Shown here: one piece after another, positions 1 to 64,000 of the stretch
How the letters are laid out: each line of letters begins with the position of its first letter
Numbering within the stretch: position 1 is the first letter of the stretch
The notes under the pieces: generated by a model
What the model was told of the DNA's origin: nothing
Seen by the model: only the letters and a program-made list of their open reading frames with translations
The model's database searches: none
Position numbers and translations under genes: made by a program
IMG/VR virus record: IMGVR_UViG_3300025769_000006
DNA: 64,000 nucleotides
Origin: a virus
Strand: one strand, 5' to 3'

Positions 1-2
1 AA

Positions 3-221
3 ACAGATACTCCTTGCACTTATGCTATTCAATTTACAATTATAGGTAATCAACTGTGTATGTCTGTCTATATGCGTTCTAATGACATCTGGTACGGTTT
101 CTGTAATGATCAGTATCAATTCTCATCATTGCAAAAAATGATTGCAGAGAGGCTGAATTTACAAATAGGTTGGTATTATCACCACGCGCATAATATGCAC
201 CTATATAACGACAAACTATAA
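3..221 (+). CDS. dCMP (deoxypyrimidine) hydroxymethylase-like protein, ThyA superfamily; C-terminal 72 aa only, 5' end outside window
   Basis: Frame 3 is open from the window edge to TAA 219-221. The translation ..DTPCTYAIQFTIIGNQLCMSVYMRSNDIWYGFCNDQYQF..HNMHLYNDKL has the ThyA-family catalytic Cys. It also has an MRSND-x3-GF-x-ND block that I recall from T4 gp42 (MRSNDVVFGFRNDYAWQ). Comparison was by eye only. Confidence 0.7.
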   Translation, partial: TDTPCTYAIQFTIIGNQLCMSVYMRSNDIWYGFCNDQYQFSSLQKMIAERLNLQIGWYYHHAHNMHLYNDKL

Positions 222-225
222 ATTT

Positions 226-999
226 ATGTATTATATTTATCATATTCCGGGTAAAAAGATAGGCGTTACACGTAATCTTAACACTAGAGTTACCCTTATA
301 CAAGGCTATAAGGAGGGTGAGTATGAAGTTCTTGAACGGTCAGAAGATATAGATTATATATCAGACCGTGAAATAGAACTTCAAAAGTCTTATGGCTATA
401 AAACTGATCTTCACAAATACAATAAACTAAAACCTTTATTAAATAAAATGAAAATAAATTCTACAGAACAAACATCAACTTTTCCTTGTCCATTAAATAA
501 ATTAAAAGGTAGATTAATGGATAATATTGGTTTAAAATGGAAAACAACACACGGAGACTTTAATATAACAAAACAAACTATTAACTGGATAGTAGCAAAT
601 GCTAAAGCATCTATGTTTGATAATGAAAGATGTTTTATTTATAATAAAGCTTTTTATGAATGTTTTTTAAATCCAGATCATAATCCCTCAGGTGATCCTG
701 AAATATCAAGATTTAATTTAATAAGAGAATGGGCTGACAGTAGAGGCATAACTAGCAAAGGTAACTCACATACTCAGTACGTTAAACTAATGGAAGAAGC
801 TGGCGAACTAGCAGAAGCAATATTAAAAAAAGATAGAAAAGAAATATACGACGCAATAGGCGATATGATAGTTGTATTAACAAATCTAGCTACATTAGAA
901 GATATGAAAATTGAAGACTGTATAGATTATGCTTACAATGAGATATCTAAAAGAAAAGGTAAAATGATTAATGGAACATTTGTAAAAAATACATTATAA
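226..999 (+). CDS. GIY-YIG nuclease domain fused to a MazG-like NTP pyrophosphohydrolase domain
   Basis: The N-terminus YIYHIPGKKIGVTRNLNTR..REIELQ fits the GIY / YIG / R / E pattern. The C-terminus KLMEEAGELAEAILKKDRKEIYDAIGDMIVVLTNLA fits the MazG EExxE..D helix pair. Confidence 0.7.
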   Translation: MYYIYHIPGKKIGVTRNLNTRVTLIQGYKEGEYEVLERSEDIDYISDREIELQKSYGYKTDLHKYNKLKPLLNKMKINSTEQTSTFPCPLNKLKGRLMDNIGLKWKTTHGDFNITKQTINWIVANAKASMFDNERCFIYNKAFYECFLNPDHNPSGDPEISRFNLIREWADSRGITSKGNSHTQYVKLMEEAGELAEAILKKDRKEIYDAIGDMIVVLTNLATLEDMKIEDCIDYAYNEISKRKGKMINGTFVKNTL

Positions 1000-1313
1000 T
1001 GAAGATAAACACTAAAGATGAAATAGTATTATCAGTACTAAAAAAAATGGATCAACGTAGTATTATTGGTCAACAAAAATACGGAGCTACAATGATGCAA
1101 GAAATCGAAGGTCAAGAAAAAGATCTTAATCGTTTCTTGGTTGATGTGCAAGAAGAGTTAATGGATGCTTTATTGTATATTGAAGCTGCGAAACGTTGTT
1201 TACAAGATGAGATTGAAGAGTGTATGATTAATAGAATAAACGTTGTAGGTCAAAATGGTAACGATGGTTTACACTATCATGATATAGAAATAAATGAAGC
1301 GGAGACCTTATAA
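999..1313 (+). CDS. hypothetical protein, possible all-alpha NTP-PPase (MazG-like) fold
   Basis: TAATG stop/start overlap with the upstream gene. KYGATMMQE..(30 aa)..DVQEELMDALLYIEAAK is reminiscent of small phage MazG-like proteins; the match is weak. Confidence 0.35.
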   Translation: MKINTKDEIVLSVLKKMDQRSIIGQQKYGATMMQEIEGQEKDLNRFLVDVQEELMDALLYIEAAKRCLQDEIEECMINRINVVGQNGNDGLHYHDIEINEAETL

Positions 1314-1752
1314 ACGAAAGAAAAAACGCGGACCTGTACAGTCAAAAAAAGTGTCGTATGATGGTATTAATTTTGCTTCAGGCCTTGAGCGTTACATGTA
1401 CATGGCTTTAAAGAAAAATAAAATTAAAGCTAAATACGAAGGAGAGACTTTTGTTTTATTAGCAGGTTTTCATTTTGAAAACGAGGTTTATGAAAGATGT
1501 AGTAATGGTAAGGGTGATTATAAAAACAGAGGTTGTAAACGTATATTACCTATTAAATACACTCCTGATTTCATTGGTGATGATTTTATAATAGAAACAA
1601 AAGGTAGAGCTAATGAGTCCTTTCCAATGCGTTGGAAATTATTTAAAAGACTTGTTATGAATCAGTTTCCTAATTACACATTATATAAACCACAAAATCA
1701 AAAAGAATGCGACGAAACAATAAGCATAATCCTTTCGAAGCGAAAAGGATAG
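1294..1752 (+). CDS. PD-(D/E)XK-type nuclease-like protein (DUF1064-like)
   Basis: YTPDFIGDDFIIETKG supplies a D...ExK restriction-endonuclease-like motif. The N-terminus is basic. Confidence 0.5.
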   Translation: MKRRPYKRKKKRGPVQSKKVSYDGINFASGLERYMYMALKKNKIKAKYEGETFVLLAGFHFENEVYERCSNGKGDYKNRGCKRILPIKYTPDFIGDDFIIETKGRANESFPMRWKLFKRLVMNQFPNYTLYKPQNQKECDETISIILSKRKG

Positions 1753-1880
1753 CTAGACAAAAATATGCTGAGCGTCAAATTGAGAAATGGTGTAATTGGA
1801 GTTGGGAGATGCGAGGTAAAATAAAATACAAAGAACTAGTAGAATTACAAAAAGAATATAAAATTAAAGTATATGGATAA
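1707..1880 (+). CDS. small hypothetical protein (57 aa), not in ORF track
   Basis: ATG 1707 to TAA 1878-1880: MRRNNKHNPFEAKRIARQKYAERQIEKWCNWSWEMRGKIKYKELVELQKEYKIKVYG. It fills an otherwise empty gap and overlaps the 3' end of the previous gene out of frame. Confidence 0.25.
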   Translation: MRRNNKHNPFEAKRIARQKYAERQIEKWCNWSWEMRGKIKYKELVELQKEYKIKVYG

Positions 1881-2022
1881 TAATAATAATATTTCTTGGT
1901 CTTTAGAAGTTGGCTTTTACCCAGGCATTCTATTTGGATTAAGAACTTATGATGAAGAAGAAAGAGTTTCATGGGTTTTATATATACCTTTTATTGATTT
2001 ATGTTTAACAATTTATAAGTAA
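1873..2022 (+). CDS. small hypothetical protein (49 aa), not in ORF track
   Basis: ATG 1873 to TAA 2020-2022, with a TAATG overlap onto the nrdB start: MDNNNNISWSLEVGFYPGILFGLRTYDEEERVSWVLYIPFIDLCLTIYK. Confidence 0.3.
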   Translation: MDNNNNISWSLEVGFYPGILFGLRTYDEEERVSWVLYIPFIDLCLTIYK

Positions 2023-2990
2023 TGGGTTTATTTGATGAGCGCGTAGCGTATAAACCATTTGAATACCCTGAATATTATACAGAGGGTTGGTTAAAGCAAG
2101 CACAAGCATTTTGGTTACATACTGAAATCTCAATGCAAAGTGATATTAAAGATTGGAAAGAGAAATTAAATGAAAAAGAGAAAAACTTGGTTGGAAACAT
2201 ACTACTCGGCTTCGCACAAACTGAATGTGCGGTGTCGGATTATTGGACGCAGAAGGTTGTCGGGTGGTTTCCTAAACACGAAATACAACAGATGGCAATG
2301 ATGTTTGGATCTCAAGAAACAGTTCACGCTGTTGCTTATAGTTATTTAAACGAAACACTAGGATTAGAAGATTATGAAGCATTTTTACACGAACCAGCAA
2401 CGGCTGCTAGATTTGATAATTTGGTTGCTTACGACGGTAATAATCCTGTTGGTATTGCGAAAAGCTTGGCTGTATTTTCAGCCTTCGCTGAAGGAGTTAG
2501 TTTGTATAGTGCTTTTGCAGTGCTTTATAGTTTTCAGCTTCGAAATTTACTTAAAGGTATCGGGCAACAAATGAAGTGGTCTGTAAGAGATGAGTCTTTA
2601 CACAGTAAAATGGGCTGTAAACTTTTTCGAGATATGTGCAATGAAAACGATCAATTACTGCATTTATGTCGAGAAGATATAATAAAAGCTGCAGAAAACA
2701 TGGTATCACTTGAAACTAAATACATTAGAAAAATGTTTGAAGCTGGAGATATAGATGGTATAAAAGCAAATGATTTAATACATTTTATAAAAAAGAGAGC
2801 AAATGAAAAACTGGTTGAACTTGGTTACATTGATCTTGGCTCGTACTTCGCGTATGACAAAGATGCAGCGTCTAATCTTGATTGGTTCTATCATCTTACC
2901 GGCGGGGTCACTCATACTGATTTTTTCGCAATACGGCCGACGGATTATTCGAAGGCTAACGAAGGCGAAGACTTTGACGACATTTGGTAA
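2022..2990 (+). CDS. nrdB: ribonucleotide reductase class Ia, beta (R2) subunit
   Basis: Di-iron and radical-site motifs are present: FWLHTEI, SQETVHAVAYSY, AFAEGVSLYSAF, VRDESLHS. The acidic C-terminal R1-binding tail is EGEDFDDIW. Confidence 0.95.
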   Translation: MGLFDERVAYKPFEYPEYYTEGWLKQAQAFWLHTEISMQSDIKDWKEKLNEKEKNLVGNILLGFAQTECAVSDYWTQKVVGWFPKHEIQQMAMMFGSQETVHAVAYSYLNETLGLEDYEAFLHEPATAARFDNLVAYDGNNPVGIAKSLAVFSAFAEGVSLYSAFAVLYSFQLRNLLKGIGQQMKWSVRDESLHSKMGCKLFRDMCNENDQLLHLCREDIIKAAENMVSLETKYIRKMFEAGDIDGIKANDLIHFIKKRANEKLVELGYIDLGSYFAYDKDAASNLDWFYHLTGGVTHTDFFAIRPTDYSKANEGEDFDDIW

Positions 2991-3025
2991 TATAGTAACT
3001 GAACAAGAAATATACGAAGAGCTTT

Positions 3026-3256
3026 ATGAAAGAAAGTAAGTTAATAGAAATGAAAAACAAAATAGATGCTCAAAGTAGAATAATGCAGCATCTATTAAAT
3101 GAATTAAGTAACATAAGGGATCTTGCTATAGGTACTTTAGAAACATTAAAATTAATACCTGGATATGATGATGCAATTGAAAAAATTAAAAAGGATATTA
3201 CTGAGAAATCTAGTAAGACAAAAAAGACTGAGTCCTTGGAAAAGATTAGCAACTAG
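3026..3256 (+). CDS. hypothetical coiled-coil protein
   Basis: ORF track entry located between nrdB and nrdA; no recognisable motif. Confidence 0.45.
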   Translation: MKESKLIEMKNKIDAQSRIMQHLLNELSNIRDLAIGTLETLKLIPGYDDAIEKIKKDITEKSSKTKKTESLEKISN

Positions 3257-3266
3257 ATCTGGTTAT

Positions 3267-3434
3267 ATGGGCAGTGGTTTTTTAATAGCTGCTCAATGGA
3301 CTATAGAGCCTAAACTTTATATAGTTGGCTTTATATTAGTAATGATACAAACAGCTTCAAGAAAACAATGGAATCTTGTAGCATTAAACATGAATGGATT
3401 AATAGCATGGATAAAACACTTAACAATTATATAA
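3267..3434 (+). CDS. small membrane protein (56 aa)
   Basis: In-frame ATG 3267 of ORF 3165..3434 avoids overlap with 3026..3256. MGSGFLIAAQWTIEPKLYIVGFILVMIQ.. has two hydrophobic segments. Its stop abuts the nrdA ATG. Confidence 0.45.
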   Translation: MGSGFLIAAQWTIEPKLYIVGFILVMIQTASRKQWNLVALNMNGLIAWIKHLTII

Positions 3435-5156
3435 ATGTGGAATAATGAATGGAAAAAAGGAGAAGACTATCCAAGGTGGGGAGACACGGATGTTTACAAA
3501 AAAACTATCTCAGGAGGATATTTACTTGCTGGAGAATCTCCTAAGCAAGCGTATGAAAGAGTATCAAAAACGGTCGCAAGAAGGTTATACAAACCGGAAA
3601 TGGCAGAAAGATTCTTTGAATATATTTGGAATGGTTGGCTTTGCCTTGCTAGTCCTGTTCTTAGTAACACTGGGACTGATAGAGGTCTTCCTATAAGTTG
3701 TTTTGGTATAGACGTCGCGGACAGCATACAAGATATAGGGCATAAAAATTTAGAGATGATGCTACTCGCTAAGCACGGCGGTGGAGTTGGCATTGGCATT
3801 AACATGATTAGACCCGCCGGCGCTAAAATAACAGGGAATGGAACATCAGATGGAGTCGTACCCTTCTGCAAAATATATGACTCAACAATTCTTGCAACTA
3901 ATCAAGGATCTGTCAGACGAGGAGCTGCTTCAGTTAACATTAACATTGAGCACGACGATTTTGAAGAATGGCTTGAAATTAGAGAGCCAAAGGGAGACGT
4001 TAACAGACAGTCGCTTAATCTACATCAATGCGCAGTTGTTGGTGACAAGTTTATGCGTAAGCTTGAACAAGGAGATACGGACGCTAGAAATAGATGGAGT
4101 AAATTACTTAGAAAAAGAAAAGCAACTGGAGAACCGTATATATTATTTAAAGGAAACACTAACAAAAGAAATCCAAAAGCATATAAAGAAAACGGTTTAA
4201 AAGTACATATGACAAATATATGTTCTGAGATCACGTTGCACACTGATGAAAACCATAGTTTTGTTTGCTGTTTATCATCATTAAATTTAGCTAAATATGA
4301 AGAATGGAAAGGTACAAATCTTATATACGACGCCACTTGGTTTCTTGATGGCGTTATGGAGGAATTTATTCAAAGAGCAAAAGGACTTAGAGGTTTTGAA
4401 AACGCGGTTCGTAGTGCTACAAAAGGAAGAGCACTCGGGTTGGGTGTACTCGGATGGCACACGTATCTCCAAGAAAACGGAGTACCTTTTGAAGGTCTAC
4501 TTGCTCAGTTTGAAACTAGGAAAATATTTTCGCAAATTAAAATTGAAAGTGAAAGAGCTTCCAGGGATCTTGCTGAAATTTATGGCGAGCCTTTGTGGTG
4601 TGTTGGTACTGGTGTGCGCAATACTCACCTTCGCGCTATTGCTCCCACTGTATCTAATAGTAAGCTTTCGGGCAATGTATCTCCGGGTATTGAGCCGTGG
4701 GCGGCAAACGTATTTACAGAGCAATCTGCTAAAGGAACGTTTATAAGAAAAAATCCTACATTATTAAAACTATTAAGAAAACTTAAAATAAATAACAATG
4801 AAACTTGGGACAAAATTTTGGCAGATGGTGGTAGTGTTCAAGGTTTATCTGAGCTTGACGGGATTGTGGTTGGGCCTCATGATATACCGGCTAAAGAAGT
4901 ATTTAAAACTTTCAAGGAAATAAATCAGTTAGAGTTGGTTAATCAAGCTGGTATACGTCAGCAATATATAGATCAATCTGTTAGTTTAAATCTAGCTTTT
5001 CCTAGTGTTGCTAAACCTAAATGGATTAATCAAGTTCATATGCAGGCTTGGAAAAATGGTATTAAAACCTTATATTACACAAGGACAGAGTCAGTGCTAA
5101 GAGGAGATATAGCACAACAAGCAATGAGCGAAGATTGTTTGGCTTGTGATGGCTAA
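3435..5156 (+). CDS. nrdA: ribonucleotide reductase class Ia, alpha (R1) subunit, no ATP-cone
   Basis: Active-site blocks NLHQCAVV, TNICSEITL and FVCCLSSLNL are present. The C-terminal redox pair is CLACDG. At 573 aa it starts directly in the all-alpha domain. Confidence 0.95.
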   Translation: MWNNEWKKGEDYPRWGDTDVYKKTISGGYLLAGESPKQAYERVSKTVARRLYKPEMAERFFEYIWNGWLCLASPVLSNTGTDRGLPISCFGIDVADSIQDIGHKNLEMMLLAKHGGGVGIGINMIRPAGAKITGNGTSDGVVPFCKIYDSTILATNQGSVRRGAASVNINIEHDDFEEWLEIREPKGDVNRQSLNLHQCAVVGDKFMRKLEQGDTDARNRWSKLLRKRKATGEPYILFKGNTNKRNPKAYKENGLKVHMTNICSEITLHTDENHSFVCCLSSLNLAKYEEWKGTNLIYDATWFLDGVMEEFIQRAKGLRGFENAVRSATKGRALGLGVLGWHTYLQENGVPFEGLLAQFETRKIFSQIKIESERASRDLAEIYGEPLWCVGTGVRNTHLRAIAPTVSNSKLSGNVSPGIEPWAANVFTEQSAKGTFIRKNPTLLKLLRKLKINNNETWDKILADGGSVQGLSELDGIVVGPHDIPAKEVFKTFKEINQLELVNQAGIRQQYIDQSVSLNLAFPSVAKPKWINQVHMQAWKNGIKTLYYTRTESVLRGDIAQQAMSEDCLACDG

Positions 5157-5230
5157 AGGCTAAAAGTTATGACTTTTTTATACATACAATAACTAATGTG
5201 TATAAAAAATTGAATAATCTATACATATTA

Positions 5231-5264
5231 AAAAAGGGGACCTCATTTGAGATCCCCTTTCTTG
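5231..5264. terminator. bidirectional hairpin terminator between convergent operons
   Basis: aaaaaGGGGAcCTCatttGAGaTCCCCtttctt: a GC-rich stem flanked by an A-run and a T-run. Confidence 0.7.
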
Positions 5265-5298
5265 GTTACAGGAACTTTTGGGTATGGTACGCCCATTT

Positions 5299-5535
5299 TT
5301 ATTTTGTTCCTTTTTTTCTACCTTTTCTAGTTTTACCAGCTAAAGCATCATCAATGTCTCCTATTTGATTTCCAACTTCTTTAATAGCATCTGCAACATC
5401 TTTTAACTCTTGAGTAGTTAACTTGTATCTTCTCTTTATTTCTTTTAAAGTTGCTATAGCTTTTTCATCTATGCTTGTTTTACTCCAAAGTAAATTCCAA
5501 ACATCTATCCAGTATTGTTTTGTTAATTTCCACAT
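5299..5535 (-). CDS. hypothetical protein (last gene of late operon)
   Basis: ORF track entry. The previous gene's stop lies 1 nt upstream of its ATG (near-abutting). The C-terminus is basic. Confidence 0.5.
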   Translation of the reverse strand: MWKLTKQYWIDVWNLLWSKTSIDEKAIATLKEIKRRYKLTTQELKDVADAIKEVGNQIGDIDDALAGKTRKGRKKGTK

Positions 5536-5536
5536 A

Positions 5537-5692
5537 TTATTTATTTTTTTTTAGTTTAATCCATTTATCTAGAGTGTAACCTATTGTTACCAATAATAAT
5601 ATTATCTTTAAACCCATTTCAATATTTGTAAAGGTTGTAACACCTAAGGTTGAAGCATTTATAACGTAAAGTTTTATTTGTTGAAAATCCAT
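5537..5692 (-). CDS. small TM protein, holin candidate (51 aa), not in ORF track
   Basis: ATG 5692 to TAA 5537-5539: MDFQQIKLYVINASTLGVTTFTNIEMGLKIILLLVTIGYTLDKWIKLKKNK. It has a hydrophobic core and a charged tail, and sits immediately downstream of the M15 endolysin. Confidence 0.45.
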   Translation of the reverse strand: MDFQQIKLYVINASTLGVTTFTNIEMGLKIILLLVTIGYTLDKWIKLKKNK

Positions 5693-5700
5693 TTTTTATT

Positions 5701-6057
5701 TTAATAATAAGTCCAAATTAAGTTTTGTGATTTGTTTTCGTCTATGTCTACGTGTATAAAACTACTACCTACACCTATTCTTTTAAATCCAACCTCAATA
5801 AAAGCATTTACCATGTCAAATCTATCTTTAGATGTTTTACAGCTTATGTCTGCAGCGATGCCTAGCATATGAGAAGAGTTTTTAACCCCACCAATCTTAA
5901 CATTATGTTCTTTTGTTCTATAACCCGAATTCACGCGCATGGGTCTACCGTATATTTCTCTTGCTTTATCTAACATTTCTAAGAAACATTGATCCATTAT
6001 CTTACCACTACCTGGCAAACCTGGACAATCAAATTCTTCTATTTTAAAGTGTTTCAT
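5701..6057 (-). CDS. peptidase M15 (L-Ala-D-Glu / D-Ala-D-Ala peptidase type) endolysin
   Basis: SGYRTKEHNVKIGGVKNSSHMLGIAADI ... FIHVD gives the H-x6-D ... H zinc triad of the M15 family. Confidence 0.85.
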   Translation of the reverse strand: MKHFKIEEFDCPGLPGSGKIMDQCFLEMLDKAREIYGRPMRVNSGYRTKEHNVKIGGVKNSSHMLGIAADISCKTSKDRFDMVNAFIEVGFKRIGVGSSFIHVDIDENKSQNLIWTYY

Positions 6058-6061
6058 ATTT

Positions 6062-9000
6062 TTATAAATTTATATCTATATCTAAGTTTAAATCTATATT
6101 TAAGTCATTTAATTCTCCACCAAAATCTAAACCAAAAGGATTGTTTATATTGTTGTTATTTTGGTATTGATCTTCGTCTAAATCTAAATTCCATTTACTA
6201 TAACCAAAGAAGAAAGCAATTCTTTGCCATGTTTCATATTGACTATCTAACACGGCTGCTGCATTTTCTGCTTTTATCATTAGCCTATCAAGCGGTATAT
6301 TTAAAGTTGCAGATGTTAAAGTTGTAAGAGCCTCTAAAGCGTAAGGATTTTTTATTGGATCCCAACCCCAATAATCAAAGTATTCTGACTTATAACTATA
6401 AGACTGATAAGCTTTAGCTAATTTTCTAGCCTTAATACCTATAGGTGCAGAAACATTTAAAGCTTCTATAACTAGTTGATATTCTTTTCCTCTACCACGT
6501 CTTGGTCCTTGACTAAGCTCGTAAGCTTTTAGCGAAACATTTTTGACAGCAGCAATATAAGCTCCATACAAACCAGCTCCTCTTATTAAAGTATCTAGCA
6601 TACTATTGGCAGCTCTAGTTTTACTTTGCGTATAATCTACATATCTTTCATCATCATCGTCCCACATTCTAAATAAAGCGTTTTGCAAGAAATTAAATAT
6701 AAAATTTTGAATAGCCGCATAATAAACTATTTTAGAAACATTACCAGTAAAACTACCTCTATTTTTTGCAATATTTAAAGCTGCAGTTTTTATTATTCTA
6801 GCGTATTGTAGTGGTGTGTTTTGAAATGCCAAAAGCAATCTACCTTTAACAGATGCTTGGTTTTGAGAGATTTTAGATGGATCTGCTGACTGTTGACTTA
6901 TTTCAGCTGTTTCGTAAAACTCTAACATAGCTCTTTTTTCGGCTTCTGCTCTATCAACTCCTTTTTTAACTAAATCATTTATTCTATTTCTATAAAAAGT
7001 AGTTCCACCTAATGTTATTGCTAAGCTATCAGCGGCTCTTGTTGGTATAAAACCTTTTTTAAGAGCCCAAAATATTAAACCTTTTGTTTTTTGTGCCCAT
7101 GTTTTATTATTAGGACTATTCAAAACATCTACAAACTCCGCTTCTTGTAAATCACTTAATAAACCAGATCTTCTATCTTTTAAATAAGGAGAGTTCCAAA
7201 GTGTTTTAAAATCTTTAACCATTTGTGGAACATTTAATATAGCTTTACCAGCAGCTAAAGGATTATTAAATGTCATATTAATAAAGTTTGTAGCTGATAT
7301 TGTTTGCAGTAAAGCAGATCTCATGTTGAAAAACATAGTAACACCTACAGAACCATTAAGCCAGTCAACCCAACCTCTAGTTGCTTTATCTAAACCTTTA
7401 GGTTTGTTTGTACCGGTTTGCATTCTACCTAAAACATCTGTTAGAGCATCAACATAAGGAGTACCATAAGCGGCTTGTAATTTAGCCATTGTTTCTTTGT
7501 TAAATATCAAATCAACATTTTGCTTCCATCTTTGTAAATATTTAGCTCTATTTAGTTTAGTTAATATAGATTGAACGTCTGAAAGTATGTTACCATCAAC
7601 CCATTGTTGAGGTGGTTCTATATATCCATTAGGTTGTTTAGCTAATAATGATATTTGTTGAGCTAATTTTCTTAACTTTGGATTTGTTCGAACTACTTCA
7701 GATAAATTAAATATATCTTTAGATTCTAAATCTGGTATTTGATATCCAGCTTTTTTCCATAAATAAACTCTTATAGCTTGATCGTTACTAAAACCAGAAT
7801 AACTAGAATCTTCTCTTAGTAGTTTTTTTGTTTGCTTATCAAATAAGTTTTTCCAATCTCTATGTGCTGAGTTTCTAGCATTTATTAAATCTAAGTTGCC
7901 TTCTGAATAAGGTTTTATTATATTTTCTGTTACCCAATCTACTTGTTGCTCTCCTTTTTTACCTCTACCTGAAGCAACCATAAGCATTAAACCTAAAAAA
8001 TCAGAATCTGCAGGTGGTAAATATATTTTTTTAGAAATATTCTTAGCCATCTGCTCTGCTCTTGCTTTAGAAAAAGTTTCTTCTACAGCAATGCCAGTAT
8101 TTTCTTCAATTATTTGATTAAACGCTGTATTTAAATTATTACTATAATTTTTATTATTTTCTAAAGAAAATTTAGTAACATCTAAAACGCCTTTTGTTAT
8201 TTTACCTTTTTTATTGTTAGCGTTTTTAAATTCAAATTCATTATATCCTTGAGATATTTTATCTATTAAATAATAAGAAACTGCTTTATCGTTCATCTTA
8301 CCTAAGTCAGGAACTTTAAATTTGTTTCTTTTTTGGCTAAACTTAGAAACTTGTCTAGATGCTTGATCCATTATTCTAGCTGTAAAAAACTGCTGATTAG
8401 GATCATTAGAATATGTAAGATAAGAATTTAGCTTAGCATTGTTTCTAGTTCCATTGCTCATGCTAAATTTAACTTTATCAGATTTTCCTTTAGCAAAGTT
8501 GTTTATTACCTTGTTTCTTGTATTTATATTTTGTAAATCGTTGTATAAGTTTACATTTCTTTTAGATATTTCATTTAAGAAAGCATCGTTTCTTAAAGAG
8601 TTTCTAGCTTCTTGAAGAACTAAAACATCTCCAAATAATTCCATTAAAGCTGTTCTTCTATCAAAATAAGCTGTAGCCCAAAGTTTATTGCCTGTTCTAC
8701 TTAATTCAACTGGTAGTAATTTTTTTAATAAAACGTTAGGATTTTTACTATAAGTTCTTATTATTCTAGTTGCTTCATCTACACCAAAATAACTCTGTAA
8801 AAAAGTAACAACATTTATATCTTTTGTTTTCTGCGGCCTACCTTGATCATCTGTGGTTTTTAATCTTGGTGGAACTTTCTTTATAGCATAGGTGGACTCA
8901 CCGGTGACTGGATCAATTGGATTGTTTATGACTTCCCATATAGTTTTCCAGTTGTTAAACATAAATGAATCTAGATCTGTGCTATTTTTAAACGTCATTC

Positions 9001-12000
9001 TTCTTGAGAGAGTTTGAGATAATATAGCTAATTTTTCTTTAAAATTTCTAAAATCTAAAGTTTCTATGTTTGGTGCTGATAATATTTCTCTTCTAATTTC
9101 AGCGGCAATAATTGCAGCTGGGTTTATTTCTTGAGAATATGCTTTATATGTTTTTATAAAACCTCCAGAAGCAACACTATATGTTTTAAAAGATTTTAAT
9201 TCTTTTAACTCTTTTGCTTCCTCGTCTGTTAATCTTTCTTTAGCTTCAAGCTCTAAACCTCTTTTTAAATCTCTTTTTTCTTGCTCTAATTGTTTTTTAA
9301 TAGCTGGATCTGTAACTGACTTTAGCTTTTTATTTACAGCTATAGAAGGATCATCTGCATTTAAAGCAAAATCACCACCAACTGGCACGCCTTCTATTAA
9401 TATAGGATCACCGTCGCTGTTAGAAAATCCAAACGTAGGATCTTTTAACAAAGTTATTAATTCATCTTGATTTTTTTCAAACTCTTCTTTTTGTTCTTGA
9501 ACATTAGTTTCATTTGATGTTTCAATAGAAGTTGCTCTTTCATCTATTTCGTCTGTAAACTTTTGACTAGTAACATTACCTGTTTTAAGGGCTTGTTTCA
9601 TTTTGTTTCTTAATTGACTGTTTATCCAGCCATTAAGATTGTTGTTTTCTAATATAGTTTCACCCTCAGAATTTTTATATCCTTTTTCGTCTAGCTTGTT
9701 TAAAGTGCTATTTATTTCAGAAGAAGAAAATCCTTTTTGTTTAAGTTTTTCTCTTTTCTTTTCTCTAAGCTCTAAAAATTCTTTATTAAAATTTCTAATA
9801 TGTGGTATTAATGCTATAGAAGTTTCAGCAATCATATCTTCAACACTATAATCAGGTAAATTTCCATATAAAACAGATGCCTTATCTAGTATAGGTTTTT
9901 CATACTCATTTAATATATCGTATAAAACGTTATCAACACCTGATGATTTACCCCAAATATTTTTATTATAAAAAGAATTTACTTTTAATTTAAATTCTTC
10001 TGAACTTGTTCTTTTCTTTGGTTTTAAAGAAAACTTTTCATCAAAATTAAAATTATCTTCTATGTCTTGTATTTCATCAAGAGTTGGTTCTCTATCTAAA
10101 ACAGGCTCTTGTGGTGCTTCTTTTTTATTTTTATCAACAAACTCTTGAGACTCTCTTTCTAAAGCTTTTGTGTCTATTTGAGCTCCTTTTTCAGCTACTT
10201 CAATTAAAGCCTTGTTTTTATCTGCTGTAAGTATTCTTGAATTTATACTAGTATTGTAATCTTTTATAAAATTATAAACATCTCTAGCAGAATTAAATTT
10301 TATATTTTTAAAACCTAAAAACTGTAGAACCTGTCTTATTGTATCTGCTATTTTTGTAAAAGTATCTGCTTCATAAGTTACTGCACCAACTGTTATAGCG
10401 TCAGAATAAAGTGTTAAAACCTCTTCCCATTGATTTCCAACAGCTTCTGATACTTTTCTATCATACTCTTGTTTAGTTATAACTCCAGATTTTAAATCAG
10501 CATCAAAACCTTTTATCATGTCGTTGTAAAATGCAATATAACTAGTAAAGTCTTTTAAGAACTCATCTGGTAAAGCTTTTTCAAGAGACTCATTAGAATC
10601 TAGCTTATCTTGTATTTTCATTACTTCAGCTAAAAGAGATTTACCTAATAACACTTGAGCTTCAGGGTTGTTTCTTATAGTCTCATACATTACACCATGT
10701 AAAAACTCATGCTCTTTTACAGTAACTTTACCGTCTTTAGAGGCTTTTTCGTTGTTTATAACTATATATTGCTGATCACCTCTTTGTATTGTAGTTCCAT
10801 ATTTTTGAGCTGTTGAAGTTGCTTTTGCTTTTGTATAGCCTAGTTCTTCAACTAAAAAGTTAACAAGATCTTCAGTTGAATCAAACTCGTTCCATGATAT
10901 ATTTTTAAACTTACCTTTTTTTATAGCTTTTTGTATAATTCCACTTTTTCTTTTTGTTATATCATTATAGTAAGCTGTTTTTATTTTTTCATCTAAAGCA
11001 GCTATTCTAGCGTCTGTTTCTGAGTGAAAAGATGGATCTTCTGTTTTTCTTTGTTGTCTGAGTCTACCAACTTCATTAACGTCTCCTAGTATTTGACTAG
11101 CAGCTTCAGCTGATAAATCTTGAGGCATTCTGTTTATATTGTTATTAAAAGCATTTATTTCTTCTAATACTTGATCAGCCTCTTGTTGAGTGTATATACC
11201 TTGATTTACTTGTTTTGCTAATAAACTTTTTACATCTTCTTTTTTATAAGCTAAGTAGCTTAAGTTGTTAAATCTATCTACAGCTGACATACCTAACATC
11301 TGCCTAGCCGTTTGCTTTGCTAGATTAAGTGTTACACCAGCGCCTGGCATAATTGCGCCTGCAAAGAAAGAAAGAATCGTAGTATCAAGAAAGTCTTGCA
11401 TACTCATTGTGTCCTTAAGTATTTTCTTTCCAGCTATTTCATTTACATTTTTGTTTACAGCAAATACTTCACCTATTTGTTGTACATTTTCTTGAAAAAC
11501 TTCTTTTAAACCTTCCCCACCTAAATTAACAAGTGTTCCAAGTTTTCCACTTCTAAAATAATCTATAAAAGAGTTTTTTCCTTTTTTAGTATATTCTCTT
11601 AGCGCGTTTCCTACAAAGTTTTTTGTAGTTAATTTACCAAATATAGCGTCAGTAGCTTTTGTCTGTGGAGAAATAGGAGCTGTTAAAGCGTATAATATAC
11701 CTGTTTGTATAGAAGCAATAGTAGCAAGTTCCGAGGCTTCTGCATCGTTTATTCCCATTTGTCTAGCTTGAGCTAGTGTTTGTTCATAACCTCTAGAAAA
11801 TCCCATAGTGCCTTGTGCTATAATAGCATCTGCCATAGATCTTTTTATTGGAATAGATTTTAAAAAGCTTCTAGTTTTACCTAGTATTCCCATACCATTA
11901 GTAAAACCACCGACAGCTCTAATACCGTTGCCCATGCCTCTAGTCATAGCTATTTGCACAAATAAATCTCCCAACACGTTAGCTCCAGAATCAAAAGCAC

Positions 12001-13423
12001 CTAAAACGCTAAATGCTCTATCTTTAGTACCTCTTTCTCTAGCCTCTTTTCTTATTTGATCTGCTTTTTCTTGTGTTAAAAAGTTTGTAGCATCTAAAGA
12101 TCTTGTTTTGTCTAATATTCTACCATCTTTTGTTACTAAGTAAATAGTGTTAGTTTCTGCATCTACTATAGAATTACCTATACCATTTACAAAACGACCA
12201 GGACCGGTATAATGTTTCCACTTACCTTCCATGCCTAATTTTTCTAAAGCAATTTCTTCTCTTATAGATTCGGAAACACCTTCAAAATAATCACCTGGTA
12301 ATATACCATAAAAAGACGCACTAAGCTCTTCTATTCTATCACTAAATCCGTTCCAACCATTTCCTCCAACATTTAAAAGAAATTGACCTGCGCTAATATT
12401 TCCATCAGATTTCAAGAGTTTTTGATACTCCATATTATCTCTTTCGTCTGCTTCTTGCATTTTAGCAGATATAATTGGAAACTCTTTTCTAACGTAAGAT
12501 TCGTATTGGTTTAATTTTATATTTTCAGGAGATATTTGAAATTTTTTATTAATAGAATTTGGATCTATACCAGTTTCAGATTGAAACATTAATTTTTGTT
12601 GCTTAATGTCTCTTTGTATTTGTTCGTTTAAATATAAATTAAAATATTTTAGTTTTCTTCTTTCGTAAGCAAGTTCAGGATCATAAGCATTTCCATAAGA
12701 TTTTTTATCCATGTCAAGCTCTAAAAATCTTTTTAAATCTTCGTCATATCCTTTGTTTCTCATAAATCCAGCAAAATCAACTTGATTCATGTTGTCTAGA
12801 TAAACATCTCCATATACGTCATTAACAAAGTTATCTTGAGGATCAAATTCTTCGTATATATACGGTTGATTTAATTTTTGAATATCTATGTAAGTTTGTA
12901 TTTCATCTTTACCTTTACTTTGAAAAGTAGCAATTCTACTTTTTGCTTTATCTCTTTCATATTTAGGTATAGGATTTATAGTAGACAAACCTAGTGGATC
13001 ATCTTTATAACCAGCTTTTATAAGGTCTTCTTCACTTATAAAATTATTATCTACAGCTAATTGTATGTTTTCATCTTCAAATAAACCAAATTGGTTTTGC
13101 TTGAGTAGACTTTCTTTGTCAAATCTATTAATAGATTCTCCTACTTGAGATTTTAGATTTTCATCTACGTTTGGATTAAAATACTCAAAATTATTTATAT
13201 CTAAGCTACCTGGAGATACCGATAAAGTATTTTCCGAAATTAAATCCCCATCTTGACTCGGTGCGAACATGTTGTTTGAAGGCATCGCATTTGCACCCGC
13301 TGCAACACCCTCCACTTTTTTTAATTTTGCACCTGGGTTTTCAGACAAGAAAATTATTTTTTGTTGTTCTGGATAATTAGTCAAATCAACTTCTTCTCCA
13401 TTTGGTAAAATATATATTTCCAT
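6062..13423 (-). CDS. giant (2453 aa) virion-associated multidomain protein with zincin HExxH motif; putative ejection/internal protein
   Basis: A single uninterrupted ORF. HEFLH is encoded at 10697-10711. Gly-rich hydrophobic stretches occur (GNGIRAVGGFTNGMGILG, ILSFFAGAIMPGAGV). Its position matches T7 gp16 after 230-aa and 571-aa proteins. Confidence 0.55.
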   Translation of the reverse strand: MEIYILPNGEEVDLTNYPEQQKIIFLSENPGAKLKKVEGVAAGANAMPSNNMFAPSQDGDLISENTLSVSPGSLDINNFEYFNPNVDENLKSQVGESINRFDKESLLKQNQFGLFEDENIQLAVDNNFISEEDLIKAGYKDDPLGLSTINPIPKYERDKAKSRIATFQSKGKDEIQTYIDIQKLNQPYIYEEFDPQDNFVNDVYGDVYLDNMNQVDFAGFMRNKGYDEDLKRFLELDMDKKSYGNAYDPELAYERRKLKYFNLYLNEQIQRDIKQQKLMFQSETGIDPNSINKKFQISPENIKLNQYESYVRKEFPIISAKMQEADERDNMEYQKLLKSDGNISAGQFLLNVGGNGWNGFSDRIEELSASFYGILPGDYFEGVSESIREEIALEKLGMEGKWKHYTGPGRFVNGIGNSIVDAETNTIYLVTKDGRILDKTRSLDATNFLTQEKADQIRKEARERGTKDRAFSVLGAFDSGANVLGDLFVQIAMTRGMGNGIRAVGGFTNGMGILGKTRSFLKSIPIKRSMADAIIAQGTMGFSRGYEQTLAQARQMGINDAEASELATIASIQTGILYALTAPISPQTKATDAIFGKLTTKNFVGNALREYTKKGKNSFIDYFRSGKLGTLVNLGGEGLKEVFQENVQQIGEVFAVNKNVNEIAGKKILKDTMSMQDFLDTTILSFFAGAIMPGAGVTLNLAKQTARQMLGMSAVDRFNNLSYLAYKKEDVKSLLAKQVNQGIYTQQEADQVLEEINAFNNNINRMPQDLSAEAASQILGDVNEVGRLRQQRKTEDPSFHSETDARIAALDEKIKTAYYNDITKRKSGIIQKAIKKGKFKNISWNEFDSTEDLVNFLVEELGYTKAKATSTAQKYGTTIQRGDQQYIVINNEKASKDGKVTVKEHEFLHGVMYETIRNNPEAQVLLGKSLLAEVMKIQDKLDSNESLEKALPDEFLKDFTSYIAFYNDMIKGFDADLKSGVITKQEYDRKVSEAVGNQWEEVLTLYSDAITVGAVTYEADTFTKIADTIRQVLQFLGFKNIKFNSARDVYNFIKDYNTSINSRILTADKNKALIEVAEKGAQIDTKALERESQEFVDKNKKEAPQEPVLDREPTLDEIQDIEDNFNFDEKFSLKPKKRTSSEEFKLKVNSFYNKNIWGKSSGVDNVLYDILNEYEKPILDKASVLYGNLPDYSVEDMIAETSIALIPHIRNFNKEFLELREKKREKLKQKGFSSSEINSTLNKLDEKGYKNSEGETILENNNLNGWINSQLRNKMKQALKTGNVTSQKFTDEIDERATSIETSNETNVQEQKEEFEKNQDELITLLKDPTFGFSNSDGDPILIEGVPVGGDFALNADDPSIAVNKKLKSVTDPAIKKQLEQEKRDLKRGLELEAKERLTDEEAKELKELKSFKTYSVASGGFIKTYKAYSQEINPAAIIAAEIRREILSAPNIETLDFRNFKEKLAILSQTLSRRMTFKNSTDLDSFMFNNWKTIWEVINNPIDPVTGESTYAIKKVPPRLKTTDDQGRPQKTKDINVVTFLQSYFGVDEATRIIRTYSKNPNVLLKKLLPVELSRTGNKLWATAYFDRRTALMELFGDVLVLQEARNSLRNDAFLNEISKRNVNLYNDLQNINTRNKVINNFAKGKSDKVKFSMSNGTRNNAKLNSYLTYSNDPNQQFFTARIMDQASRQVSKFSQKRNKFKVPDLGKMNDKAVSYYLIDKISQGYNEFEFKNANNKKGKITKGVLDVTKFSLENNKNYSNNLNTAFNQIIEENTGIAVEETFSKARAEQMAKNISKKIYLPPADSDFLGLMLMVASGRGKKGEQQVDWVTENIIKPYSEGNLDLINARNSAHRDWKNLFDKQTKKLLREDSSYSGFSNDQAIRVYLWKKAGYQIPDLESKDIFNLSEVVRTNPKLRKLAQQISLLAKQPNGYIEPPQQWVDGNILSDVQSILTKLNRAKYLQRWKQNVDLIFNKETMAKLQAAYGTPYVDALTDVLGRMQTGTNKPKGLDKATRGWVDWLNGSVGVTMFFNMRSALLQTISATNFINMTFNNPLAAGKAILNVPQMVKDFKTLWNSPYLKDRRSGLLSDLQEAEFVDVLNSPNNKTWAQKTKGLIFWALKKGFIPTRAADSLAITLGGTTFYRNRINDLVKKGVDRAEAEKRAMLEFYETAEISQQSADPSKISQNQASVKGRLLLAFQNTPLQYARIIKTAALNIAKNRGSFTGNVSKIVYYAAIQNFIFNFLQNALFRMWDDDDERYVDYTQSKTRAANSMLDTLIRGAGLYGAYIAAVKNVSLKAYELSQGPRRGRGKEYQLVIEALNVSAPIGIKARKLAKAYQSYSYKSEYFDYWGWDPIKNPYALEALTTLTSATLNIPLDRLMIKAENAAAVLDSQYETWQRIAFFFGYSKWNLDLDEDQYQNNNNINNPFGLDFGGELNDLNIDLNLDIDINL

Positions 13424-13428
13424 TTATT

Positions 13429-15144
13429 TTATTTTAATGCTTTTTCCATTCTTTTAACATACTCAGTGTCTGTCTCACCTTCTTTTTTTGGATTAGAATT
13501 CATCCAATCTATTTTTCTAGCTCTAGTCATTAATATTGTTTCATTTTCTATAGCTTTTCTTTCTGACTGTGTAGTATTATCTAAAGCAAATTTTAATCTA
13601 TCAACAGCTGAATCAAAATTATAATCACCAGCATAAACAGGCTTGCTATTTATTATTTTATAAAGACCATCTTTTGGAGCTAGTTTTTCAAATACTTCTC
13701 TAGGATCCATACCTTTATCTTGATAATAATCTTTATTTGATTTTGAGTTTGCAACTTTCTTATTATGCTCATTGTCTAACCAAAAATCATAAATTTCGTC
13801 TTTAGGCATATATCTACCTTTTGGTCCTTCAATTTTAAACATATTGTCTAATACAACCTTAGTTGGATTATCTCCACCAAGTATTATATTGTTGTAATAT
13901 TGAGCTCTATAACCTATATTAGGTGTTACTTGTTTTTTAGTTTCTGGTTGTATTATACTTTTGCTTCCAGATTTATACCATCTTCCTTGTTCATCTTGAA
14001 CTAAACCTGTTGTTGTTGATTGTATCAACTGGTTAAACAATGCTTCTTTGTATTGTTCTTCTGTAGGTTGAACATTTTGATAATCATTCTCAATGCCTTC
14101 ATTAAGCTTTTTTAAATCTATATTCCAACCATTAGCAGCTTGTTGAACATTAGTATTAACGCCTTTTACTTTAGCTGTTAATATAGATTCTAGATCTTGT
14201 CTTACTAAATCTAAATTTAGATATTGTCTTATTTCTTCTGTTTTTTTAGAACTTTTACTACCTTCGTAATTTATTCTATCTCTAAATATAACTTGATCAC
14301 TCCAGTATTTATCTGCATACTGTCCATTTGCTAGTAAAACACCTAAACCATTACCTGCTTTCGTTCTATCAGCAGGCTTCATCATTTCTAAAGATTCATT
14401 TACAAGTTGAGGTACAGAAGATATAAAAGAAAAATTATCACCTTCATTAACATTTGCATTCCACGCTCTAGCACTTATGTATTTTTCTCTATAATCACCT
14501 TCAACAAGTTTACCATCTTGCATTCTTCTAGGTTCATATCCAGAAACTTTTACCATTATATCATTTTTATCTTGATCATAGACCATTTCAAAGTCAGCAT
14601 TACTATATATACCACCTAAAGCATTTACTAGAAATTGATTATTTGCTATGTCTTCTGGAGTGTCTCCTAATATTGTTATTTTACTACCTATTTTAGTCGC
14701 GTTTTCTTTCCAATACTGACCAGTTGCTACAAAACTTTTTGTTGTTTCGCTTGTTAAGTTTAATAAGTCGTAATAATCTTGTATAGCTTTTTTTGCTGAG
14801 TTTCTTTTTTCTTGATCTCCAAATTGAGTTTTCAAATATATTTGAGCTTGAGTAGCTATATCGATTCTATCGTTTAATGTTTTCATCAACTCGTCTTGTA
14901 TTGCAGATGTTTTTGGAGCTGTAGCTAATTTATTCATTTGCTCTAAATTCCACACATCAGCATCACCTTGTACGCGCTGCATTTTTTCTATTAATCTTTG
15001 CTCTTCAGCTCTTTTTCTTTCTTGTTCTGCTTCTAGTTCTTTTCTACGTTTTTCATCTATAGCGGATTGTTTTTGAAATCCTTCAAGATAAGCAGAAGCT
15101 GGATCTATACCGGTATATAATTGTCTTGGATTTTCGTAACTCAT
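13429..15144 (-). CDS. putative internal virion protein (571 aa)
   Basis: ORF track entry; assigned by synteny only (gp15-like slot). Confidence 0.35.
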   Translation of the reverse strand: MSYENPRQLYTGIDPASAYLEGFQKQSAIDEKRRKELEAEQERKRAEEQRLIEKMQRVQGDADVWNLEQMNKLATAPKTSAIQDELMKTLNDRIDIATQAQIYLKTQFGDQEKRNSAKKAIQDYYDLLNLTSETTKSFVATGQYWKENATKIGSKITILGDTPEDIANNQFLVNALGGIYSNADFEMVYDQDKNDIMVKVSGYEPRRMQDGKLVEGDYREKYISARAWNANVNEGDNFSFISSVPQLVNESLEMMKPADRTKAGNGLGVLLANGQYADKYWSDQVIFRDRINYEGSKSSKKTEEIRQYLNLDLVRQDLESILTAKVKGVNTNVQQAANGWNIDLKKLNEGIENDYQNVQPTEEQYKEALFNQLIQSTTTGLVQDEQGRWYKSGSKSIIQPETKKQVTPNIGYRAQYYNNIILGGDNPTKVVLDNMFKIEGPKGRYMPKDEIYDFWLDNEHNKKVANSKSNKDYYQDKGMDPREVFEKLAPKDGLYKIINSKPVYAGDYNFDSAVDRLKFALDNTTQSERKAIENETILMTRARKIDWMNSNPKKEGETDTEYVKRMEKALK

Positions 15145-15153
15145 ATTATTTTT

Positions 15154-15846
15154 TTATTTTGACATTATACTTCCAACTCCGCCTATGACGTTCGTTATAC
15201 CACCTAAAACAGCACCGTCTCTAGCACCTTGAGCTCTCGCGTAGCTAGATTGAGCTTGTTGTGCTTGTGCGTTAGCAATGTCTAATTGTCCAGCTTTTCT
15301 GTTCAACTGTTGATTTTCTCTTGTTTCTTGTGCTGAGAAGGTAAACTGTTTACCCATAACTTCGGCATTTTGAAGTCTTTGAGCTTCTTGCATTTTAAGC
15401 ATTTGATACTGTTGCTCTCCTTTAGCATATAACTGTTGATTTTTAGCTTCTTGCATTTCTAAACTAGCAGAAATTTGTTTTTTACTTTGCAAAGCGGCTT
15501 GAGCTAAAGCGGTTGCACCACCAGCAGATGCACCCGTTGCCCTTAAGGTATCTAACGTATTGGCCAGTGATATTTCCGCTTGCTCTGCCTGAAATTCAGC
15601 TGCTTGAGTAGCAACGCCCAAATTAGCATATGTATTACTAATGTTACCGCTAGTATCAGTTACATTAGCATAAGGATTTATTATAGGTTGTCTGCTATTT
15701 TCTAAAGCCTCTAGTTCTGCCTCTAGACGTCTTTTTTCTGCCATAGCGTCATTTCTAGCACCTTGTGCTCTTTTCTTAGCCTGGTTAGCTCCTATAGCAC
15801 CTCCGATGCCTTGAACTATACCGCCTATTGCTGCTGCTGCTCCCAT
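15154..15846 (-). CDS. putative internal virion protein, A/Q-rich coiled coil with Gly-zipper ends
   Basis: The N-terminus is MGAAAAIGGIVQGIGGAIGA and the C-terminus is GAVLGGITNVIGGVGSIMSK. The centre is Q/A-rich. Confidence 0.4.
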   Translation of the reverse strand: MGAAAAIGGIVQGIGGAIGANQAKKRAQGARNDAMAEKRRLEAELEALENSRQPIINPYANVTDTSGNISNTYANLGVATQAAEFQAEQAEISLANTLDTLRATGASAGGATALAQAALQSKKQISASLEMQEAKNQQLYAKGEQQYQMLKMQEAQRLQNAEVMGKQFTFSAQETRENQQLNRKAGQLDIANAQAQQAQSSYARAQGARDGAVLGGITNVIGGVGSIMSK

Positions 15847-15849
15847 TTA

Positions 15850-16254
15850 TTATTTGTTTTTATATACTATATAGTGTTTTTTATCTGCAACACTATAGTT
15901 TAATTTTTTTAATTTATTAAGAACTGAATCATAAGGCGTTGTACACCAAACAGCTTCTGCTCCATTTTTTAACGAAGACTCTACTGCCTCGTCTATTAGT
16001 TTCATTAAAACTTCTTCTCTGTCTTTTCTCCTATAAAAAGGATCTGCTATTAAGAAGTCGCAATACCAAACAAGAGAATTTGTAGTATATATAAAAGTAC
16101 ATGCTACTATTTTATTGTCTACAAAAACCGCTAAACAATATTTTTTTTCTTGTGGTAATAATTTTATATTTAAATCTATTTTATTATGGTGTTTAAACCA
16201 TTTGTTTATTTTATTAAAATATAAATTTAAATCTATATTTTTTATTTCTATCAT
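15850..16254 (-). CDS. GNAT-like N-acetyltransferase fold protein
   Basis: FLIADPFYRRKDREEVLMKLIDEAVESSLKNGAEAVW resembles GNAT motif A (V.P.YRgkGiG..L...) but with degenerate glycines. Confidence 0.35.
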   Translation of the reverse strand: MIEIKNIDLNLYFNKINKWFKHHNKIDLNIKLLPQEKKYCLAVFVDNKIVACTFIYTTNSLVWYCDFLIADPFYRRKDREEVLMKLIDEAVESSLKNGAEAVWCTTPYDSVLNKLKKLNYSVADKKHYIVYKNK

Positions 16255-16263
16255 TAAATAATG

Positions 16264-17535
16264 TTAATATGAAGACTCTTTATAATTTGTTGATATAGCG
16301 AACAACTCACTTTTGTCTTGTGCATTACTGCATGTAAAAGTTACTTCTGCAGTATATCCTTTTATTCCTGAAATAGAATTACCAAAAACAATTTCGCCTT
16401 GTGAAAAAGCTGTTGAGTTTACTAAATTAGCAAAATACTTATCTTCTTTTCTTTTAAATTCATTTTTAAATAACTGATCGTCTAGTTCAGTGATTGTTGT
16501 AGGCATAACATACACGGCAACAGGTAAAGCTGAATCACCAGAATTTGTTGATATACTAGTCATAGCCCAATTATTGCCACCTTCGTAATTAATAGTTTGA
16601 AAGTTTTTAATTAATGAAGGTTGAGAATTAAATATAGTTTTAACGCTAGCGTCATATTGTGTTCCGTAAAAATTAGCTCTAGGTAGATTACTTCTATAGT
16701 GTTGATATATACCTCCTTCGCTTGTTGTGTAAAAATTATTTTGCACACTAACCACATTGTTAGGGCTATAGCTATATCTACTAGTCCAACCTTGAACTTG
16801 TTCATCAAAACTAAGTGTTTGAACTGGAGTTCCTGATGCTGCAGATTGCAGCGATAATGTATAGCACTTATTATGTATATCCCAACCTCCAATAGAAAGT
16901 CCACCGCTTAAAGTTGCGAAATTATCTCTAAAATAATCATACATACCATAAGCTGATATTTCTGTTATACCGTCTTGCGATAATCTAAGTACAGCGCCTT
17001 GATTAGAGTCTGTAAAATATTTTCTATAACCATACACCGCAAAGCTTTCAGGGTTTTTTGATATACCAAATTCACCAGCATATGGCGTTATAGCTCCAAT
17101 AACAACATTTGAAGCTGTTTGTATAGGTTGACCTTCTTGCGTATATATAGCGTCTTTATCTATAAGAGCTCTGTTAACTTTATTTTCTTGGAATATAATT
17201 AAATTAGTATCTTCAGCGTAAAGCTTTTGTACAGTACCTTTTTGGGGGTCAACAGTTCTAGTTATTTCTTCACCAGATGGAAATTGATTGGTTTGATTCA
17301 CACCTGTTCTAGAGTTTAATATACCTGAATATATTAAAGAATTACCAAGTTCTTCTTGTAAATTATCTTCAGCTCTTAAATAAGCTCTAGGTGATAAACC
17401 CGTTTGAACGTTATTATAACCACCTCTAATTCTAGCTTCTTCTATGTACCAGTTGTAAATAGGTGAAACATCTCCTTGTATTATTTTTTTCAAAACAAAG
17501 GTATTGTAGTATTTTACTGGTGTTTTTACTGCCAT
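16264..17535 (-). CDS. structural protein (423 aa), tail-associated candidate
   Basis: ORF track entry in the late operon; preceded by a TAATTATAC-TATAGT-ATG box. Confidence 0.4.
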   Translation of the reverse strand: MAVKTPVKYYNTFVLKKIIQGDVSPIYNWYIEEARIRGGYNNVQTGLSPRAYLRAEDNLQEELGNSLIYSGILNSRTGVNQTNQFPSGEEITRTVDPQKGTVQKLYAEDTNLIIFQENKVNRALIDKDAIYTQEGQPIQTASNVVIGAITPYAGEFGISKNPESFAVYGYRKYFTDSNQGAVLRLSQDGITEISAYGMYDYFRDNFATLSGGLSIGGWDIHNKCYTLSLQSAASGTPVQTLSFDEQVQGWTSRYSYSPNNVVSVQNNFYTTSEGGIYQHYRSNLPRANFYGTQYDASVKTIFNSQPSLIKNFQTINYEGGNNWAMTSISTNSGDSALPVAVYVMPTTITELDDQLFKNEFKRKEDKYFANLVNSTAFSQGEIVFGNSISGIKGYTAEVTFTCSNAQDKSELFAISTNYKESSY

Positions 17536-17554
17536 ACTATAGTATAATTACTTG
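17536..17554 (-). promoter_or_regulatory. late-type box CAAGTAATTATAC-TATAGT abutting ATG
   Basis: Same architecture as the 28413 and 25671 boxes. A second AAGTAATTA lies 21 nt further upstream. Confidence 0.35.
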
Positions 17555-17576
17555 TTTATTTTATTAATTACTTAAA

Positions 17577-20500
17577 TTAAGGACCAATAAATTGACCCGC
17601 AGAATCAGACATACCTATTGTTGGATATTTACTAACTTGACCATTAGAGCCAACATACATTGGAGGATCAAGAGTTACAGAGGTTAAAGACGAAGACGTT
17701 GGAGGTTGATTACCAGGATTTCCAAAATAATAAGGTGGCGAAGGCATGTTTGCGTTTGTTGTATTGTTCCATACTAAATTAAAATCACCAGTAGCACCAT
17801 TTGCATTTGCTCTAAAACCCATATTAACCATAGCGCAAGCTGAAAAGTCGTAAGAACCATAAGAACCACCACTAGATCTCATACCTGGTCTTAATCCTGC
17901 AGCCACTGCTAAATCAAAATTTGTTTGTGTCATTCCTCCTGAAGCAGCCGTGAAAGGTTGTAAGCCACCAACTATTATCCATTGATAAGGTCCAGCGGCA
18001 TCACCTGTTGAACCTGGACCATTTGGCGGTGGTGGATAATAGTTATTGCTAAAATTACTAACAGCCGCTGGAACAGAATTACCAGTGCTTATTCCAAAGC
18101 TATTACCTTGACTGTCGGTAAAATTAGTACTATTGTCACCGTATCTAGGATCTGAATTTGGATATAAAGGATATTGAAATGTTGATCGTTTTGTTGCGCC
18201 GTTTGTATTTCTTATTGAACAGTAAGCATATATGTACACAGGTTGATCAGTCCAGTTTTGCATTTGATAATAACCATCTTTTGTTGATGTTCCTTGAATT
18301 GTTGTTCCTGATAAAACAGGTTGGAATTCAGAATCTGAATTACTGTATTTAGCTATTATAACTTGACCAAAGTATGTTGTAACGCCAACGCTATATGTTA
18401 TTTTAGCAGCATAAGCACTGTCTACAGTTGTATTATAAGCTTGTAAACTATCTTTTAAAGACATGTTTATTTCGTAAGAATAGTTGGGTTCATTTAAAGG
18501 ACCTGGATTTTGACCGTTAGAACCTAATTGACCACTTAGATTAAAACCAATCCATTCGTCAGCTCCAGATCCACCAGCTTGACCTTCTTGAAAAGTAGGC
18601 CAATCTGCTGAAGACTGATAAGTAGATACCCAATCACTTACAGAAGGTGTCGTTGCAGTTGTTACCTCAACTGTATTACCAGTTGTAGCGTTTGTTTTTG
18701 TGATGTTAACAACTTGCCAACCAGACTGAAGACTACTAGATAAAAACTCTCTACCTGTAGGATCAGAGTCATTATATGGTGCATTAAACTGTCTAGCTGA
18801 ACCATTTCTTCCTCTAGGTGAATTTCCTGAGGTTACTATAGTTGTGCTCGTAGTAAGAACAGATCCAGTTCTATCTACTATAGGATTTTGAACAATAGGA
18901 ACAACATTTTCTAATTGGACTATGAAAGACTGATCTACTTGTGTTCCGTCGAGTTGAGCTAAAGTTAAAGTAAATTGAAACTTACCTCTAGTTGCTACAT
19001 CATAATTAGGCTCTTGAGAAGATCCAGCATAAAATCTATCGTTTGTTTTAACTATATAACTACCTGTTGAACCACCTGGCTCAATAACAAACCTGCTAGC
19101 TTGTGGAATAGTCGTGTCTAAATTGCCATTAGCATCGTGAGCAAAAACGGTGTAACTAACGAGTGTTGTATTTGCTAAGTTTACTCCATTTGCAACTGGA
19201 AATATATCACTAGTTATAGCTGTTCCAGAGGCCATTGATTCTATAAAAGAAACTGTAAAACTATTTAAACCAGTTATATTGTTACTAGTATTCTGTATAG
19301 ACAGATTCAAATCAGATATTTTATCAGACGTAGAAGACTCATAAAATATTTCTAATGGTGATATATATGGAGCTGTTTCGTAAATAGCTAACCCCATATT
19401 TGGTGGATAAGGATAATTACCTGTAAAGTTTATATCGTCAGGTTGAGTATAAGACTGCTCACCTAATCCAACGGCTTTTTGGGTTGATATTTTAGCTAAA
19501 ACAGGTTTTGTATCAAAACTATATATAGCGTATTTATTTATAAATCCTGGACCTGTATTATCGCTTAAACCAGGATATAAATCATTTATACCTCCGACTA
19601 AATTAACTTGATCAGCGGCGGATTCTGGATCAACTTGCTTATTAAATGTTTCATAAGTAACTGTTGTTGATTCAACACCTGGTATATTTGTAACTCTAGG
19701 CCACATAGAAACATCGCTTGTAAACTGATTTTGATTTGGTCCTACATCTTCTAAATTTCTAGGAATTTTATTAATGTTGTCAGTTATTAAAACAATATTA
19801 GCAACTTCGTTTTGCTCTAAAGTTTCTTCGTCTATTGGATAACCATTTACAATACCTGGAAGAAAAACATTATAATAGTCTTGTTGCTGTTGTTTTACAG
19901 CGGTTTTGTACACAAAAAATCCATTTGGATTAATATCATATGTAGCGTAAACATTTAAACCTGTCTTAGCAGGTAGTCCAGTTGTTGCGCTGCCTGGTGA
20001 ATTGTCAAAAACATAATCTAAACTAACTTCCTCTTTTGTAAAAAACTCTACAGCTCTAACGCCATTAGCGTCACTTATAGGTGTAACACTAGTTATTTCT
20101 GTATAATCTATGTATAAGCCATTTAATTTTTTACCAGGCGCATAATATTGAGAATAAGTAGTTGGCCAATCTGGAAATAAAGGTCTATTTGTACTTGAAG
20201 CAGCCCCAGTACTGTATTTATATCTCCTATCAGATGTGTATAATATTTCTACTTTTACAACTTGAGGCGCAGTTATAGCCGTGTTTAGTGTAACTCTTAA
20301 ATAATTAGAATTATCAGATATTGTATATTCAGTAGATTCTATTAACTTAAAACCATTGTTATAGTCAATATATACATTAAACGTGTTGGATGAGTCAGTA
20401 GCGTCTGCGTATGTAAAATAACTATCAAATGTAGTACCAGCGTTTGTGCTTGTGAATTTAAAATATTGAGTTGAAAGAGGTATAAAAGTTGGATATAAAG

Positions 20501-22622
20501 CACTTGGTGGTTGTGTGGATTCAGTATCTACTTCATAATAATTACCTTTGGCATAAACACCTGGATATCCTGATATACCTATGTCACCTTCTGGTATTTG
20601 TTGTAAGTAATTTAAAACTAAATTATCGCCATGCCACAGCGGTAAGTCATTTGCGAATCCAACATCTTTATAGTCATTAAAATAATTAGAGCCAGGTCTA
20701 GGATCTCCATTTTCATCTAAAACTCCATCAAAATTAGAAAGCACTATGTCTGTTTGTCTACCATACCTATCAGCTAATATTATACCAACTTGATAATTTC
20801 TGTTTTGCTTTATATGGTGTTGAGGATATTCTATAAATTGTTGGGCAGATTTCTGATCAACACCTACGTAATAATCTAAACCATTAGGTGCACTATAACC
20901 TTCTAAATAATTTCCATATATTATTCTATTTCCAGCTGTTTCTTGTGCTAAAGCTTTAACAGGAACTTTATCAAAAACCCTAGTAGATTGCACTGCTGGA
21001 AGAGTTTTTATAGGTATAGTCGACTCGTAAGAGTATTGATATATATTAGTATTGTTTAAACTCGCTATAAAATTAGAATCAACCTTAACTGTCTCTATAA
21101 CTTGATAAGCTTGAGTGTCTGATTGTTTAAATATTATATCTATAGCTTTTATTTTGTAATTGTTGATTATATCTATACAAGGCAACTCTATGTTTAAAAC
21201 AGCATTGTTTATAGAGTTTTGCATAAACTCAACTATGGTTGTTATAAAAGCTTCGTTTTCATCTTCGTTTACAAATTCACCTTCTTGATAAGGTATAAAA
21301 ACATCTTGGCTAAAAGGTGATATTATAGAATATTCGTTGTCATCAAATTTAAATCTATATGCAAATCTTACAAATCTTTCTGTTAAAAAATCTGGATCAC
21401 CGTTCCACCCAGTATAGTTATCATTTCTTAAAACTCTAACAGAGTAACCTCTTATTGTGCTAGCGGTTAATGTTGTATCTATGGTGTTACTTGCTTGAAA
21501 ATCAACAAAGGGCGCGCTACCAGCGGTAATAGCATCACTGGTCCAAAAACCTGCTCTTGCTGTCAAATCAGTAAAACCATCAGGATATGTACTAGTTCCT
21601 TGTCGCATACCGCCTGGTAATATGTTCGTACCTAATAAATTAGTACCAGCAACATAACCAGTTGTTTGGTCGTCCCACAGAAAAGGACTTTTATAAAGAC
21701 TACCTGTTGTTCCTCCGGCTGAAATTATGTTATTCCAGTCTTGAACCGATGGTATTCTATGACCTATTGGTGCTAAACCTCTAGCGTCCATAACGGCCCA
21801 TTTATTATAAAGAAGTCCGTAAGTAACACCGTTTCCATTATAATTAGCATAATAACACCAAGCACCTTTTTGATCTGTATCAGCTTGTTGCCAGTCTATT
21901 AAAGTTCTAGCCTCTGTTATTTCGTCTCCATTTCTGTACTTCTTTACGGCTAAGTTGCTTTGAGATATTTTATAAGTACCAATCTCTACAACTTGTGGGT
22001 CAGCAGCGTCTGACATTGTAGATGGATATAGAGGATCTATTAAATCTACAAATCTTTGCTCTGCTTGAGCTCTTAAATTTAAAAAATGTGGAGGTGTGTA
22101 AGGTGCAAATTTAGCTACAGATATTTGATCTTCGTTAAAATAGTAACTAGGATCAGCTGTTGCTGTGTCTACGTTTATTTTTCTAGGTTGATTTCTATTG
22201 TCTGTGAAAAAAAGTTGGTTTTCTATAAGACTTATACCATGAATTAAGTGTGTTTGCGAAAAATTAAGAAAATAACCGCTAACTATAGTAGTATCTGAGT
22301 TTGAAAGAGTATTTAAAAAACCTATAGTACATATTGCACCTGAGTTTATATTAGGTCTACTTTGTGAATTCCAATTTGTTCTAAAATAATAAAGCCTATT
22401 GTTAGCTTCGTCAGCATAAGTACCTATTATTTTATGTCCAGTTTCAGAAGATCTACCAGTAGTTCCATTACCGATAACAACCTCTAAAGCTCCAACATCA
22501 CTACCTTCTGATCTAGATACAGCTACATTTAAAGCGTCTCTATATTCGTTATTTGGAATTAATCTTTCATCTAAGTCTTTGTTCATTTTAGACTTGATGA
22601 AACTATTCTTAGCTTCTGCCAT
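17577..22622 (-). CDS. 1681-aa tail/nozzle-like structural protein with embedded Fibrobacter-type (FISUMP) domain
   Basis: aa ~215-401 (nt 21420-21980) contain YGLLYNKWAV, LAPIGHRIPSVQDWNNI, NILPGGMR, GFWTSD and GYSVRVLRND. These match the TIGR02145-type pattern recalled from memory. Confidence 0.55.
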   Translation of the reverse strand: MAEAKNSFIKSKMNKDLDERLIPNNEYRDALNVAVSRSEGSDVGALEVVIGNGTTGRSSETGHKIIGTYADEANNRLYYFRTNWNSQSRPNINSGAICTIGFLNTLSNSDTTIVSGYFLNFSQTHLIHGISLIENQLFFTDNRNQPRKINVDTATADPSYYFNEDQISVAKFAPYTPPHFLNLRAQAEQRFVDLIDPLYPSTMSDAADPQVVEIGTYKISQSNLAVKKYRNGDEITEARTLIDWQQADTDQKGAWCYYANYNGNGVTYGLLYNKWAVMDARGLAPIGHRIPSVQDWNNIISAGGTTGSLYKSPFLWDDQTTGYVAGTNLLGTNILPGGMRQGTSTYPDGFTDLTARAGFWTSDAITAGSAPFVDFQASNTIDTTLTASTIRGYSVRVLRNDNYTGWNGDPDFLTERFVRFAYRFKFDDNEYSIISPFSQDVFIPYQEGEFVNEDENEAFITTIVEFMQNSINNAVLNIELPCIDIINNYKIKAIDIIFKQSDTQAYQVIETVKVDSNFIASLNNTNIYQYSYESTIPIKTLPAVQSTRVFDKVPVKALAQETAGNRIIYGNYLEGYSAPNGLDYYVGVDQKSAQQFIEYPQHHIKQNRNYQVGIILADRYGRQTDIVLSNFDGVLDENGDPRPGSNYFNDYKDVGFANDLPLWHGDNLVLNYLQQIPEGDIGISGYPGVYAKGNYYEVDTESTQPPSALYPTFIPLSTQYFKFTSTNAGTTFDSYFTYADATDSSNTFNVYIDYNNGFKLIESTEYTISDNSNYLRVTLNTAITAPQVVKVEILYTSDRRYKYSTGAASSTNRPLFPDWPTTYSQYYAPGKKLNGLYIDYTEITSVTPISDANGVRAVEFFTKEEVSLDYVFDNSPGSATTGLPAKTGLNVYATYDINPNGFFVYKTAVKQQQQDYYNVFLPGIVNGYPIDEETLEQNEVANIVLITDNINKIPRNLEDVGPNQNQFTSDVSMWPRVTNIPGVESTTVTYETFNKQVDPESAADQVNLVGGINDLYPGLSDNTGPGFINKYAIYSFDTKPVLAKISTQKAVGLGEQSYTQPDDINFTGNYPYPPNMGLAIYETAPYISPLEIFYESSTSDKISDLNLSIQNTSNNITGLNSFTVSFIESMASGTAITSDIFPVANGVNLANTTLVSYTVFAHDANGNLDTTIPQASRFVIEPGGSTGSYIVKTNDRFYAGSSQEPNYDVATRGKFQFTLTLAQLDGTQVDQSFIVQLENVVPIVQNPIVDRTGSVLTTSTTIVTSGNSPRGRNGSARQFNAPYNDSDPTGREFLSSSLQSGWQVVNITKTNATTGNTVEVTTATTPSVSDWVSTYQSSADWPTFQEGQAGGSGADEWIGFNLSGQLGSNGQNPGPLNEPNYSYEINMSLKDSLQAYNTTVDSAYAAKITYSVGVTTYFGQVIIAKYSNSDSEFQPVLSGTTIQGTSTKDGYYQMQNWTDQPVYIYAYCSIRNTNGATKRSTFQYPLYPNSDPRYGDNSTNFTDSQGNSFGISTGNSVPAAVSNFSNNYYPPPPNGPGSTGDAAGPYQWIIVGGLQPFTAASGGMTQTNFDLAVAAGLRPGMRSSGGSYGSYDFSACAMVNMGFRANANGATGDFNLVWNNTTNANMPSPPYYFGNPGNQPPTSSSLTSVTLDPPMYVGSNGQVSKYPTIGMSDSAGQFIGP

Positions 22623-22625
22623 GTA

Positions 22626-23894
22626 TTAGTTTTTTATCCATTTAGATTTACCTCTCATAACTTGCGTTATTTCGTCAAGCTTAATATTAGATAATCTTAT
22701 TTTAGCATTTCTCAGTTTAGATATCTTATCTTTTCTTAGTCTTTGCACGACGTATTCTGGTTGGTTTATTCTTCCAGATATTAAAGAATATAATATAGCC
22801 GCATACATAGCGTCTTCAGCAAGCTTGGGAACTCTACTGTCTAAATCGTAAGCTAAACCATCTGATACATACTCAAATACAATTAACTTTCCTACAAGGT
22901 TACTAGAAAATGATAATTTATTTTCTCTTTCATTTATGTTAAACCAACCGTTACCTTGTGCTGCTTGTGGCTCTAAACCATATCTTTGGCCATATCCATA
23001 ACCATCTGTTATGCCCCAACCATACCCATATCCATACCAGTCATTTGCTGTAAAATCACCTCCCATGTTAACAGCACCATCTACTAAATTGTCGTCAGCA
23101 TTGTGCCATCTTTCTTGCGTTATTGAAGTTCCTTCTAGGTCGTTTCCAAAATTATCTTGAGTTGGTATGCCAGAAGAATCCTGCAACTGTGTGTAATATG
23201 GACTAATAGTAATATTGTTGGTTGGATATATAATATGCTTAACACCTAAATCATCTATCCAAGAACATCTAACATAATTGACGTAATCCTGAGGAATAAC
23301 TAATGTTAAATTGTGAGGTATTGTTAATTCAGAAGATTTAATACTTTTTAGTGTATCATAACTAAATTCTTGCATTGCTCTTTTTGCAAAAAATATAATA
23401 TCACTTCTTTTTGCATTTGGAAGCAATTTGTCTTTACCAACATAACCTACTTGAAAATTATTTATTATGTCATTTAGTTTTACATATTGATAACTTCCAT
23501 AATTATCGTCAGTTGCTTGACCATATGCTTTTTCTGCTTCTGTTTGACCATACTTTCCTCCTGTAAGTATTTTCAACTGAACAACAACGTATGCGTTAGC
23601 GCCTGGTGCTGCTATTAGTTTTATTGTTTTATTGTCAGAACTTAACGACATATCTGTCAACCACTCTGTATAAGACCCAGCTAAACCTGTTTGACTTGTA
23701 TAAACTTTAAAATTATTTAAACTATAGTTTGGATTACTAGAATTCCAATCACCTAAATATAAGTCAGTATCAAAAGTTGTAACAAACTCTTGATTTGTTG
23801 TGTTAGTTGAATTTGCTCTAAAACCTTGTGCTCCTTGATAATACTGTTGAGCTGTTTCGTTTATTAATCCGTTATTTGGTGGTAATATAGCCAT
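22626..23894 (-). CDS. structural protein (422 aa)
   Basis: ORF track entry in the late operon. Confidence 0.4.
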   Translation of the reverse strand: MAILPPNNGLINETAQQYYQGAQGFRANSTNTTNQEFVTTFDTDLYLGDWNSSNPNYSLNNFKVYTSQTGLAGSYTEWLTDMSLSSDNKTIKLIAAPGANAYVVVQLKILTGGKYGQTEAEKAYGQATDDNYGSYQYVKLNDIINNFQVGYVGKDKLLPNAKRSDIIFFAKRAMQEFSYDTLKSIKSSELTIPHNLTLVIPQDYVNYVRCSWIDDLGVKHIIYPTNNITISPYYTQLQDSSGIPTQDNFGNDLEGTSITQERWHNADDNLVDGAVNMGGDFTANDWYGYGYGWGITDGYGYGQRYGLEPQAAQGNGWFNINERENKLSFSSNLVGKLIVFEYVSDGLAYDLDSRVPKLAEDAMYAAILYSLISGRINQPEYVVQRLRKDKISKLRNAKIRLSNIKLDEITQVMRGKSKWIKN

Positions 23895-23900
23895 GTTCTA

Positions 23901-24845
23901 TTAAGTTCTTTCGTTTTGTTCTTCTTTTTGTATTTCCGCAGAAGCAGCTTGTATAATCATAGGATCTTTTATTACAACTCCAGCATATTTTAATATTTGT
24001 AATATAACGCTTGTTTGCTCTGTTGGATCTAATTCAAAATCAACAGAAGTAGATGGATCCCATACATAGTAGCCTGCTGTAGAGTCAAAATTCCAAACAA
24101 CATCAGCTGGTTTTCTTATATAAGTTGCTTGAACACTACTACTTACTGTTTGAGGATATATTATTATTTGGCTGTTTTCATAAACAAAAACAGGAAAATA
24201 TTCTGAAGGTTTAGTTATTGGTGATAAATTCATTAAAGCTAACTCGTTTCTTTCAACCATTTCTACAGCCTTATCTTCTTTATACAAAACCGTGCCTAGT
24301 TTGTAAAAATCAATAGGATATAAAACTATTCTAATAGTATTACCTGCGGCCAACGCGCCCGCTGTTAACTGTAAAGCTCCACCGGTTATTGTATAATTAG
24401 AATAAGCAACTCCAGGTGAACCTGTAGGTTGTTCCAGTGTTACAACTACGTTACTTGTTTCTACTTGGGCTTGAGTTATTGTTGTTAAAGGATATGATGT
24501 TGCATTTAGTATAGTTGCAAAAGTTTGGGAACCTGTTGAAACCCCTGAAGAGTTTGGTGGGGTAAAATATCCTGGTGATGTACCTACAGGCGCGGTATAT
24601 CCGCATGAACCTATAGTTTTAAATTTATCTAATTTTTCTTGAACTGTTTTGTAGCGATCACCATATTCACTGTCATTTTGAGGAACACGCATTTGCTGAT
24701 TTATAGTATCAAAATAACCATCAACTATATCTAATTGAACTTGAGTTGCAAGTTTATTAAATTCATTTGGTGTTAAATAACCTCTTTGCTCTTTGTTAAT
24801 GATTAACAAGACTGTTTTATAAACTTGATCTACGTTTATCGCCAT
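23901..24845 (-). CDS. structural protein (314 aa)
   Basis: ORF track entry in the late operon. Confidence 0.4.
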   Translation of the reverse strand: MAINVDQVYKTVLLIINKEQRGYLTPNEFNKLATQVQLDIVDGYFDTINQQMRVPQNDSEYGDRYKTVQEKLDKFKTIGSCGYTAPVGTSPGYFTPPNSSGVSTGSQTFATILNATSYPLTTITQAQVETSNVVVTLEQPTGSPGVAYSNYTITGGALQLTAGALAAGNTIRIVLYPIDFYKLGTVLYKEDKAVEMVERNELALMNLSPITKPSEYFPVFVYENSQIIIYPQTVSSSVQATYIRKPADVVWNFDSTAGYYVWDPSTSVDFELDPTEQTSVILQILKYAGVVIKDPMIIQAASAEIQKEEQNERT

Positions 24846-24873
24846 TTTTATTTTTTTATTATAATATACTAAA

Positions 24874-24892
24874 GCGCCACGATTAGTGGCAC
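24874..24892 (-). terminator. weak hairpin
   Basis: GCGCCACgattaGTGGCaC, lying between genes 24915..25670 and 23901..24845. Confidence 0.3.
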
Positions 24893-24900
24893 TCCAATAT

Positions 24901-24914
24901 ATTAGTATTACATG
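24901..24914 (-). promoter_or_regulatory. late-type box CATGTAATACTAAT
   Basis: Located in the intergenic region upstream of 24845. Confidence 0.25.
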
Positions 24915-25670
24915 TTATTTAAGTTTTTTCTCTATAGACTTAAATATTTCTACTCCTTCATCTGTTTTGAAAAAAGCAGCCATTGCAGAGTAAGGATTTT
25001 CATCAAAAGGAACATTCATTAGTTTCTTTCCATTAGAAGCCCAGGTAAAATATCTTTGATCTTGAGATAGGTCTATTATATTTGCTTCTACAGCTTTAAC
25101 AGCAAAGTTTCTTAATTGAACGTTTTCATCGTTAACTAATTCAATAAATAAATCTGGATTTGATCTAGCAAATATTAATAAATCTCTTTTAAGTTCTTTA
25201 GAACTCATCTTTGTAACTTTAGATCCTATTTCAACTCTCATTATAGCTTCTGCCATATCAATGTCAATATTTCTAGCTGCATTGAGAGCATCAACTTGAA
25301 GATTTAATAAATCTAATTCATCAACAGCAACTTCAACAGGATCAAATTCAAAAAAACTTTTACCTTTTAAAGGGTGATAAAGTGAAAGAAGCTTTTGTAA
25401 ATTTTGTTTTTCTTTTGGCACCATTAAAACACCGTCTTTAAAAATAATATGACCTAAAGTAGCTTCACCTTTTTGTTCGTCTACGAAACAAGAGTCTTGA
25501 TTTGTAGCGTATCTAATCTCTCTTTGTTTTCCGCTTTCTTGATCAAAGTACAGTAAAGCGTGTTTTTTTGTGTGTTTAGAAGGTATTGTATAAGTTAATG
25601 GTTCCATTCCATTTTTTAATATATATCTTCTATCTTTTATTTCCCAATTTTTTTTATTTTCTTTTTTCAT
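24915..25670 (-). CDS. structural protein (251 aa)
   Basis: ORF track entry. It has the same 17-nt leader as the scaffold gene. Confidence 0.4.
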   Translation of the reverse strand: MKKENKKNWEIKDRRYILKNGMEPLTYTIPSKHTKKHALLYFDQESGKQREIRYATNQDSCFVDEQKGEATLGHIIFKDGVLMVPKEKQNLQKLLSLYHPLKGKSFFEFDPVEVAVDELDLLNLQVDALNAARNIDIDMAEAIMRVEIGSKVTKMSSKELKRDLLIFARSNPDLFIELVNDENVQLRNFAVKAVEANIIDLSQDQRYFTWASNGKKLMNVPFDENPYSAMAAFFKTDEGVEIFKSIEKKLK

Positions 25671-25687
25671 AATATAATATAATTAAA
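25671..25687 (-). promoter_or_regulatory. late-type box TTTAATTATATTATATT abutting ATG
   Basis: Identical over 17/17 nt to 28413-28429. Confidence 0.35.
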
Positions 25688-25703
25688 TAGTTAAGAGTAA
25701 GAG

Positions 25704-25730
25704 TTACCCCTGAAGATTTATCAGGGGTAA
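25704..25730 (-). terminator. strong hairpin immediately downstream of the capsid gene
   Basis: TTACCCCTGAagatttaTCAGGGGTAA: a 10-bp perfect stem with no clear U-tract. Confidence 0.5.
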
Positions 25731-25744
25731 AACTTACAGGATTT

Positions 25745-27187
25745 TTACAATCCTTTAAATAATACAAAGTTGTTAGCAGCTTGTGTTACTAAACATCTTT
25801 CAGATAGGAAGTTTACTTCCATAGCATCTAAATCAGATGTAAAAGCTCCACCAGCAGAACCAGTCAACCATGACTTCATACGTCTATCATCTCCTTGAGA
25901 AGCTCTGTATCGTACGTGCAAGAATGGACGACGGATATTTGTTCCTAAGATTTGATCATAAACTGTAGATGTTCCAGCAGGAATTAAAACACCTTCAATT
26001 GAAGATGGTCCTGTAAGAGCACCACGAGTTGAAGCATCATTTAAGTATTTCCAGTCTGTTTTATAGAAATCATAAGATCCTCTACGGAAACCGCTAAATC
26101 CAAGATTTAAAGCCATATCTTCAGAGTTTTCAAATAATCCATAAGCAGTACCGCCTTGAGCACCTCCAGAGATTGCAGATAGCATGTCATCGAAATCCAA
26201 AGCAGTTTGTCTTTGTAAAAATAACATGTTTTCTTCAATAGCACCTTGAGTATCTAGGTTTTTAAGAATAGCGTCAAAAGAATCAATTCCAGCAGCAGCA
26301 GTAAAACCAGTGTTTACGTTACCTCTTTCTTCGATTGCAGCAAAAAGACCTTGAGTACCAGCTATGCCAGTAATAGCAGATCCTGTGGCTACTTTTTCAC
26401 CTTCAACTAATGACATTTCTAGGTAATCTTCAAAACGTAGTCTTGTTTCAGACTCAGCTTTTAAGTACCATAAATATCCAGATGTTCCATCTTCAGTAGC
26501 AACTTCAACCCATCCAATTTGAGCCATATCAGAACCATTTACAACGTATTTGTTTCTGATTATGATTGGTGAATTATTATATTGAGTAAACTGAGGATCA
26601 ACACTAATATATCCATCTGTTTGGTTAGCAGCGTTGTAGTTAGGTGTAACAGATCCTTTTCCATATTCAGAACCATATACAAATACTTTTACAGTACCAG
26701 TTAGTCCTGCAGCAGCTAAAGTAGCAGCAGTGTATGGTAAAGCTGTAATCTGTCCAACACCAGCTCCACCAGGAACAGTAGTGCTAACATAACATTTTGC
26801 TTCGTTTCCAAAGTTATCTAAAACTACAACTGTTGCGCCAACAGAAATAACGTTGATTACATCAGCAGGAGTTCCAGTAAAATTGATAACATTGCTAGCT
26901 CCATAAGCAGGAGTTAAGTCTTCATAAGCAATATGTAGTCTGTTTTGCTCAGACCATATAACTTGATCAGATGTCATTGGCATTTCAGCGCCAACCATTC
27001 TTAAAAAGCCAGATAACGTACGGTTTCCGTAACGCTCTACTTCTTGTTCATATACTTCAGGTAGATATTGTTGTGCAAAATCTACGAAGTTAGCGCCTGT
27101 TGAATCAGTCCACTGTAAGTAGTTACTGTTAAGCACTTCTTGTTTTTGAGATGGGATTAAGCTCCCAAATTGAGGTTGTAAACTCAT
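25745..27187 (-). CDS. putative major capsid protein (480 aa)
   Basis: Follows the scaffold-like gene, is followed by a strong hairpin, and has a size typical of a capsid protein. No motif-level proof. Confidence 0.6.
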   Translation of the reverse strand: MSLQPQFGSLIPSQKQEVLNSNYLQWTDSTGANFVDFAQQYLPEVYEQEVERYGNRTLSGFLRMVGAEMPMTSDQVIWSEQNRLHIAYEDLTPAYGASNVINFTGTPADVINVISVGATVVVLDNFGNEAKCYVSTTVPGGAGVGQITALPYTAATLAAAGLTGTVKVFVYGSEYGKGSVTPNYNAANQTDGYISVDPQFTQYNNSPIIIRNKYVVNGSDMAQIGWVEVATEDGTSGYLWYLKAESETRLRFEDYLEMSLVEGEKVATGSAITGIAGTQGLFAAIEERGNVNTGFTAAAGIDSFDAILKNLDTQGAIEENMLFLQRQTALDFDDMLSAISGGAQGGTAYGLFENSEDMALNLGFSGFRRGSYDFYKTDWKYLNDASTRGALTGPSSIEGVLIPAGTSTVYDQILGTNIRRPFLHVRYRASQGDDRRMKSWLTGSAGGAFTSDLDAMEVNFLSERCLVTQAANNFVLFKGL

Positions 27188-27203
27188 AATTTTTTAAAGT
27201 TTT

Positions 27204-28412
27204 TTAGTTAAATTTTTTTCTTCTTATTTTAAGTTTTGAAGAATCAGCACCACTTATAGCTTTAACTTTTAATCCGTTAACAAAAACATTTCCATTAGTA
27301 CCTTCTTGTCTTGGTTCTGTAGTTATGTTTTTTGACTTAGCAACGACATCTTTTACAGCATCGGCTTTGCCTTGTTCATAAAAGTGTTTAGCTATTGTAT
27401 CTGCGTTTCTAGCAGCATACATGGCTTTGTGGTAACCCTTTGGATTAATTAGTTCATTATTTTCATTTAAGAACGTCTTAACAAAATCTGTAATGTCTAA
27501 TTGGTTTTTAACAACATCATTAGGATTTTTAATTCCGTATCTAAAGTTTTTATCTCCTAAGTTAAAATCGAAACCTTCGAAATTTTCATTAAAAGTATCT
27601 TTAGTTACTTTTTCAAAAGCTTGACGCTGTTGAGTTACTTTTTGTTGATCTTCATTGTATCTATTAAAAAAGTCCATTGCTTTTTGTTGGTCTTCATTAA
27701 CTGATGATTTCAACTTGATTTCATCATAGTATTTATTTTTCAAACCTTCTAAAAAGCTTTTGGCTTTTCCAATTTCTTCTTTATATGCTAGTTTCTTTTT
27801 TCTAACATCTTTTTCGTCATCTAGTTCTTCATCATATGAAAAATTATCTTCTAATAAAAAATTAACTTCTTCATATTCTAAGTGTGGACGAGTATTTCTG
27901 TAATATTCTCTGAGTAAAGTGTTGTTGTCTATATTGTCATAATTAGCGTTTAATCTAACATAATCCTCTATAGTAGCCCCTGGCATTTCTTCCATAAAAG
28001 AAACTAATTTTTCAATGTTTTCAGGTAGTTTTTTTCCTAACACCTTTTCATCTCTTATTGCTTCTTTTACTTCTTGTTCAACTTTTTTTGTTTCTTCTTC
28101 TACTTTCTGCACTTCTTTAATAGGACTTTCAATGGGCTTTTCGTCTCCTTGTCCCACTTCTTGCAGTCCCACCTCGGGTCTTTCTTCGCGTAGCACGCTG
28201 CTCTCTGTTTCTGATTTTTGAACGGCATTTTCTTCTTGTTTTACTTTACTCAAATCAACCTTTACTGGTTCTTCTTTTTTAGCAACAGCTGCAAAATCTA
28301 TTTTTATTGTTTCTTCTGGAGCTGATAATTTTTTAGGTGTTTTTCTTTTTTGTTTTAACTTAAAGTCACCTTCCTGTTTAACAGGTTCATTTGTTTTTGT
28401 TTCTTCTGACAT
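27204..28412 (-). CDS. putative scaffolding protein
   Basis: A 402-aa, very E/K-rich, predicted-helical protein lying between the portal and capsid genes. Confidence 0.55.
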   Translation of the reverse strand: MSEETKTNEPVKQEGDFKLKQKRKTPKKLSAPEETIKIDFAAVAKKEEPVKVDLSKVKQEENAVQKSETESSVLREERPEVGLQEVGQGDEKPIESPIKEVQKVEEETKKVEQEVKEAIRDEKVLGKKLPENIEKLVSFMEEMPGATIEDYVRLNANYDNIDNNTLLREYYRNTRPHLEYEEVNFLLEDNFSYDEELDDEKDVRKKKLAYKEEIGKAKSFLEGLKNKYYDEIKLKSSVNEDQQKAMDFFNRYNEDQQKVTQQRQAFEKVTKDTFNENFEGFDFNLGDKNFRYGIKNPNDVVKNQLDITDFVKTFLNENNELINPKGYHKAMYAARNADTIAKHFYEQGKADAVKDVVAKSKNITTEPRQEGTNGNVFVNGLKVKAISGADSSKLKIRRKKFN

Positions 28413-28429
28413 AATATAATATAATTAAA
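28413..28429 (-). promoter_or_regulatory. late-type box TTTAATTATATTATATT abutting ATG
   Basis: Identical over 17/17 nt to 25671-25687. Confidence 0.35.
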
Positions 28430-28445
28430 AAAATTGATAATTGTT

Positions 28446-30860
28446 TTATCTAGGATCAAATTGCTCTAATCCAAAACCTCCTAAATTGTCAAATCCTGCT
28501 GATTCAAAATCTTGAGGTAGTGTGTTGTTTTGTCTTTGATTTATTAGCTTTGACTCTTGAGTTCCTTGCATCTTTATTCTATTGTCTTTTCTATCTTCTA
28601 TCTCTTGTTCTTTAGTTGTTTCAGCTCTAGATTTTATTTGTGCAAGCTGCATGTTGTAACTAAACTCTTCAGCCATTAAACCTTTTTTTATTTCTGCTTC
28701 TTGAAGCATTTTTTGCATTTCAAGTTGCATTTTAGAAGTTTCTATTTGTATAGTTGTTTCGGCTAAAGCTTGTTGTTTTTGCATTTCTGCAGTTATAGCA
28801 GCTTCTGAAGCTTGAGCGTTAGCCTGCGCTTGAGCCTGAATATTAGCTTGTTGATTTGCTTGATCTTGTCTAGCTTTTGCTTTTCTTTTTTGTTTTAACA
28901 GAGCGTTTGCTAGTTTTATATTTTTTACTTGTCTAATGTCTATGGCATCATCTAAATCTATTCCACCTGACTGTAAAGCTATTTGTATGTTTTGCTCTAA
29001 TTGAGCTTTAGCTTCTTCGTCTGGTTCTAATTCTAAGAATATTCCAAAATCTTGTAGATTTTTTTCTTGCAACTCCTCTAGTGTACCAGTATTGTACGAT
29101 GATATAGAATCTATTAAAGCAGCTCTAGTTAACGGATATTCTAAAGCATCAGCTATTCTTAGCGCTATGTTTTCACAAGTTCTTAAAGTTAGATATAAAC
29201 CACCTTGCATAACATGTCTTAGCGCTGTGTTTGAGTTTGCTGCAGCTAATTTCTGTAAACCTACAAGCGCATCTTTACTAGGCGTGCTAGCATCAGACGC
29301 TTCATTCAGACCTGTTACGTCGCGTATCATTTGTAAATAATACTGATATGTTTGTATTAAACTTTGTATTTTAGCACCACCATTACTAGTTTGAAGTTCT
29401 TGAATAGGAACTTTACCTCTATTCAAATCACCATCTTGTGTCATAGATCTTCCAACTATAGAACCAGTTTGAAAATACATATTTAAAGCTTCAGAAGCGT
29501 TGTAGTTTGTGCCATTACCAAGATCAACCTCAGCTAAACCATCTACATCAACAAAAACCCCGTCTGGTACCATTCTAGATAGTACTTGTTGTAGTTTTAA
29601 ATGAGTAAGTTGTATTATGTCCGCAAAACCTGTTATTCTACTAACTGTAGACTCTATCATTCCTTTATACATTCTAGGAGCGCATATAGAATAATTCATG
29701 TTAACTTTAGTTAGATTTGAATTTGGTCGCGTCATGTTTTCAGACATTTTCCACTCTAACATCATTTCATGTCCTAATATTTTAGCGCCAGTATATAAAA
29801 CCTCTATACTTCTACCCACTCTTTCAAAGTTATCGTTTGGTTGTGGATTAAAAGTATCTGGCTTTTCTAATGCTTTTTCAAGACCTTGATCAGTTTGTTT
29901 TATTTTAAATATTTGATTACTGTAAGTTTTGTATTCAAAATATAAAACTTGAACTTGATTATACGAATCTTGTTGCGCATAAAAGTTTCTAGTATAATTA
30001 GCGTCTCCAGGAAATTTTTCAATTTTTTCTAATTCAGCATCTGATAAACCAGGAAATTGCTTTTTTAATTCAACTAAACTTATTGATTTAACTTCTCCAG
30101 CGTAATATATATCATCAAAATTTGGATCTTCTGTATAAGAATAAACTAAATTAGCAGGATCTACGTAGTTAACTGTAACGCCATTAGCCAAATTAAAATC
30201 AGTTTTTACAGCTCCTATTCCTATTATAGTTAAATCTTGTATTAATCTCTTTTTTATTAAATCATATTTATTATAAGCTAAAACATTTTCAATAGCCTCT
30301 TCTTCGGCTATTTCTATTGACTGTTTGTAGCTTAATTGCATGTGTAAGTCCAACTCCTGTTGAGTTTCAGGCAAATTGTCTGTGTCATTAGTGTTAAAGA
30401 AATTCATGCCTGTGGCTTGATTTGTAGCTTCAATTATTTCTTTAGCATACATATCACGCATTATAGCGTCTGCATATTTTGTTCTTTTCTTTAATGACTC
30501 TGGATCTTGAGCAAAAGCTTTAATATCAAATATTTTTTGCGACATTCCATTTACTATAATATCAACAAATTTTGGTATTATTGGAACAGGTTTCCAGTCT
30601 AAGTTTAAGTAAGATAAATCGCCATTGACAGCTAATTCATCTTTATATTTTTGAACAGGTTGTTCGCCTCTTGCGTAGAGTCTTAATCTGTGAAAGTTTA
30701 ACCAACTATTTTGATATCTATTACCTAAACCCCCTCTATCTCCAGAAAACCACTCTCCTTCAATAGCTCTACCCACGGCGTAACCATAATCATAACTTTG
30801 CTTTTCTTCATCAGATACAACCTGACTAGGAAACGAACCTGCGTAATTAGTGTAAATCAT
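28446..30860 (-). CDS. putative portal protein (804 aa)
   Basis: Immediately downstream of, and abutting, the large terminase gene. It has a Q/A-rich C-terminal coiled coil. Size and synteny fit a portal. Confidence 0.6.
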   Translation of the reverse strand: MIYTNYAGSFPSQVVSDEEKQSYDYGYAVGRAIEGEWFSGDRGGLGNRYQNSWLNFHRLRLYARGEQPVQKYKDELAVNGDLSYLNLDWKPVPIIPKFVDIIVNGMSQKIFDIKAFAQDPESLKKRTKYADAIMRDMYAKEIIEATNQATGMNFFNTNDTDNLPETQQELDLHMQLSYKQSIEIAEEEAIENVLAYNKYDLIKKRLIQDLTIIGIGAVKTDFNLANGVTVNYVDPANLVYSYTEDPNFDDIYYAGEVKSISLVELKKQFPGLSDAELEKIEKFPGDANYTRNFYAQQDSYNQVQVLYFEYKTYSNQIFKIKQTDQGLEKALEKPDTFNPQPNDNFERVGRSIEVLYTGAKILGHEMMLEWKMSENMTRPNSNLTKVNMNYSICAPRMYKGMIESTVSRITGFADIIQLTHLKLQQVLSRMVPDGVFVDVDGLAEVDLGNGTNYNASEALNMYFQTGSIVGRSMTQDGDLNRGKVPIQELQTSNGGAKIQSLIQTYQYYLQMIRDVTGLNEASDASTPSKDALVGLQKLAAANSNTALRHVMQGGLYLTLRTCENIALRIADALEYPLTRAALIDSISSYNTGTLEELQEKNLQDFGIFLELEPDEEAKAQLEQNIQIALQSGGIDLDDAIDIRQVKNIKLANALLKQKRKAKARQDQANQQANIQAQAQANAQASEAAITAEMQKQQALAETTIQIETSKMQLEMQKMLQEAEIKKGLMAEEFSYNMQLAQIKSRAETTKEQEIEDRKDNRIKMQGTQESKLINQRQNNTLPQDFESAGFDNLGGFGLEQFDPR

Positions 30861-33071
30861 TTATCTTATTATTTTTGAACTAAATCCTTTATTATCGTAT
30901 TTTTTAAAACCTAAATTTTTAACTTCTACTTTTCTTTTAAATACAGGTGTATATAGGTTTTTGTTGCAGGCCATTATAGCTAAACCTGAACTTATGGAAG
31001 CATCATGCTTTGTTCTATTATTTATATCAAATCTCGACCAATCTTCTAATGTTTTTTGAAAATACATATCACCATATTTTTCCCCTAAATTACCAACATA
31101 AGTTTCTATATAAGATTCTATAGCTGCGGCGTGGGCTTGTTTTATGTCTTGGCTAGAATTAGGTATACCACCTATTTCTCTTTCTGTAACTGACAACTTC
31201 ATATATACTTTATCCGGTCTATTCATAGAGTAACCTCTATAACCTCTTCTTTTGAAATGGTATAATAATCTTGGTTTATTATTTTCAGCTAATATTGGCA
31301 TACCATAAAATATACAAGCCATAAGTACATCTTCAAAAAATATTTCAGCTGTTTGAGGTCTAGCTATATATTCTAAAAAAAACATACTATTTGGTGCATC
31401 TTCCATTGAAAATTTAGTTAAACCGTGTAGTGAACCGTTTGAACCTCTAGAATCTACCGTACCTGATATATCATATGGGTCACAGCCAAAAGCACCAATA
31501 TGCTCATTTCCTGGATATTTAATACCGTTTTTATTTATTACTACGTTTTGTAATCTTACAGGAGGTACCCAAGATATGTTAAATCTTCCATTTTTATTAG
31601 GAACAAATAAAACTTTACTGTCTTTAATTCCATTTTGCCATTGAAAAGATCCTTTGGTAATAAGCAATTCGTTTTTAACGTCTTGATTAAAATCTATTTG
31701 CTCATATATTTTTGTTAAATTAAATAAAGACTGTTTTGCCTCATCTCTAAAGGCGTGTTGTTCAGTTCTTGGAAACTGTCTATAAAATTCGTTTAAAGCA
31801 TCTTGATCTTTTTTTAATCCATCAACTTCATTTTGCCAATACTCTAATACACCTATTTTTATTTTTTTTCCGTGCGGACCTTGCGTATCTTTATTTGGAG
31901 TTTCGAAGACAGGTAAGCCATAAGAATCAATGTAGCCTTCGTAGTTCCATTCCATAGGTATGAACAAAGAATATAATCCTGAGCGAGTCTCTCCATTGGC
32001 GTTTCTTTCTCTGACATCTGAATCATTATATAGTTTTTTAAAATTACTACCACCTTTATCTAAAGCATTAGATGTTGATCCCATCATGCATTTACCTATA
32101 ATTCTTCCACCTAATCTTAAACAAGTTTTTGTAACTCTCCAGTTATTTAATATGTTATTAGGTTTTTCCCACTTACCACTTTCATCGTGGACAAGTAGTT
32201 TTAATTTTTCACCATCATAAGAGTTATCACCAGTATTTTTCCAATCTATTGTTGTGTCAAGCCCGTCAAGTTCTTGAACTTTTTGGTTTGTTTCAAGTTT
32301 TCTTCTTGTGTATTTTGTTGCTGGTACTCTATAGGCAAGCTCTGTTTTTGGCCTGTCCATACCGTCCTGGATGGGTTTGAAAAAGAACGGGTAGTTGACT
32401 GATATTGGTACGACTTTGTCTGTGAACATTTTCTTAGCATCGGGACCAGATTTGGACAAGATACCATACCGTGCATCTGACGTAATTGTTGCCATATTAA
32501 CGGTTTCTGCTGAAGACATAAAAGAAAATCCGGAGCGTCTGTTTTTAAGATAACACATTCCATAACATCGTGAGTCTGCTTTACAAGCTTCCCAGAAAAT
32601 GTAGAATAATCTATTTGATTCCCTAAAGTCTGGCTGCCCAACGTCAATTTTGCTCCACTGCAAGTACATAAAGTGAGTACCAGTAATGTAAGTAGCCACG
32701 CTCTTATTATAGAACCAAAAGCCTTGTTCTCTTTTATTAAATTCATTATCAATGTAATCATACCATTTTTCTTTAAAATCTAAAGGATATTGCTCCCAAT
32801 CAAAAACTGATTTTATTTTTTTTAATTCTTTTGGATATTCAGTATATTCCCACGTGTTAGAATCAAAAGAATAAACATTGTTTGATTTAGGTAAAGCAAT
32901 TTTTAGATTTTGTATTTCATATATTTCTCCAACAGTACCGTCTTTACTTATAACTACGACATCGTGTTCATCATTATAACCATACTCCCATTTTTTATAC
33001 CTATTCATTCTTTTGAGAACTTTAGGTTTAATATGGTCTTTTAAAACTTTATACAAACTTTGCTCGTGCAT
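30861..33071 (-). CDS. terL: terminase large subunit
   Basis: Walker-A-like LKNRRSGFSF and Walker B LKLLVHDESGKW. The C-terminal nuclease-like region has an acidic GAFGCDPYD. Length is 736 aa. Confidence 0.8.
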   Translation of the reverse strand: MHEQSLYKVLKDHIKPKVLKRMNRYKKWEYGYNDEHDVVVISKDGTVGEIYEIQNLKIALPKSNNVYSFDSNTWEYTEYPKELKKIKSVFDWEQYPLDFKEKWYDYIDNEFNKREQGFWFYNKSVATYITGTHFMYLQWSKIDVGQPDFRESNRLFYIFWEACKADSRCYGMCYLKNRRSGFSFMSSAETVNMATITSDARYGILSKSGPDAKKMFTDKVVPISVNYPFFFKPIQDGMDRPKTELAYRVPATKYTRRKLETNQKVQELDGLDTTIDWKNTGDNSYDGEKLKLLVHDESGKWEKPNNILNNWRVTKTCLRLGGRIIGKCMMGSTSNALDKGGSNFKKLYNDSDVRERNANGETRSGLYSLFIPMEWNYEGYIDSYGLPVFETPNKDTQGPHGKKIKIGVLEYWQNEVDGLKKDQDALNEFYRQFPRTEQHAFRDEAKQSLFNLTKIYEQIDFNQDVKNELLITKGSFQWQNGIKDSKVLFVPNKNGRFNISWVPPVRLQNVVINKNGIKYPGNEHIGAFGCDPYDISGTVDSRGSNGSLHGLTKFSMEDAPNSMFFLEYIARPQTAEIFFEDVLMACIFYGMPILAENNKPRLLYHFKRRGYRGYSMNRPDKVYMKLSVTEREIGGIPNSSQDIKQAHAAAIESYIETYVGNLGEKYGDMYFQKTLEDWSRFDINNRTKHDASISSGLAIMACNKNLYTPVFKRKVEVKNLGFKKYDNKGFSSKIIR

Positions 33072-33346
33072 TACTTAGCTCTTCCTTCTGCAAAACCACT
33101 AAAAGATTTTTCTTCTTTTATTTCTTTTGGTTTTTCGTTTAACAAGTTTTCTTCTTCTTCAATGCGACTTAAAATTTCAAAAGCATCAAATATAGCTAAT
33201 TTTTTAGTTGCAGCCGCGTTTTTTAAACGATCAGCAGATATATCATCATCTGAATCAACAATAGCTTCTTTAGCTACTTTTATTAATTCTTCAACTGCTT
33301 TTTGACCAGCTTGGATTATATTCTTCTTCGTCTCCTTTGTATTCAT
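33071..33346 (-). CDS. acidic hypothetical protein upstream of terL
   Basis: ORF track entry. Its stop overlaps the terL ATG, and its 5' end overlaps the previous gene by 56 nt. Confidence 0.4.
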   Translation of the reverse strand: MNTKETKKNIIQAGQKAVEELIKVAKEAIVDSDDDISADRLKNAAATKKLAIFDAFEILSRIEEEENLLNEKPKEIKEEKSFSGFAEGRAK

Positions 33347-33896
33347 ATTTAATTACAATATCATTTGATTTCATGCAGTATAGTCTTTTATTTTCAACTA
33401 AAAACTCCCATTCACCGTCCGGTTTATAACCAACAAGGTCTCCTTCGTTTATTTCTAGCGATTCTAAGGACTTATTTCCGTATTTTAATATACCAATAAG
33501 CTTTCGCTCTTTATCAGTTACTAGATGGTTATTATTTTTTATTGGTTGTATAAAACATCTTTCACCAAAAGAGTTGTAACCACTTTTATTTTTGTATAAA
33601 TAAATTTGGTCTATTGAGCAGAAATATAAATCATCTTTAAAGTAAGATCTTGATTTTTTCTTTTTGCCTTTCATGTCGTAAAATGTTCTAAAAACATTTT
33701 GATGAACAATAACTGTGTCACCTTTTTTTATTGGCGTTTTAAAAGCTTTAGGTGTTTCTATTACTTCTGCAAACCTGTTCACAAACTTCCAACTTTCAAT
33801 TTTACTATTTAATATTAACTTTTTTTTGTCAATATTAATTTCATTATTGTAAGTTTCACCTATAGGTTTTACAATAAAATCATACAGACTTTTCAT
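33291..33896 (-). CDS. hypothetical protein with two GroES-like (Cpn10-pattern) halves
   Basis: FIVKPIGE..AEVIETP..IKKGDTVIV..DLYFCSIDQIYLY, then CFIQPIKN..IGILKYG..INEGDLVGY..RLYCMKSNDIVIKY. By-eye pattern only. Confidence 0.3.
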   Translation of the reverse strand: MKSLYDFIVKPIGETYNNEINIDKKKLILNSKIESWKFVNRFAEVIETPKAFKTPIKKGDTVIVHQNVFRTFYDMKGKKKKSRSYFKDDLYFCSIDQIYLYKNKSGYNSFGERCFIQPIKNNNHLVTDKERKLIGILKYGNKSLESLEINEGDLVGYKPDGEWEFLVENKRLYCMKSNDIVIKYEYKGDEEEYNPSWSKSS

Positions 33897-34123
33897 TAGT
33901 ATTCTAAATCATACTCAACTGATATAGCCATGTTAGAATTAAATTTCTTCCATGGCAATACCTCGTTGTTCTTTTTTATGTGTATGTTGTAAGAATTATC
34001 AAATTCATCTAATAATATATGTGATATCTCGTGACCACCATAAACTATTTGACCAACAGAATAATGCATTGCGTCATTTTTATAATCAGAACCAATGCTT
34101 ATTTTTCTTATATTACTCGTCAT
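33896..34123 (-). CDS. hypothetical protein
   Basis: ORF track entry; start/stop coupled to neighbouring genes. Confidence 0.4.
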   Translation of the reverse strand: MTSNIRKISIGSDYKNDAMHYSVGQIVYGGHEISHILLDEFDNSYNIHIKKNNEVLPWKKFNSNMAISVEYDLEY

Positions 34124-34364
34124 TTTCTTTTTCTATTGGTGTTATAACGCCTGTCGATAAATCTATATTAATAGAACCATATTCATTTTCTAGTTCTTTT
34201 TTAGTAGATTCAATTTCATCACTGAGTATTTTTACTCTAGAATGTAAATTCATTTTTTGAACATCTAAAATACCTAAACTTTTAAGCATTTCACCTATAT
34301 CAGATTGCTGCTTATTTAGTAATTCTAATTGTTCTTTTTTGAGTTTTTTAACTTTTTTAGCCAT
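34113..34364 (-). CDS. hypothetical coiled-coil protein
   Basis: ORF track entry. Confidence 0.4.
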   Translation of the reverse strand: MAKKVKKLKKEQLELLNKQQSDIGEMLKSLGILDVQKMNLHSRVKILSDEIESTKKELENEYGSINIDLSTGVITPIEKENDE

Positions 34365-34383
34365 AATTTGATTTAATTTAATT

Positions 34384-34407
34384 TAAAAATGTATAGATTT
34401 TCTATAC
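34384..34407 (-). terminator. rho-independent terminator after the 103-aa protein gene
   Basis: GTATAGAtttTCTATAC, a 7-bp stem, followed on the minus strand by a U-run (plus-strand aaaaa at 34385-34389). Confidence 0.5.
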
Positions 34408-34408
34408 T

Positions 34409-34720
34409 TTATTTTCCTGCTACAAGATCGGTTGCCGTAGTAGCGTTAGACAAGACGTAATCAACAACCACAGGAAACCACTCTCCTTGCGGTACATTTT
34501 TAAACGTAATTGCTTGAGCTAAACCAGGTAAACCAGAACCACTAGATCCAACAGATCCAGCGGGAATTACTTGAAGGTCTTTATTAGTTCCAGTGCTCGT
34601 TCCTACATATATAATTGATCCATTTAATGAATTTGCCGCGGTTAAAGAAGCTGCAGCAACTGGTGTTACAGTTTTTATGTCGTTAGTTATAAAATCAGGT
34701 TGATTTCCGTATTGTCCCAT
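34409..34720 (-). CDS. small Gly/Ser/Ala-rich structural protein (103 aa)
   Basis: ORF track entry with its own terminator; possibly an abundant decoration or fibre protein. Confidence 0.4.
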   Translation of the reverse strand: MGQYGNQPDFITNDIKTVTPVAAASLTAANSLNGSIIYVGTSTGTNKDLQVIPAGSVGSSGSGLPGLAQAITFKNVPQGEWFPVVVDYVLSNATTATDLVAGK

Positions 34721-34723
34721 TAT

Positions 34724-35125
34724 TTAATCTTTTTTGTTTGTTATTTTTTTTGCTTTTTCCCAAGTTCTACCCACAAAGTAAGCTCCATAGACTGTAACAA
34801 GAAGAGTTTGAAATATTGGGATATACTCTTCTGCTATTTTAAATTCACCTATATTACCATGAAAAAAAGCACAAGCTGTAAATATTACTGTTAGGTATAT
34901 TAAGACCATAGGGCGTATATTTTTAGATAGTTTACTATCTGACGCCATGTCTGCTTGCCACCTTGCTGTAACTTGCTCTTGTGCTTCTTTGTCGGCTTTT
35001 TCTAATATTTCTGTAATAAGGCGCTGAGCTTCAAGCTTTTCCTCTTTAGTTGTTGTAAGATTATCTAAAACCTCGCCAACTTCTTTTATGACGGAACCTG
35101 TAAGCCATTGCCAAATTTTTTTCAT
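34724..35125 (-). CDS. membrane protein, second holin-like candidate
   Basis: Soluble coiled N-terminal half, then RPMVLIYLTVIFTACAFF and FQTLLVTVYGAYFVG TM segments. Loosely resembles the 3TM-holin family layout. Confidence 0.3.
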   Translation of the reverse strand: MKKIWQWLTGSVIKEVGEVLDNLTTTKEEKLEAQRLITEILEKADKEAQEQVTARWQADMASDSKLSKNIRPMVLIYLTVIFTACAFFHGNIGEFKIAEEYIPIFQTLLVTVYGAYFVGRTWEKAKKITNKKD

Positions 35126-35520
35126 TATATTTCTTTTCTTTTATAATAGTATGTAAAATTATAATCTCCTTTAAAAACAACTTTTAATTTGTTTTCTTCT
35201 ACTAACTCATATGTTGTTTCAAAATAAGCGCTTTCGTTTTGATTATACCAATATAAAATAATTCCTTTTAATTTACCGTTTTCTTTACCGGTATATCTTA
35301 TTGGTAAATATTTATATGATTTTGTTTTACAATTGTAATAATCTAAGGTTTCAACTTCTTTGTATTGCCAAAAAACTAGTTTTTTTTGAGCTTTATTAAA
35401 ATATATTCTAAGATTTATTTCTGATTTTTCAGTAACCCAATGACCTTTGAATTTATTATAATCTTGAGCTTTTACACTAAAAAAACAAAATAATAATAAA
35501 ATTAATAATATTTTTTTCAT
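35125..35520 (-). CDS. secreted protein with signal peptide
   Basis: MKKILLILLLFCFFSVKAQ is a signal peptide. Confidence 0.5.
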   Translation of the reverse strand: MKKILLILLLFCFFSVKAQDYNKFKGHWVTEKSEINLRIYFNKAQKKLVFWQYKEVETLDYYNCKTKSYKYLPIRYTGKENGKLKGIILYWYNQNESAYFETTYELVEENKLKVVFKGDYNFTYYYKRKEI

Positions 35521-35545
35521 ATAATTATATTTAATAGTTATATTT

Positions 35546-35558
35546 ATATAATTACATG
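35546..35558 (-). promoter_or_regulatory. late-type box CATGTAATTATAT
   Basis: Lies 25 nt upstream of ATG 35520. Confidence 0.3.
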
Positions 35559-35570
35559 TTTTATAATTAT

Positions 35571-37097
35571 TTACGCAAAAGAACCAAAATCATCAGATTC
35601 AAAAAGTTTATTCATTTTTAACTCATCAAATCTAGTTTTTCCAGGATTTTTTTTATTATTAGAGGCAACTGTGTTTAAAGCATCTATTAAACTATCTTGA
35701 TCAAACGTTCTATAAAACTCAGTTTGCTCTAAGTTATTTTCTTTTATTCTTTTTTCTAGCTTTTCTTTGTCAAACTGCTCTCCAGGTTCCATATTCAAAG
35801 CTCTTCTAAATTGATGAAAATTATTGTAAAGCTCTCCATATTGGGTAAAATAATCTTTTAGTTGTGTTGTTGGACCTGCTTTTAATCTTAGTTTAGATCT
35901 TAAATAAGGGTCCATAGCGTGATCTCTACCTGACTTATGTAATATTTCATGCTCACCAACATTAACACCACTTAGTAATGCTCTATTGTATTCATCTTCA
36001 CCTCCGTAATTATCGTAAGAAAGATCTCTACCTACGCCTGGTATAAGCTGTTCATTTATTATAATATCACCAGTAGAAGAAATTGAACCACCTCCACCAA
36101 ATCCACTTCTAGGGTTTAAAAGGTTTCTTAAATCACTATTTAAAACATCAGATTTAGCTTGACCGTAGTTACCCGTAGACATTACCTTTGGTTGTATTCC
36201 TAAATTGCTAACCATTCTATTTATAGATATATCCATGTCCATTTCACTAGCTAATTCACCTGCTTTTTCTACATTTTCGCCAAACATTTGAGAGTTTAAA
36301 TCGTCACCATATCTAACATTTTTTCTGTTAAAATCAACAGGTAATGAACCTAGTTTTTGAGCTTGCTGTGGATATCTTTCTCTAGTTACTGGGTGATTAG
36401 CCCAATCTAAAGCTTGTTGCGCAGATTGTATTAAATATTGATTAGCAGGATCTTCCATGTCTAAACCACTATTTTCTAATTTATTTTGAAAATATTTTTC
36501 TTTTTCCTCTTGGCTCATTCCGTATAAAGATAATTCAATGTTTGGATCTTCGACATTAAATCTTTGATCCGTATAACCAATAGCGTATTCCATATCTGGA
36601 GACCAACTTTGATCTTGTAAATTAGAAAGTTCATAACCAGTACTTACATATGGATTTCTTGGTTTACTTCTGTCAGAAACATAATCTTTATCTTTAGTTT
36701 CATCTTTTTTAAGACCATAGTAAGCTTGGGTAGGTGTTAAACCAAATTGACCACTAAACGCATAAGATTCTAATTCTTCATTACTAGCATTTGGGTTTTT
36801 CTTTTTTAACTCATCTAGTATGTAGTTTCTATAATCTTCAGTCATTCTCTGCCTTTCGCTGTATCTTTTTTTTGCTTCTTCAGCTTCTGGCTTTAAACTT
36901 AATTTTTTACCTTCAACATCCCTTAAATCTTCTTTTAGAATAAACTTAGGCTTATTAACTCTAGTATTATCTACTTGAACGTTTGGTCTTCTTTTGTCTG
37001 TTGGATTGATTGGGTGTTGAGTACCATCATGAAACTTTATAGGGCTGTTGTTTACACCACCTTTTAAATTCTTAAAATAACCTTTTTTTAATCCCAT
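35571..37097 (-). CDS. SPIK-box protein with HExxH motif (508 aa)
   Basis: NNSPIKF lies near the N-terminus. HEILH is encoded at 35937-35951. Confidence 0.45.
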   Translation of the reverse strand: MGLKKGYFKNLKGGVNNSPIKFHDGTQHPINPTDKRRPNVQVDNTRVNKPKFILKEDLRDVEGKKLSLKPEAEEAKKRYSERQRMTEDYRNYILDELKKKNPNASNEELESYAFSGQFGLTPTQAYYGLKKDETKDKDYVSDRSKPRNPYVSTGYELSNLQDQSWSPDMEYAIGYTDQRFNVEDPNIELSLYGMSQEEKEKYFQNKLENSGLDMEDPANQYLIQSAQQALDWANHPVTRERYPQQAQKLGSLPVDFNRKNVRYGDDLNSQMFGENVEKAGELASEMDMDISINRMVSNLGIQPKVMSTGNYGQAKSDVLNSDLRNLLNPRSGFGGGGSISSTGDIIINEQLIPGVGRDLSYDNYGGEDEYNRALLSGVNVGEHEILHKSGRDHAMDPYLRSKLRLKAGPTTQLKDYFTQYGELYNNFHQFRRALNMEPGEQFDKEKLEKRIKENNLEQTEFYRTFDQDSLIDALNTVASNNKKNPGKTRFDELKMNKLFESDDFGSFA

Positions 37098-37099
37098 AA

Positions 37100-37567
37100 C
37101 TAAGCATTTTTAGTTTTATCGTAAGCTTCTTTTTCCCAAGGTAAATTTTTAGCTCCTTCGTTCATTTGAGATCTAGGATATTTTTTACCTTCCCAATAAA
37201 CATTATCATCATCATAAGCAAGTCGACGATCTTTTATTTGCTTAATATGAATCATTTCATGATCTATAACGTCTTGTTTTTGCTTTAGGTCTGTTATGTC
37301 TTTGTTTATAAGTATAGTACCATTATTAGTAGCCATACCTAAAGTATCATCACCCATATCGACATGCATTATAGGTGTATTGTATTCTTCTTTAATATAT
37401 GGAGACCCTTTCATTTTAAAACCCATTTTTAAAGGAGAAGTTCTTTTCTTTTTAGCTGCTTTTAATGAAGCGTCATTTCCAGTTCCAGAGCCAGATCTTT
37501 TTCTTGCTTTATTCCAGTTTTCGCTGTGCATTAAAGAACTCCAACAGTGTTTTATAGGTGAACCCAT
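37100..37567 (-). CDS. small SPIK-box protein with HExxH zinc-metalloprotease motif (155 aa)
   Basis: MGSPIKHCW, TSPLKM and GSPYIK are present. HEMIH is encoded at 37247-37261. Confidence 0.5.
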   Translation of the reverse strand: MGSPIKHCWSSLMHSENWNKARKRSGSGTGNDASLKAAKKKRTSPLKMGFKMKGSPYIKEEYNTPIMHVDMGDDTLGMATNNGTILINKDITDLKQKQDVIDHEMIHIKQIKDRRLAYDDDNVYWEGKKYPRSQMNEGAKNLPWEKEAYDKTKNA

Positions 37568-37571
37568 ATAT

Positions 37572-37613
37572 TGTTTTTTTATAAATAAACCCCGCGACTA
37601 TTAAGCCGCGAGG
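37572..37613 (-). terminator. rho-independent terminator after 37638..38051
   Basis: On the minus strand: CCTCGCGgcttaatagtCGCGGGG followed by a T-rich run. Confidence 0.55.
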
Positions 37614-37637
37614 ATATATTTAATTGTTGATTAATTT

Positions 37638-38051
37638 TTATACGTCGTCAACAGTTCCAACGGACCAAGTTGACCAGTACATTTGCTTTGGTGTAGCAGC
37701 TTGATCTTTTCCTAATTGAGCTGTAGATACAACTCCACCTGGATTAGCAGTCATAGCTGAAAAGATAGCTTTGTCTGGAGCGTAAGCACCGTCTGTAATA
37801 GTTGGTACTCCAGCACTTCCATCTTTTGTTGTTGTAACTGTAGCTGTTAAAACTCTTGCAGAGATACCTGCAGAAGCGGCATCTACTCCAAAACCACCAG
37901 CAGCAGCAGTTAAAACTGCAGTTACAACACCTGTTGAAGCATTGTAAGATACATCTCCAATGTGGTCAACATTGATTAATTTTGTACCTTGAGTTAGTAA
38001 AGCAGCTGCATCAGCAGTGTTTACCACGTTAAATTTAATGAATTTTGCCAT
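37638..38051 (-). CDS. Ala/Thr/Gly-rich small structural protein (137 aa)
   Basis: ORF track entry with a CAAAA-repeat leader and its own terminator, suggesting high expression. Confidence 0.45.
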   Translation of the reverse strand: MAKFIKFNVVNTADAAALLTQGTKLINVDHIGDVSYNASTGVVTAVLTAAAGGFGVDAASAGISARVLTATVTTTKDGSAGVPTITDGAYAPDKAIFSAMTANPGGVVSTAQLGKDQAATPKQMYWSTWSVGTVDDV

Positions 38052-38111
38052 TTTGTTTTGTTTTGTTTTTGTTAATGATTTGTTTGACTTGGGTTTTACA
38101 GTTCCCTACTG

Positions 38112-38570
38112 TTATCCTTTTAATCCAAATTCAAGTCCTTTGTCAACTTTCATTTTTAAAGCGTGAATCTTTTTAAGCATGATAGGATCTCCTTTCATCA
38201 TAGCTGGATCATTAGCATCACCCATTGCGTTATAAGCTCCAGACATGTCTTTAATGTCGTCTGAATCAGCTAAGTTTTTTATAGGCATTGTTTTGCCGTC
38301 TACTTCCATTGTTGTTGCATCTGGATTTTTCTTTAATGTTTCAGCTTTTATAAAGCCTAAGTTTTTAGGAGCGTGATCCATTTTGGCAGCTGGTTCTCCG
38401 TACATTTTAGCGACGCAATGTTTTTTAGCCGGATGACTATGCTTGTCATGCTCACTGTTTTCTAAATAATGTAGTCTAGCGTTTGCAGTAAGATCTTTGT
38501 TATAAGCTTCTCTAGCATCATATTTTTGCCCCGAAGAATATCTCGGGTGATTTCCTGAATAATTTCCCAT
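38112..38570 (-). CDS. hypothetical basic protein (152 aa)
   Basis: ORF track entry with a CAAAA-rich leader. Confidence 0.45.
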   Translation of the reverse strand: MGNYSGNHPRYSSGQKYDAREAYNKDLTANARLHYLENSEHDKHSHPAKKHCVAKMYGEPAAKMDHAPKNLGFIKAETLKKNPDATTMEVDGKTMPIKNLADSDDIKDMSGAYNAMGDANDPAMMKGDPIMLKKIHALKMKVDKGLEFGLKG

Positions 38571-38595
38571 TTTGTTTATGTTTTGTTTTGTATTG

Positions 38596-38940
38596 TTATT
38601 GTTTGAGTTTTTCTACTGCGTTTTTTGCAATACCAAATAACCCACCAGTTGCAGCGTCTGCAAGTTTAAATTTATTTTTATTTACAAATTTTTTAGCAGT
38701 GCTAGCAAAATCGCTTACTTTTTCTCCAAAAGTTTTTGGTATTGTATTATCATATTTCCAGTCTAATTTGTCGTAAACATCTCTTCTACCTTTACTTCCT
38801 GGAGGATTGTTTGTTAACATTTGACTTTTAATAGCGTCTACACCTCTTTTTTGTAGATCGCTTGATGATACTTGTATTGAAGACCCATCGTCTTGCAATA
38901 TATTTTTTTTGTCGTGATTATTTTTAATTGGTGATGGCAT
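38596..38940 (-). CDS. SPIK-box basic protein (114 aa from internal start)
   Basis: In-frame ATG 38940 gives MPSPIKNN.. and removes the 89-nt overlap with the upstream gene. Confidence 0.45.
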   Translation of the reverse strand: MPSPIKNNHDKKNILQDDGSSIQVSSSDLQKRGVDAIKSQMLTNNPPGSKGRRDVYDKLDWKYDNTIPKTFGEKVSDFASTAKKFVNKNKFKLADAATGGLFGIAKNAVEKLKQ

Positions 38941-38950
38941 AATTTTTATT

Positions 38951-39256
38951 TTAACATTTCCAGCGTCTACGCGCTGCTTTACCTCTTTCGCCCGTCCAAC
39001 CTTTGGATCTAGCGCAGAATGATTTTCTTCTTTTAGCATCTTTGCTGCCAGGTTTTACTTTACCTGTCACAGCTGTTTTAAGTTTACTACCAGGGTTTTT
39101 CTTTCTATATTCTTTAACGCCTTTTTCTGTCATACCAGCGCCTTCTTTAGTAGTTCTAAAATTTCTACCTTTACCCTTAGTAGTTTTTCTTGGCTCGTTT
39201 TTATGTAACGGTGATTCTATTGATGATGATTCTTTTATTCTTTTTAACCAAGTCAT
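38951..39256 (-). CDS. basic protein with SPLHK box (101 aa from internal start)
   Basis: In-frame ATG 39256 lies 1 nt after the upstream stop. The C-terminus is RRKSFCARSKGW. Confidence 0.4.
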   Translation of the reverse strand: MTWLKRIKESSSIESPLHKNEPRKTTKGKGRNFRTTKEGAGMTEKGVKEYRKKNPGSKLKTAVTGKVKPGSKDAKRRKSFCARSKGWTGERGKAARRRWKC

Positions 39257-39257
39257 A

Positions 39258-39629
39258 TTATTCTCCGCATTTTTTTGATGGATCATCAACTCTTCTCCAG
39301 TCTTCTTTTTCAAACCAGTCACGTAATGTAGCTCCTTTTTTACGAGCGCCTTTTACATTAGTCTTTGATGATCTTTTATATTTACCTTTAGCACCAGCGG
39401 CTTTTTTAGAGTTAACTAGCTTTTGTCTTTGCTCTTTACTCATGCTTCTTATTTTAGAAGCTGGTAAACAAGTTTTAGTTGTACCGCCACCTTTTTGTTT
39501 TTTCTTTTTAACTGGCGAGTTTTTTTTACAACTGCCTTTACTATACGGATCTTTACCTTCTACTGCAGAATAACCAGACCAACATCTTTTTAAGACAGGT
39601 GAATTAAAAGGTTGCTTATATCCTTGCAT
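39258..39629 (-). CDS. basic protein with SPVLKRCWS and SPVK boxes
   Basis: ORF track entry; NSPVLKRCWSGY parallels SPIKHCWSS of 37100..37567. Confidence 0.45.
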   Translation of the reverse strand: MQGYKQPFNSPVLKRCWSGYSAVEGKDPYSKGSCKKNSPVKKKKQKGGGTTKTCLPASKIRSMSKEQRQKLVNSKKAAGAKGKYKRSSKTNVKGARKKGATLRDWFEKEDWRRVDDPSKKCGE

Positions 39630-39784
39630 TATTTTTTCTTTTTACCACCAAATTTACTAGGACCTCCAGCTTTTGTGCAACGCACTCCCCAGCCAGAAGC
39701 ATAAGCGCTTGGCCATACTTTAAATTTTCTTTTAGCAGCAGATTTACAAGCTGAACTTATTTTCTTTATTGGTGAAATTGGCAT
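39629..39784 (-). CDS. SPIK-box microprotein (51 aa), not in ORF track
   Basis: ATG 39784 to TAA 39629-39631: MPISPIKKISSACKSAAKRKFKVWPSAYASGWGVRCTKAGGPSKFGGKKKK. There are TAATG overlaps at both ends. Confidence 0.5.
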   Translation of the reverse strand: MPISPIKKISSACKSAAKRKFKVWPSAYASGWGVRCTKAGGPSKFGGKKKK

Positions 39785-39990
39785 TATCCTAGTTTTGCTC
39801 TTTTAGTAATTGGCATACCAGCTCCACACTCACATGGTGCTTTTGAAACTTCAAGTCCATATATACCACTGCTTGATCCTTTACCCATTGGGAAACCTGT
39901 TTTGTCTAGAGGTCCGTCCCATATAGCGTTTTCACCAATTTGGCCGTCTAATTTTGGGTTACTTTTTATTTTTTCAATATCGTGATTCAT
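39784..39990 (-). CDS. hypothetical protein (68 aa)
   Basis: ORF track entry. Confidence 0.4.
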   Translation of the reverse strand: MNHDIEKIKSNPKLDGQIGENAIWDGPLDKTGFPMGKGSSSGIYGLEVSKAPCECGAGMPITKRAKLG

Positions 39991-39995
39991 AATTT

Positions 39996-41096
39996 TTAGT
40001 TTTTACCTTTAAATATATTAATAGATCTTAAGAAATTACCAACACCAGTACCTTGACCTGTTTGTCTGTCTTGCCAGTTATCTCTTCTTCTTGTTATTCT
40101 AGCTGCCTTGTTTAGTTGCCCTTTGTCTTTAGCATCTTTAATTCTACTTTCGAAAGTTTGTTTATCTCTTTTAAAAGTTCCCCAAAAAGGGTCTTTGTAT
40201 GGGTTTGTTACTTTAATATCTAAATTTTTATCTAAAAAAGAATAACCGCTATTATTATTGTCATTTCCACCTGTGTTTATATTTACATTTGTTCCAGGAG
40301 ATGTTGATGAAGTTCCTTTAGGGTTAGAATAACTACCACTAGTATTGCCACCAGTGTTTCTTGTTGGTAAACCCGGTAAAGATAAACTTGATCCAGTCTT
40401 ACCAGTATCTCTCATATAATTAGTTTTACCACTCATATCTGATTCACCAAGAGACATAGTGTTTTTTAATTGATCAACTGCACTATAAACTTTAGATGGA
40501 TCAATATTAGTTTTTAGAGCTACTGGGCTAGGTCTATTCACAGATGCCGTTCGCTCTGCTAGATCACCATAAATATTACTAGCAGCATTTATAGCTCCCA
40601 TTGAAAAAGTATTACCTTGAGGTTGTTGTGCCATAGCATTATTAGCCATTCCAAATTGGGGATTGTTGTTTGTGTTATTTGTATTCATAGTTTCATTTGA
40701 AATTACTGGTTGACCTGCTGTTCCGTATGTTTGTAATTGTTGTTGTTGGTCTTGATATCTTTTTTTATTTTGAAATTTTAAATAATCCATACCTTGTTTG
40801 TCTCTGTCAGAAACATATCTATCATCATATCTTAAATTATCAGGCAATTGCCAACTTTCATAAGCACCAACAATATTATCACCCATGCCATTAGCCCAAA
40901 CTTGTTTTTCAACAGGTTTTTCCATATCGCCAGTTCCTTTACCTATGGCTTTTAAATAAGATTCTTTTTGCCACCATGGAGTACCATCATTGAAACCACC
41001 TGGCTCAAAAGAAGCTTTTGTTCTAGCCTCGTTTGTGTCAACGTAGTTTTGTAGGTTCTCATTTCTGGAGTAAAGTCTGTTAGATTTAAAACTCAT
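39996..41096 (-). CDS. N/Q/G/S/T-rich low-complexity virion protein
   Basis: In-frame ATG 41096 (MSFKSNRLYS) avoids overlap with 41098..41544. Long N/Q/T/G tracts are present. Confidence 0.45.
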   Translation of the reverse strand: MSFKSNRLYSRNENLQNYVDTNEARTKASFEPGGFNDGTPWWQKESYLKAIGKGTGDMEKPVEKQVWANGMGDNIVGAYESWQLPDNLRYDDRYVSDRDKQGMDYLKFQNKKRYQDQQQQLQTYGTAGQPVISNETMNTNNTNNNPQFGMANNAMAQQPQGNTFSMGAINAASNIYGDLAERTASVNRPSPVALKTNIDPSKVYSAVDQLKNTMSLGESDMSGKTNYMRDTGKTGSSLSLPGLPTRNTGGNTSGSYSNPKGTSSTSPGTNVNINTGGNDNNNSGYSFLDKNLDIKVTNPYKDPFWGTFKRDKQTFESRIKDAKDKGQLNKAARITRRRDNWQDRQTGQGTGVGNFLRSINIFKGKN

Positions 41097-41097
41097 T

Positions 41098-41544
41098 TTA
41101 TCTATTTTTATCTTTATTAACATCGTATATAGACCTTGTTAAAACTTTATCTATATAACTGTTACCTTTTATGATGTTGTTTCTTCTTTTGCTAGTAGGT
41201 ATATCTTCTTCCCCTAACATTATTTTATATATCCTAATTATAAGTTGTTTAAATTTAAAAGAAACTTTATATATATTATATTTTTGTGTTGTTCTGTTTC
41301 TATGCCTCCAAACAACTATCCAGTTTTCTTTTATTAATTTATTCCACCTTCTGTTGTTCCAACTGTAAGAATATGTACCTTTTATAAAATCTTTTTTTGT
41401 AAAATAATTTACGGCGTCTAGATATATTAAAAGTTCTAATTCAGCGTCAGTTAAGCCGTTGTTTTTGCAAGCCCATTTGCGTATTATACGGTAATGTTTT
41501 AACAGATTCAATTCTTTAATATCTTCTGCGTCTAGCTTTCTCAT
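41098..41544 (-). CDS. hypothetical protein (148 aa)
   Basis: ORF track entry. Confidence 0.4.
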   Translation of the reverse strand: MRKLDAEDIKELNLLKHYRIIRKWACKNNGLTDAELELLIYLDAVNYFTKKDFIKGTYSYSWNNRRWNKLIKENWIVVWRHRNRTTQKYNIYKVSFKFKQLIIRIYKIMLGEEDIPTSKRRNNIIKGNSYIDKVLTRSIYDVNKDKNR

Positions 41545-41801
41545 ACAACAACGACCACGTCTTGTGACTTTATAACGTGATATATATTTTTTTCAAACTC
41601 TATTTTATGACCAGCGTGTCTATCAAAAAATATTTCATCATTTTCTTTAACACCATCAACTTCATTTCCAACTGATATTACTAGTGCTCTTCTGTATCTT
41701 AAATCATTTTTTTGATTTTCAGAAAGAAGTAAACCACCTTTTGTTTCTGTAGTTCCTTCTTTTTTGACTAATATTATTAAGTTTCTACCTATTGCTTTCA
41801 T
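41541..41801 (-). CDS. groES: co-chaperonin GroES-like (Cpn10)
   Basis: At 86 aa: LIILVKKEGTTETKGGLLLSE (mobile-loop pattern) ..ALVISVGNEV..NDEIFF..IYHVIKSQDVVVVV. Confidence 0.75.
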   Translation of the reverse strand: MKAIGRNLIILVKKEGTTETKGGLLLSENQKNDLRYRRALVISVGNEVDGVKENDEIFFDRHAGHKIEFEKNIYHVIKSQDVVVVV

Positions 41802-43341
41802 TTATTCTAACGTTATTTATTACACAATTAGTAGAAAGTATAGTAGTTGCTACAGAAGCCGCATTTTTTAATGCACTTTTAGTAACTAATAGTGGATCTA
41901 TAATTCCACTTTTAATCATATTAACCATTTTTCCTGTAACCACGTCGTAACCTTGACCCTTTTTATAAGGATAATCTAAGTTATCAACACCTGCATTAGA
42001 AAGAATAGTTCTATAAGGTGCGGTTATAGCACTTAACAACAGTCGTTCGCCTAATGAATAAGCTTTAACTTTTTGAGAAGCGTTTAGAAGCGCAATACCA
42101 CCACCTGGAACAATACCTTCTTTAACAGCGGCTTTTGTAGCACAGATAGCGTCTTCCACTCTATCCATTTTTTCTTTAAGTTCTATTTCAGAATTAGCTC
42201 CAACTTTTACTACAGATATCCTAGATGAAAGCATTGCTAATCTTTTTTCTAAACTTATTACTTGATCAGGTATTTTACAAGTTATAAGCTTTTTTTCTAT
42301 ATCTTTGATTATCTCAGCACATTCATGGCTTTGCTCTTTAAACTGTAATATAGTATCTGTTTGGCTGGTTATAGACTTAAAACATGTACCTAGATGATCT
42401 ATTTCTATTAAATCCATATCATCACCTAAATCTTCGTTTATTAACGTCGCTCCTGTTAGCAAAGAAAGATCATCAAACATTTGTTTTCTATTTACACCTA
42501 ACACAGGTGCATCTATAACATTAACTTTTATATTTCCTTTTGTTTTATTCATTGCTAATGCTGATAAAACCTCAGGACTTAAATCTGCTATTATTAAAAG
42601 TGATTTATTGTTTTTTATAACATATTCTAAAACACTTTGTATCTGTCTTATGTTTTCAACATTATTTTCTACTAATAAAACAAGAGGGTTGTTTAACTCT
42701 GCAGTCTTTTTAATTTTATTAGTAACAAAATGAGGACTTGTTAGACCTTTAAAATATTGAGAACCTTCTATTGTTTCTATTTCTGTTTTACCAGAATCAG
42801 ATTGTTCCATTATAACTACACCTGTATTTTTTACATTTTCAAATGCTTTACCTATTAACTCTCCTAACTCTTTATCATTGTTTGTTGATATAGTAGCTAT
42901 TTGTTTTATCATTTCATCTTTAACAGGTAAAGATATTTTATTTAAATAATCAACAACTCTATTAACAGATTTATTTATATCTTCTTTTAGCTCTCTTACA
43001 CTAAGTTCTGATTTAACTTTATTTGCTTCATAAAGTATTGAGTGAGCTAAAACAGTAGCTGTGGTAGTGCCATCACCCGCTTCTTTAACAGTTTTTTTTG
43101 CGGCTTGTTTTAACAAGTTGCAACCTAAATTTTCTACCGGATCTATTAACACTACGCTTTCAGCAACTGTTACACCATCTTTTGTTATTGTTGGATTTCC
43201 ATATTGATCTTCTAGCAAAACACAGCTACCACCAGCGCCGAGCGTTGAACTAACCGCGTTTGCTAACTTGTCAATACCATTAAAAACTTTATTCCTAGCA
43301 TCGTCTCCAAAACTAAGATTTTTAACTATCTTGTCTGACAT
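41785..43341 (-). CDS. groEL: group I chaperonin GroEL-like
   Basis: ITKDGVTVA, EAGDGTTTATVLA (ATP site) and VPGGGIALL are present. At 518 aa it has no GGM tail. Confidence 0.9.
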   Translation of the reverse strand: MSDKIVKNLSFGDDARNKVFNGIDKLANAVSSTLGAGGSCVLLEDQYGNPTITKDGVTVAESVVLIDPVENLGCNLLKQAAKKTVKEAGDGTTTATVLAHSILYEANKVKSELSVRELKEDINKSVNRVVDYLNKISLPVKDEMIKQIATISTNNDKELGELIGKAFENVKNTGVVIMEQSDSGKTEIETIEGSQYFKGLTSPHFVTNKIKKTAELNNPLVLLVENNVENIRQIQSVLEYVIKNNKSLLIIADLSPEVLSALAMNKTKGNIKVNVIDAPVLGVNRKQMFDDLSLLTGATLINEDLGDDMDLIEIDHLGTCFKSITSQTDTILQFKEQSHECAEIIKDIEKKLITCKIPDQVISLEKRLAMLSSRISVVKVGANSEIELKEKMDRVEDAICATKAAVKEGIVPGGGIALLNASQKVKAYSLGERLLLSAITAPYRTILSNAGVDNLDYPYKKGQGYDVVTGKMVNMIKSGIIDPLLVTKSALKNAASVATTILSTNCVINNVRINESNR

Positions 43342-43366
43342 TTTATTTAATTAAATTATATTTATT

Positions 43367-43687
43367 TTATTTAAAAGTTTTAATTACTTTTGGTCCTTTT
43401 AAAAACTCTATTTTTTTTGAATAATGATCAACAGATCCATCTATAGCAGCTTCAGCTCCTTCTATAGTTTCTCTTCTAGTTACATCATGCCACTTTTCAC
43501 AGCAAGTGTCTTTTTCTGGATTACAATCACATTCAACATCTTTGTATTCTGTTTGATAAAATCCATTTGGTAGTTGAACAATTCTCCAGTTTTTCTTTTT
43601 AGCTAAATGCTTCCAAAGTTTTATTTGGTTTTCGGATGCTTGTGGTTGACTACTCCACGTATTAGTCTTGTAATAAAAATACGTCAT
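43367..43687 (-). CDS. hypothetical Cys-containing protein (106 aa)
   Basis: ORF track entry. Confidence 0.4.
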   Translation of the reverse strand: MTYFYYKTNTWSSQPQASENQIKLWKHLAKKKNWRIVQLPNGFYQTEYKDVECDCNPEKDTCCEKWHDVTRRETIEGAEAAIDGSVDHYSKKIEFLKGPKVIKTFK

Positions 43688-43743
43688 TGGTATTGGTTTT
43701 AATTATTATTTGGTTGTTACTCTTTCCCGAGTAGGGTATATCT

Positions 43744-43756
43744 ATATTATTACTTG
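43744..43756 (-). promoter_or_regulatory. late-type box CAAGTAATAATAT
   Basis: Located in the intergenic region upstream of 43687. Confidence 0.3.
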
Positions 43757-43769
43757 TTTTTAGTAATTT

Positions 43770-44315
43770 TTACTTATCTGGGTTGAATCTATATGTTGCG
43801 TCTCCTATTGCTATTTCTAGTTGATTGGTTTTCCCGTTAAATGTTATAGACTTTATGTTATCTAAATGACTGTTTCCATTAGTACCGTTTTTTCCGTCAG
43901 CTCCTGCTGGCCCTTGTGGCCCTGTGGCACCTGTTGCACCTGTTGCACCTGTTGCACCAGTATCTCCTTTTGGTCCTTGAGGTCCAGTGCTACCCGTATC
44001 TCCTTTTTCACCTTTAGAAGCAGCGCTTGAAGAGTCTTTACCAAAAGCGTCTTTTACAAACGCATGCAACTCTTCTAGATCTTGCCTCATGTTTTCTATT
44101 TCTTTTAAAAGATATATTGATTTAGAATAATTATCGTGATCATTTAAAAGTTCTGTTATATCTGACACTGCTGATATTTCTGAGGCTACTTCAGATGGAA
44201 CAACAATTTCTCCATTAGAATCTTTATAAGCTCTAGCAGTATCTCCGCTTTTATAAAGTTTTTTAGTTCTTATATTATCGTTTATATTAGCCATATTACG
44301 TAATATTATATTCAA
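43770..44315 (-). CDS. collagen-like (G-X-Y) repeat protein, tail-fibre component
   Basis: [46 protein letters not shown] is encoded at ~43874-44011. Confidence 0.65.
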
Positions 44316-46902
44316 TTATTATAGTTATAGCAATACCGCCCATTGTTTTACTCGCGGTACCGAAAGCATCTGTTGTTTGATACAAAATACCTATTAAATC
44401 TCCGGCGCTAAAAGTGAAATCACTATTACCAAAATCACGATATGCAGTCATACTAGTTGTCGCGGAATTAGCCACAGTAGCAGCATATACTGTTCCAGAC
44501 AAAGTACCATTTATTTCTTTCTTAAAATTAACACCTGTTGCAGTTGGAGTACTACCTCCAGAGTGTCTTAAATACACTTTTTTAATTCTGCCATCGTAAG
44601 CAGCAGTCATTCTATTATAATATTCAGCAGTAGCCGCTGTACTTGTTGAATTATATGGAATGTAATAATAATTAGTAGATTCTAATTTTTCAACAGCTAT
44701 AGTAGCAACAGTTTGTTTAAGATAACCTTTATAGGCATCTGTAGTTGCTGATGCTTTTATACTTCCATTAACTTCTAGCTTTTCGCTTGGAGATTGATCA
44801 CCTATACCTACATTACCACTTGTTGCTATAGACATTACGGTTCCAACGCCCACAATAAAGTTTAATTGCTTTGTTGCATTAGTCAAGCCCTTAGACTGTA
44901 TTACATTAGCAGTGTTACCAGCTAACAAGGATAAACTTCCTTGAGATCCACTGGTTGTTCTTTCTACCCAAACACCTGCGTTACTACCACCAGCAACATG
45001 TAATTTATAGTTAGGCGTGTTTGTTCCAATACCAACAGTACCACTTTGTCTTACTATTAAAGCGTTTGATCTTGATGATGTGCTAGTTCCATTACCTACT
45101 GAAAACAAACAATCATAACCAAAATCATTAAATTTACCAACTGTAAATTGATTAGAAGATAAAGCTGAAGTAGCGTTTGTTGGTGTTACTGTTCCTTCTC
45201 CAAATGCAAACTGATTATCTCCATTACTAGCTGTTGCTCCAGAGCCATAAGCAATACCAAATTCACTAAAGTTTTGAGATTCTTTACCACCAGTAAAACT
45301 CCAATTAGCACCAGAAGCTTGATTGTTTTGGCCAACTAGCAAAGACCAATTAGCACTGCCTGGACAAGTGTTGTTTCCGCCTCCTACTACCATTCCTTCG
45401 TTGCTAGCTAAATCATTTGTAGCGCCGCCAACTAAATTAGCAGCTCCATTAACTGTATGCTCAAAACCTCCAACTAAGTTTTCAGTTCCAGCAATATCGT
45501 GTAATCTTCCAAACCCTGCGCTATGACCTCCAGTAATATCAACATCGGCGCCAAAAGCAAAAGCATTTGGAGCGCCAGCTAAAGTAGTAGGGCCGCCACC
45601 CGCAAAACTAGAAGCACCTGAAGCTGTAGTTTGATTTCCTATTGCAAAACTTTCTTCACCTGAAGCCGTTGTTTCAAATCCAAATGCAGCTGATTCACCA
45701 CCACTAGCTGTACTACCTCCACCAGAAGCAAATGAATTACCACCAGAAGCAGTTGTTAATGCGCCAATAGAAAAAGATGCTCCGCCGCTAGCTAAAGTGT
45801 CATAACCAAAAGCGGCTGAGATATCACCAGTGGCTTCAGTTAAATGACCTGCTGCAAAAGATCTTTGTCCAGAAGGTGTATTTCCATCATTAGCAGCAAA
45901 AGCATAATCATTAGTACCTATAGTGTGATTTTCTCCACAATAAAAACTTTTTGTAGATGTAGCTGTAGCAACTGTGGCACCTTTATTTACAATGCTAAAA
46001 TATCTATTAGCATGGTCATAGTAAAGACCATTTTCTCCATATGTAACTGTATCATCTGTAAATATAATTCTAGAATATCCTCCACCTGTACCGTCTGTAA
46101 AAATATTAATATCAGAAGCCGGCGGATTCCCAGAAAGTTCAGATGATGCTTTGCTTTGAACTCTTAGCACTTCAGAATCTGGAGCCGTAAAAGAAGCAGT
46201 TATACCTCCTTTCATTAGATGCAAAAGCTGTTTAGGGCTGGAGGTATTAATTCCAACCCTATTGTTTGGCTCATCTACATAAACAGTATTTGAAGCTATT
46301 GTGTTTCCATCACCAATCCATATTCTACCGGTTGGCAGGTTAGGCACGTCGTTTGATCTCAATATTGCTGAAACAACAATGTTACCATCTGATGACGTAC
46401 TAACTCTACCTACTTGGCCTACGTTTTGTATTAAATTAGTAGATCCAGTTGGTTTAGTTAAAGTAAGTCCTCCACCTGGCTTTACGTATATAGTATCGTT
46501 TTCTGTAGGTGTTGCACCGTCTATTGGTGAAGTTATTAAGTTTTTAAGTTTACCATTTACAGTTGCAGTACCTTCTCCGTTGTTGGCCAGGTCTTGAGTG
46601 AGTAAACCAACACAAGGCATTTTAGCTGAGTTGCTGGCATTAGCCAAAGCAACCTCTAGTCTATCACTAGCGCCAACGCTACCTACTATATATACTGGGT
46701 CACCTTTAGATAAAGCCGATCCGTGTACATTTTTAACAAGTATTTCAGTTCTTTCCGCCGAACCAGAGTTCAATGTTGATTGGTCTACAAAGCTAAGCTG
46801 CCCTGCCCCGTCTGTTGTTATTATCTGATTTGCGGTACCATCTGCGCTAGGCAGTGTGTACTCGTCATTAACCGTTACATTGTTTAAAAATCTTATTGAC
46901 AT
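44296..46902 (-). CDS. tail fibre/spike protein with Hep_Hag-like (trimeric adhesin head) repeats
   Basis: Repeated units: [82 protein letters not shown]. Confidence 0.6.
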
Positions 46903-46923
46903 TTAATTTAATTTAATTTATTA

Positions 46924-49215
46924 TTATCCTACATATGTAAGTAATACTTCGTAAGCTGAATCAGCAGGTGTTCCTACAAAAGCTATATCTAAATCAGCAG
47001 AAGATCTTGTGACGTCTGCGTATACTGTTTGACCAGCAGCAGTTATAACTTCACACTTAACATCTAAAGCTACTGCACCAGATCCAAAGACAGAAGCATT
47101 TGATACATCTAATGTAAATGTTCTTATACCACCAGCATCAGCTTTTGAGACGTAAGCTAATGCGCTATTCAACACTATTCTTTTTCCTAAAGCACCAGTA
47201 TCTGTTGGTGTCACCCAAGTACCGTCACCTCGTAAGAAAGTTGTAGCAGAACCACCAGCCGGAACGTGACCTATATTGCTACCACCGTCGTATGCCATTG
47301 ATTGTACTAAAACATTACCTGTAGTTGGGTTAACGACTATTGGAGTTCCTGAAGAAGTACCCGGCGTTGTTTCATCAACACTAGTTACAGCACCTGTTGT
47401 ATCTGTCCATGGAACGTTAACAACAAGCTTGTCACTACTGTTAATTTGAATAGGATATGTTCTACTAGCTGTTGTTGAAGCTGTATTAGCCGCAACCGTT
47501 TGAGCAGTATAAGAAATAAGATCAGCTCTAAATATTGTTCCGTTCAGGTTAACACCTTGATCTGCTGTATAAGTTGTGTTTGTGTCTGTCCAAGGAACAT
47601 TTACAAGCATTTGGTCAGAAGCATTTAGCTGAACTTTGTATGACCTTCCAGCTGTACTTGATGCGGTATTTCCTGCTACAGTTTGAGTTGTGTCAGTTCC
47701 TAGTTTTACTAAACCTAAAACACTTGAAGTTGCCGTGCTATATTGAGTATTTGTTGGTGTTACCCACGTTCCATCACCACGTAAGAATGTAGTTGAAGCG
47801 CCACCACTTGGGACAATACCCAATGTAGAACCACCACCGTATATATCAGCAGAAACAAAACCATTTGATGTAACGCTAAAATGTGCTGAGTTAAAACCAG
47901 CAACACCTTTATCTGTTGCGCCGTCTGTAGCACCTTCACCAGCAACATTAGCGTCTTGTATAACTACAGTATAATCACTAATTGCTGGATTTGAATTTGC
48001 TGCAATATCAGTATTAGCATAAATCATATCACCAGGTTCTAGCGTTTCTGTAAAGAAAGCAGTACCTGCGACTGTTACAGCAAAGAAATCACCTAAATCT
48101 AAAGCGATGTTACTTGCTCCATCTAATGAACCATTTCCAGCGCCTAAGTCTGTAGTTAAACCTGTGTTTGCGTTATAACCACCTTTGAATAAACCTACGC
48201 CTGCTATTAAGCCTTGTACTTGACCTAAGTTTACAGCATCGTTGTTAGCGGTACCATTAGCCAAGTTGTTTATTTGGCCACTAGTCATATTTAAAGTTCC
48301 ATTGACTGTTGCGTCTACACTAACCGTAAGATCACCTGCTATTGTAACGTCATCTACTAAATCAAATTCTATTGTATCGTTTGTAGAACCAGTCACTTTT
48401 ACAGTTGTACTAGTTCCTTGCATGTTAACTATATCAGTACTACTATCACTTCCAGTTAAAACAATGTCAGGATTATTACCGTTAGTTGTGGGTAATGTAT
48501 AAGTTGTATTGCTTCCAGCCGGTACTAAATCAAGAATATCTTGTATTTCATATTCTTTTACAATATTATCTGTAAGATCTTCAGCTATAAATTTATCTCC
48601 TGCAACTAAAGTTGTTCCATCTGTTGCTGAGTCAATAATGTTATTAGCGCCGGAATAATCAACAGCAACATCATTGGTGTTAACTTGTATACCAGCTCCA
48701 GCACCTATATTAAACGTAATAGTTTCATTAGATGCTTGATTTAAAGTAAAAGCGCCTCCATCAGCCAAACCACTTCCAGCGGTTAATGTAATTGTAGCAT
48801 CACTAGGAGTAGCGGGTGCAGATCCAGCTGTAACAGAAATAACATGGCCTTGTGCGTTTGTTTGTATAGAAGAAGGATAAGCATATGTACCTGCTGTTCC
48901 GTAATCGTCATGATCAATAGTTATTGTATCACCTGACATACTTCCTGTCAAAGCAGTTCCTCCGTTTATTGTTAATGTATCTCCATCACTTATAACAGAA
49001 GAACCAGTGTTACTAGCTGCTGTAAAACTATAAGAAGCTCCAATGTCTATCCAGCCAGCCGCCGTGTATAATCTTACTACATCGGATGCGGTGTTATAAT
49101 ATACTCTACCTTCGTATAAACCAGAACTAGGATCTGATGCTATATTTTCTAATCTCAGTTTTTGTGATTGAGCACCTGAGCTATACTCTACGTTGTTTAC
49201 AAATAAAATTGCCAT
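46924..49215 (-). CDS. tail fibre protein with internal duplications
   Basis: TTFLRGDGTWVTPT occurs twice and L(V/L)VNVPWTDT occurs twice. Confidence 0.6.
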   Translation of the reverse strand: MAILFVNNVEYSSGAQSQKLRLENIASDPSSGLYEGRVYYNTASDVVRLYTAAGWIDIGASYSFTAASNTGSSVISDGDTLTINGGTALTGSMSGDTITIDHDDYGTAGTYAYPSSIQTNAQGHVISVTAGSAPATPSDATITLTAGSGLADGGAFTLNQASNETITFNIGAGAGIQVNTNDVAVDYSGANNIIDSATDGTTLVAGDKFIAEDLTDNIVKEYEIQDILDLVPAGSNTTYTLPTTNGNNPDIVLTGSDSSTDIVNMQGTSTTVKVTGSTNDTIEFDLVDDVTIAGDLTVSVDATVNGTLNMTSGQINNLANGTANNDAVNLGQVQGLIAGVGLFKGGYNANTGLTTDLGAGNGSLDGASNIALDLGDFFAVTVAGTAFFTETLEPGDMIYANTDIAANSNPAISDYTVVIQDANVAGEGATDGATDKGVAGFNSAHFSVTSNGFVSADIYGGGSTLGIVPSGGASTTFLRGDGTWVTPTNTQYSTATSSVLGLVKLGTDTTQTVAGNTASSTAGRSYKVQLNASDQMLVNVPWTDTNTTYTADQGVNLNGTIFRADLISYTAQTVAANTASTTASRTYPIQINSSDKLVVNVPWTDTTGAVTSVDETTPGTSSGTPIVVNPTTGNVLVQSMAYDGGSNIGHVPAGGSATTFLRGDGTWVTPTDTGALGKRIVLNSALAYVSKADAGGIRTFTLDVSNASVFGSGAVALDVKCEVITAAGQTVYADVTRSSADLDIAFVGTPADSAYEVLLTYVG

Positions 49216-49221
49216 GTTATG

Positions 49222-49911
49222 TTAGTTTAAAAATGCTTTGCCTGCAAATGCGGCTCCAAATGTTATTGTTAAGTTGTTATTATCTATATATTCTATTTGA
49301 CCTCCTAATACAGAGGTGTCTCCCGTGTCTACAACTGTTGCAGAAGGGAATTTTCCTAAATTATGTTGTATTGTCCAAGTTGCTGATGGCGATCCTTGGG
49401 TAAAATTAAATGTTTTATCTCCTGTATTAGAAGATATTGTAAAAGCAGCAAAATCGTAATTTTTGTTTAAAACTACGTTACCATTACCGCCAATGTTTGT
49501 TAATACTAAATCGTAAACATTACTACCTGTTAAGGTGTAAGAGTCAATTGTATAATGCCCAAATTCATCTATTTTATTTTGTTCGCTTATTAGTATATTG
49601 TTGCTTACTAAATATTGAACAAACGCGGCTGTCTCTTGGCCGGATACATCAGTTCCAGAAATACTTAAAGTAGTAAAACTGCTTAAAGAATCTCCATTAT
49701 TTGGACCTGAAAATTCTCCTGTCTGTGTAGGACCAGCTGAAAATTTAAAAACCATTTGCCCTGATACAGATATCTTCCCTTTTATATTAAGGTATTTAGC
49801 TACTGCTTCAGCGGTAAATTGTTTAGTAAGTCTATTAGAAGACTCAGTACCTATCCACGCATCTTTATCATCGATGTTGTTGTCATAGGTATAGGTGCTT
49901 ATCCTTGCCAT
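49222..49911 (-). CDS. structural protein (229 aa)
   Basis: ORF track entry. Confidence 0.4.
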   Translation of the reverse strand: MARISTYTYDNNIDDKDAWIGTESSNRLTKQFTAEAVAKYLNIKGKISVSGQMVFKFSAGPTQTGEFSGPNNGDSLSSFTTLSISGTDVSGQETAAFVQYLVSNNILISEQNKIDEFGHYTIDSYTLTGSNVYDLVLTNIGGNGNVVLNKNYDFAAFTISSNTGDKTFNFTQGSPSATWTIQHNLGKFPSATVVDTGDTSVLGGQIEYIDNNNLTITFGAAFAGKAFLN

Positions 49912-49914
49912 TTA

Positions 49915-50397
49915 TTATTCAAATGTTTTTATTTCTACAAAAAACTGATATTCATTAGAAGCTGCGTTGTTTACATCAAAAGACCAAAAACCTATTGTTT
50001 GATTTGTTTTTGGCGCTGCAAAAATAGTTCTTAGTGTCTGAACCGCAGGTGGATCCCATGTGACGCGTGGTGTTACTAGTATTTGAGTTTTATTAGAATT
50101 GTACAGCACATTAGGTGATTGAGTGCTTAAATATGATAAACCTGTTACATCCATTCCAACTGTAGGTGTAAATCCTAAGTCATTATATAAAACAACCATT
50201 GTCGGAGCATTGACACCTGTTTGAGTGATTAATGCAGAAAAAGATTTATAACCTTTGCTTATTAACCTTGAAACATCTGATATTGAAAAGTTTGAAGTTA
50301 TAGGTTTTTCTTCAGTATCAGGTCTAGCGGTTTTAGTTCCTACTAACAAGTCTGAGTTTTTTGGTGTGTTTGTTGGATATGCACTTAAATTTGCCAT
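49915..50397 (-). CDS. structural protein (160 aa)
   Basis: ORF track entry. Confidence 0.4.
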   Translation of the reverse strand: MANLSAYPTNTPKNSDLLVGTKTARPDTEEKPITSNFSISDVSRLISKGYKSFSALITQTGVNAPTMVVLYNDLGFTPTVGMDVTGLSYLSTQSPNVLYNSNKTQILVTPRVTWDPPAVQTLRTIFAAPKTNQTIGFWSFDVNNAASNEYQFFVEIKTFE

Positions 50398-50400
50398 TTT

Positions 50401-50637
50401 TTATGATTTTCTTGTTCCTTTACCGTAATTACCTCTATTTTGTTTTACACTAACAAATCTCTGCTTAGTATGGTCGTAATCTTTGTCTAATAACCAGTTT
50501 TTACCATGATTTTTTTCTGCTTTTCTTCTTTTTCTTTGATTTTCAGCTTTTTTACGCTTTCTGTCGTCTGTTTTTGCGTACTCAAGATCTCTCTTGGCCT
50601 TGTCTCTTCTTGCTTTTGCGCTTAATTTTTGAGCCAT
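50401..50637 (-). CDS. highly basic K/R-rich protein, first gene of late operon
   Basis: ORF track entry. Confidence 0.45.
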   Translation of the reverse strand: MAQKLSAKARRDKAKRDLEYAKTDDRKRKKAENQRKRRKAEKNHGKNWLLDKDYDHTKQRFVSVKQNRGNYGKGTRKS

Positions 50638-50660
50638 TGTAGTTTGTTTTCGTATATTAT

Positions 50661-50673
50661 ATATACTTACATG
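50661..50673 (-). promoter_or_regulatory. late-type box CATGTAAGTATAT
   Basis: Lies 23 nt upstream of ATG 50637 and is a member of the CAWGTAAT family. Confidence 0.3.
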
Positions 50674-50702
50674 GTTTTTAGTGTTTTTACCTGTAAATTG
50701 AC

Positions 50703-50745
50703 TGACAATAGGTACTTACTTATATACTTAGGTACCCTTATGTCA
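50703..50745. promoter_or_regulatory. nested hairpin with conserved 15-nt loop TTACTTATATACTTA
   Basis: TGACA..GGTAC-loop-GTACC..TGTCA, in the divergent control region. Confidence 0.5.
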
Positions 50746-50793
50746 CATAAAATAAAAAAATGTCACAAATAGAGGGCTATGGTGTTACTACTA

Positions 50794-50818
50794 GTTTTTC
50801 AAAAAGTTTTTCGAAAAG
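50794..50818. repeat. tandem palindromic 12-mers GTTTTTCAAAAA / GTTTTTCGAAAA
   Basis: Read directly from the sequence in the divergent intergenic region. Confidence 0.6.
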
Positions 50819-50966
50819 CAAAATCGTTTCATTTTACCGGGTCCGCCCAATTTCTAGGGTTTTAGGTTTAACGTTTCAAGCCATTGTTTGATTTTCCACC
50901 AGCTTTTTAGCTTTTTTTTCAGCACCTACTCACGGACTTGCGAGTGATTTACATTATAGAACCACT

Positions 50967-51000
50967 CACGGAGTTACTCGTGTGCTTAACAGATAATATA
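50967..51000 (+). promoter_or_regulatory. class-E promoter CACGGA-N18-AGATAATATA
   Basis: CACGGAGTTACTCGTGTGCTTAACAGATAATATA, ending 39 nt before ATG 51040. An extra CACGGACTTG half-site lies at 50931-50940. Confidence 0.6.
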
Positions 51001-51039
51001 TTCGAAGTTTAAAACTAATATTAATTAAATTAAATTCCT

Positions 51040-51279
51040 ATGTCAAAAGTAAATCAAATTACTACAAAAAGATTTGTAATCAGAAAATCCTTAATTGGTA
51101 CAAACACAGTGATTACATTCACTAACAAGAACAAAGAAGTATGTAAGTACAATCATGACTTAGTCTACAATCAACTAAAAGAAAAGTTCGACGCTATGCC
51201 ATGCTTCAACAAGTACAACAGTTATACAAACTCTAACAATCTACCAAAGTTTGTAAGAGACCTTGAGAAAATAGTATAA
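51040..51279 (+). CDS. early protein, paralog family A (79 aa)
   Basis: ORF track entry; highly similar to 51782..52021. Confidence 0.7.
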   Translation: MSKVNQITTKRFVIRKSLIGTNTVITFTNKNKEVCKYNHDLVYNQLKEKFDAMPCFNKYNSYTNSNNLPKFVRDLEKIV

Positions 51280-51339
51280 CACTAATGACCTAAGCAAGTC
51301 ACTAAACTGCTTTATTTTTTAATTGTTTTATTATCTACT

Positions 51340-51373
51340 CACGGACTTGCTAGCGTATAATTTGGATAATATA
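51340..51373 (+). promoter_or_regulatory. class-E promoter (GGATAATATA variant)
   Basis: CACGGACTTGCTAGCGTATAATTTGGATAATATA. Confidence 0.5.
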
Positions 51374-51404
51374 ACCAAATAATAATAATTTAAAATTTAA
51401 AACT

Positions 51405-51575
51405 ATGTTTATAATAAACAAAAACCAAATTAAATTAACAACTAATTTATTAACAAACAAACACATCAACATCCAATTTTTAAACAACAAATTAATAATT
51501 AAATCAAATCCATCAAACACAAACATCCAAAAATTACTCGACCGCAATTACATTACTTATAAATTAACTAAATAA
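51405..51575 (+). CDS. small N/K/I-rich ORF (56 aa), not in ORF track; possibly a decayed paralog
   Basis: ATG 51405 to TAA 51573-51575. Preceded by a class-E motif. Confidence 0.3.
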   Translation: MFIINKNQIKLTTNLLTNKHINIQFLNNKLIIKSNPSNTNIQKLLDRNYITYKLTK

Positions 51576-51711
51576 AACTAAACCCCCAAATCTACTTTAA
51601 CCTACTAATACATACTAAGCATAACAAGCCTGATTTTGAAATAGGATCGGAAGAGTAGACTCCGTCCTACACCATACTTATGTATTCTTTTTTTGCTGCA
51701 TGCCGCACTCG

Positions 51712-51745
51712 CACGGACTTGCGCGTTAAGTTGTCAGATAATATA
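51712..51745 (+). promoter_or_regulatory. class-E promoter
   Basis: CACGGACTTGCGCGTTAAGTTGTCAGATAATATA. Confidence 0.6.
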
Positions 51746-51781
51746 ACTGTAAGCAACGAAGCTTATATTAAACTTTATACT

Positions 51782-52021
51782 ATGCAAAAAGCACAAAAAC
51801 TCACAACAAAGCGATTTGTTATTCGCAAGTCATTAATTGGTAAAAATGTAGTAATTACTTTTACTAACAAAAACAAGGAAAAATGCACTTATAATCATGA
51901 CCTTGTTTACGAGCAACTCAAAGAGCGATTTGAAGCTATGCCTTGCTTCGCTAAATATAGCTCTTATACTAATTCTAATAACTTACCTAAATTTGTAAGA
52001 GACTTAGATAAAATAGTCTAA
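51782..52021 (+). CDS. early protein, paralog family A (79 aa)
   Basis: In-frame ATG 51782 of ORF 51680..52021, which lies downstream of the promoter. MQKAQKLTTKRFVIRKSLIGKNVVITFTNKNKE.. parallels 51040..51279. Confidence 0.7.
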   Translation: MQKAQKLTTKRFVIRKSLIGKNVVITFTNKNKEKCTYNHDLVYEQLKERFEAMPCFAKYSSYTNSNNLPKFVRDLDKIV

Positions 52022-52027
52022 TACTTC

Positions 52028-52085
52028 ATACTGACATTAGCTAGTTACTTATATACTTAATTAGCTTTTGTCAGTATTTTTTTAA
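52028..52085 (+). terminator. rho-independent terminator with the conserved 15-nt loop
   Basis: ATACTGACA..AGCTA-gTTACTTATATACTTAat-TAGCT..TGTCAGTAT followed by TTTTTTT. Confidence 0.65.
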
Positions 52086-52101
52086 CCGATGCAAATTCTC
52101 G

Positions 52102-52135
52102 CACGGACTTGTGTCAAAAAACTACAGATAATATA
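52102..52135 (+). promoter_or_regulatory. class-E promoter
   Basis: CACGGACTTGTGTCAAAAAACTACAGATAATATA. Confidence 0.6.
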
Positions 52136-52228
52136 TCCGAGATTATTATTATACTGTACTCATATAGATACAGTGCATTATACCTCAGCACTATTTTTAT
52201 TTACTAAACAAAGTAACACCTTTAAACT

Positions 52229-52357
52229 ATGCAAAGAATAGAGATTATAGCGGCAATAGACGAGTTAAACCAATACTTAAATGGTAATGTATTTACTAGT
52301 AGTATAGTAGAGACATTAGAAAACTTAGCAGAAAAACTTAAAAATCAAACTATATGA
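52229..52357 (+). CDS. microprotein (42 aa), not in ORF track
   Basis: MQRIEIIAAIDELNQYLNGNVFTSSIVETLENLAEKLKNQTI, with an ATGA overlap onto the next gene. Confidence 0.4.
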   Translation: MQRIEIIAAIDELNQYLNGNVFTSSIVETLENLAEKLKNQTI

Positions 52358-52605
52358 GTAAAATGACTATGAAGGATCTATGCGAGTATTCTTCAAAACA
52401 AAGAAAACTTCGTGCCGCGGAGCATAGACGCGAGCACCACCACGACGGTTTATGCAGTGGACTTACTCAGTCGGAGTATAATAGAATGACTGTAAGACAA
52501 AAGACTAGTTTCTCAAAAGCTAGAAAGTTCACTCATAACCGTATGTGGAAAAGCACACACACTAAATTTGACTTAAAACAACTAAAACTAATAAGTAAAT
52601 CTTAA
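52354..52605 (+). CDS. basic hypothetical protein
   Basis: ORF track entry. Confidence 0.5.
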   Translation: MSKMTMKDLCEYSSKQRKLRAAEHRREHHHDGLCSGLTQSEYNRMTVRQKTSFSKARKFTHNRMWKSTHTKFDLKQLKLISKS

Positions 52606-52607
52606 TT

Positions 52608-52778
52608 ATGAAAAGAAAATTTATTCACTATGTAATTGCTAGACTTACAGATATTGCTATAAAAGCATTTATAGTATCGCTAGCGACAATAGCTATAGGA
52701 GGTATAGCGTTCTTTATCTTCATGATGATAACAGGACAAGTAGATTATGGTAACACCTCGTTTGGAATCTACGGATAA
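52608..52778 (+). CDS. small TM protein (56 aa), not in ORF track
   Basis: MKRKFIHYVIARLTDIAIKAFIVSLATIAIGGIAFFIFMMITGQVDYGNTSFGIYG. Confidence 0.45.
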   Translation: MKRKFIHYVIARLTDIAIKAFIVSLATIAIGGIAFFIFMMITGQVDYGNTSFGIYG

Positions 52779-52781
52779 CTA

Positions 52782-52815
52782 CACTGACTTATATATATAC
52801 AGTGCAGATAATATA
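52782..52815 (+). promoter_or_regulatory. class-E promoter (CACTGA variant)
   Basis: CACTGACTTATATATATACAGTGCAGATAATATA, with the same 24-nt register. Confidence 0.5.
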
Positions 52816-52845
52816 TTAAAATGTTCAACTAAATAATAAATAACT

Positions 52846-53103
52846 ATGCAAGTAAAAACTATTAAATTCTTAAACAAGTCAACTATTCTACTTAACAAAG
52901 TAAAATACAAAGGTTATCCTGTTGGCGAGCTACCTAAAAAGTTTGCTTTTATCTACAACGAAGAAGAAGACAAAGAAGGTATTAAAGAATGGTTCAACTA
53001 CAAAGGTTTAACCTATGTACAAGTAAAAGAGTCTATTTGGAGTCAAATAGCAAAAGACAACGAGCAAATGAATATAGAAATGCTATTTAAAACTATGAAT
53101 TAA
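52846..53103 (+). CDS. hypothetical protein
   Basis: ORF track entry. Confidence 0.5.
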   Translation: MQVKTIKFLNKSTILLNKVKYKGYPVGELPKKFAFIYNEEEDKEGIKEWFNYKGLTYVQVKESIWSQIAKDNEQMNIEMLFKTMN

Positions 53104-53104
53104 T

Positions 53105-53251
53105 ATGAGTATAACTAAAATCTTAGATACACTAGCACAAGAGTGGTACGGCGAGTTTGGCTTTGCCACTTGCAGCTTACAAGAACAAGACGCAATAGTA
53201 AAATATGCTTATGAGCAAAGCGTTCACAGAATAAATAATACTAATAAATAA
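53105..53251 (+). CDS. microprotein (48 aa), not in ORF track
   Basis: MSITKILDTLAQEWYGEFGFATCSLQEQDAIVKYAYEQSVHRINNTNK. Confidence 0.35.
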   Translation: MSITKILDTLAQEWYGEFGFATCSLQEQDAIVKYAYEQSVHRINNTNK

Positions 53252-53258
53252 TATAACT

Positions 53259-53690
53259 ATGACAAACTATCAAAAAGAGCAATTTCTGCTTGAAGAACAG
53301 TTCGTAAAGCGTTTGCTTATCGACTACGGAATCAGAGAAGTAACAACACAGAGGCAGGCTAAAAATGAAACTCGTGAGTTTGAGTTTCCTGTACCTGCAT
53401 ATACTAAACAAAGACTTAAGTGGCATGCTAAACGAAGCGACATAAAAGATTTACCAAGACTACGCATCGCTTGTTTCAAATCAGGTTATGTACGCAAGCA
53501 AAACGGTGCAGACAGAGCGTATCAACTAAATCCTGTTTACGAGCAAAATTATAGATGCGTATGGCAAAGAGACAACGGTGAACTATATGTTTCATCAGGT
53601 GTAAATAAAGCTCGCGCGCTTATATATTCTCCAATAACTAGACTAAACTTTATGCTACAATATTATCTTAGAAACTATGCAAACAATTAA
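53259..53690 (+). CDS. hypothetical protein (143 aa)
   Basis: ORF track entry. Confidence 0.5.
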   Translation: MTNYQKEQFLLEEQFVKRLLIDYGIREVTTQRQAKNETREFEFPVPAYTKQRLKWHAKRSDIKDLPRLRIACFKSGYVRKQNGADRAYQLNPVYEQNYRCVWQRDNGELYVSSGVNKARALIYSPITRLNFMLQYYLRNYANN

Positions 53691-53700
53691 AACTAAAAAT

Positions 53701-53835
53701 ATGAGAACACTTAAATTAACAGAAAACGATTGCACGTTTGTACACTATGTACTACGCATGTATGCTCAACAAACACCTGGATTAGATCAAGAAGACAAAG
53801 AAGAAATATACGAAGTTGCAGCTAAATTTAAATAA
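53701..53835 (+). CDS. microprotein (44 aa), not in ORF track
   Basis: MRTLKLTENDCTFVHYVLRMYAQQTPGLDQEDKEEIYEVAAKFK. Confidence 0.35.
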   Translation: MRTLKLTENDCTFVHYVLRMYAQQTPGLDQEDKEEIYEVAAKFK

Positions 53836-53836
53836 T

Positions 53837-53989
53837 ATGAGTAAAGAAAAATATAGAATAATATACAGAAACACTTATTACGGTGATGAAGAGATAGATA
53901 CAGCAGAAACTAAAGTAGAAGCTATTTGTTTAACTGGTGAATACAGAAAAGCTTTTCGCTCAGGTAATGTATACTTTAAAAGAATATGA
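53837..53989 (+). CDS. microprotein (50 aa), not in ORF track
   Basis: MSKEKYRIIYRNTYYGDEEIDTAETKVEAICLTGEYRKAFRSGNVYFKRI, with an ATGA overlap onto the next gene. Confidence 0.35.
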   Translation: MSKEKYRIIYRNTYYGDEEIDTAETKVEAICLTGEYRKAFRSGNVYFKRI

Positions 53990-54210
53990 CTATTAATATA
54001 GAATATAACGACCACAATTACGAAGTTTACTTTGATGTAATACTTGGGTCTCACGGTGATTATTTTAATCCACCTGAACCACCTGAAATACATATACACT
54101 CTGTTGTAGATGAAGATGGTAATGAAGTTCAAGATTATAGCGTAATAAACTATGCTGACGAAGAAATATATTATAAGTTAAGTGATGGCTATTTTGACTA
54201 CACGGACTAA
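53986..54210 (+). CDS. acidic hypothetical protein
   Basis: ORF track entry. Its C-terminal codons (..DYTD) form the upstream box of the next promoter. Confidence 0.5.
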   Translation: MTINIEYNDHNYEVYFDVILGSHGDYFNPPEPPEIHIHSVVDEDGNEVQDYSVINYADEEIYYKLSDGYFDYTD

Positions 54211-54234
54211 ATATAAATCACTACAGATAATATA
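54201..54234 (+). promoter_or_regulatory. class-E promoter
   Basis: CACGGACTAAATATAAATCACTACAGATAATATA. Confidence 0.6.
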
Positions 54235-54257
54235 TGTGAATAACAAAAAAACAAACT

Positions 54258-54452
54258 ATGTATTGTAAATGTAAACCAAATACTAAAATACCCGAAGCTC
54301 GAGTAGCTTTAGGTTATAAGACATGTGTTGATTGTTCTACTGCTGAGCAATATAGTTATGTACCAATAATCAACCATAAAACTGGCAATACTATTCAAAT
54401 AGTAAGTCAATCACTCTCCGCCGCGGTGCATAGGTCGTGGCGGCGTAAATAG
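54258..54452 (+). CDS. C4 zinc-finger protein, DksA/TraR-like
   Basis: CKC..(17 aa incl. IPEARVALGYKT)..CVDC is a spacing and context reminiscent of phage TraR. Confidence 0.45.
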   Translation: MYCKCKPNTKIPEARVALGYKTCVDCSTAEQYSYVPIINHKTGNTIQIVSQSLSAAVHRSWRRK

Positions 54453-54584
54453 ATAATCTAGAAGCTTAAGACATAGCTAGATATCTACAGCTAGACGAGT
54501 AGCTTAATTAGGTGTGTATGTGGCGACGACTATCGACGGATATATGTGATCATACGGAAGTGTATTACACACACATAAGTGAAT

Positions 54585-54682
54585 AGCTAGCGGCAACTAG
54601 GTATGGATGCAACAGGAGTTATTAAATTAACCAGAGTTCATTACTACTGACGAGTATGAGGGTTCGATTCCCTCGCTAGTTA
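54585..54682 (+). tRNA. tRNA-like element 1 (98 nt; acceptor and T-arm canonical, remainder not foldable as a cloverleaf; anticodon unassigned)
   Basis: AGCTAGC 54585-91 pairs 7/7 (one G-T) with GCTAGTT 54675-81. The T-arm is GAGGG-TTCGATT-CCCTC at 54658-74, the discriminator is A, and no CCA is encoded. Confidence 0.35.
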
Positions 54683-54772
54683 CAAAGCAGCAGGCCGGTA
54701 TGCTGCTCCCTTACAGGAAACATGTGCTATAAAGCACCAAGCCTTTTAGGTTGAAAACAAGTAAGGGAATAT

Positions 54773-54879
54773 GGGCGTGAAATGGTTAGACTACAAAATA
54801 GGTGGGCGAATGCCGTAAAGATACCGCGAGGAGCGGTACCTAAATTGTAGTAACGCAGGTTCGATTCCTGCCACGTCCA
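54773..54879 (+). tRNA. tRNA-like element 2 (107 nt; tmRNA-TLD-like: acceptor + T-arm + long helix, no D-stem)
   Basis: GGGCGTG 54773-79 pairs 7/7 (one G-T) with CACGTCC 54872-78. The T-arm is GCAGG-TTCGATT-CCTGC at 54855-71. There is a 12-position helix 54791-802 / 54839-850 and two inner hairpins. Confidence 0.4.
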
Positions 54880-54899
54880 CTAATTTTAAATAAACAACT

Positions 54900-55061
54900 A
54901 TGAAATACCTTTATGAACAACTAGACGAATTGTTAAACACTATTAAGTATGCAGAAGCATCGGGAAATGAAGACGCAGATTACTTAAAAAACGATTACTT
55001 TATAGACGTTTTAGAAGCATGTAGAGAAATTGTAGAATACACATCAGAAGAAAAAGAATAA
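54900..55061 (+). CDS. microprotein (53 aa), not in ORF track
   Basis: MKYLYEQLDELLNTIKYAEASGNEDADYLKNDYFIDVLEACREIVEYTSEEKE. Confidence 0.4.
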   Translation: MKYLYEQLDELLNTIKYAEASGNEDADYLKNDYFIDVLEACREIVEYTSEEKE

Positions 55062-55064
55062 ATT

Positions 55065-55259
55065 ATGCCAAACATGAGTTACTGCCGGTTTGAAAACACG
55101 GTAATGGATATGAGAGATTGTATAAACGCTATAGAAGATGGCGAGTGCGATTCACTAAGCAGCTACGAAGTAAGAGCTCTTAAACAATTTAAGGAAATGG
55201 GCGAAGAAATTAGTCGCCTTGATATAGACATTGATTTAATACTTGAAAGATATGTATAG
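55065..55259 (+). CDS. hypothetical protein (MSYCRFENT family)
   Basis: ORF track entry. Confidence 0.5.
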   Translation: MPNMSYCRFENTVMDMRDCINAIEDGECDSLSSYEVRALKQFKEMGEEISRLDIDIDLILERYV

Positions 55260-55356
55260 CAACTGCTGCGGAGCTGAACCTAGTTATTTAAGCGATAGCT
55301 TATGTGGTCAATGTCTTGAACATGCAGACTTTGACGACTACACGGAGGAAATATAA
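55252..55356 (+). CDS. Cys-rich microprotein (34 aa), not in ORF track
   Basis: MYSNCCGAEPSYLSDSLCGQCLEHADFDDYTEEI. Its last codons form the upstream box of the next promoter. Confidence 0.35.
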   Translation: MYSNCCGAEPSYLSDSLCGQCLEHADFDDYTEEI

Positions 55357-55374
55357 ATACTAATAGATAATATA
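55341..55374 (+). promoter_or_regulatory. class-E promoter
   Basis: CACGGAGGAAATATAAATACTAATAGATAATATA. Confidence 0.6.
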
Positions 55375-55387
55375 ATAAATTAAAAAC

Positions 55388-55639
55388 ATGAAAAGACTAA
55401 CAGTTTATCAAAGACTAAAACCTGAAATCAAAGAAGCTTTGCATTCAGAAGGAAACAAAAAGTACCAAACGTCTGTAGATTATTTAGTTGAAAAGCTAAG
55501 TGAAGCTACATTTTACAGTGATCTATCTATTAGCACGATTAGTTCACTTTACACTTTTACACACTTAGAGCTCGTTAAAACATCTGTATGGGATTTTAAG
55601 TATGGCGAAAACATATTAATATCTAAAGATTATGAGTGA
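55388..55639 (+). CDS. hypothetical protein
   Basis: ORF track entry. Confidence 0.5.
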   Translation: MKRLTVYQRLKPEIKEALHSEGNKKYQTSVDYLVEKLSEATFYSDLSISTISSLYTFTHLELVKTSVWDFKYGENILISKDYE

Positions 55640-55868
55640 TACAATTAAAAAGCAAAATACCATGTGTATTTTTGTGCTAGACTTTTTAGATGGTAAAGCA
55701 TATAAATATGACATTAGCGCGTTATGTAATGACGGAAACTGGTCAAGTCCGGGTAATTGGAACCCCGACAGTGAAAGCTGTGAAGCTTTTCTGATCGGCG
55801 CAGGTCATAGTATAGGAAATATAGAATGGATGGTAACTAATAATAATGAAATAGAATATGGCAACTAA
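55632..55868 (+). CDS. hypothetical protein
   Basis: ORF track entry. Confidence 0.5.
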   Translation: MSDTIKKQNTMCIFVLDFLDGKAYKYDISALCNDGNWSSPGNWNPDSESCEAFLIGAGHSIGNIEWMVTNNNEIEYGN

Positions 55869-56313
55869 AATTTTAACACAAGAACTAATTAAACAAACCT
55901 TAGAAGACAAAGGTTATCCAATGACACACGATGAAGGCATGACTTACGAGTTTATGCTTAAAAAAGTATGCGAATACTACGATGCAGAGATCGGCGAAGA
56001 CTGGAATGATAATGCAGATTTCTTTATATATTCAGAAACAACAGCTGATGGTTATGAAGTATATATTGCTACAAATAATTCAAGTAGTCCTAGTATAAAC
56101 GAAGATGTTTACTACTATGACAGCGATCTACACGAAAGATTAGAAGACGCATTAATTGATGGCGCTAGAATTTATGTAGATTATTTGCAAGATAATTATG
56201 TACACGAAGCAGCTGAATCTGCTTATGACTATTTATACGAAAGACTAATTGAAGAAACAGAAAACGAATTAATAGACGAAGGTTATGAGTACGAAAATCA
56301 AGAAGAAGAATAA
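55858..56313 (+). CDS. strongly acidic protein (151 aa), DNA-mimic / anti-restriction candidate
   Basis: D/E/Y-rich throughout and ends ..DEGYEYENQEEE. Confidence 0.35.
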   Translation: MATKILTQELIKQTLEDKGYPMTHDEGMTYEFMLKKVCEYYDAEIGEDWNDNADFFIYSETTADGYEVYIATNNSSSPSINEDVYYYDSDLHERLEDALIDGARIYVDYLQDNYVHEAAESAYDYLYERLIEETENELIDEGYEYENQEEE

Positions 56314-56318
56314 TTATT

Positions 56319-56474
56319 ATGGATAAAATAGAAAAATACGTAAGAGATAAATACCCTAAAAAGTTTAAAAATAAACCGGTATTAGTTAAAGAAACAAGTG
56401 GTATATACTTTGTATCAACACACAAAGATGAATCGCCTATAATATTAAGTAAAAAAACACTGGATAAATTATGA
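56319..56474 (+). CDS. microprotein (51 aa), not in ORF track
   Basis: MDKIEKYVRDKYPKKFKNKPVLVKETSGIYFVSTHKDESPIILSKKTLDKL, with an ATGA overlap. Confidence 0.4.
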   Translation: MDKIEKYVRDKYPKKFKNKPVLVKETSGIYFVSTHKDESPIILSKKTLDKL

Positions 56475-56665
56475 AAGTTAAACAATTTATAGAAAACAAA
56501 AACAAAATGCTTGATCGAGGTATTGTAGCAACGCCTGGAGACAGAGATAGATTAGAGTTGTTTGCTAACGCGAACAATGGAAGCAACGACTTTTTATTAA
56601 TGCAAATGGCTATTAACTTTGGTTATAAGATGGCTTTAGAAGATGTAGAGGAGGTATTATTATGA
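56471..56665 (+). CDS. hypothetical protein
   Basis: ORF track entry. Confidence 0.5.
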   Translation: MKVKQFIENKNKMLDRGIVATPGDRDRLELFANANNGSNDFLLMQMAINFGYKMALEDVEEVLL

Positions 56666-56931
56666 AAATAAAAGTAAAACCAATGTATGGTAATTCCAAC
56701 AGATCAATTCCTAATCAGTATCAGATTATAACGCCTAAAGGTGTATATTTTCAAAGTTACAACAGTATAATAGCTTACAAGCCTTATTATGGTAAAATAG
56801 AATTAGATGAATATTATTGGGATTATTCAAGAACAACAGGTAAATATCGCAATATGTTTCTCAATGAATTCATAGATGAAACAAGAGAAAAAATTAAATC
56901 AGGTAAATATAAATTAACAAACTTAAACTAA
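56662..56931 (+). CDS. hypothetical protein
   Basis: ORF track entry. Confidence 0.5.
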   Translation: MKIKVKPMYGNSNRSIPNQYQIITPKGVYFQSYNSIIAYKPYYGKIELDEYYWDYSRTTGKYRNMFLNEFIDETREKIKSGKYKLTNLN

Positions 56932-57014
56932 GTGAAAAATAATATAGATAAAAGTCAAATATTTTCTATTTTATTTTTAATGCTCTTATGCTACTTATGT
57001 TTTATAGTTAAAAA

Positions 57015-57566
57015 ATGGTCAATGGGTTTATTATGACAGACAATAGCACACTAAACAAATTGTTTAAAGAACATATAGAAGATATAAACAAGTTTATATA
57101 TTCTAAAGTAAAAGATATACATTTAACTAAAGATCTATCTCAAGAAACTTTAATAAAACTTACAAAAGCTTTACGTAAAAAAAACTATGAAGATCAGGGT
57201 AAATTTAAATCTTTTGCATTATGTGTGGCTAATAATATTATAGTAGATTATTATAGAAAAAAGAAACGTAGACCTAAAATGAAAAGATCTGAAACTTATG
57301 ATATATTTTCTAAAATAAAATATGAAGAATTAAATAAAGAAGAATATATTATAAAAGAACAGATGTTAAAAGAAGTTAAACAACTGCTTAATAAAATACC
57401 TAAAAAACTTAGACAAGTATTAATATTAAGGTTTTATAGTAAAATGACTTTTAGGCAAATAGCTAAAGAAACAAACACAAAAATTAATACTGTTCAAGGT
57501 AGATTTAGATACGGAATGGATAGACTAAAACAATTACACGGACTTAACGAGTTATTAAATAGATAA
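57015..57566 (+). CDS. sigma-70 family RNA polymerase sigma factor, ECF-like (regions 2 and 4)
   Basis: Region 2: FKSFALCVANNIIVDYYRKKKR. Region 4: LPKKLRQVLILRFYSKMTFRQIAKETNTKINTVQGRFRYGMDRLKQL. Confidence 0.75.
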   Translation: MVNGFIMTDNSTLNKLFKEHIEDINKFIYSKVKDIHLTKDLSQETLIKLTKALRKKNYEDQGKFKSFALCVANNIIVDYYRKKKRRPKMKRSETYDIFSKIKYEELNKEEYIIKEQMLKEVKQLLNKIPKKLRQVLILRFYSKMTFRQIAKETNTKINTVQGRFRYGMDRLKQLHGLNELLNR

Positions 57567-57570
57567 TATA
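57537..57570 (+). promoter_or_regulatory. class-E promoter embedded in the 3' end of the sigma gene
   Basis: CACGGACTTAACGAGTTATTAAATAGATAATATA. The last A of the motif is the A of ATG 57570. Confidence 0.5.
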
Positions 57571-57851
57571 TGACAGAAGAACAAATGAATAGATTAGCTG
57601 ATATTATTGTAGATAAAATAATAGAGCGACAACAACAATATGACAAGGAATTTAAAGAAGAATTAAAAGAGTTAGCTCAACAAAATCCAGATCTAGAATT
57701 TGGAACAATAACTCAAAAAGAATTAATAGAAGAAGAATTAAATAATCTTTATCAAGATCTAAAAGAGTTAGAAGAAAAAGAAGATTATGCAGCAGCTTCA
57801 AGATTATTAATAATCATAGAAAAATATAAAAAGAAATACAACATTAAGTAA
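57570..57851 (+). CDS. acidic coiled-coil protein
   Basis: ORF track entry. Confidence 0.5.
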   Translation: MTEEQMNRLADIIVDKIIERQQQYDKEFKEELKELAQQNPDLEFGTITQKELIEEELNNLYQDLKELEEKEDYAAASRLLIIIEKYKKKYNIK

Positions 57852-57871
57852 TGTGTATAGCATAACCACAT

Positions 57872-58069
57872 ATGTATATGATTAGATTTATAAAATTCAC
57901 AATAGTCTGGATCAGTCAAAATCTTGCAATACCTTTTTGGGTTGTAGGTCATGTTCACTTATCAATATCAGACTATAAAGATATACACGAGATAATAGCT
58001 AGTATAGGTATGAATATAATAGTCTTTACTGGTTTTATTATAGATTTTAAACAACAAGATAAACTATGA
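57872..58069 (+). CDS. small membrane protein
   Basis: Two hydrophobic segments: FTIVWISQNLAIPFWVVG and MNIIVFTGFIIDF. Confidence 0.45.
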   Translation: MYMIRFIKFTIVWISQNLAIPFWVVGHVHLSISDYKDIHEIIASIGMNIIVFTGFIIDFKQQDKL

Positions 58070-58554
58070 ACATATTTTATTTACATAGAGACCCAGTTAA
58101 AGCTGCGCGAATACAATACAATAAGCACGTGGTTAAAATGATCTTAGAATCAGCCCAAATGCTTTGTACGGCGCATCATTGTTATGGGGATGCGGAACAA
58201 AAATATAACGTACCTTATAAGCAAGCACATTTAAACCACCCTTCAACAATATGGGCCAGAAGGTCAAGAACAACTTATATGTGGTTATATGACCATATGA
58301 TTGCGCTTGGTAAAGAGTATACAAAAAGATATGGTAAAGAACATCTTACGATTGCTAAGTGTAGAGATTTTTTGTCTACACCACCTAGACATATACAAGG
58401 TAATGAATGGACTGAACCACCACAGTGTATGCCAGATGAATACAAAGTTGAAGGTAATAGTGTTGAGGCATATTGGAATTATTATGAAGGCGAAAAACAT
58501 AGTGTAGCAAATACAAATGAACAAAAAATATATAGATCATGCTTAAACTTTTAA
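58066..58554 (+). CDS. conserved hypothetical protein (N-terminus FYLHRDP..HVVKMILESAQML)
   Basis: ORF track entry. I recognise the N-terminal pattern as recurrent in phages and large DNA viruses, but cannot name its function. Confidence 0.5.
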   Translation: MNIFYLHRDPVKAARIQYNKHVVKMILESAQMLCTAHHCYGDAEQKYNVPYKQAHLNHPSTIWARRSRTTYMWLYDHMIALGKEYTKRYGKEHLTIAKCRDFLSTPPRHIQGNEWTEPPQCMPDEYKVEGNSVEAYWNYYEGEKHSVANTNEQKIYRSCLNF

Positions 58555-58877
58555 CAACAATAGTAGTAACAGCTACAATATACCATGCTGATCCTGCTCA
58601 ATGTAATGCTGATTATCTTACAACAGCTTCTCTTAAAACTATAAACGAAAAAAATCCTCAAGGTCATAGATGGATAGCTGTTTCAAGAGATTTAGAAAAA
58701 CACGGTTTTGTTTTTGGAACAAAGGTTTGTGTTGAGAATGCAGGTAATTTTGATGGAGTATGGACTGTTGAAGATCGAATGAACAAAAGATGGAAAAACC
58801 GCATAGATTTTCTTGTGAACAAAGATGTAAAAGGCGGTAAATGGAATAAAGTTAAATTAACAATAATATATGAGTAG
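58539..58877 (+). CDS. 3D-domain (double-psi beta-barrel, MltA/RlpA-like) protein with N-terminal signal anchor
   Basis: TATIYHADP..TASL..IAVSRDL..GTKVCVENAGNFDGVWTVEDRMNKRWKNRIDFL fits the 3D-domain pattern. Confidence 0.55.
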   Translation: MLKLLTTIVVTATIYHADPAQCNADYLTTASLKTINEKNPQGHRWIAVSRDLEKHGFVFGTKVCVENAGNFDGVWTVEDRMNKRWKNRIDFLVNKDVKGGKWNKVKLTIIYE

Positions 58878-58995
58878 ATATAAAATATACAAGCATTTAA
58901 TGCTTACGGATGTTTTTGGTGTTAAAACCAAAATTAAAAATTTTGTAAAACCTAGGCAGACAAAAGCCTATAATAATAAGAAAGTAAGAGGCTAA
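58870..58995 (+). CDS. basic microprotein (41 aa), not in ORF track
   Basis: MSRYKIYKHLMLTDVFGVKTKIKNFVKPRQTKAYNNKKVRG, with a TAATG overlap onto the next gene. Confidence 0.3.
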   Translation: MSRYKIYKHLMLTDVFGVKTKIKNFVKPRQTKAYNNKKVRG

Positions 58996-59639
58996 TGTCA
59001 CGTGAAAGAAATATAAAATGGTTAAATGATAGGCATGTTATATACAGGAAAGATCCTGTTAACGATGCGCCAACTATAGAAACCAAGCATTATAAATACT
59101 ATGAAGATGGTACGCACGAGTGTTATCACTTGTTTAATAGCAAGGCTAAGATTACTACGTACAAATCTTTAAAGTGGCATTTTTATGTTTTGTATTTTCT
59201 TAACCAAGACAGACCTGAAGGTTTGCTGCCAACTAGTATTTACGAGTTTATAGCAGATAAAGAAAATGGCTTTGTAACATTTTTTATTAGTGATAAAAAG
59301 CTAAACGAAATGATTGAAGACGTGTTCAATGATGGCGGTGAACCACCTTTAAATAAGAAACGTAAGATAATATTTAAAGACTATAGCGGTTTATCTTTTG
59401 ATCAAAAAATGAGTATTGTAGGTAAATTAATTGGAAGATCAAAACGTGTAAATGAAGAAGCTATATATGAATGTATGCTAGATTTAATTTATTATGGTAA
59501 AAAAATAACTTGGAGTAAAGTTGCAGTTTTGTTAAACTGTTCAGAAAGAACTGTAATAAGAAATATTAATAACGAATTAAAAAAAGAAAAAGAAATATTA
59601 AATGAAGAAATACAACATACAGAATTATATAAGATATAA
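58995..59639 (+). CDS. putative DNA-binding protein (C-terminal HTH)
   Basis: WSKVAVLLNCSERTVIRNINNELKKEKE is HTH-like. Confidence 0.4.
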   Translation: MSRERNIKWLNDRHVIYRKDPVNDAPTIETKHYKYYEDGTHECYHLFNSKAKITTYKSLKWHFYVLYFLNQDRPEGLLPTSIYEFIADKENGFVTFFISDKKLNEMIEDVFNDGGEPPLNKKRKIIFKDYSGLSFDQKMSIVGKLIGRSKRVNEEAIYECMLDLIYYGKKITWSKVAVLLNCSERTVIRNINNELKKEKEILNEEIQHTELYKI

Positions 59640-60354
59640 GGAAGATATTAAATCTTCAATGCCACCTCAAAAATTTTACGATTACTACACGAGAGATGAA
59701 TTAGTTGTTAAATTTATACCTCTTGTTGAAGCCATGGCTAGAAAACAATCAACATCACAACAAGCTGTTGGTGTTTTAACAATAATGGATCTATTTCAAA
59801 TTGGCAGTTTAGCTTTAGTAAAGGCAGTTGATAAATTAGACTGGGAAAGATTAATTGATTCAGAAGATATTGAAAAAACATTAAAAAGCTTTTTTAGTAA
59901 AAGAATAAAAGGTGCTATTAGAAGAAAAATAGATTCATTAAGAGGTAATATAAGAATACCAGAACATAAAATTAATGAAATACGTAAAAACCCTAAAGAC
60001 AAAAAAATGGTTGCTATGTTTTTTAATTCTATGTTTTTAAGTATAGACGCACAGCCTGTTAACGACGAAGAAAATATGATAAATCAAATAGCAGACAAGT
60101 CAGAACCATATAACATACAAATACTTAACATGTATTTAAAGAGTTTAATGAAAAAACATTTAACAGGCATTGAGTATGAGGTTTTAAGATTGTCTTATGG
60201 ACTAGATTGTGAAAAACATTCTGCTAACTATATAGCAGGTAAATTAGGCATAAGAGGTGTTAGCGCATATGTGCGTGTTTCAGAATTAAAAAAACAAGCT
60301 GTACAAAAATTAATAGACAGCGTTGATCACTCGCAAGTGCTTGACTTTCTGTAA
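59602..60354 (+). CDS. sigma-70 family sigma factor-like protein
   Basis: Region-2-like FIPLVEAMARKQ..LFQIGSLALVKAVDKLD. Region 4: YEVLRLSYGLDCEKHSANYIAGKLGIRGVSAYVRVSELKKQAVQKL. An alternative start at 59659 would remove the 38-nt overlap. Confidence 0.65.
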   Translation: MKKYNIQNYIRYKEDIKSSMPPQKFYDYYTRDELVVKFIPLVEAMARKQSTSQQAVGVLTIMDLFQIGSLALVKAVDKLDWERLIDSEDIEKTLKSFFSKRIKGAIRRKIDSLRGNIRIPEHKINEIRKNPKDKKMVAMFFNSMFLSIDAQPVNDEENMINQIADKSEPYNIQILNMYLKSLMKKHLTGIEYEVLRLSYGLDCEKHSANYIAGKLGIRGVSAYVRVSELKKQAVQKLIDSVDHSQVLDFL

Positions 60355-60364
60355 GTTACGACTA

Positions 60365-60398
60365 CACGGAATTAAAACAAAACGTAAAAGATAATATA
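60365..60398 (+). promoter_or_regulatory. class-E promoter
   Basis: CACGGAATTAAAACAAAACGTAAAAGATAATATA, ending 41 nt before ATG 60440. Confidence 0.6.
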
Positions 60399-60439
60399 AA
60401 CATGTAATTATAATAATAAGCAATTTAAATAAAAAACGA

Positions 60440-60988
60440 ATGAACATAAACGAAAAATTAGCTACAATCCAAACAAAGTTTAAATCAAAGAAAAGTAGAT
60501 TTAACTCCTTCGGCAAATATTACTTCAGATCAGCCGAAGATATTCTCGAAGCAACAAAACCCTTTTTATTAGAATTAGGAGTATCAGTAACAATTGATGA
60601 ACAATTGATAGATGTAAGTAATATACCTATAATTTGCTCAACAGCTACAATAAGTGACGGTAAAGAATCAATACACGCGTCAGCTTTAGTTGGAGTTGAT
60701 TTAAACCAAAAAGGTATGCAAACACCTCAACAGTTTGGCTCTGCTTCTAGCTACGGTAAAAAATACGCATTGGGTAATTTATTTTTAATAGATGACACAC
60801 AGGATTCAGACGCATCAAATACCCACGGTAAAACACAAAAAGCTAAAACTAAAAACACTATAACCTCTAAAAAAGATCCAGCATACGAAAAAGCGGTTCA
60901 ATACCTAGCATCAGGTGGTAAATTAGAAGCTATTAAGTCAAAATATAATCTTTCTAAAGAAATAGAAGGAGCGTTAAATACTTTATAA
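60440..60988 (+). CDS. ERF-family single-strand annealing protein
   Basis: FNSFGKYYFRSAEDILEATKPFLLELGVSV ... SASSYGKKYALGNLFLIDD fits the ERF pattern. Confidence 0.65.
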   Translation: MNINEKLATIQTKFKSKKSRFNSFGKYYFRSAEDILEATKPFLLELGVSVTIDEQLIDVSNIPIICSTATISDGKESIHASALVGVDLNQKGMQTPQQFGSASSYGKKYALGNLFLIDDTQDSDASNTHGKTQKAKTKNTITSKKDPAYEKAVQYLASGGKLEAIKSKYNLSKEIEGALNTL

Positions 60989-61719
60989 TGACAGAAAAAC
61001 AAGTTATAAAAAAACTAAAAGATGATAAACATTATTACGGGGATTTTGGTAAAAAATATCTCAGTAATTCTGATATAAGCAAGCTTTTAACAAACCCACT
61101 TAGTCTTAGAGAAGAACAAAAACAAATACCAGCTTTTTTAATAGGTGGTTATTTTCATACTGCTATATTAGAACCAGATAAACTTAAAAAGTTTAAAATA
61201 ATAGATGCTACAACAAGAAACACTAAGTTGTATAAAGAAATATCTGGTGGCGAAATGTGTTTGTTAAAAAGCGAAGTTGACAAACTAGAACTAATGATAG
61301 ATAAAATGCTAAGCAACAAAGCTTGCGTTGATCTTATAAGAGGTATAAATATTGAATATGAAAAACCTGGCATAACAGAGTTAGAAGGTTTAAAATGGAA
61401 AGGCAAAGCTGATATTGTTAATCACGATGAAAGATTAATAGTAGATTTAAAAACAACAGCTGATCTTCACAAATTTAGATATTCAGCTTCTAAATATAAT
61501 TACGACAGTCAAGCTTATATTTATCAACATCTATTTGGATATGAATTAATATTTATAGCAATAGATAAAACCACGCATCAAATAGGTATTTTTGATTGCT
61601 CACCTGATTTTTTATTGCGTGGTAGAGACAAAGTACAAAGAGCAGTTGAACAATATAAATTATTTTATGAATCAGAGGATTTTGATCCTCAACAATATTT
61701 TATTAATCAAACTTTATAA
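60988..61719 (+). CDS. PD-(D/E)XK exonuclease (RecE-like, DUF3799-type)
   Basis: GGYFHTAILEPDK and KGKADIVNHDERLIVDLKTT (D..D-x-K) are present. Confidence 0.65.
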   Translation: MTEKQVIKKLKDDKHYYGDFGKKYLSNSDISKLLTNPLSLREEQKQIPAFLIGGYFHTAILEPDKLKKFKIIDATTRNTKLYKEISGGEMCLLKSEVDKLELMIDKMLSNKACVDLIRGINIEYEKPGITELEGLKWKGKADIVNHDERLIVDLKTTADLHKFRYSASKYNYDSQAYIYQHLFGYELIFIAIDKTTHQIGIFDCSPDFLLRGRDKVQRAVEQYKLFYESEDFDPQQYFINQTL

Positions 61720-61721
61720 TT

Positions 61722-62033
61722 ATGGCAAGTATAATTAAAGCAAGTATCAATTTAAGCAATATTGATAAATCAAAAGTTATTGAAGGTAAAAAAGGTAAAT
61801 ATCTTCCTATAGTAATAACTTTAAATGATGACGTAGATCAATTTGGAAACCAAGGACCAATTGTTATAAGTCAAACAAAAGAAGAAAGAGAAAGTAAAGC
61901 AGCTAAAACTTATTTAGGTAATGTTCAAGTAGTTTGGACAAATGGAGAAAATGTTGCCGCTGCACCTAGAGCAGATCAACCTAAAGCCGCTGAATTTGTA
62001 GCTGAAGCAGGCGATGATGATCTACCGTTTTAA
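61722..62033 (+). CDS. small ssDNA-binding-like protein with canonical SSB acidic tip
   Basis: Ends in EAGDDDLPF. Its position is between the recombinase/exonuclease and the primase-helicase. Confidence 0.5.
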   Translation: MASIIKASINLSNIDKSKVIEGKKGKYLPIVITLNDDVDQFGNQGPIVISQTKEERESKAAKTYLGNVQVVWTNGENVAAAPRADQPKAAEFVAEAGDDDLPF

Positions 62034-62042
62034 TTAAATTAA

Positions 62043-63770
62043 ATGCAAGTAGAAGATAAAGAGATTAATGGATTTTTGATTGATGAGTTCAATCAACATG
62101 GTCTAGAAGTTGGTAAAACACAAGGCGTATGTCCTGATTCTACCAAATGTAGACAACCCAAGAACCACAAGAAAAAATGTGCTTCATATGATTGGGAACG
62201 TGGTCTCGGTACTTGCCACAACTGTAATAAATCATTTCAATTACACACTTATCAGCGTAAAGGTAAAGCTGAAAAAGAATACGTAAAACCACCAGGTCCT
62301 CCTAATTCTAAAGAATATCCTGAGTTTTTAAGTGATAAAGTAATTGAATGGTTTAAAGCAAGAGGCATAGGAACTCAAACTTTAATTGATTTAGAAATTA
62401 GCGAAGGTCCTGAGTATATGCCACAAACCGGTAAAACCGAGAATGTAATAAAGTTTAATTATTTTATGGGCGGTGAATTAACTAATATTAAATACCGCGA
62501 TGGAAGAAAAAACTTTAAATTATATAAGGGTGCTGAAAAAGTGTTCTACAATATAGACAGCATAGTAGGCTATGAGTATTGCGTTATAGTTGAAGGTGAA
62601 ATGGACGTGCTAGCCTTACATGAAGCAGGTATTGAAAATGCAATATCTGTTCCTAATGGTGCTACACTTAATACTAACAATTTAGATTATTTAGACAATT
62701 GTATAGATTATTTCGAAGACAAAGAAAAAGTTATTTTAGCAGTAGATTCAGACGAAGCTGGTCAAGCATTACAAGCTGAATTAATTAGAAGGCTAGGATC
62801 TGAGGTTTGTTATTTAGCTACATTTGATGATTGTAAAGATGCTAATGAATATTTAATAAAGTATGGAACAGAAAAACTGGCAGAGCGTATTGGCAGGTCA
62901 AAACCGGTACCACTTGAAAATGTCACGACATTTAGGGACATTGAAGACGAAGTCACGGACTTTGTTCGTAACGGGTTTAAACCTGGATATCAAATTGGTC
63001 TTCAGAATTTTGATGACATCTTTTCAACTTATACTGGTCAATTTATTACTGTTACTGGTATTCCGTCTAGCGGGAAGTCAGATTTCGTCGATCAAATGGT
63101 TGTTGGATATAACCAAAACTATGGCTGGAAAACGGCGTTCGCTAGTCCGGAAAATGTACCGACATACCTTCACGCACACAAGTTAATGCGAAAAGTTTGG
63201 CAAGGTATGCCTTCGTCTTCAGATATCGGCGGTAGCAAATGGAATCAAGTTGCAGATCACTGTAATACAAATTTTTTTCACATTGATATGGAGCGTTATA
63301 CTTTAGAATCTGTATTAAAGAAAGGTGCTGAGCTAGTTAAACGTAAAGGTATTAAATGTTTAGTTATTGATCCTTTTAATAAAGTTAGAGACGTTGACTG
63401 TAAAACTGAAGATGTTAATCGTTATACAATGGAATACTTAACTAAAATAGAAACATTCGCAAAGAAGTTTGATGTATTAGTATTTATTGTAGCTCATCCA
63501 ACTAAAATGTACAAAGACAAAGAAGGTAAAATTGAAGAGCCAACAATGTATAACATTAAAGGTGGTGGTGAATGGTATGATGCTAGTTATCATGGACTGT
63601 TGATACACAGAGACTATGAAGCTAAAACAGTTAAAGCTAAAGTTCTTAAAGTTAAGTTTCAAAACCTCGGTGAAAACGGAGCTGAAGCGCATTTTAAATG
63701 GGAACCAAAGTCTGGTTGTTTTATTCCTCATCAAACAATTAGTTTAGATGACCCAATGCCTTGGGAGTAA
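62043..63770 (+). CDS. bifunctional DNA primase/helicase (T7 gp4-like)
   Basis: Zn ribbon CPDSTKC..CHNCNK. TOPRIM: CVIVEGEMDVLAL, AVDSDEAGQ. Walker A: TGIPSSGKS. Walker B: CLVIDPF. Confidence 0.85.
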   Translation: MQVEDKEINGFLIDEFNQHGLEVGKTQGVCPDSTKCRQPKNHKKKCASYDWERGLGTCHNCNKSFQLHTYQRKGKAEKEYVKPPGPPNSKEYPEFLSDKVIEWFKARGIGTQTLIDLEISEGPEYMPQTGKTENVIKFNYFMGGELTNIKYRDGRKNFKLYKGAEKVFYNIDSIVGYEYCVIVEGEMDVLALHEAGIENAISVPNGATLNTNNLDYLDNCIDYFEDKEKVILAVDSDEAGQALQAELIRRLGSEVCYLATFDDCKDANEYLIKYGTEKLAERIGRSKPVPLENVTTFRDIEDEVTDFVRNGFKPGYQIGLQNFDDIFSTYTGQFITVTGIPSSGKSDFVDQMVVGYNQNYGWKTAFASPENVPTYLHAHKLMRKVWQGMPSSSDIGGSKWNQVADHCNTNFFHIDMERYTLESVLKKGAELVKRKGIKCLVIDPFNKVRDVDCKTEDVNRYTMEYLTKIETFAKKFDVLVFIVAHPTKMYKDKEGKIEEPTMYNIKGGGEWYDASYHGLLIHRDYEAKTVKAKVLKVKFQNLGENGAEAHFKWEPKSGCFIPHQTISLDDPMPWE

Positions 63771-64000
63771 ATGGCTTGGGGCAAAAAAGTAAACATGGGA
63801 ATTTATACTCCAGATAAATCAGAATTTGAAGCTTATCATTGGTGTATAAATAATAACATCTACATATCACCGTTTGCTAAAAATGAAGCGGCTTGGTATA
63901 TAGATATTGTAATTAATGGAAAAACAAATAGATCGCCGAGTGTGTATAGCAAACACACTATATGGAATACGATCTATGAATATTATAAATATTATTATGA
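63771..64000 (+). CDS. hypothetical protein, 3' end outside window
   Basis: The ATG at 63771 immediately follows the primase-helicase stop, and the frame is open to the window edge. Confidence 0.45.
   Translation, partial: MAWGKKVNMGIYTPDKSEFEAYHWCINNNIYISPFAKNEAAWYIDIVINGKTNRSPSVYSKHTIWNTIYEYYKYYY

Follow-up and report, generated by a model that had tools for sequence, protein, structure and literature searches.

Does this uncultured phage carry a modified cytosine in its DNA, and which genes would make it? The question is raised by the first genes of the window, by which we mean the whole stretch of 64,000 nt that was analysed: a thymidylate synthase (ThyA) homologue, a gene with a MazG domain, a small gene coding for a protein that we call p104, and the genes for ribonucleotide reductase (Table 1). 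An earlier note on this DNA proposed a set of genes like that of phage T4, with a gp42-like hydroxymethylase, two MazG-like domains and a GIY-YIG nuclease. We consider it fairly probable that a hydroxymethylase and a MazG protein form a pathway which puts 5-hydroxymethylcytosine (5-hmC) in the phage DNA. This DNA probably has 5-hydroxymethylcytosine or a derivative, because the ThyA homologue has the hallmarks of a dCMP hydroxymethylase and its linkage to MazG is constant.

Table 1. Features of the locus, with their positions in the window, strand and supporting evidence.
Feature	Position	Strand	Evidence
ThyA-like alternative upstream ATG, 220-aa form	63976	+	Sequence
ThyA-like start (ATG + 1 nt), 213-aa form	63997..64000	+	Sequence; L005/L002 translations
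ThyA-like C-terminal 72 codons + stop, frame from base 3	1..221	+	Profile match, alignments
N-terminal domain of the 257-aa protein, probably T5orf172/MUG113-type (GIY-YIG superfamily)	226..456	+	Orthologue Pfam scans, motifs
Middle region, aa 78-165 of the 257-aa protein, conserved	457..720	+	No family match
MazG-type all-alpha NTP pyrophosphohydrolase domain	721..999	+	Pfam, PHROG, AF2, Foldseek
p104, uncharacterised conserved helical-hairpin protein	999..1313	+	Alignments, model, context
DUF1064 / PD-(D/E)XK resolvase-like nuclease, same operon, context only	1294..1752	+	Pfam, PHROG
Ribonucleotide reductase small subunit (NrdB), deoxynucleotide supply	2022..2990	+	Pfam 6.5e-56
Ribonucleotide reductase large subunit (NrdA)	3435..5156	+	Pfam 1e-89

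The first open reading frame had been described as truncated. This is so only in the window, whose edges split the gene: the genome is circular, with about 64.4 kb, and three independent contigs (L001, L002, L005) show that 417 nt separate the end of the window from its beginning. The real start is the one given in Table 1 for the 213 amino acid form, or the alternative one upstream. Full-length translations were taken from L005 and L002. The part at the beginning of the window, which reads TDTPCTYAIQF...YMRSNDIWYGFCNDQYQF...HLYNDKL* from position 3 to 221 in frame 3, is the C-terminal third of a 213 amino acid ThyA homologue. It matches Pfam Thymidylat_synt (PF00303) with 1.9e-12, and includes the catalytic Cys (PCT) and the MRSND, GFCND and H-x-Y motifs.

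The residue that reads the base is Asp. An alignment by eye had already placed the Asp of the CND motif at the position of ThyA Asn177, and HMMER and MAFFT alignments agree: it lies opposite N177 of E. coli ThyA (EcTS), D179 of T4 gp42 (FRND) and the corresponding Asp of MilA, with GFCND aligned with GFRND in T4 and LPFN in EcTS. Of 120 close homologues, about 118 have this Asp as well. The full-length alignment, which the earlier note had suggested as a check, also has Asp and not Asn at this position, with four further signature features present; ViI-type dUMP hydroxymethylase and ThyA have Asn. A change of N177 to Asp corresponds to a cytosine substrate (PMC13326640), and a MetaGPA study found contigs with modified C to be enriched in Asp177 (PMC8670742).

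Other residues point in the same direction. The thymidylate synthase (TS) catalytic set is complete, with equivalents of EcTS C146 (T4 C148), E58, Y94, R166, D169, H207 and Y209; in the full-length alignment C146, R166, S167, D169, H207 and Y209 are invariant. The AEAEWQWY and NSNYG stretches are conserved among the homologues. An Asp lies three residues ahead of the catalytic Cys (K-T-D-T-P-C), and N-S-N-Y-G contains a Ser-x-Tyr. Asp in place of L143 together with Ser-x-Tyr is a published signature of hydroxymethylation (PMC6400193; PMC13326640), and the D145N mutant of the T4 enzyme (dCH) is dead (PMC6400193). The residue equivalent to W83 is not Trp in the alignment. Ser167 and Arg126' are retained, in M-R-S-N-D and K-T-R-H; this pair corresponds to a deoxyribo and not a ribo substrate, and MilA has Ala and Lys instead (PMC5175136). 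At the position of EcTS R127, the second Arg that binds phosphate, this clade has His, which counts against the assignment. The protein stops four residues past H-x-Y and has no C-terminal tail. These signature residues are shared across about 120 close homologues. The protein is thus likely to be a cytosine-specific dCMP hydroxymethylase, as predicted from its residues, with all the published hallmarks of a 5-hydroxymethyl-dCMP synthase. This upholds the gp42-like hydroxymethylase that had been proposed, and the likely hmC-type modification enzyme appears to belong to a new and very abundant clade.

The closest solved structures are, in this order, MilA CMP hydroxymethylase (2e-18), ThyA and T4 dCH (1e-13). 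T4 gp42 (dCH; PDB 1B5E, 6A9B) and the phage enzyme share the TS fold, the catalytic Cys, the MRSND...GF-x-ND stretch, the base-reading Asp, the Asp three residues before the Cys, Ser-x-Tyr, the Ser and Arg determinants for deoxyribose and the absence of a C-terminal tail that seals the folate site. On the other hand, identity is only about 25-33%, the phage enzyme is some 30 aa shorter, it has Cys in place of the Arg177 which binds the folate tail in gp42, and its phosphate site between subunits is R-H instead of R-R. MilA, from Streptomyces (PDB 5JNH, 5B6D), is the best solved relative and also has Asp at the N177 and L143 positions. Its Ala176 and Lys133' favour ribose, whereas the phage enzyme has Ser and Arg, as in deoxy-specific enzymes; the context of the phage gene, with RNR and MazG, is also different. 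The closest homologue in a cultured phage is gp32 of Bacteroides phage BF486P2, which infects a Bacteroidota host. The two proteins are 44% identical along their full length and share GFCND and a short C-terminus. The label of gp32, deoxycytidylate 5-hydroxymethyltransferase, is a computational annotation. Unlike the phage studied here, BF486P2 has a second paralogue and a dUTPase nearby, and no MazG nearby.

Other enzymes with this fold have to be weighed. Xanthomonas phage XP12 is the classic example of DNA with 5-methyl-dC, and a dCMP methyltransferase leading to such DNA would agree with Asp at the N177 position, which taken alone fits 5-methyl-dCMP: the N177D mutant of ThyA makes 5mdCMP (PMC8670742). 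We consider this very unlikely, since Asp and not a bulky hydrophobic side chain occupies the L143 position, the protein has Ser-x-Tyr and lacks Trp at the W83 equivalent, and no tail seals the site. It is even harder to accept an ordinary thymidylate synthase, a dUMP hydroxymethylase, a 5-hydroxy-dCMP synthase or a CMP hydroxymethylase like MilA, a group to which we give hardly any probability. The label in Pfam, JGI and PHROG is in fact thymidylate synthase, but all NCBIfam ThyA equivalogs score at most 75 bits against cut-offs of 108-427, which amounts to scores 4-10 fold under the cut-offs. These scores, Asp177, Asp143 and the absent folate-sealing tail rule out a canonical ThyA, and Asp at 177 also speaks against a dUMP hydroxymethylase. 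The 5-hydroxy-dCMP synthases of the RB69 gp48 type are recognised by Asn in place of EcTS Asp169. Of 122 homologues, 120 retain this Asp (in MRSND), therefore the protein is not such a synthase. A MilA-like activity would agree with the best PDB match; Ser167 and Arg126' argue against it.

The second gene codes for a 257 amino acid protein, and its stop codon overlaps the next start (TAATG). The clear MazG-like domain that had been noticed in this protein is well supported. It lies at aa 187-244, with a Pfam PF03819 match of 32.8 bits (cut-off 22) and a PHROG match of 7e-33, and includes the metal-binding motifs EEAGELAE ... EIYDAIGD. The AF2 model has a pLDDT of 77-94 over aa 160-240, and Foldseek finds MazG, DCTPP1 and MazZ structures, with a probability of 1.0 for DCTPP1 and MazZ. 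The middle region always accompanies the N-terminal domain. Some 'Pizza' beta-propeller PDB matches at aa 75-117 were discarded as an artefact of repeat summation: each stretch has E>100.

All-alpha NTP pyrophosphatases feed or clear nucleotide pools for base replacement in known systems, MazZ with PurZ and gp56 with gp42. T4 gp56 (a dCTPase/dUTPase), mammalian DCTPP1 and MazZ of cyanophage S-2L have the same fold as the phage domain, which adjoins a modifying enzyme just as in the MazZ/PurZ and gp56/gp42 pairs. It is plausible, by analogy, that the domain performs the step from dCTP to dCMP, in a role like that of gp56; the adjacency conserved in two lineages and the gp56 and MazZ precedents favour this plausible role. 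Unlike these three proteins, the phage MazG falls by sequence in the generic group of small phage MazG proteins, and it is fused to a T5orf172-type domain and an uncharacterised middle domain. The nearest relatives in cultured phages share 48-53% identity with it; they are small MazG proteins encoded by Paenibacillus, Staphylococcus K-like, Streptococcus and Vibrio phages, and these phages are not known to modify cytosine. MazG proteins of this subtype are often found in phages whose DNA is ordinary, and the related Cellulophaga phage phi10:1 has a MazG without a ThyA homologue. As the relatives are generic and phi10:1 lacks the homologue, a preference for dCTP is a guess.

The N-terminal domain of the same protein has the motifs YIYHI...KIGVT.NL..R...E49...GYK.D61. 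Scans of the window sequence of this region against Pfam, PHROG and NCBIfam gave nothing useful, with a weak MUG113 match (E=0.08). The signal is only seen when 16 diverse orthologues are scanned singly: T5orf172 is matched by 11 of them (best 4.4e-4, sub-threshold) and MUG113 by 10 (best 3.1e-4), both being Pfam families of the GIY-YIG clan. The GIY-YIG nuclease described earlier is probably a domain of this type; it is part of the MazG protein and not a separate gene. PDB sequences searched with a profile of the orthologue alignment gave no match. In the AF2 model the N-terminal half has a pLDDT of 30-45 and is unusable, hence Foldseek reported the MazG part only. R21, E49 and D61 are invariant among the orthologues, and the median identity of the N-terminal region (68%) is close to that of the ThyA-like protein (70%) and MazG (69%). 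This slow evolution and the invariant residues indicate a functional, vertically inherited domain and not a decaying mobile element. In the main lineage it is stably fused to MazG, and it is not a mobile homing gene.

The earlier note took the nuclease as a possible analogue of DenA, and here the evidence is against it: the domain is probably of the T5orf172 type, fused to MazG and missing from the second lineage, and a tblastn search with aa 1-165 against 50,697 phage records, T4 included, found no similarity to T4 EndoII. This search gave three matches (E~0.8), all to a homing-endonuclease-like ORF of a Klebsiella phage. T5orf172 domains occur in putative homing endonucleases, and this type of domain can be an active nuclease (PMC8263062). 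The phage domain has in common with T5orf172/MUG113 domains, such as that of ICP1 Odn (Gp88), the 'KIG' variant of the second motif and conserved Arg and Glu; compared with them, its beta-hairpin spacing is very short, it is fused to MazG and it has no recognisable DNA-binding module.

The protein p104 had been taken for a second possible MazG-like domain, which we have to reject: neither profile nor fold comparisons link it to the all-alpha NTP-PPase superfamily. Neither p104 nor 58 diverse homologues have a Pfam or NCBIfam match of their own, and the single MazG match among the homologues comes from a fused neighbouring gene. An hhalign comparison of p104 with the MazG profile gives a probability of 0.5%. 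Its model (pLDDT 86) has no fold match in PDB, and in BFVD it only matches uncharacterised phage proteins. A weak hhalign match (probability 9.8%) was found with a DUF6378-like neighbour of 88 aa in locus L069. R20, G24, Y28-G29, E52-E53, D56 and Y60 are invariant or nearly so. This protein is inherited together with the ThyA-like/MazG pair and is adjacent to it in both lineages (L087).

The linkage of the first two genes is very constant. Among 80 IMG/VR loci, 75 have downstream sequence, and in all 75 the ThyA-like gene is followed by MazG. In the second lineage the other neighbours are different and MazG stands alone, and the adjacency is kept; in both lineages the stop and start codons overlap or nearly so. 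In relatives of the second lineage the ThyA-like gene adjoins a cassette of three genes, coding for a PLP enzyme and two uncharacterised proteins of about 300 aa, which is suggestive of a further modification on the DNA and makes the cassette a candidate for hmC hypermodification. Related arrangements are found elsewhere: an NTP-PPase adjoins a 'pyrimidine hmase' in MW202657, dut adjoins ThyA-like homologues in Bacteroides and Enterococcus phages, and in VPE25 the homologue lies beside a beta-glucosyltransferase.

From the fold, the signature residues, the domain identities and the conserved linkage we infer a substrate, a product, a MazG specificity and an incorporation into DNA, as follows. 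The 213 amino acid enzyme would convert dCMP and methylene-tetrahydrofolate to 5-hydroxymethyl-dCMP in the manner of T4 gp42, to which its catalytic residues were aligned in order to assign their roles. Cys146 would attack C6, Asp177 would read and protonate the N3/N4 face of cytosine, and Asp143, with Ser99-x-Tyr101, would position and activate a water molecule which hydrates the exocyclic methylene. This hydration would take the place of the hydride transfer found in true thymidylate synthases, in a site left open to solvent by the absent tail. The translationally coupled MazG domain would hydrolyse a dNTP to dNMP and PPi. The economical guess is dCTP, whose hydrolysis would supply the hydroxymethylase and at the same time remove the canonical competitor. 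Deoxynucleotides would come from the phage RNR, host kinases or an unrecognised phage protein would have to phosphorylate hm-dCMP, and the host replicase would incorporate the product. The outcome would be phage DNA with 5-hmC in partial or full replacement of C, possibly further decorated.

A complete T4-like set of genes, as first proposed, is not found. No window ORF has a Pfam match to a dNMP kinase (T4 gp1 type), a DNA polymerase or a glycosyltransferase; T4 has the gp1 kinase, the gp43 polymerase and glucosyltransferases. A Walker-A scan in search of a concealed dNMP kinase had its sole true match in the helicase. The lack of a kinase match counts against the pathway given above, as robust incorporation needed a cognate kinase in published work (PMC13326640). 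The replication genes of the phage are only a primase-helicase, ERF, an exonuclease and an SSB-like protein. Many ORFs are unannotated and could hide a kinase, and divergent versions are possible. Palindrome and restriction-site avoidance, taken as indirect evidence of modified DNA, shows only mild, unspecific deviations.

The hydroxymethylase might be the only modification gene, with MazG in generic house-cleaning or pool tuning and the T5orf172-type domain as a domesticated former homing endonuclease; there would be no T4-like toolkit, as neither a dedicated dCTPase nor a DenA analogue would exist. This is a real possibility, to which we give somewhat less than even weight. It agrees with the generic relatives of MazG, with phi10:1, with a second lineage entirely devoid of the N-terminal domain, with the occurrence of T5orf172 in putative homing endonucleases (PMC8263062) and with the lack of similarity to T4 EndoII. 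Nevertheless, the ThyA-like/MazG adjacency and its overlapping or nearly overlapping codons are kept in two lineages with different flanks, and the N-terminal region evolves as slowly as its partners and keeps R21, E49 and D61. Another view is that hm-dCMP is made, or dCMP bound, with little incorporation, as a manipulation of the pool or a modification that is partial and at a low level, since neither a dedicated kinase nor a dedicated polymerase would be encoded by the phage. The genes not detected in the window ORFs agree with it, as does the published finding that ThyA homologues expressed alone in a heterologous host gave only traces of incorporation (PMC13326640). We find it unlikely: thousands of conserved homologues in phage genomes of about 60-70 kb point to a strongly selected function, MetaGPA found Asp177 homologues on contigs with modified cytosine (PMC8670742), a PLP enzyme cassette adjoins the gene in the second lineage, and unannotated ORFs could conceal a kinase.

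A further view goes beyond the pathway we favour. The ThyA-like protein, MazG and p104 might be a minimal, self-sufficient module for cytosine replacement which relies on host enzymes in place of a phage kinase or polymerase. Here p104 would be a new and essential component, for example as a partner subunit or specificity factor of MazG, or else as an inhibitor of a host enzyme that consumes dCTP or dCMP; the T5orf172-MazG fusion of the main lineage would physically tie the cutting of unmodified host DNA to the hydrolysis of dCTP. We find this, including the roles of p104 and the fusion, quite doubtful. If it were true, a large and very abundant group of marine Bacteroidota phages would make hmC-type DNA by a pathway organised unlike that of T4. 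The conserved p104 partner and the fusion are concrete and cheap targets for biochemistry.

If 5-hmC or a derivative is indeed present, it would be carried by a very abundant lineage of marine phages. This would bear on the evasion of restriction and CRISPR in Bacteroidota hosts, on the recovery of these viruses by some library-preparation or enzymatic methods, and on estimates of the frequency of pre-replicative cytosine modification in the ocean. The short form of 213 aa would be the smallest natural scaffold of a dCMP hydroxymethylase. A search of the literature on hmC in flavobacterial or marine phages, or on MazG with dCMP hydroxymethylase, gave nothing specific.

A megablast search with the first 6 kb found no match among phage records. 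More than 8,000 near-full-length homologues are found in metagenomes, and IMG/VR has dozens of genomes with lengths of about 60-70 kb. Matches in GTDB genomes are only to MAG bins, whose taxonomy is mixed (Flavobacteriaceae, Bacteroidetes, Saprospiraceae, but also 'Aliivibrio' and others) and which look like mis-binned viral contigs. The hosts of this marine lineage are probably of the Flavobacteria type.

The first gene of the window codes for a thymidylate synthase homologue (ThyA-like). Positions 3-221 translate in frame 3 to TDTPCTYAIQFTIIGNQLCMSVYMRSNDIWYGFCNDQYQFSSLQKMIAERLNLQIGWYYHHAHNMHLYNDKL*, in exact agreement with the sequence quoted in the earlier note, and are recognized as a Thymidylat_synt fragment (Pfam, 1.9e-12). 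The gene had been described as truncated: it is only cut by the edge of the window. A search for exact matches to the protein of the downstream ORF led to six public contigs. In three independent ones (L001, L002, L005) the last 40 and the first 40 bases of the window are exactly 417 nt apart, so the source genome is circular or circularly permuted, with a size of about 64.4 kb (~64,417 bp), and was cut within the ThyA-like gene. At this 1/64000 junction, the far end of the window holds the start of the supposedly truncated ORF. The L005 protein is identical to that of the window across the shared part.

Judged by profile scores, this protein is not a thymidylate synthase: no NCBIfam ThyA equivalog gives more than 75 bits, with cut-offs of 108-427. 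Its best solved relatives are the CMP hydroxymethylase MilA (2e-18), ThyA (~1e-16) and T4 dCMP hydroxymethylase (gp42, 1e-13). A full-length alignment with E. coli ThyA (EcTS), T4 gp42 and eight phage homologues was read against the determinants described in four papers. Specificity for U or C is set by EcTS N177 / T4 D179 (PMC13326640, PMC5175136, PMC8670742). The Asp proposed for this position in the earlier note holds: Asn was looked for in the full-length alignment and Asp was found ('GFCND', compare T4 'GFRND'), which favours a cytosine hydroxymethylase. At the same site, Asn is found in true ThyA and in the dUMP hydroxymethylase of the ViI type. T4 D145 (EcTS L143), three residues before the catalytic Cys, and S94-x-Y96 activate water for hydroxymethylation, and gp42 D145N is inactive (PMC6400193); the corresponding motifs here are K-T-D-T-P-C and N-S-N-Y-G. 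Replacement of EcTS D169 by Asn is the mark of 5-hydroxy-dCMP synthases, this position stays Asp. Deoxyribose substrates are marked by EcTS S167 and R126', which are Ala and Lys in MilA (PMC5175136) and Ser and Arg in our protein. In ThyA a C-terminal tail closes off the active site; T4 gp42 has no such tail (PMC6400193), and the ThyA-like protein ends four residues past H-x-Y. The residues of all five features are kept in about 120 close homologues. On the other hand, the protein is some 30 amino acids shorter than gp42, with an overall identity of just ~25-33%, and the EcTS R127 position is His in its clade. A dCMP hydroxymethylase is the likely identity of this enzyme.

The next gene codes for a two-part protein. 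Its C-terminal ~95 amino acids are a bona fide MazG domain, as had been suggested: Pfam gives 32.8 bits (cut-off 22) and PHROG 7e-33, the AF2 model is a confident helical bundle, and its Foldseek matches include structures of MazG, of cyanophage MazZ and of the dCTPase DCTPP1 from mouse and human. The following protein, p104, had been called a possible second MazG, and this must be abandoned, since every test was negative. Neither p104 nor 58 diverse homologues have a Pfam or NCBIfam match of their own (the single MazG match comes from a gene-calling error that joins a homologue to the gene before it), an hhalign comparison with the MazG profile has a probability of 0.5%, and the AF2 model, a two-helix hairpin (pLDDT 86), has no fold match in PDB. 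A BFVD search finds only uncharacterised phage proteins. The conserved core (R-x3-G-x3-Y-G-x-T ... Q-E-E-L-x-D-A-x2-Y) has just a local resemblance to one MazG metal-binding helix. In a few homologues (P0470, P0285) a MazG C-terminus and p104 are parts of the same polypeptide, which may be a genuine fusion, or else an artefact of the overlapping genes through a frameshift or through gene calling. The overlaps shown in the Table suggest translational coupling across ORF 226-999, p104 and DUF1064.

Location of the features discussed (window positions unless a locus is named)
Feature	Position	Strand	Remarks
Early/replication block		+	Two sigma factors, ERF, DUF3799 exonuclease, SSB-like protein, primase-helicase
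Downstream of primase-helicase		+	ThyA-like, ORF 226-999, ORF 999-1313, DUF1064 nuclease, NrdB, NrdA
Structural block		-	P22-like portal, crAss-type muzzle domain, GroEL-like chaperonin
ThyA-like gene	start 63997 (alternative 63976); C-terminus 3-221	+	213 aa (alternative 220 aa)
MazG protein	226-999	+	257 aa
p104	999-1313	+
Stop of ORF 226-999 / p104 start	997-1001		TAATG overlap
p104 / DUF1064	1294-1313		20 nt overlap
Giant ORFs	6062-13423; 17577-22622	-	2453 and 1681 aa; almost no family matches
GroEL-like chaperonin	41785-43341	-	Cpn60_TCP1 8e-56 (Pfam), GDGTT motif
Paralogous small ORFs	51040-51279; 51680-52021	+	79 and 113 aa
Sigma-70/ECF-type factors	57015-57566; 59602-60354	+	One clear, one weak
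PHROG 624 'DNA binding protein'	58066-58554	+	162 aa, 3e-50
Three-gene cassette, lineage 2	L069:5309-8001; L076:383-3094; L077:809-3510; L089:915-3626		Directly upstream of ThyA-like/MazG
Agathobaculum phage AB434P2 homologue	L014:2557-3219		Asp at ThyA-N177
Bacteroides phage BF486P2 paralogues	L007:5168-5929, 8001-8681		Two Asp-type, on either side of dUTPase

We have called ORFs in 80 IMG/VR loci (64-97% ThyA-like identity) and matched them to the window proteins. Strict synteny is found in 70 of them: primase-helicase, p84, ThyA-like, N-terminal domain plus MazG, p104, DUF1064, p57, p49, NrdB, NrdA. Seven loci (L069, L076-L078, L087, L089, L093) come from another phage lineage (lineage 2), in which the neighbours include a 5'-3' exonuclease and a DnaA-C-like protein, with a terminase not far away. 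In five of these (L069, L076, L077, L078, L087) the gene right after ThyA-like (218 aa) codes for MazG alone, with 97-104 amino acids and 61% identity to that of the window. L089 stops short of this gene, and the 107-aa ORF in this place in L093 does not match the window MazG domain. L087 has a p104 homologue (69% identical) directly 5' of the ThyA-like gene. The association of ThyA-like with MazG (and p104) thus outlives a change of genomic background, and is our best evidence for a functional link. Other phages point the same way: an NTP-PPase adjoins a 'pyrimidine hmase' in MW202657, and in phages of Bacteroides and Enterococcus a dUTPase is next to Asp-type homologues, in the Enterococcus case with a beta-glucosyltransferase alongside. 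The AB434P2 homologue is annotated as 'deoxyuridylate hydroxymethyltransferase', probably wrong as to the base because of its Asp. Several lineage-2 loci also have a cassette, absent from the window, of two uncharacterised ~300-aa proteins and a fold-type-II PLP enzyme (PALP 2.5e-12; PHROG 'threonine dehydratase'); it is a candidate for a pathway that (hyper)modifies hydroxymethylcytosine further.

The earlier note went further and proposed a T4-like toolkit, with MazG as dCTPase and the N-terminal domain as a GIY-YIG analogue of T4 EndoII (DenA). The gp56/gp42 and MazZ/PurZ pairings offer an analogy for a dCTPase beside a modifying enzyme, which makes this a reasonable hypothesis rather than a finding. 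The closest cultured relatives of the domain (48-53%) are small MazG proteins of the generic kind found in Paenibacillus, Staphylococcus K-like, Streptococcus and Vibrio phages, and Cellulophaga phage phi10:1 has MazG and DNA methylases without a ThyA homologue; we therefore regard a main action on dCTP as possible, though somewhat doubtful. The same facts argue against a full toolkit, as does the failure to detect a dNMP kinase, DNA polymerase or glycosyltransferase in any window ORF; a Walker-A scan of the window proteins finds only the helicase. In vivo reconstitutions required the cognate kinase for robust incorporation (PMC13326640).

The nuclease part of the proposal stands only as to superfamily. 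In the window, the N-terminal 165 amino acids have no significant family match (MUG113, E=0.08), and the AF2 model is unreliable there. When 16 more divergent orthologues from IMG/VR were scanned singly, T5orf172 was found in 11 (best 4.4e-4), MUG113 in 10 (best 3.1e-4) and GIY-YIG in one. The invariant residues (Y2, Y5, H6, K11, G13, R21, E49, G57, Y58, D61) match the pattern of the T5orf172/MUG113 branch, 'GIY ... KIG ... R ... E'; the experimentally active phage nuclease ICP1 Odn belongs to this branch (PMC8263062). A GIY-YIG-superfamily domain is probably present. Sequence searches against phage records detect no relationship with T4 EndoII, and a DenA-like discriminator of unmodified DNA appears very unlikely. 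The domain is part of the MazG protein, is absent from lineage 2, and is conserved at the rate of its neighbours (median 68%, compared with 70% for ThyA-like and 69% for MazG). Most economically, a T5orf172-type endonuclease gene would have entered between ThyA-like and MazG long ago, and would later have been fused and domesticated.

Fold, signature residues, domain identities and conserved linkage are shown by the analysis, and the following pathway is proposed. RNR would supply deoxynucleotides, and MazG would convert a dNTP, most economically dCTP, to its monophosphate. The resulting dCMP would be hydroxymethylated by the ThyA-like enzyme, with Asp177 recognizing and protonating cytosine and Asp143, Ser99 and Tyr101 activating water in an active site that is open. 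To reach phage DNA, hm-dC would depend on the host replicase and on phosphorylation by kinases of the host or by a phage protein not recognised as such; p104 and the T5orf172-type domain would have accessory roles.

Pre-replicative cytosine hydroxymethylation by thymidylate synthase homologues is well known. Asp177 homologues are also known to be common in metaviromes (PMC8670742). What is new is a clade of short-form enzymes, in a marine phage group that is itself new and very abundant. It has p104 and the T5orf172-MazG fusion as conserved companions, and neither the usual kinase nor polymerase was detected among the window sequences. We found no literature report of hmC in this group. ThyA-like and ORF 226-999 each have more than 8,000 near-full-length homologues, and IMG/VR contains 575 confirmed loci of the lineage.

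The genome is that of a tailed phage, with a G+C of 32.6%. The nearest cultured relatives of its primase-helicase are phages of Cellulophaga (42%), Tenacibaculum, Riemerella and Flavobacterium, and the nearest phage homologue of ThyA-like is from a Bacteroides phage (44%). A Bacteroidota host is likely, because Bacteroidota phages are closest for both proteins; a GTDB search for the host gave MAG bins only. No phage RNA or DNA polymerase was detected in the window, which has sigma factors, and the phage seems to redirect host polymerases. Matches in the structural block as a whole include the C-terminal domain of a crAss-type muzzle, a collagen repeat and a Fib_succ_major domain; the chaperonin, too, lies within this structural and late block. 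The PHROG 624 protein weakly matches the pyrimidine-dimer DNA glycosylases (Pfam Pyr_excise, E=0.0036, below cut-off): it is possibly a DNA glycosylase, which may deserve attention where DNA modification by the phage is predicted. The two small paralogues share a near-identical C-terminus of ~75 amino acids (TTKRFVIRKSLIG.N.VITFTNKNKE.C.YNHDLVY.QLKE.F.AMPCF.KY.SYTNSNNLPKFVRDL.KIV) and are a local gene duplication.

What the first reader, a model, noticed from the sequence alone, without database searches (positions are those of the whole stretch)
35571..39990. Cluster of at least six consecutive, mostly basic proteins sharing an N-proximal SP(I/L/V)K box
Seen:
- MGSPIKHCW (start 37567)
- MPSPIKNN (start 38940)
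- MPISPIKK (start 39784; an unlisted 51-aa ORF)
- FNSPVLKRCWS and NSPVKKKK (39258..39629)
- ESPLHKN (38951..39256)
- NNSPIKF (35571..37097)
- extra TSPLKM and GSPYIK inside 37100..37567

Two of them continue with (H/R)CWS. The genes are chained by TAATG or 1-nt-gap junctions.

Inference: a paralogous family of packaged or internal proteins. Its shared box could be a capsid-targeting, protease-recognition or phosphorylation (S-P) signal. I cannot place the box in any described family.
Basis: partly seen in the sequence, partly recalled or inferred. Interest (0 to 1): 0.65.

Follow-up and report, generated by a model that had tools for sequence, protein, structure and literature searches.

The report
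Shared leader tag on small phage proteins
A short peptide tag (Ser-Pro-hydrophobic-Lys, usually within a few residues of the start) really does mark a run of otherwise unrelated small late proteins in this uncultured marine phage and its whole clade. It looks like a shared address or processing label, comparable to the capsid-targeting leader of phage T4 internal proteins, but its function is untested.

Summary
Six of the seven strict SP[ILV]K matches in about 20,100 aa of window proteome fall in 1,341 aa (35571-39990). Shuffling those proteins predicts 0.085 matches. Codons differ between copies, so selection acts on the peptide.

The carriers are not paralogues. They include a DUF5872-like 51-aa protein, a CWxGY/CLP module protein, a DUF6321 protein, a 114-aa protein, a roughly 100-aa HExxH mini-metallopeptidase-like protein with a disordered N-extension, and a 508-aa HExxH protein. 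Two box-less genes interrupt the run.

In 80+ related metagenomic loci the motif density is 2.6-4.1 per 1000 aa in this slot, against about 0-0.3 elsewhere. About 45% of copies lie in the first tenth of the protein, and at least 9 BLAST-unrelated families carry it. In sister lineages it expands to M-A-F-K-M-K-G-S-P...[SA][PA]ΦK[QK]. That leader gave 59 hits in IMG/VR, nearly all in this GroEL-encoding podophage clade, and none in 596 Gb of cellular genomes.

The same modules in pelagiphages and cyanophages lack the prefix. Related isolates lack both the prefix and the HExxH gene.

Best reading (inferred, about 0.4): a clade-specific address or processing tag on a hypervariable cargo set, analogous to the T4 capsid-targeting sequence. 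Rivals are an SPKK-like DNA-binding arm, a plain module linker, and a phosphorylation site.

The parts
39629..39784 (-). p51: a 51-aa basic protein (pI 10.7) starting MPISPIKK. It resembles the N-terminal part of DUF5872 (KFKVWPSAYASGWG). Box at 39764-39775.
   Evidence: DUF5872 at 17.7 bits, below the gathering score; phrog_27331. The orthologue in L006 starts MASSPIKK. The pelagiphage HTVC027P homologue lacks the box.
39258..39629 (-). p123: a 123-aa basic protein (pI 10.3) made of several modules. The order is leader box SPVLK (39588-39602), CWSGY...GSC, second box SPVKKKK (39507-39518), GGGT-CLPASK...MSKEQRQ, then LRDWFEKEDW...CGE (the C-terminal part of DUF5872).
   Evidence: Relatives exist fused or split exactly at the second box. 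Homologues outside the clade (RCWEGY...) lack the SP prefix.
38951..39256 (-). A DUF6321 protein (101 aa) with the N-terminal prefix MTWLKRIKESSSIE-SPLHK-NEP placed ahead of the core RKTTKGKGRNF...RRRWKC. Box at 39200-39214.
   Evidence: PF19846, 44.7 bits against a cut-off of 28.5; about 72% nucleotide and 76% amino-acid identity to pelagiphage genes that start directly at the core, without the box. 25 of 42 clade members carry an N-proximal SPF(L)K.
38596..38940 (-). p114: a 114-aa basic protein starting MPSPIKNNHDKK. Box at 38923-38934. No family assignment.
   Evidence: Orthologues in L003, L006, L016 and L017 start MPSPIK or MPSPIRK.
38112..38570 (-). p152: a box-less member of the slot carrying degenerate copies (SHPAKK, GEPAAKM, DHAPKN). 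It is related to the Met/His-rich family whose relatives carry tandem MGH[KE]-SP[AM]K repeats.
   Evidence: family 1; 39 of 96 members carry the motif.
37638..38051 (-). p137: an acidic, box-less protein that interrupts the run. It is followed by a terminator-like hairpin (37590-37613).
   Evidence: (family 14; 0 of 40 members carry the motif).
37100..37567 (-). p155: a disordered N-extension carrying three boxes, fused to a roughly 100-aa HExxH core (HEMIH ... NLPWEKEAY). The boxes are SPIK at 37550-37561, SPLK at 37427-37438 and SPYIK at 37391-37405. In most relatives the core stands alone and begins M[AGS]F[KI][ML]K/N-x-PPY.
   Evidence: pLDDT 76-92 for residues 61-150, below 50 for most of residues 1-57; the best PDB fold matches are the minigluzincins selecase, abylysin and jannalysin plus IrrE, at E 0.06-0.4 and probability about 0.9; no sequence match in the PDB.
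35571..37097 (-). p508: an acidic 508-aa protein. Its N-terminal 26 aa (MGLKKGYFKNLKGGVNN-SPIK-FHDGT, box at 37035-37046) are nearly invariant in homologues that are otherwise only 34-40% identical. The C-terminal region contains HEILH and GELYNNFH motifs.
   Evidence: AF2 was uninformative (mean pLDDT 40).

Best explanation
The SP(I/L/V)K box is the core of a clade-specific peptide leader. Its full form in sister lineages is M-[AGP]-F-K-M-K-G-[ST]-P-Φ...[SA][PA]-Φ-K-[QK]. In this window it is trimmed to M-[GP]-(x)-S-P-I-K.

The leader is prefixed to, or sits at the module junctions of, a hypervariable set of small late proteins that are mostly basic and low in hydrophobic residues. These proteins are encoded between the phage GroES/p148 genes and the holin/terminase genes.

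Shown:
- The motif is under peptide-level selection.
- It is N-terminally biased.
- It is attached to unrelated protein bodies.
- It is absent when the same modules occur in other phages.
- It is essentially restricted to one clade of uncultured marine GroEL-encoding podophages. These probably infect Flavobacteriia.

Inferred:
- The leader is a recognition tag for one shared partner.
- Most likely it directs these proteins into the procapsid or virion as cargo.
- It may also mark them for trimming by the co-conserved ~100-aa HExxH mini-metallopeptidase-like protein, which carries the same leader.
- This would work the way the T4 capsid-targeting sequence marks polymorphic internal proteins for encapsidation and cleavage.
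For: - Enrichment and peptide-level selection in the window.
- Clade-wide density of 2.6-4.1 per 1000 aa at gene positions -6 to -2 relative to the HExxH gene, against about 0-0.3 elsewhere.
- 71 of 157 motifs lie in the first tenth of the protein, and 51 within the first 10 residues.
- At least 9 BLAST-unrelated families carry it N-proximally. None do among GroEL, GroES, TerL, portal or holin.
- In the slot, 32.6% of 478 unique proteins carry a leader feature, against 5.6% of 712 outside.
- Fifty distinct MAFKMKG proteins keep more than 3 bits per position over the first 9 residues. A second [SA][PA]ΦK[QK] element follows, and after it conservation is lost.
- Serine uses both TCN and AGY codons.
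- Most of the 58 IMG/VR leader loci carry this clade's GroEL, p148 or TerL markers. There were 0 hits in 596 Gb of cellular genomes.
- DUF6321, DUF5872 and CWxGY modules lack the prefix in pelagiphages, cyanophages and other contexts.
- The N-terminal 26 aa of p508 are nearly invariant while the rest of the protein is 34-40% identical.
- The HExxH protein has a minimal-zincin-like fold and invariant H-E-x-x-H. It starts with the leader.
- The HExxH gene is absent from related isolates that also lack the leader.
- The slot lies inside the late structural and lysis operon.
- In the syntenic slot of Cellulophaga phage phi38:1, a 91-aa very basic protein is annotated as a structural protein.
- The T4 precedent is diverse internal proteins that share only a capsid-targeting sequence (PMC3012670).
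Against: - There is no virion proteomics, no cleavage data and no cultured member of the clade.
- The link between the HExxH gene and the leader rests on one clade-level co-occurrence. Most loci were collected by anchoring on the HExxH gene, so co-occurrence within the clade is partly built in.
- Six of 40 loci with an HExxH gene had no strict box. At least three of the six turned out to carry a variant or a box one gene further downstream.
- The fold match is weak (E 0.06-0.4, TM 0.3-0.43).
- No prohead protease or scaffolding core of the T4 type is evident. The head genes look P22-like.
- Some boxes are internal, or occur as tandem repeats (MGHKSPAK). This fits a linker or a nucleic-acid-binding arm equally well.
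- Two contigs of another phage type (L114, L128) carry the leader, and no HExxH gene was seen in the stretch held.
Confidence: 0.4

Rival explanations
1. The box is an SPKK/SPXX-type nucleic-acid-binding arm. It would form a beta-turn that fits the minor groove of AT-rich DNA, as in the tails of histone H1 and sea-urchin sperm H2B. The cluster would then encode small DNA-condensing or DNA-coating proteins, possibly co-packaged with the 31% GC genome.
For: - Carriers are mostly basic. 62% of leader-bearing bodies have pI above 9, and p51, p123, p114 and the DUF6321 protein have pI of about 10 or more.
- Lysine is frequent at positions +4 and +7 and at -5/-4.
- Forms such as NSPVKKKK exist, as do tandem MGH[KE]SP[AM]K repeats in relatives.
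- The genome is AT-rich.
- SPxK is the linker-histone motif in the literature retrieved.
Against: - The third residue is hydrophobic in nearly all copies. Lysine occupies it in only 3 of 136 SPxK hits.
- There is usually one copy per protein, at the extreme N-terminus.
- The box is also prefixed to acidic bodies (p508 at pI 5.6; many acidic bodies in L099) and to an enzyme-like HExxH domain.
- The modules are already extremely basic without it, and they function without it in pelagiphages.
Confidence: 0.2
2. The box is only a structural module boundary, either a helix or turn N-cap or a flexible linker. It would have spread with mini-gene cassettes by recombination and gene fission and fusion, and would have no common binding partner.
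For: - The box sits at module junctions in fused proteins. Those proteins are split into separate genes exactly there in relatives.
- The slot is hypervariable, with many small families and singletons.
- S-P is a common helix N-cap (general knowledge).
Against: - A mere linker would not be expected to keep a 9-residue invariant M-A-F-K-M-K-G-S-P at the start of about 50 unrelated proteins.
- It would not explain the 26 nearly invariant residues at the N-terminus of p508.
- It would not explain why the same modules lack the box in other phages.
- Serine codon classes differ, which argues against simple DNA-level copying.
Confidence: 0.2
3. The box is a proline-directed phosphorylation site. [ST]-P-x-[KR] is the CDK/MAPK consensus, and the site would regulate these proteins.
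For: The sequence matches the consensus (literature). A phi38:1 gene is annotated as a 'putative mitogen-activated protein kinase' in a proteomics paper.
Against: - No kinase domain was found in the Pfam scans of about 38 window proteins.
- Proline-directed kinases are not established in Bacteroidota or their phages (own knowledge).
- The strict hydrophobic third residue and the extended MAFKMKG context are not features of kinase sites.
Confidence: 0.05
4. The conserved start reflects translation initiation or mRNA requirements of Shine-Dalgarno-less Bacteroidota messages (an A/U-rich start region), not a peptide function.
For: Upstream regions are A-rich and lack a Shine-Dalgarno sequence. 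The MAFKMK codons are A/U-rich.
Against: - The S-P-Φ-K part uses G/C-containing and mutually non-synonymous-class codons (AGY versus TCN; CCN).
- It also occurs internally, at junctions and in tandem repeats.
- Other highly expressed late genes of the same phages lack it.
Confidence: 0.05

Closest known systems
T4-type capsid targeting sequence (CTS) on polymorphic internal proteins (IPI, IPII, IPIII, Alt and the hyperplastic ip locus of T-even phages)
   Same: A short conserved N-terminal leader is shared by otherwise unrelated, small, often basic late proteins. These are encoded in a hypervariable locus. Only the leader is conserved between phages (PMC3012670, compared).
   Different: - There is no sequence similarity to the T4 CTS (MKTYQEFIAE, from memory).
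- The head genes here are P22-like, with no recognisable gp21-type prohead protease or scaffolding core.
- Encapsidation and cleavage are untested.
- The motif also occurs internally and in tandem.
SPKK/SPXX minor-groove-binding motif of histone H1 and sperm H2B tails
   Same: An S-P-x-K tetrapeptide in basic, disordered N-terminal regions, sometimes in tandem.
   Different: The third residue is hydrophobic rather than basic. There is usually a single copy at the very N-terminus. It also occurs on acidic and enzyme-like proteins.
Minigluzincins (selecase, proabylysin, projannalysin): soluble metallopeptidases of about 100-110 aa
   Same: The conserved core of p155 is about 100 aa long. H-E-x-x-H and downstream Glu residues are invariant. 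The AF2 model has these proteins as its best PDB fold matches.
   Different: There is no detectable sequence similarity. The Foldseek E-values are only 0.06-0.4. Those proteins are archaeal and this one is from a phage. Activity is untested.
Pfam DUF6321 and DUF5872 mini-modules of marine phages and giant viruses
   Same: The protein at 38951-39256 is a bona fide DUF6321 member. p51 resembles the N-terminal part of DUF5872, and the C-terminus of p123 resembles its C-terminal part.
   Different: Here the modules carry the clade-specific SPΦK prefix. DUF5872 is split and permuted. Both families have unknown function.

Membership tests
T4-type CTS-bearing internal proteins | A conserved short N-terminal leader on otherwise unrelated small proteins of one phage lineage | tested here: met
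T4-type CTS-bearing internal proteins | Sequence similarity to the T4 CTS, and a prohead-protease cleavage site (L/I-x-E) at its end | tested here: not met
   By inspection of the leaders there is no resemblance. The T4 consensus is quoted from memory.
T4-type CTS-bearing internal proteins | The proteins are present inside the capsid and the leader is removed during maturation | not testable with these tools
   There is no cultured member and no proteomics. The only indirect hint is a small basic 'structural protein' (gp080) in the syntenic slot of phi38:1.
SPKK/SPXX DNA-binding motif | S/T-P followed by two basic residues (strict SPKK) | tested here: not met
   The third residue is A, F, L, I, V or M in nearly all copies. 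Lysine occupies it in 3 of 136.
SPKK/SPXX DNA-binding motif | Binding to the minor groove of AT-rich DNA | not testable with these tools
Proline-directed kinase site [ST]-P-x-[KR] | A cognate proline-directed kinase is available, either phage-encoded or from the host | tested here: inconclusive
   No kinase Pfam domain was found in about 38 window proteins scanned. Small ORFs and the host were not examined.
Pfam DUF6321 (PF19846) | A score above the gathering threshold | tested here: met
   44.7 bits against a cut-off of 28.5 for the ORF at 38951-39322.
Pfam DUF5872 (PF19197) | A score above the gathering threshold | tested here: not met
   p51 scores 17.7 bits against 27.5 and matches only profile positions 6-41. 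HTVC027P gp50 matches positions 53-109 at 21 bits.
Minigluzincin metallopeptidases | An HExxH zinc site in a catalytic domain of about 100 aa | tested here: met
   H103, E104 and H107 are invariant in 66 sequences. The core is about 102 aa.
Minigluzincin metallopeptidases | Significant structural or sequence similarity to selecase, abylysin or jannalysin | tested here: inconclusive
   Foldseek gives E 0.06-0.4, probability 0.8-0.98 and TM 0.27-0.43. The PDB profile search found nothing.

The most novel reading that the evidence does not exclude
A whole clade of abundant uncultured marine podophages uses a dedicated peptide leader (MAFKMKGSP...SPΦK[Q/K]) as a cargo label. Dozens of interchangeable small proteins, and polyprotein-like fusions of them, would be addressed to the procapsid and cut at the label by a leader-bearing minimal zinc protease. 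They would then be delivered with the DNA as a rapidly evolving arsenal of effector or anti-defence proteins. This would be a P22-like-head counterpart of the T4 internal-protein system, with an unrelated signal and an unrelated protease.
Probability: 0.25. Interest if true: 0.8.

Novelty: new variant of a known kind. Interest (0 to 1): 0.6.

Why it matters
If the tag is an encapsidation or processing signal, it becomes a sequence-only way to read out the cargo (ejected protein) repertoire of a widespread group of uncultured marine Bacteroidota phages.

It would also assign a first functional context to mini-modules of unknown function, such as DUF6321 and DUF5872, which are scattered over pelagiphages, cyanophages and giant viruses.

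In addition it would supply a short portable tag, and perhaps a matching minimal protease, for loading foreign proteins into phage heads.

Even if the mechanism is different, a 9-residue invariant start on about 50 unrelated proteins is a strong constraint, I found no description of it in the searches run here, and it needs an explanation.

Tried and rejected
- **DNA-level repeat.** Rejected, because codons differ between copies, including the TCN and AGY serine classes.
- **Paralogy of the carriers.** Rejected by all-against-all BLAST clustering and by the family scans.
- **The SPIK in the 402-aa scaffold-like protein as a meaningful outside copy.** Rejected, because it is not conserved in 17 homologues.
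- **Family assignment.** PHROGs and Pfam assign no family to p114, p123, p137, p152, p68, p508 or eight of the ten proteins from related loci that were tested; the other two got only unknown-function PHROGs.
- **Searches of GenBank phages.** tblastn of a 24-aa leader consensus and of p123 found no match.
- **p508.** It has only 7 homologues in 5.8 billion proteins. Its AF2 model was too poor to search with (mean pLDDT 40), so no fold search was run.
- **HExxH protein as endolysin.** Considered because of its position next to the holin. Not adopted: known peptidoglycan peptidases of phages use other motifs (own knowledge), and relatives carry separate M15 peptidases.
- **Host mimicry of an N-terminal cleavage motif (as with L27/Prp in staphylococcal phages).** The leader pattern gave no hit in 596 Gb of cellular genomes.
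- **Kinase search.** Negative.
- **Literature.** Full-text searches for the motif in phages, and for DUF5872 or DUF6321, returned nothing relevant. The Holmfeldt 2013 paper could not be retrieved to check whether phi38:1 gp080 was seen by mass spectrometry.

Full report
**1. What the window is**

The window is a low-GC (about 31%) phage genome segment. A long minus-strand late operon runs from about 50.4 kb down to 6 kb. In order of transcription it encodes:
- tail-fibre-like proteins (YadA- and collagen-like)
- a phage GroEL (41785-43341) and GroES (41541-41801; Cpn60_TCP1 and Cpn10 domains on the orthologues)
- a 148-aa and a 375-aa protein
- the cluster in question (39990-35571)
- a signal-peptide protein
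- a holin (phrog_3427)
- several small proteins
- a GroES-like 201-aa protein
- the large terminase (30861-33071)
- a P22-type portal (28446-30860)
- a 402-aa scaffold-like protein
- a 480-aa virion protein, followed by further virion proteins including giants of 1681 and 2453 aa

The plus-strand ends carry ribonucleotide reductase, MazG, ECF-type sigma factor(s), an ERF recombinase, an exonuclease and a primase-helicase.

The closest sequenced relatives by terminase and portal are:
- an uncultured podovirus from Manatee Spring (TerL 63% identical)
- Flavobacterium phages of the genus Elemovirus (45%)
- Cellulophaga, Tenacibaculum and Maribacter podophages

These relatives, together with the A-rich start regions that lack a Shine-Dalgarno sequence, point to a Flavobacteriia host.

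**2. Checking the observation**

Under the strict definition SP[ILV]K, 6 of the 7 matches in 81 called proteins (20,141 aa) lie in the 1,341 aa of the cluster. Shuffling each cluster protein 20,000 times gave a mean of 0.085 matches and never six. A binomial estimate from those numbers is about 6e-7.

The copies use different codons: TCA, TCT, TCG and AGC for Ser, CCA, CCT and CCG for Pro, and ATA, ATT, GTT, GTC and TTA at the hydrophobic position. The repeat is therefore in the peptide, not in the DNA. The only strict match outside the cluster is in the 402-aa scaffold-like protein. It is absent from all 17 homologues examined and is best read as chance.

Corrections to the description:
- The run is interrupted by two box-less genes, p152 and p137. 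p68, at the upstream end of the stated interval, also lacks the box.
- Three boxes need an inserted residue (SPVLK, SPLHK, SPYIK).
- p508 and p137 are acidic.
- Only four junctions are of the TAATG or 1-2-nt type.

**3. What the carriers are**

They are not paralogues.
- **p51** resembles the N-terminal half of Pfam DUF5872 (KFKVWPSAYASGWG), below threshold.
- **p123** is a string of mini-modules: a leader box, CWSGY...GSC, a second box SPVKKKK, GGGT-CLPASK...MSKEQRQ, and LRDWFEKEDW...CGE. The last module corresponds to the C-terminal half of DUF5872.
- **The protein at 38951-39256** is a clear DUF6321 member (44.7 bits).
- **p114** has no family.
- **p155** is a disordered 57-residue N-extension carrying three boxes, fused to a core of about 100 aa with invariant H-E-x-x-H and NLPWExEAY. 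The core has 348 detectable homologues, most of them stand-alone proteins of 101-106 aa. Its AlphaFold model is confident over the core, with 10-residue block means of pLDDT 76-92. The best PDB fold matches are the minimal metallopeptidases selecase, abylysin and jannalysin and the IrrE/PprI protease domain, though only at E 0.06-0.4. A profile search of PDB sequences found nothing.
- **p508** has only seven homologues in 5.8 billion proteins. It carries a conserved HE[IL][LT]H...GELY[AN]NFH region. Its N-terminal 26 residues, which include the box, are nearly invariant while the rest is 34-40% identical.

In an all-against-all BLAST clustering these proteins fall into separate families.

**4. 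The motif is a property of a whole clade and of one genomic slot**

I collected syntenic metagenomic relatives through exact-protein look-ups. I collected 80 IMG/VR loci by anchoring on the HExxH gene.

Among non-redundant proteins, the density of SP[AILVMF]x?K is 2.6-4.1 per 1000 aa at gene positions -6 to -2 relative to the HExxH gene. It is 1-2 per 1000 at positions -1 to +1, and about 0-0.3 in the GroEL, terminase, portal and other flanks. Of 157 motifs in that region, 51 start within the first 10 residues, and 71 lie in the first tenth of their protein.

At least nine BLAST-unrelated families carry the motif N-proximally:
- DUF6321: 25 of 42 members
- a 66-aa ...NFGCKK family: 13 of 13
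- the p508 family: 8 of 11
- a 164-aa family: 8 of 9
- p114: 6 of 7
- a 648-aa family: 4 of 6
- a 112-aa family: 4 of 5
- p123: 4 of 4
- p51: 3 of 3

No member of the GroEL, GroES, p148, holin, portal or p75 families has the motif at all. In the terminase and p201 families none has it N-proximally.

I then delimited the slot by p148 on one side and by the holin or terminase side on the other. Within it, 32.6% of 478 unique proteins have an N-proximal [ST]PΦx?[KR] or an MAFK-type start, against 5.6% of 712 outside.

Relatives also contain tandem forms such as MGH[KE]-SP[AM]K repeated up to nine times. p152 of the window is a degenerate member of that family.

**5. The box is the core of a longer leader**

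In sister lineages the same position reads M-[AGP]-F-K-M-K-G-[ST]-P-Φ. A degenerate DNA pattern for M[AP]FKMKG[ST]P found 59 stretches in 2.9 million IMG/VR contigs, giving 46 distinct sequences. In these, serine is encoded by both TCN and AGY codons.

An alignment of 50 distinct proteins with this start shows more than 3 bits per position over the first nine residues. A second element [SA][PA]ΦK[QK] follows some 10-15 residues later, and there is no conservation beyond it.

Most of these loci carry the GroEL, GroES, p148, HExxH, holin or terminase genes of the same clade, with TerL about 70-81% identical. In one divergent member (L099), 11 of about 22 genes in 14 kb begin with the leader. Many of those bodies are acidic, and the HExxH protein itself starts MPFKMKYKNEAFPFKG.

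Two contigs (L114, L128) belong to a different phage type. There the element sits at internal junctions between the same basic mini-modules, near an M15 peptidase.

The pattern has no match in 596 Gb of bacterial and archaeal genomes. The HExxH gene occurs there only in MAG bins of mixed taxonomy, which are presumably mis-binned phage contigs. No PHROG covers most of these proteins, and the leader has no tblastn match in GenBank phages.

**6. The prefix is added to pre-existing modules**

DUF6321 genes of pelagiphages are up to 76% identical in protein, and about 72% in DNA, to the window gene. They start directly at the core (MAIRRTTKGKK..., MIRKTTKGPG...), whereas clade members start MAYIQxSSPFLK-(V)RKTTKGKG.

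The DUF5872-type protein of HTVC027P starts MAKLCPKGKAAAKRKFKVYPSAYA, against MPISPIKKISSACKSAAKRKFKVWPSAYA here.

An exhaustive HMMER search with p123 (136 hits) shows three things:
- CWxGY modules outside the clade context begin ...(K/R)RCWEGY, without an SP prefix.
- Clade members read SP[LFM]xCW.
- The CLP/LRDWF module occurs fused behind a box, or as a separate protein that begins a few residues upstream of the same box (MYVQNSPFLKKSKVKGGGTKKVCLP..., MRSPFTKVRK...).

A 287-aa protein (P0132) strings leader-CWxGY, SPAN, CLP, LKDWF and DUF6321 into one chain. So the box marks the N-terminal boundary of a module, whether the modules are fused or split.

**7. Related isolates lack both the leader and the HExxH gene**

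The syntenic slots of Flavobacterium phage elemoF, the Manatee Spring podovirus and Cellulophaga phage phi38:1 contain lysis genes, tail-fibre-like genes and some small basic proteins, but no SPΦK prefix. A profile of the HExxH family finds nothing there even at E=10, while it does find the divergent clade members. The 155-aa protein also has no match in those phages by tblastn.

In phi38:1 a 91-aa very basic protein (gp080) in this slot is annotated as a structural protein. I could not retrieve the primary proteomics paper to verify this.

**8. Interpretation**

Directly shown:
- The motif is under peptide-level selection.
- It is N-terminally biased.
- It is independent of the body it is attached to.
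- It is specific to one clade and one slot, with an extended invariant form.

The pattern of a conserved short leader on a hypervariable set of unrelated small late proteins is what is known for the T-even internal proteins. Those share only a capsid-targeting sequence that directs them into the scaffolding core and is removed by the prohead protease (PMC3012670).

By analogy, I consider the most likely function to be an address or processing tag read by one shared partner. The natural candidate partner, or co-traveller, is the conserved leader-bearing mini-metallopeptidase-like protein. This step is inference. I put it at about 0.4. I put the weaker statement, that the leader is a functional shared short linear motif, at about 0.85.

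The main rivals are these:
- **An SPKK/SPXX-like nucleic-acid-binding arm.** It is supported by the basic context and the tandem forms. It is weakened by the hydrophobic third residue, the single N-terminal copies, the acidic and enzymatic carriers, and the fact that the modules are already very basic without it.
- **A mere module linker or N-cap spread by cassette shuffling.** It is supported by the junction positions and the gene fission and fusion. It is weakened by the 9- and 26-residue invariant stretches.
- **A proline-directed phosphorylation site.** Only the consensus match supports it, and no kinase was found.
- **A translation-initiation constraint.** It is contradicted by the codon classes and by the internal copies.

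**9. Comparison with what is known, and novelty**

The box does not belong to any described family that I could find.
- It works like, but is not a member of, the T4 CTS system. There is no sequence similarity and no gp21-type protease, and encapsidation is untested.
- It matches the loose SPXX pattern but fails the strict SPKK definition.
- The DUF6321 assignment of one carrier is solid. The DUF5872 and minigluzincin assignments are sub-threshold or inconclusive.

I therefore file it as a new variant of a known kind of feature, namely a shared targeting or processing leader on polymorphic phage proteins. To my knowledge it has not been described before.

**10. Limits**

- All related sequences are metagenomic. 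Gene calls in the loci are simple longest-ATG ORFs, so some N-termini may be misplaced.
- Most loci were gathered by anchoring on the HExxH gene or on the leader itself. Co-occurrence inside the clade is therefore partly built in. Only the contrast with the three isolate lineages is independent, and it may reflect a single evolutionary event.
- The fold match of the HExxH core is weak.
- No experiment bears on localisation, cleavage, DNA binding or modification.

Noticed in passing
window 37590-37613 (- strand), between p137 and p155: A strong terminator-like hairpin (10 pairs, 7 of them G-C) followed by TTTATTTAT. It lies in the 70-nt gap after the acidic 137-aa protein. This suggests a transcript end or attenuation point in the middle of the cluster, and that p137 may be an abundant product.
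   Followed up: partly
window 39006-39190: The DUF6321 core is about 71-74% identical at the DNA level, and up to 76% at the protein level, to genes of SAR11 pelagiphages. It also matches T7-like and T4-like cyanophages. This is a mini-gene shared across phages of unrelated hosts, which implies horizontal transfer and a host-independent target.
   Followed up: partly
window 39629-39784 and 39258-39330: Pfam DUF5872 appears split and permuted here. Its N-terminal part (WPSAYASG) forms the 51-aa protein. Its C-terminal part (LRDWFxExW...CG) lies at the end of p123, after the CLP segment that follows it in the HTVC027P homologue.
   Followed up: partly
window 38112-38570; L009 9172-9489; L080: p152 belongs to a Met/His-rich family. 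Its relatives carry up to nine tandem MGH[KE]-SP[AMV]K units and a conserved GSWMSKH(C/S)xK tail. The composition is reminiscent of metal-binding Met/His motifs. The function is unknown.
   Followed up: no
window 41541-43341 and 33291-33896: The phage encodes a full GroEL and GroES pair. It also encodes a second, 201-aa protein assigned to a PHROG annotated as co-chaperonin GroES, just upstream of the terminase. All of these are conserved across the clade and in related isolates.
   Followed up: no
window 57015-57566 and 59602-60354 (+ strand): There is an ECF-type sigma-70 family protein (regions 2 and 4) and a second weak sigma region-2 match. The phage probably redirects transcription with its own sigma factor(s).
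   Followed up: no
L005 2650-3084; L006 10452-10892: Close relatives carry a 144-146-aa membrane protein with a GldL_N hit (the gliding-motility/T9SS motor component). It sits immediately next to the holin-like gene, where the window has a signal-peptide protein.
   Followed up: no
L114 and L128 (IMG/VR contigs 3300030330_001725 and 3300021197_001010): This is a different phage type. None of this clade's GroEL, TerL or HExxH markers appear in the 8-11 kb held. It also carries MAFKMKGSP-type starts and internal ...GPFKMKSPLKGK... junctions between the same basic mini-modules, next to an M15 peptidase.
   Followed up: partly
window 6062-13423 and 17577-22622 (- strand): Two giant late proteins of 2453 aa and 1681 aa. 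The 1681-aa one matches a PHROG annotated as a virion structural protein. They are candidates for ejection or internal proteins of this podovirus.
   Followed up: no
window 27204-28412 (- strand): A 402-aa Glu/Lys-rich protein between the portal and the capsid-like gene. It is probably the scaffold. It holds the only strict SPIK outside the cluster, and that copy is not conserved in homologues.
   Followed up: yes

Follow-up and report, generated by a model that had tools for sequence, protein, structure and literature searches.

Which transcription machinery reads the early operons of a phage that sets the same rigid two-box motif in front of them nine times? The window, i.e., the whole stretch of DNA analysed (64,000 nucleotides of IMG/VR record IMGVR_UViG_3300025769_000006), is nearly a complete circular genome of ~64.4 kb, short of the whole only by ~417 nt within thyA. 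It is the genome of an uncultured crAss-related podophage of a Bacteroidota host. Its virion module is crAss-like, with the gene order of phi14:2 and a C-terminal muzzle domain; where crAss-like phages have the virion RNA polymerase (RNAP) gene, it encodes a protein of 2453 aa. Translation signals are Bacteroidota-style, with A-rich leaders and SD-like motifs before only 6 of 70 genes.

A pattern scan allowing up to two mismatches identified nine CACGGA-N18-AGATAATATA sites (class 1), all on the plus strand between positions 50967 and 60398, and none elsewhere in the window on either strand. They are exactly the copies listed in an earlier note on this DNA; the chance expectation for the window is 0.04 sites (maximum 1 in 100 shuffles). 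The 24-nt offset from the C of CACGGA to the A of AGATAATATA, described there as rigid, holds at 9/9 sites, and the 5′ flank (..CT, CTCG, CTA or TTA) agrees with the CT(A/C)(C/G) or TTA reported. Because the window is close to the whole genome, the finding that neither the other strand nor any long ORF elsewhere contains the full pattern counts as a genome-wide result, and it does not refute the proposal of a promoter class. Each class-1 site lies closely 5′ of an early operon. The earlier claim of a start codon 0–93 nt downstream stands as far as every site precedes a gene; measured from the last A of the box the distance is −1 to 93 nt, the annotated ATG after the eighth site overlapping the box. 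The putative promoters (P1–P9) and one orphan box are:

50931–50940, plus strand: orphan upstream box CACGGACTTG, lacking a downstream box
50967–51000, plus strand: P1, 39 nt 5′ of a 79-aa gene at 51040
51340–51373, plus strand: P2, GGATAATATA variant, 31 nt 5′ of the gene at 51405
51712–51745, plus strand: P3, 36 nt 5′ of the ATG at 51782
52102–52135, plus strand: P4, 93 nt 5′ of the gene at 52229
52782–52815, plus strand: P5, CACTGA variant, 30 nt 5′ of the gene at 52846
54201–54234, plus strand: P6, upstream box in the end of ORF 53986–54210 (..DYTD, stop)
55341–55374, plus strand: P7, upstream box in the end of ORF 55243–55356 (..DDYTEEI, stop)
57537–57570, plus strand: P8, within the last codons of an ECF sigma gene (..KQLHGLNELLNR, stop)
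60365–60398, plus strand: P9, 3′ of the gene of a 250-aa sigma

The orphan box and the writing of upstream boxes into the ends of preceding ORFs had both been seen before and are present as described. The gene starting at 51782 codes for a 79-aa paralogue of the P1 gene product, and P7 has an ATG 13 nt 3′ of its box. The gene after P8 likelier starts at a second in-frame ATG (57585) than at the annotated one (57570); the final genes of the P8 operon encode a protein named p206 and the 250-aa sigma.

Exact matches to the 34-nt pattern were found in 43 IMG/VR stretches, many of which carry 2–7 copies on one strand. The logo of 87 sites reads ..C(T/C)nCACGGACTTAc..T-rich..aGATAATATAtnyGAA, with C at −2 and T or C at −1 in the flank. 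The downstream box nGATAATATA is invariant in at least 80 related metagenomic phages; across 80 loci, a set collected by the 250-aa sigma alone, GATAATATA is found in 346 copies on the gene strand versus 23 on the other, all of them 2.5–10 kb upstream of the sigma stop codon. The upstream box is lineage-specific (CACGGACTTA in the window, TTACAAACwAAATACGA in most relatives), A6-C7 being common to all its types. The view that these sites form a dedicated phage promoter class is supported by their strand specificity, their placement before operons and their conservation across a large phage family, of which no cultured member is known. Read as CGGACT-N17-GATAAT, the hexamer having A and T at positions 2 and 6, the geometry is that of the sigma-70 family, and such a −35/−10 layout suggests a multisubunit RNAP that depends on a sigma. 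A G stands at position 38 in 75 of the 87 sites, and in 13 family sites this position is the A of an ATG, a pattern that fits transcription starting 7 nt 3′ of the T of GATAAT on leaderless or short-leader mRNAs.

The near-complete circle contains no RNA polymerase gene and its large virion proteins lack the DxDxD catalytic motif, so that a polymerase encoded outside the window, one of the readers considered earlier, is not supported. The absence of a phage polymerase gene implies that the host core RNAP must read the class-1 sites. Promoters recognized by the host RNAP were mapped experimentally in Cellulophaga phage phi14:2, where they form the middle class and read TTG(AC)-N18-TAnnTTTG, early transcripts having no common motif (bioRxiv 10.1101/2020.03.07.982082). 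TAnnTTTG is sense-enriched in phi14:2 (52 sense, 25 antisense) but neither in the window (51 and 45) nor across the family (623 and 977). The window phage shares with this Bacteroidota sigmaA system (−33 TTG/−7 TAnnTTTG) the host phylum, a related virion module and the bipartite layout, and the CACGGA-type sites embed TTr-N20-TAtaTnyG with the same 23-nt offset. Nevertheless, the host consensus does not include the bases that are invariant in class 1 (CACGGAC, GATAA), and TTTG is absent; comparison with the mapped phi14:2 promoters and with Flavobacterium phage elemo upholds the earlier statement that the motif does not resemble the sigmaA type. No host-type promoter was found 5′ of the 250-aa sigma gene in the window or the family, nor any other promoter candidate for the operons headed by class-1 sites.

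Three proteins encoded within the class-1 region come into question as specificity factors:

57015–57566, plus strand: ECF-type sigma, 183 aa, accessory gene that a ~90% identical phage has lost by deletion
58995–59639, plus strand: p206, with a C-terminal helix-turn-helix, conserved family-wide, gene overlapping the start of the sigma gene
59602–60354, plus strand: 250-aa sigma-70-family protein, FliA/group-3-like, regions 2, 3.0 and 4, candidate reader

No ORF of the window other than the two sigmas has a sigma-like domain. The 250-aa sigma is conserved in 80/80 related loci (66–100% identity) and contains regions 2.2, 2.4, 3.0 and 4.2. Among solved structures FliA is its best relative (E = 7e-6): the RIKGAI stretch of region 2.4 is identical in the two, and their region 4.2 helices are similar. 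All motif-carrying family phages encode it, and three relatives without it (MW202828, phi14:2, elemo) lack the class-1 motif, two of these (phi14:2, elemo) having TTG..TAnnTTTG promoters. Its DNA-reading regions are invariant across the family; since the region 4.2 helix YVRVSELKKQAVQKL is unchanged in lineages with sharply different upstream boxes, the 250-aa sigma does not explain CACGGA. The recognition helix of p206 does not covary with upstream-box type, and the p206 structure model, itself of low confidence, gave no structural match.

A second two-box motif (class 2), GTAAA-N14-WGTAATWATA, stands before the operons for replication and virion genes, and both of its boxes are invariant across the family. 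The candidates in the window are:

60384–60412, plus strand: GTAAA-N14-TGTAATTATA, before ERF and replication genes, conserved at this junction in 71/79 family loci
50662–50690, minus strand: heads the minus-strand block
43745–43773, minus strand: before the operon of a 106-aa protein and GroEL
35547–35575, minus strand: N13 spacer, 5′ of the operon that extends to terminase and portal
24903–24916, minus strand: weak upstream box (GAGAAA)
17543–17571, minus strand: before the operon of the muzzle-like protein and the 2453-aa protein

The first of these lies directly after the sigma gene, and its spacer contains the downstream box of P9; a class-1 site at the P9 position is found in only 1 of 79 family loci, that of the window's lineage. 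The TAAA-N15-G layout of class 2 resembles sigma28 promoters, and class 2 could be the true target of the 250-aa sigma.

The reading that we favour, tentatively and at somewhat less than an even chance, is that class-1 sites are sigma-type early promoters used by the host core RNAP carrying the 250-aa sigma. That they are promoters, where their hexamers and start sites lie and which sigma reads them are all inferred. Early operons would start at the nine sites, each with a −10 hexamer GATAAT inside the invariant nGATAATATA, a 17-nt spacer, a −35-like hexamer CGGACT inside CACGGACTTA, and transcription beginning at a purine 4 nt past the box. The FliA-like sigma would read the invariant downstream box; the upstream box is a lineage-specific module moving with the mosaic early-gene block and is probably read by a further factor. 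Promoters of the sigma28 (FliA/SigD) class have the form TAAA-N15-GCCGATAA/T. Their −10 core resembles the (C)GATAA(T) of the class-1 box and the majority-type upstream box has CAAA or TAAA at a comparable distance, whereas the window has CGGA where TAAA is expected, the class-1 box extends to nine invariant bases and the flagellar regulon is absent from Bacteroidota hosts. Of the two sigmas named in the earlier note, the 250-aa protein stays plausible as the only family-wide candidate; against it, its gene ends the class-1-driven block and class 2 follows immediately. This position, together with the lack of a host-type promoter, means that the sigma would switch on its own synthesis, and a sigma gene inside its own presumed regulon is the main difficulty of the favoured reading. 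Ignition of sigma expression would need weak use of class-1 sites by host sigmaA or a virion-delivered factor. An early role would also run counter to the known examples from lytic phages: phiEco32 gp36 and 7-11 gp47 (PMC8948821) read middle or late promoters, not early ones, and so do SPO1 gp28 and T4 gp55.

A classical cascade, in which host sigmaA reads class 1 at time zero and the 250-aa sigma then redirects RNAP to class 2, is the strongest rival, albeit a rather unlikely one. Gene order fits it (class 1 only upstream of the sigma gene, class 2 after it in 71/79 loci and before late operons), class-2 boxes and the DNA-reading regions of the sigma are both invariant, and the CACGGA-type sites embed TT(A/G) at 8–10 and TAtaTnyG at 31–38 at the offset of phi14:2 host promoters. 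Architecture and logic also match phages phiEco32 and 7-11, whose sigmas gp36 and gp47 read middle/late promoters (tAATGTAtA and GTAAtg-N16-aCTA, respectively) while early ones are ordinary host sigma70 promoters; the sigma gene is early or middle and the early/middle block diverges from the late one (PMC8948821). The window shares with them these diverging blocks with the sigma gene in the early/middle one, a putative redirection of host core to short, strictly conserved AT-rich non-host elements, and a start that would lie 6–9 nt downstream of the element. It differs in that its motif heads early genes including the sigma operon, in having no host-type promoter, and in a FliA/group-3-like sigma where theirs are ECF-like or lack region 4; by position, class 2 is the closer analogue. 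Against the cascade, GATAATATA agrees with TAnnTTTG, whatever the register, at only 2–3 of the 6 specified positions, the majority TTACAAAC-type sites lack the embedded host-like element, and the start codon lies 10 nt or less from the box in ~35 family sites, a misfit to a start 5–7 nt past position 38. Related phages relying on sigmaA carry consensus TTG/TAnnTTTG promoters, and strict 9-bp invariance is typical of alternative or phage sigmas.

Unlikely too is that host core RNAP reads class 1 with another phage factor, already there at time zero or unrecognizable from its sequence (for example a virion-delivered protein, or p206 acting in a sigma- or MotA-like way), the lineage-specific upstream box being that factor's binding site. 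A genome without host-type promoters requires some factor to act before all others, variation in the upstream box follows the mosaic early module rather than the sigma, and p206 is family-wide, bears a helix-turn-helix and is encoded across the sigma start. T4 middle promoters, which combine a MotA box at −30 with the host −10 by sigma appropriation, and T4 early promoters, in which an extended phage-specific consensus surrounds host elements, are likewise multi-copy with conserved bases beyond the needs of sigma, and have an upstream box at a fixed distance from the −10 that may here be read by a separate factor; however, T4 keeps the host −10 whereas the −10-like box of the window is not host-like, and no MotA or AsiA homologue was detected in the window phage. 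CrAss-like and N4-like phages, which inject an RNAP, offer a further analogy: early genes without host-type promoters and a crAss-like-related virion with its 2453-aa protein at the RNAP position are shared, but the window phage has neither a detectable virion RNAP nor a conserved hairpin like those of N4 promoters. The giant protein lacks a polymerase motif and matches nothing in Pfam, PHROG or PDB, no virion-delivered sigma is known, and the lack of a further sigma-like domain and the features of p206 given above also speak against this reading.

That the sites are not promoters but operators, RNA-processing or termination signals, or replication or packaging repeats is very improbable: the upstream box is operator-like in co-evolving with the early module and palindromes follow some sites in one subgroup, yet hairpins 3′ of the box show no overall enrichment (28 versus ~50 in shuffles), and the rigid layout with variable spacer sequence, the AT-rich box with A2 and T6, and the sense-only location before the first gene of operons that have no other promoter candidate all argue for promoters. 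Hardly credible is a role as reader of CACGGA-type promoters for the ECF-type sigma, the other candidate of the earlier note: its homologues were found only in CACGGA-type phages (the window, L056, L063, L067), but a ~90% identical phage (L046/L036) with a clean 463-nt deletion of the gene retains P7, P8 and P9, which refutes it as a required reader, the gene is split or frameshifted in L152 and absent from L102 despite CACGGA promoters, and the downstream box is identical in ~74 loci without it; from these comparisons the ECF sigma is dispensable for class-1 promoters.

If the 250-aa sigma does read class 1, as in the reading that we favour, the phage would have a promoter code orthogonal to the TTG/TAnnTTTG code of its host.

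Scanning of the window for CACGGA-N18-AGATAATATA with up to two mismatches identified exactly nine sites within 50967-60398, all on the plus strand, and none elsewhere in the window on either strand (0.04 expected by chance from dinucleotide-preserving shuffles). These are the nine sites listed in an earlier note made from the sequence alone. The orphan CACGGACTTG that it reported at 50931 was also found, the downstream box being absent there. We name the sites class 1 (P1 to P9) and count positions within them from the C of CACGGA.

Class-1 sites (first nucleotide) and neighboring regulatory genes
50967, plus strand, P1
51340, plus strand, P2
51712, plus strand, P3
52102, plus strand, P4
52782, plus strand, P5
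54201, plus strand, P6
55341, plus strand, P7
57537, plus strand, P8
60365, plus strand, P9
57015-57566, plus strand, ECF sigma factor (183 aa)
58995-59639, plus strand, conserved helix-turn-helix protein p206, overlapping the start of the next gene
59602-60354, plus strand, second sigma factor (250 aa)

The distance between the two boxes is constant in all nine window sites and in 87 sites from the family of phages that carry the 250-aa sigma, with an 18-nt spacer of variable sequence. All nine window sites lie on the sense strand upstream from the first gene of an operon, and the last A of the box is spaced by -1 to 93 nt from the next start codon. For P8, where box and annotated ATG overlap, translation more likely begins at an in-frame ATG five codons downstream. 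As the earlier note had remarked, upstream boxes are found within the final codons of preceding ORFs. There are three such cases (..DYTD and ..DDYTEEI, each followed by the stop codon, and the carboxyl terminus of the ECF sigma).

Two AAATAATATA boxes (53246-53255 and 56937-56946) are located just ahead of the genes at 53259 and 57015, the latter coding the ECF sigma. The sequences 5′ of them (GTTCACAGAA, ATTAACAAAC) are upstream-box-like but off register, and these may be weak or degenerate class-1 promoters. P1 and P3 each serve a gene coding a 79-aa early protein (51040-51279 and 51782-52021). The two proteins are paralogues, 81% identical, and the first one is found exactly in 228 blocks of the public collection, TARA marine samples included. 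More generally, proteins of this phage have exact counterparts in marine samples of TARA, ENA and JGI.

The minus-strand genes between 5.5 and 50.6 kb are those of the virion and of packaging, with products such as terminase, portal, a GroEL-like protein, one protein bearing the crassvirus muzzle C-terminal domain, and two others of 1681 and 2453 aa. The plus-strand genes run from 50.9 kb through the window end to 5.1 kb and comprise about 30 small early genes followed by genes of replication and nucleotide metabolism. The replication set of the window and of the related contigs L140/L141 includes ERF, a PD-(D/E)XK exonuclease, a primase-helicase, ThyA, MazG, DUF1064 and ribonucleotide reductase; no DNA polymerase was found among the genes screened in the window or the Pfam matches listed for L140/L141. 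Contigs with an identical primase-helicase reveal that only ~417 nt, inside thyA, are missing between the window end and its start, and the genome is thus a circle of ~64.4 kb. This closure disposes of the polymerase encoded outside the window that the earlier note had considered. No RNA polymerase gene was identified among the ORFs screened of this genome, essentially complete in the window, so the host core RNA polymerase must transcribe the phage. The large virion proteins also lack the DxDxD catalytic motif.

Several kinds of promoter were discarded. A crAss-type virion RNA polymerase as class-1 reader was rejected because the 2453-aa ORF has neither DFDxD nor DxDxD, only a C-terminal DLDED; the protein has no match in Pfam, PHROG or PDB. 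Its gene (6062-13423, minus strand) is placed where the crAss-like Cellulophaga phage phi14:2, whose virion gene order is similar, has its virion RNA polymerase gene. Promoters of single-subunit (T7-like) or virion RNA polymerases would call for a polymerase of the phage's own, which the window phage does not display. As to N4-like hairpin promoters, inverted repeats surround CACGGA at only a few sites, and past the box no overall enrichment of hairpins was seen.

The terminase is 63% identical to that of the uncultured podovirus MW202828 and ~45% identical to those of Flavobacterium elemo phages, with further matches to Cellulophaga phages. An SD-like motif precedes 6 of the 70 window genes and leaders are A-rich, which is the Bacteroidota pattern; the host is very probably a member of this phylum. 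In bacterial assemblies the only matches were MAG contigs carrying mixed labels, Flavobacteriaceae or Bacteroidetes in several cases. Rfam and tRNA scans yielded no matches.

The exact 34-nt class-1 pattern occurs in 43 stretches, IMG/VR contigs mostly of 50-68 kb, often with 2-7 copies on one strand. The logo of 87 distinct sites reads C at -2, T/C at -1, CACGGACTTA(c), a T-rich segment at 15-18, aGATAATATA and t-n-y-G-A-A, with G at position 38 in 75 of them. Independently of the motif, 80 family loci were retrieved by means of the 250-aa sigma alone (66-100% identity). In these loci GATAATATA is found 346 times on the gene strand versus 23 on the other strand, the full class-1 motif (up to three mismatches) 128 versus 6 times, and all class-1 sites are positioned 2.5-10 kb upstream of the sigma stop codon. 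The downstream box nGATAATATA is invariant while the upstream box differs by lineage.

Upstream box types in the family loci
CACGGACTTA, in the window, L046, L063, L067 and L102
CAC(t/a)GAC variant, in L056
TTACAAAC(a/t)AAATACGA, in most loci
TTCGAAT..TAATACGA or TTTGCAAAC, in a few loci

All of the 80 sigma loci with sufficient upstream DNA carry the downstream box, which is absent from three sigma-less relatives; these (MW202828, elemo and phi14:2) have neither GATAATATA arrays nor the second motif described below. The CACGGA-type phages are not monophyletic in primase, ERF and sigma comparisons, indicating mosaicism of the early block and its promoters with respect to the replication block. 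A search for a gene exclusive to them led to a 93-aa gene at 57570 found in 5/5 such loci, yet also in 8 others.

A CACGGA subgroup (L008, L011, L016-L018, L026, L027, L031, L035, L037, L040, L041) has an extra conserved element immediately 5′ of the site, which can be oriented either way (GCTATACAC or GTATAGCAC). In the same subgroup a palindrome with compensatory changes (AAGATTAATAATAATCTT, AAGTTTAATAATAAACTT, AAGGTTAACAGTAACCTT) begins 4 nt past the box and would be a 5′-terminal RNA hairpin or an operator. MW202828.1 (L044/L045), the closest GenBank relative by terminase, lacks the sigma and both motifs; in its 43.8-50 kb segment the perfect palindrome GTGTCGTTAACGACAC recurs instead at least eight times ahead of early genes, which looks like a different private early signal within the same broad phage group.

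The class-1 sites can be regarded with high confidence as promoters of a phage-specific class. Judging from sequence, GATAAT (positions 26-31) would be the -10 hexamer and positions 3-8 the -35 hexamer, with a 17-nt spacer. The latter is CGGACT in the window and CAAAC(a/t) in the majority type, A6 and C7 being common to all types. The fixed box distance, with 17 nt between CGGACT and GATAAT, is the geometry of sigma-70-type promoters, whose hexamers stand ~16-18 nt apart, and GATAAT, with A at its second and T at its sixth place as in a -10 element, is invariant in the 346 sense-strand family copies. Transcripts from such promoters begin 5-9 nt past the -10 hexamer; here the start would be at position 38, a placement that fits the conserved purine found there and its identity with the A of ATG in 13 family sites. 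Start codons have a second mode, with the ATG 13 nt past the box. Both arrangements would yield leaderless transcripts or very short leaders. The sigma28/FliA -10 element is GCCGATAA/T and its -35 is TAAA, ~15 nt upstream of the 8-mer. The nGATAAT of class 1 shares the GATAA core; the preceding C is found in some lineages only and the GC further upstream is absent. The -35 TAAA is unmatched, as the window has CGGA at that place and the majority type CAAA with 16 nt.

Pfam recognizes regions 2 and 4 in the ECF sigma, which among solved structures is closest to SigW (E = 2e-11). The 250-aa protein has a weak Pfam score; among solved structures FliA ranks first for it (E = 7e-6), with many RpoD/SigA chains next. 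By its regions 2.2 (DLFQIGSLALVKAVDKLD), 2.4 (RIKGAI, identical in FliA), 3.0 (IRIPEHKINEI) and 4.2 (VRVSELKKQAVQKL) it is clearly a sigma factor. Its metagenomic homologues run into the thousands, and JGI names many of them sigma-70 family; there are none in the GenBank phage collection searched. The ECF sigma, one of the class-1 readers proposed in the earlier note, is not required. A phage of ~90% identity (L046/L036) cleanly lacks 463 nt of the gene (window 57061-57523), with the first 15 and last 14 codons spared and P7-P9 kept. L102 has CACGGA promoters and no ECF sigma homologue; in L152 the gene is split into two ORFs. The ECF sigma is an accessory sigma factor.

No discriminating column in region 4 of the 250-aa sigma covaries with the upstream-box type, and phages that differ in upstream box have the same region 4.2 helix. 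Covariation of base 25 with this sigma was noise in variable columns only, and no consistent pattern relates box type to the HTH helix of p206. The predicted structure of p206 (pLDDT 65) gave no Foldseek match to the PDB below E = 0.1. The DNA just 5′ of the p206 start (58950-58997, ..GTGACAAAAGCCCGTAAAGATAATAAAGTAAGAGGCTAATG) is strongly conserved in the window and ~70 related loci; it ends in the SD-like AAGAGG, rare in this genome, and overlaps the end of a 41-aa ORF.

A second motif, (T/A/C)GTAAA-N14-(T/A)GTAAT(T/A)ATA (class 2), is present in five minus-strand intergenic gaps and in the gap between the 250-aa sigma and ERF genes.

Class-2 sites
60384-60412, plus strand, before the replication genes
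50662-50690, minus strand, gap before a virion operon
43745-43773, minus strand, gap before a virion operon
35547-35575, minus strand, gap before a virion operon
24903-24916, minus strand, gap before a virion operon
17543-17571, minus strand, gap before a virion operon

GTAATWATA is found no more than 160 nt past the sigma stop codon in 71 of 79 family loci, and both boxes are conserved in the logo of this region (tGTAAA-N13-A(T/C)(A/G)TGTAATTATAwTAATA). P9 overlaps the class-2 site in the window; a class-1 site at that position occurs in 1/79 loci. Class 2 is likely a middle/late promoter class.

The two gene blocks are separated by a divergent region of ~400 nt (50638-51040), near-invariant in close relatives. 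It carries on the plus strand a direct repeat TGTCAC-N14-TGTCACAAATA (50741-50775) whose layout is like that of class 2. The region has no Rfam match and no convincing ORF; its possible roles are those of origin, packaging site, non-coding RNA and ignition promoter. Both copies of the 15-mer TTACTTATATACTTA (50716-50730 and 52045-52059) are embedded in more extended inverted repeats, GGTAC..GGTACC and ACTGACA..TGTCAGT, the latter with a run of T after it. They resemble terminators or sites for protein binding; a count of two is not in itself above chance.

The earlier interpretation of class 1 retains its dedicated promoter class and loses both the ECF sigma and the outside polymerase. Our preferred reader, put forward tentatively, is the host core polymerase with the 250-aa sigma, assisted by some ignition mechanism. 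This sigma co-occurs with the motif family-wide and the sites have sigma-70-family geometry. Strict conservation of a box over 9 bp typifies alternative and phage sigma factors, and the apparent resemblance of the GATAA core to the sigma28/SigD -10, together with the RIKGAI common to this sigma and FliA, was also counted in its favor. Against it, its own gene ends the block driven by class 1 with no host-type promoter before it, and class 2, with both boxes invariant and TAAA-N15-G, starts right after the sigma gene. Its constant region 4.2 helix, despite the different upstream boxes, likewise speaks against it. In studied precedents, phage sigma factors act on middle/late promoters (PMC8948821). 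The phage-sigma promoters of the phiEco32/7-11/SPO1 type are comparable in that the window phage encodes a sigma with which the motif co-occurs. However, their motif precedes post-sigma (middle/late) genes, a position that class 2 fits here, whereas class 1 is early, upstream of and around the sigma gene.

A classical cascade, in which class 1 is served by host sigmaA and class 2 by the phage sigma, would agree with this position of class 2 but is rather unlikely. The best registers of class 1 with the Bacteroidota sigmaA -7 element TAnnTTTG match 2-3 of 6 positions (GATAATAT, TAATATAT), and the register TAtaTnyG is partial only and missing from most TTACAAAC-type sites. At the place of the -33 TTG, ~23 nt before the -7 TA, TTG is found in P2-P4 (positions 8-10) and TTA in most CACGGA-type sites, and the element is absent in the majority type. 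The experimentally mapped host-polymerase promoters of phi14:2 (bioRxiv 10.1101/2020.03.07.982082) read TTG(AC)-N18-TAnnTTTG in its genome sequence. TAnnTTTG occurs in that phage 52 times in sense versus 25 in antisense, and the early block of Flavobacterium phage elemo has TTG..TAnnTTTG four times in sense and zero in antisense. The window has 51 sense versus 45 antisense copies, not enriched, with none in an intergenic gap, and sense enrichment is absent from the family too (623 versus 977). No conserved host-type promoter was found before the p206/sigma genes or in the early block, and E. coli-type -35/-10 sites number 66 versus 69.7 expected.

It is unlikely that a further factor, possibly virion-delivered, reads class 1; HMMs of both sigma factors detected no hidden second sigma among all window ORFs. 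Less probable again is that the whole programme of this abundant phage family, first genes included, runs on two private promoter codes with no host-type promoter, which would require a specificity factor to be present in the cell from time zero. That factor would most likely be a sigma-like or other virion-delivered protein, in place of the RNA polymerase that crAss-like relatives inject. The exchangeable upstream box (CACGGACTTA versus TTACAAAC...) would be a second modular recognition layer, swapped along with the early-gene cassette. The chance left for other class-1 readers is small.

Phage-sigma promoters are already known as a kind of system. What is new is that class 1 heads early genes, that it is the sole code beside a second private class, and that its upstream box is modular. 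Our literature search found nothing relevant on this motif, on this sigma-bearing phage family, or on sigma factors of Flavobacteriia or Crassvirales phages. To our knowledge, transcription of Bacteroidota phages is known only from a few crAss-like phages that inject their own polymerase. The widespread uncultured marine and freshwater relative described here apparently has no polymerase and no host-type promoters, and has instead a conserved sigma and two private promoter classes under strict conservation. If these assignments hold, genetic tools for Flavobacteriia and other Bacteroidota would gain a ready-made orthogonal sigma/promoter pair, and sense-strand nGATAATATA arrays would mark the early regions and the orientation of these phages in metagenomes. 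The invariant -10 box with its exchangeable upstream box would make modular promoter evolution testable, and the phage would be a concrete case of a lytic phage starting transcription without any host-type promoter.
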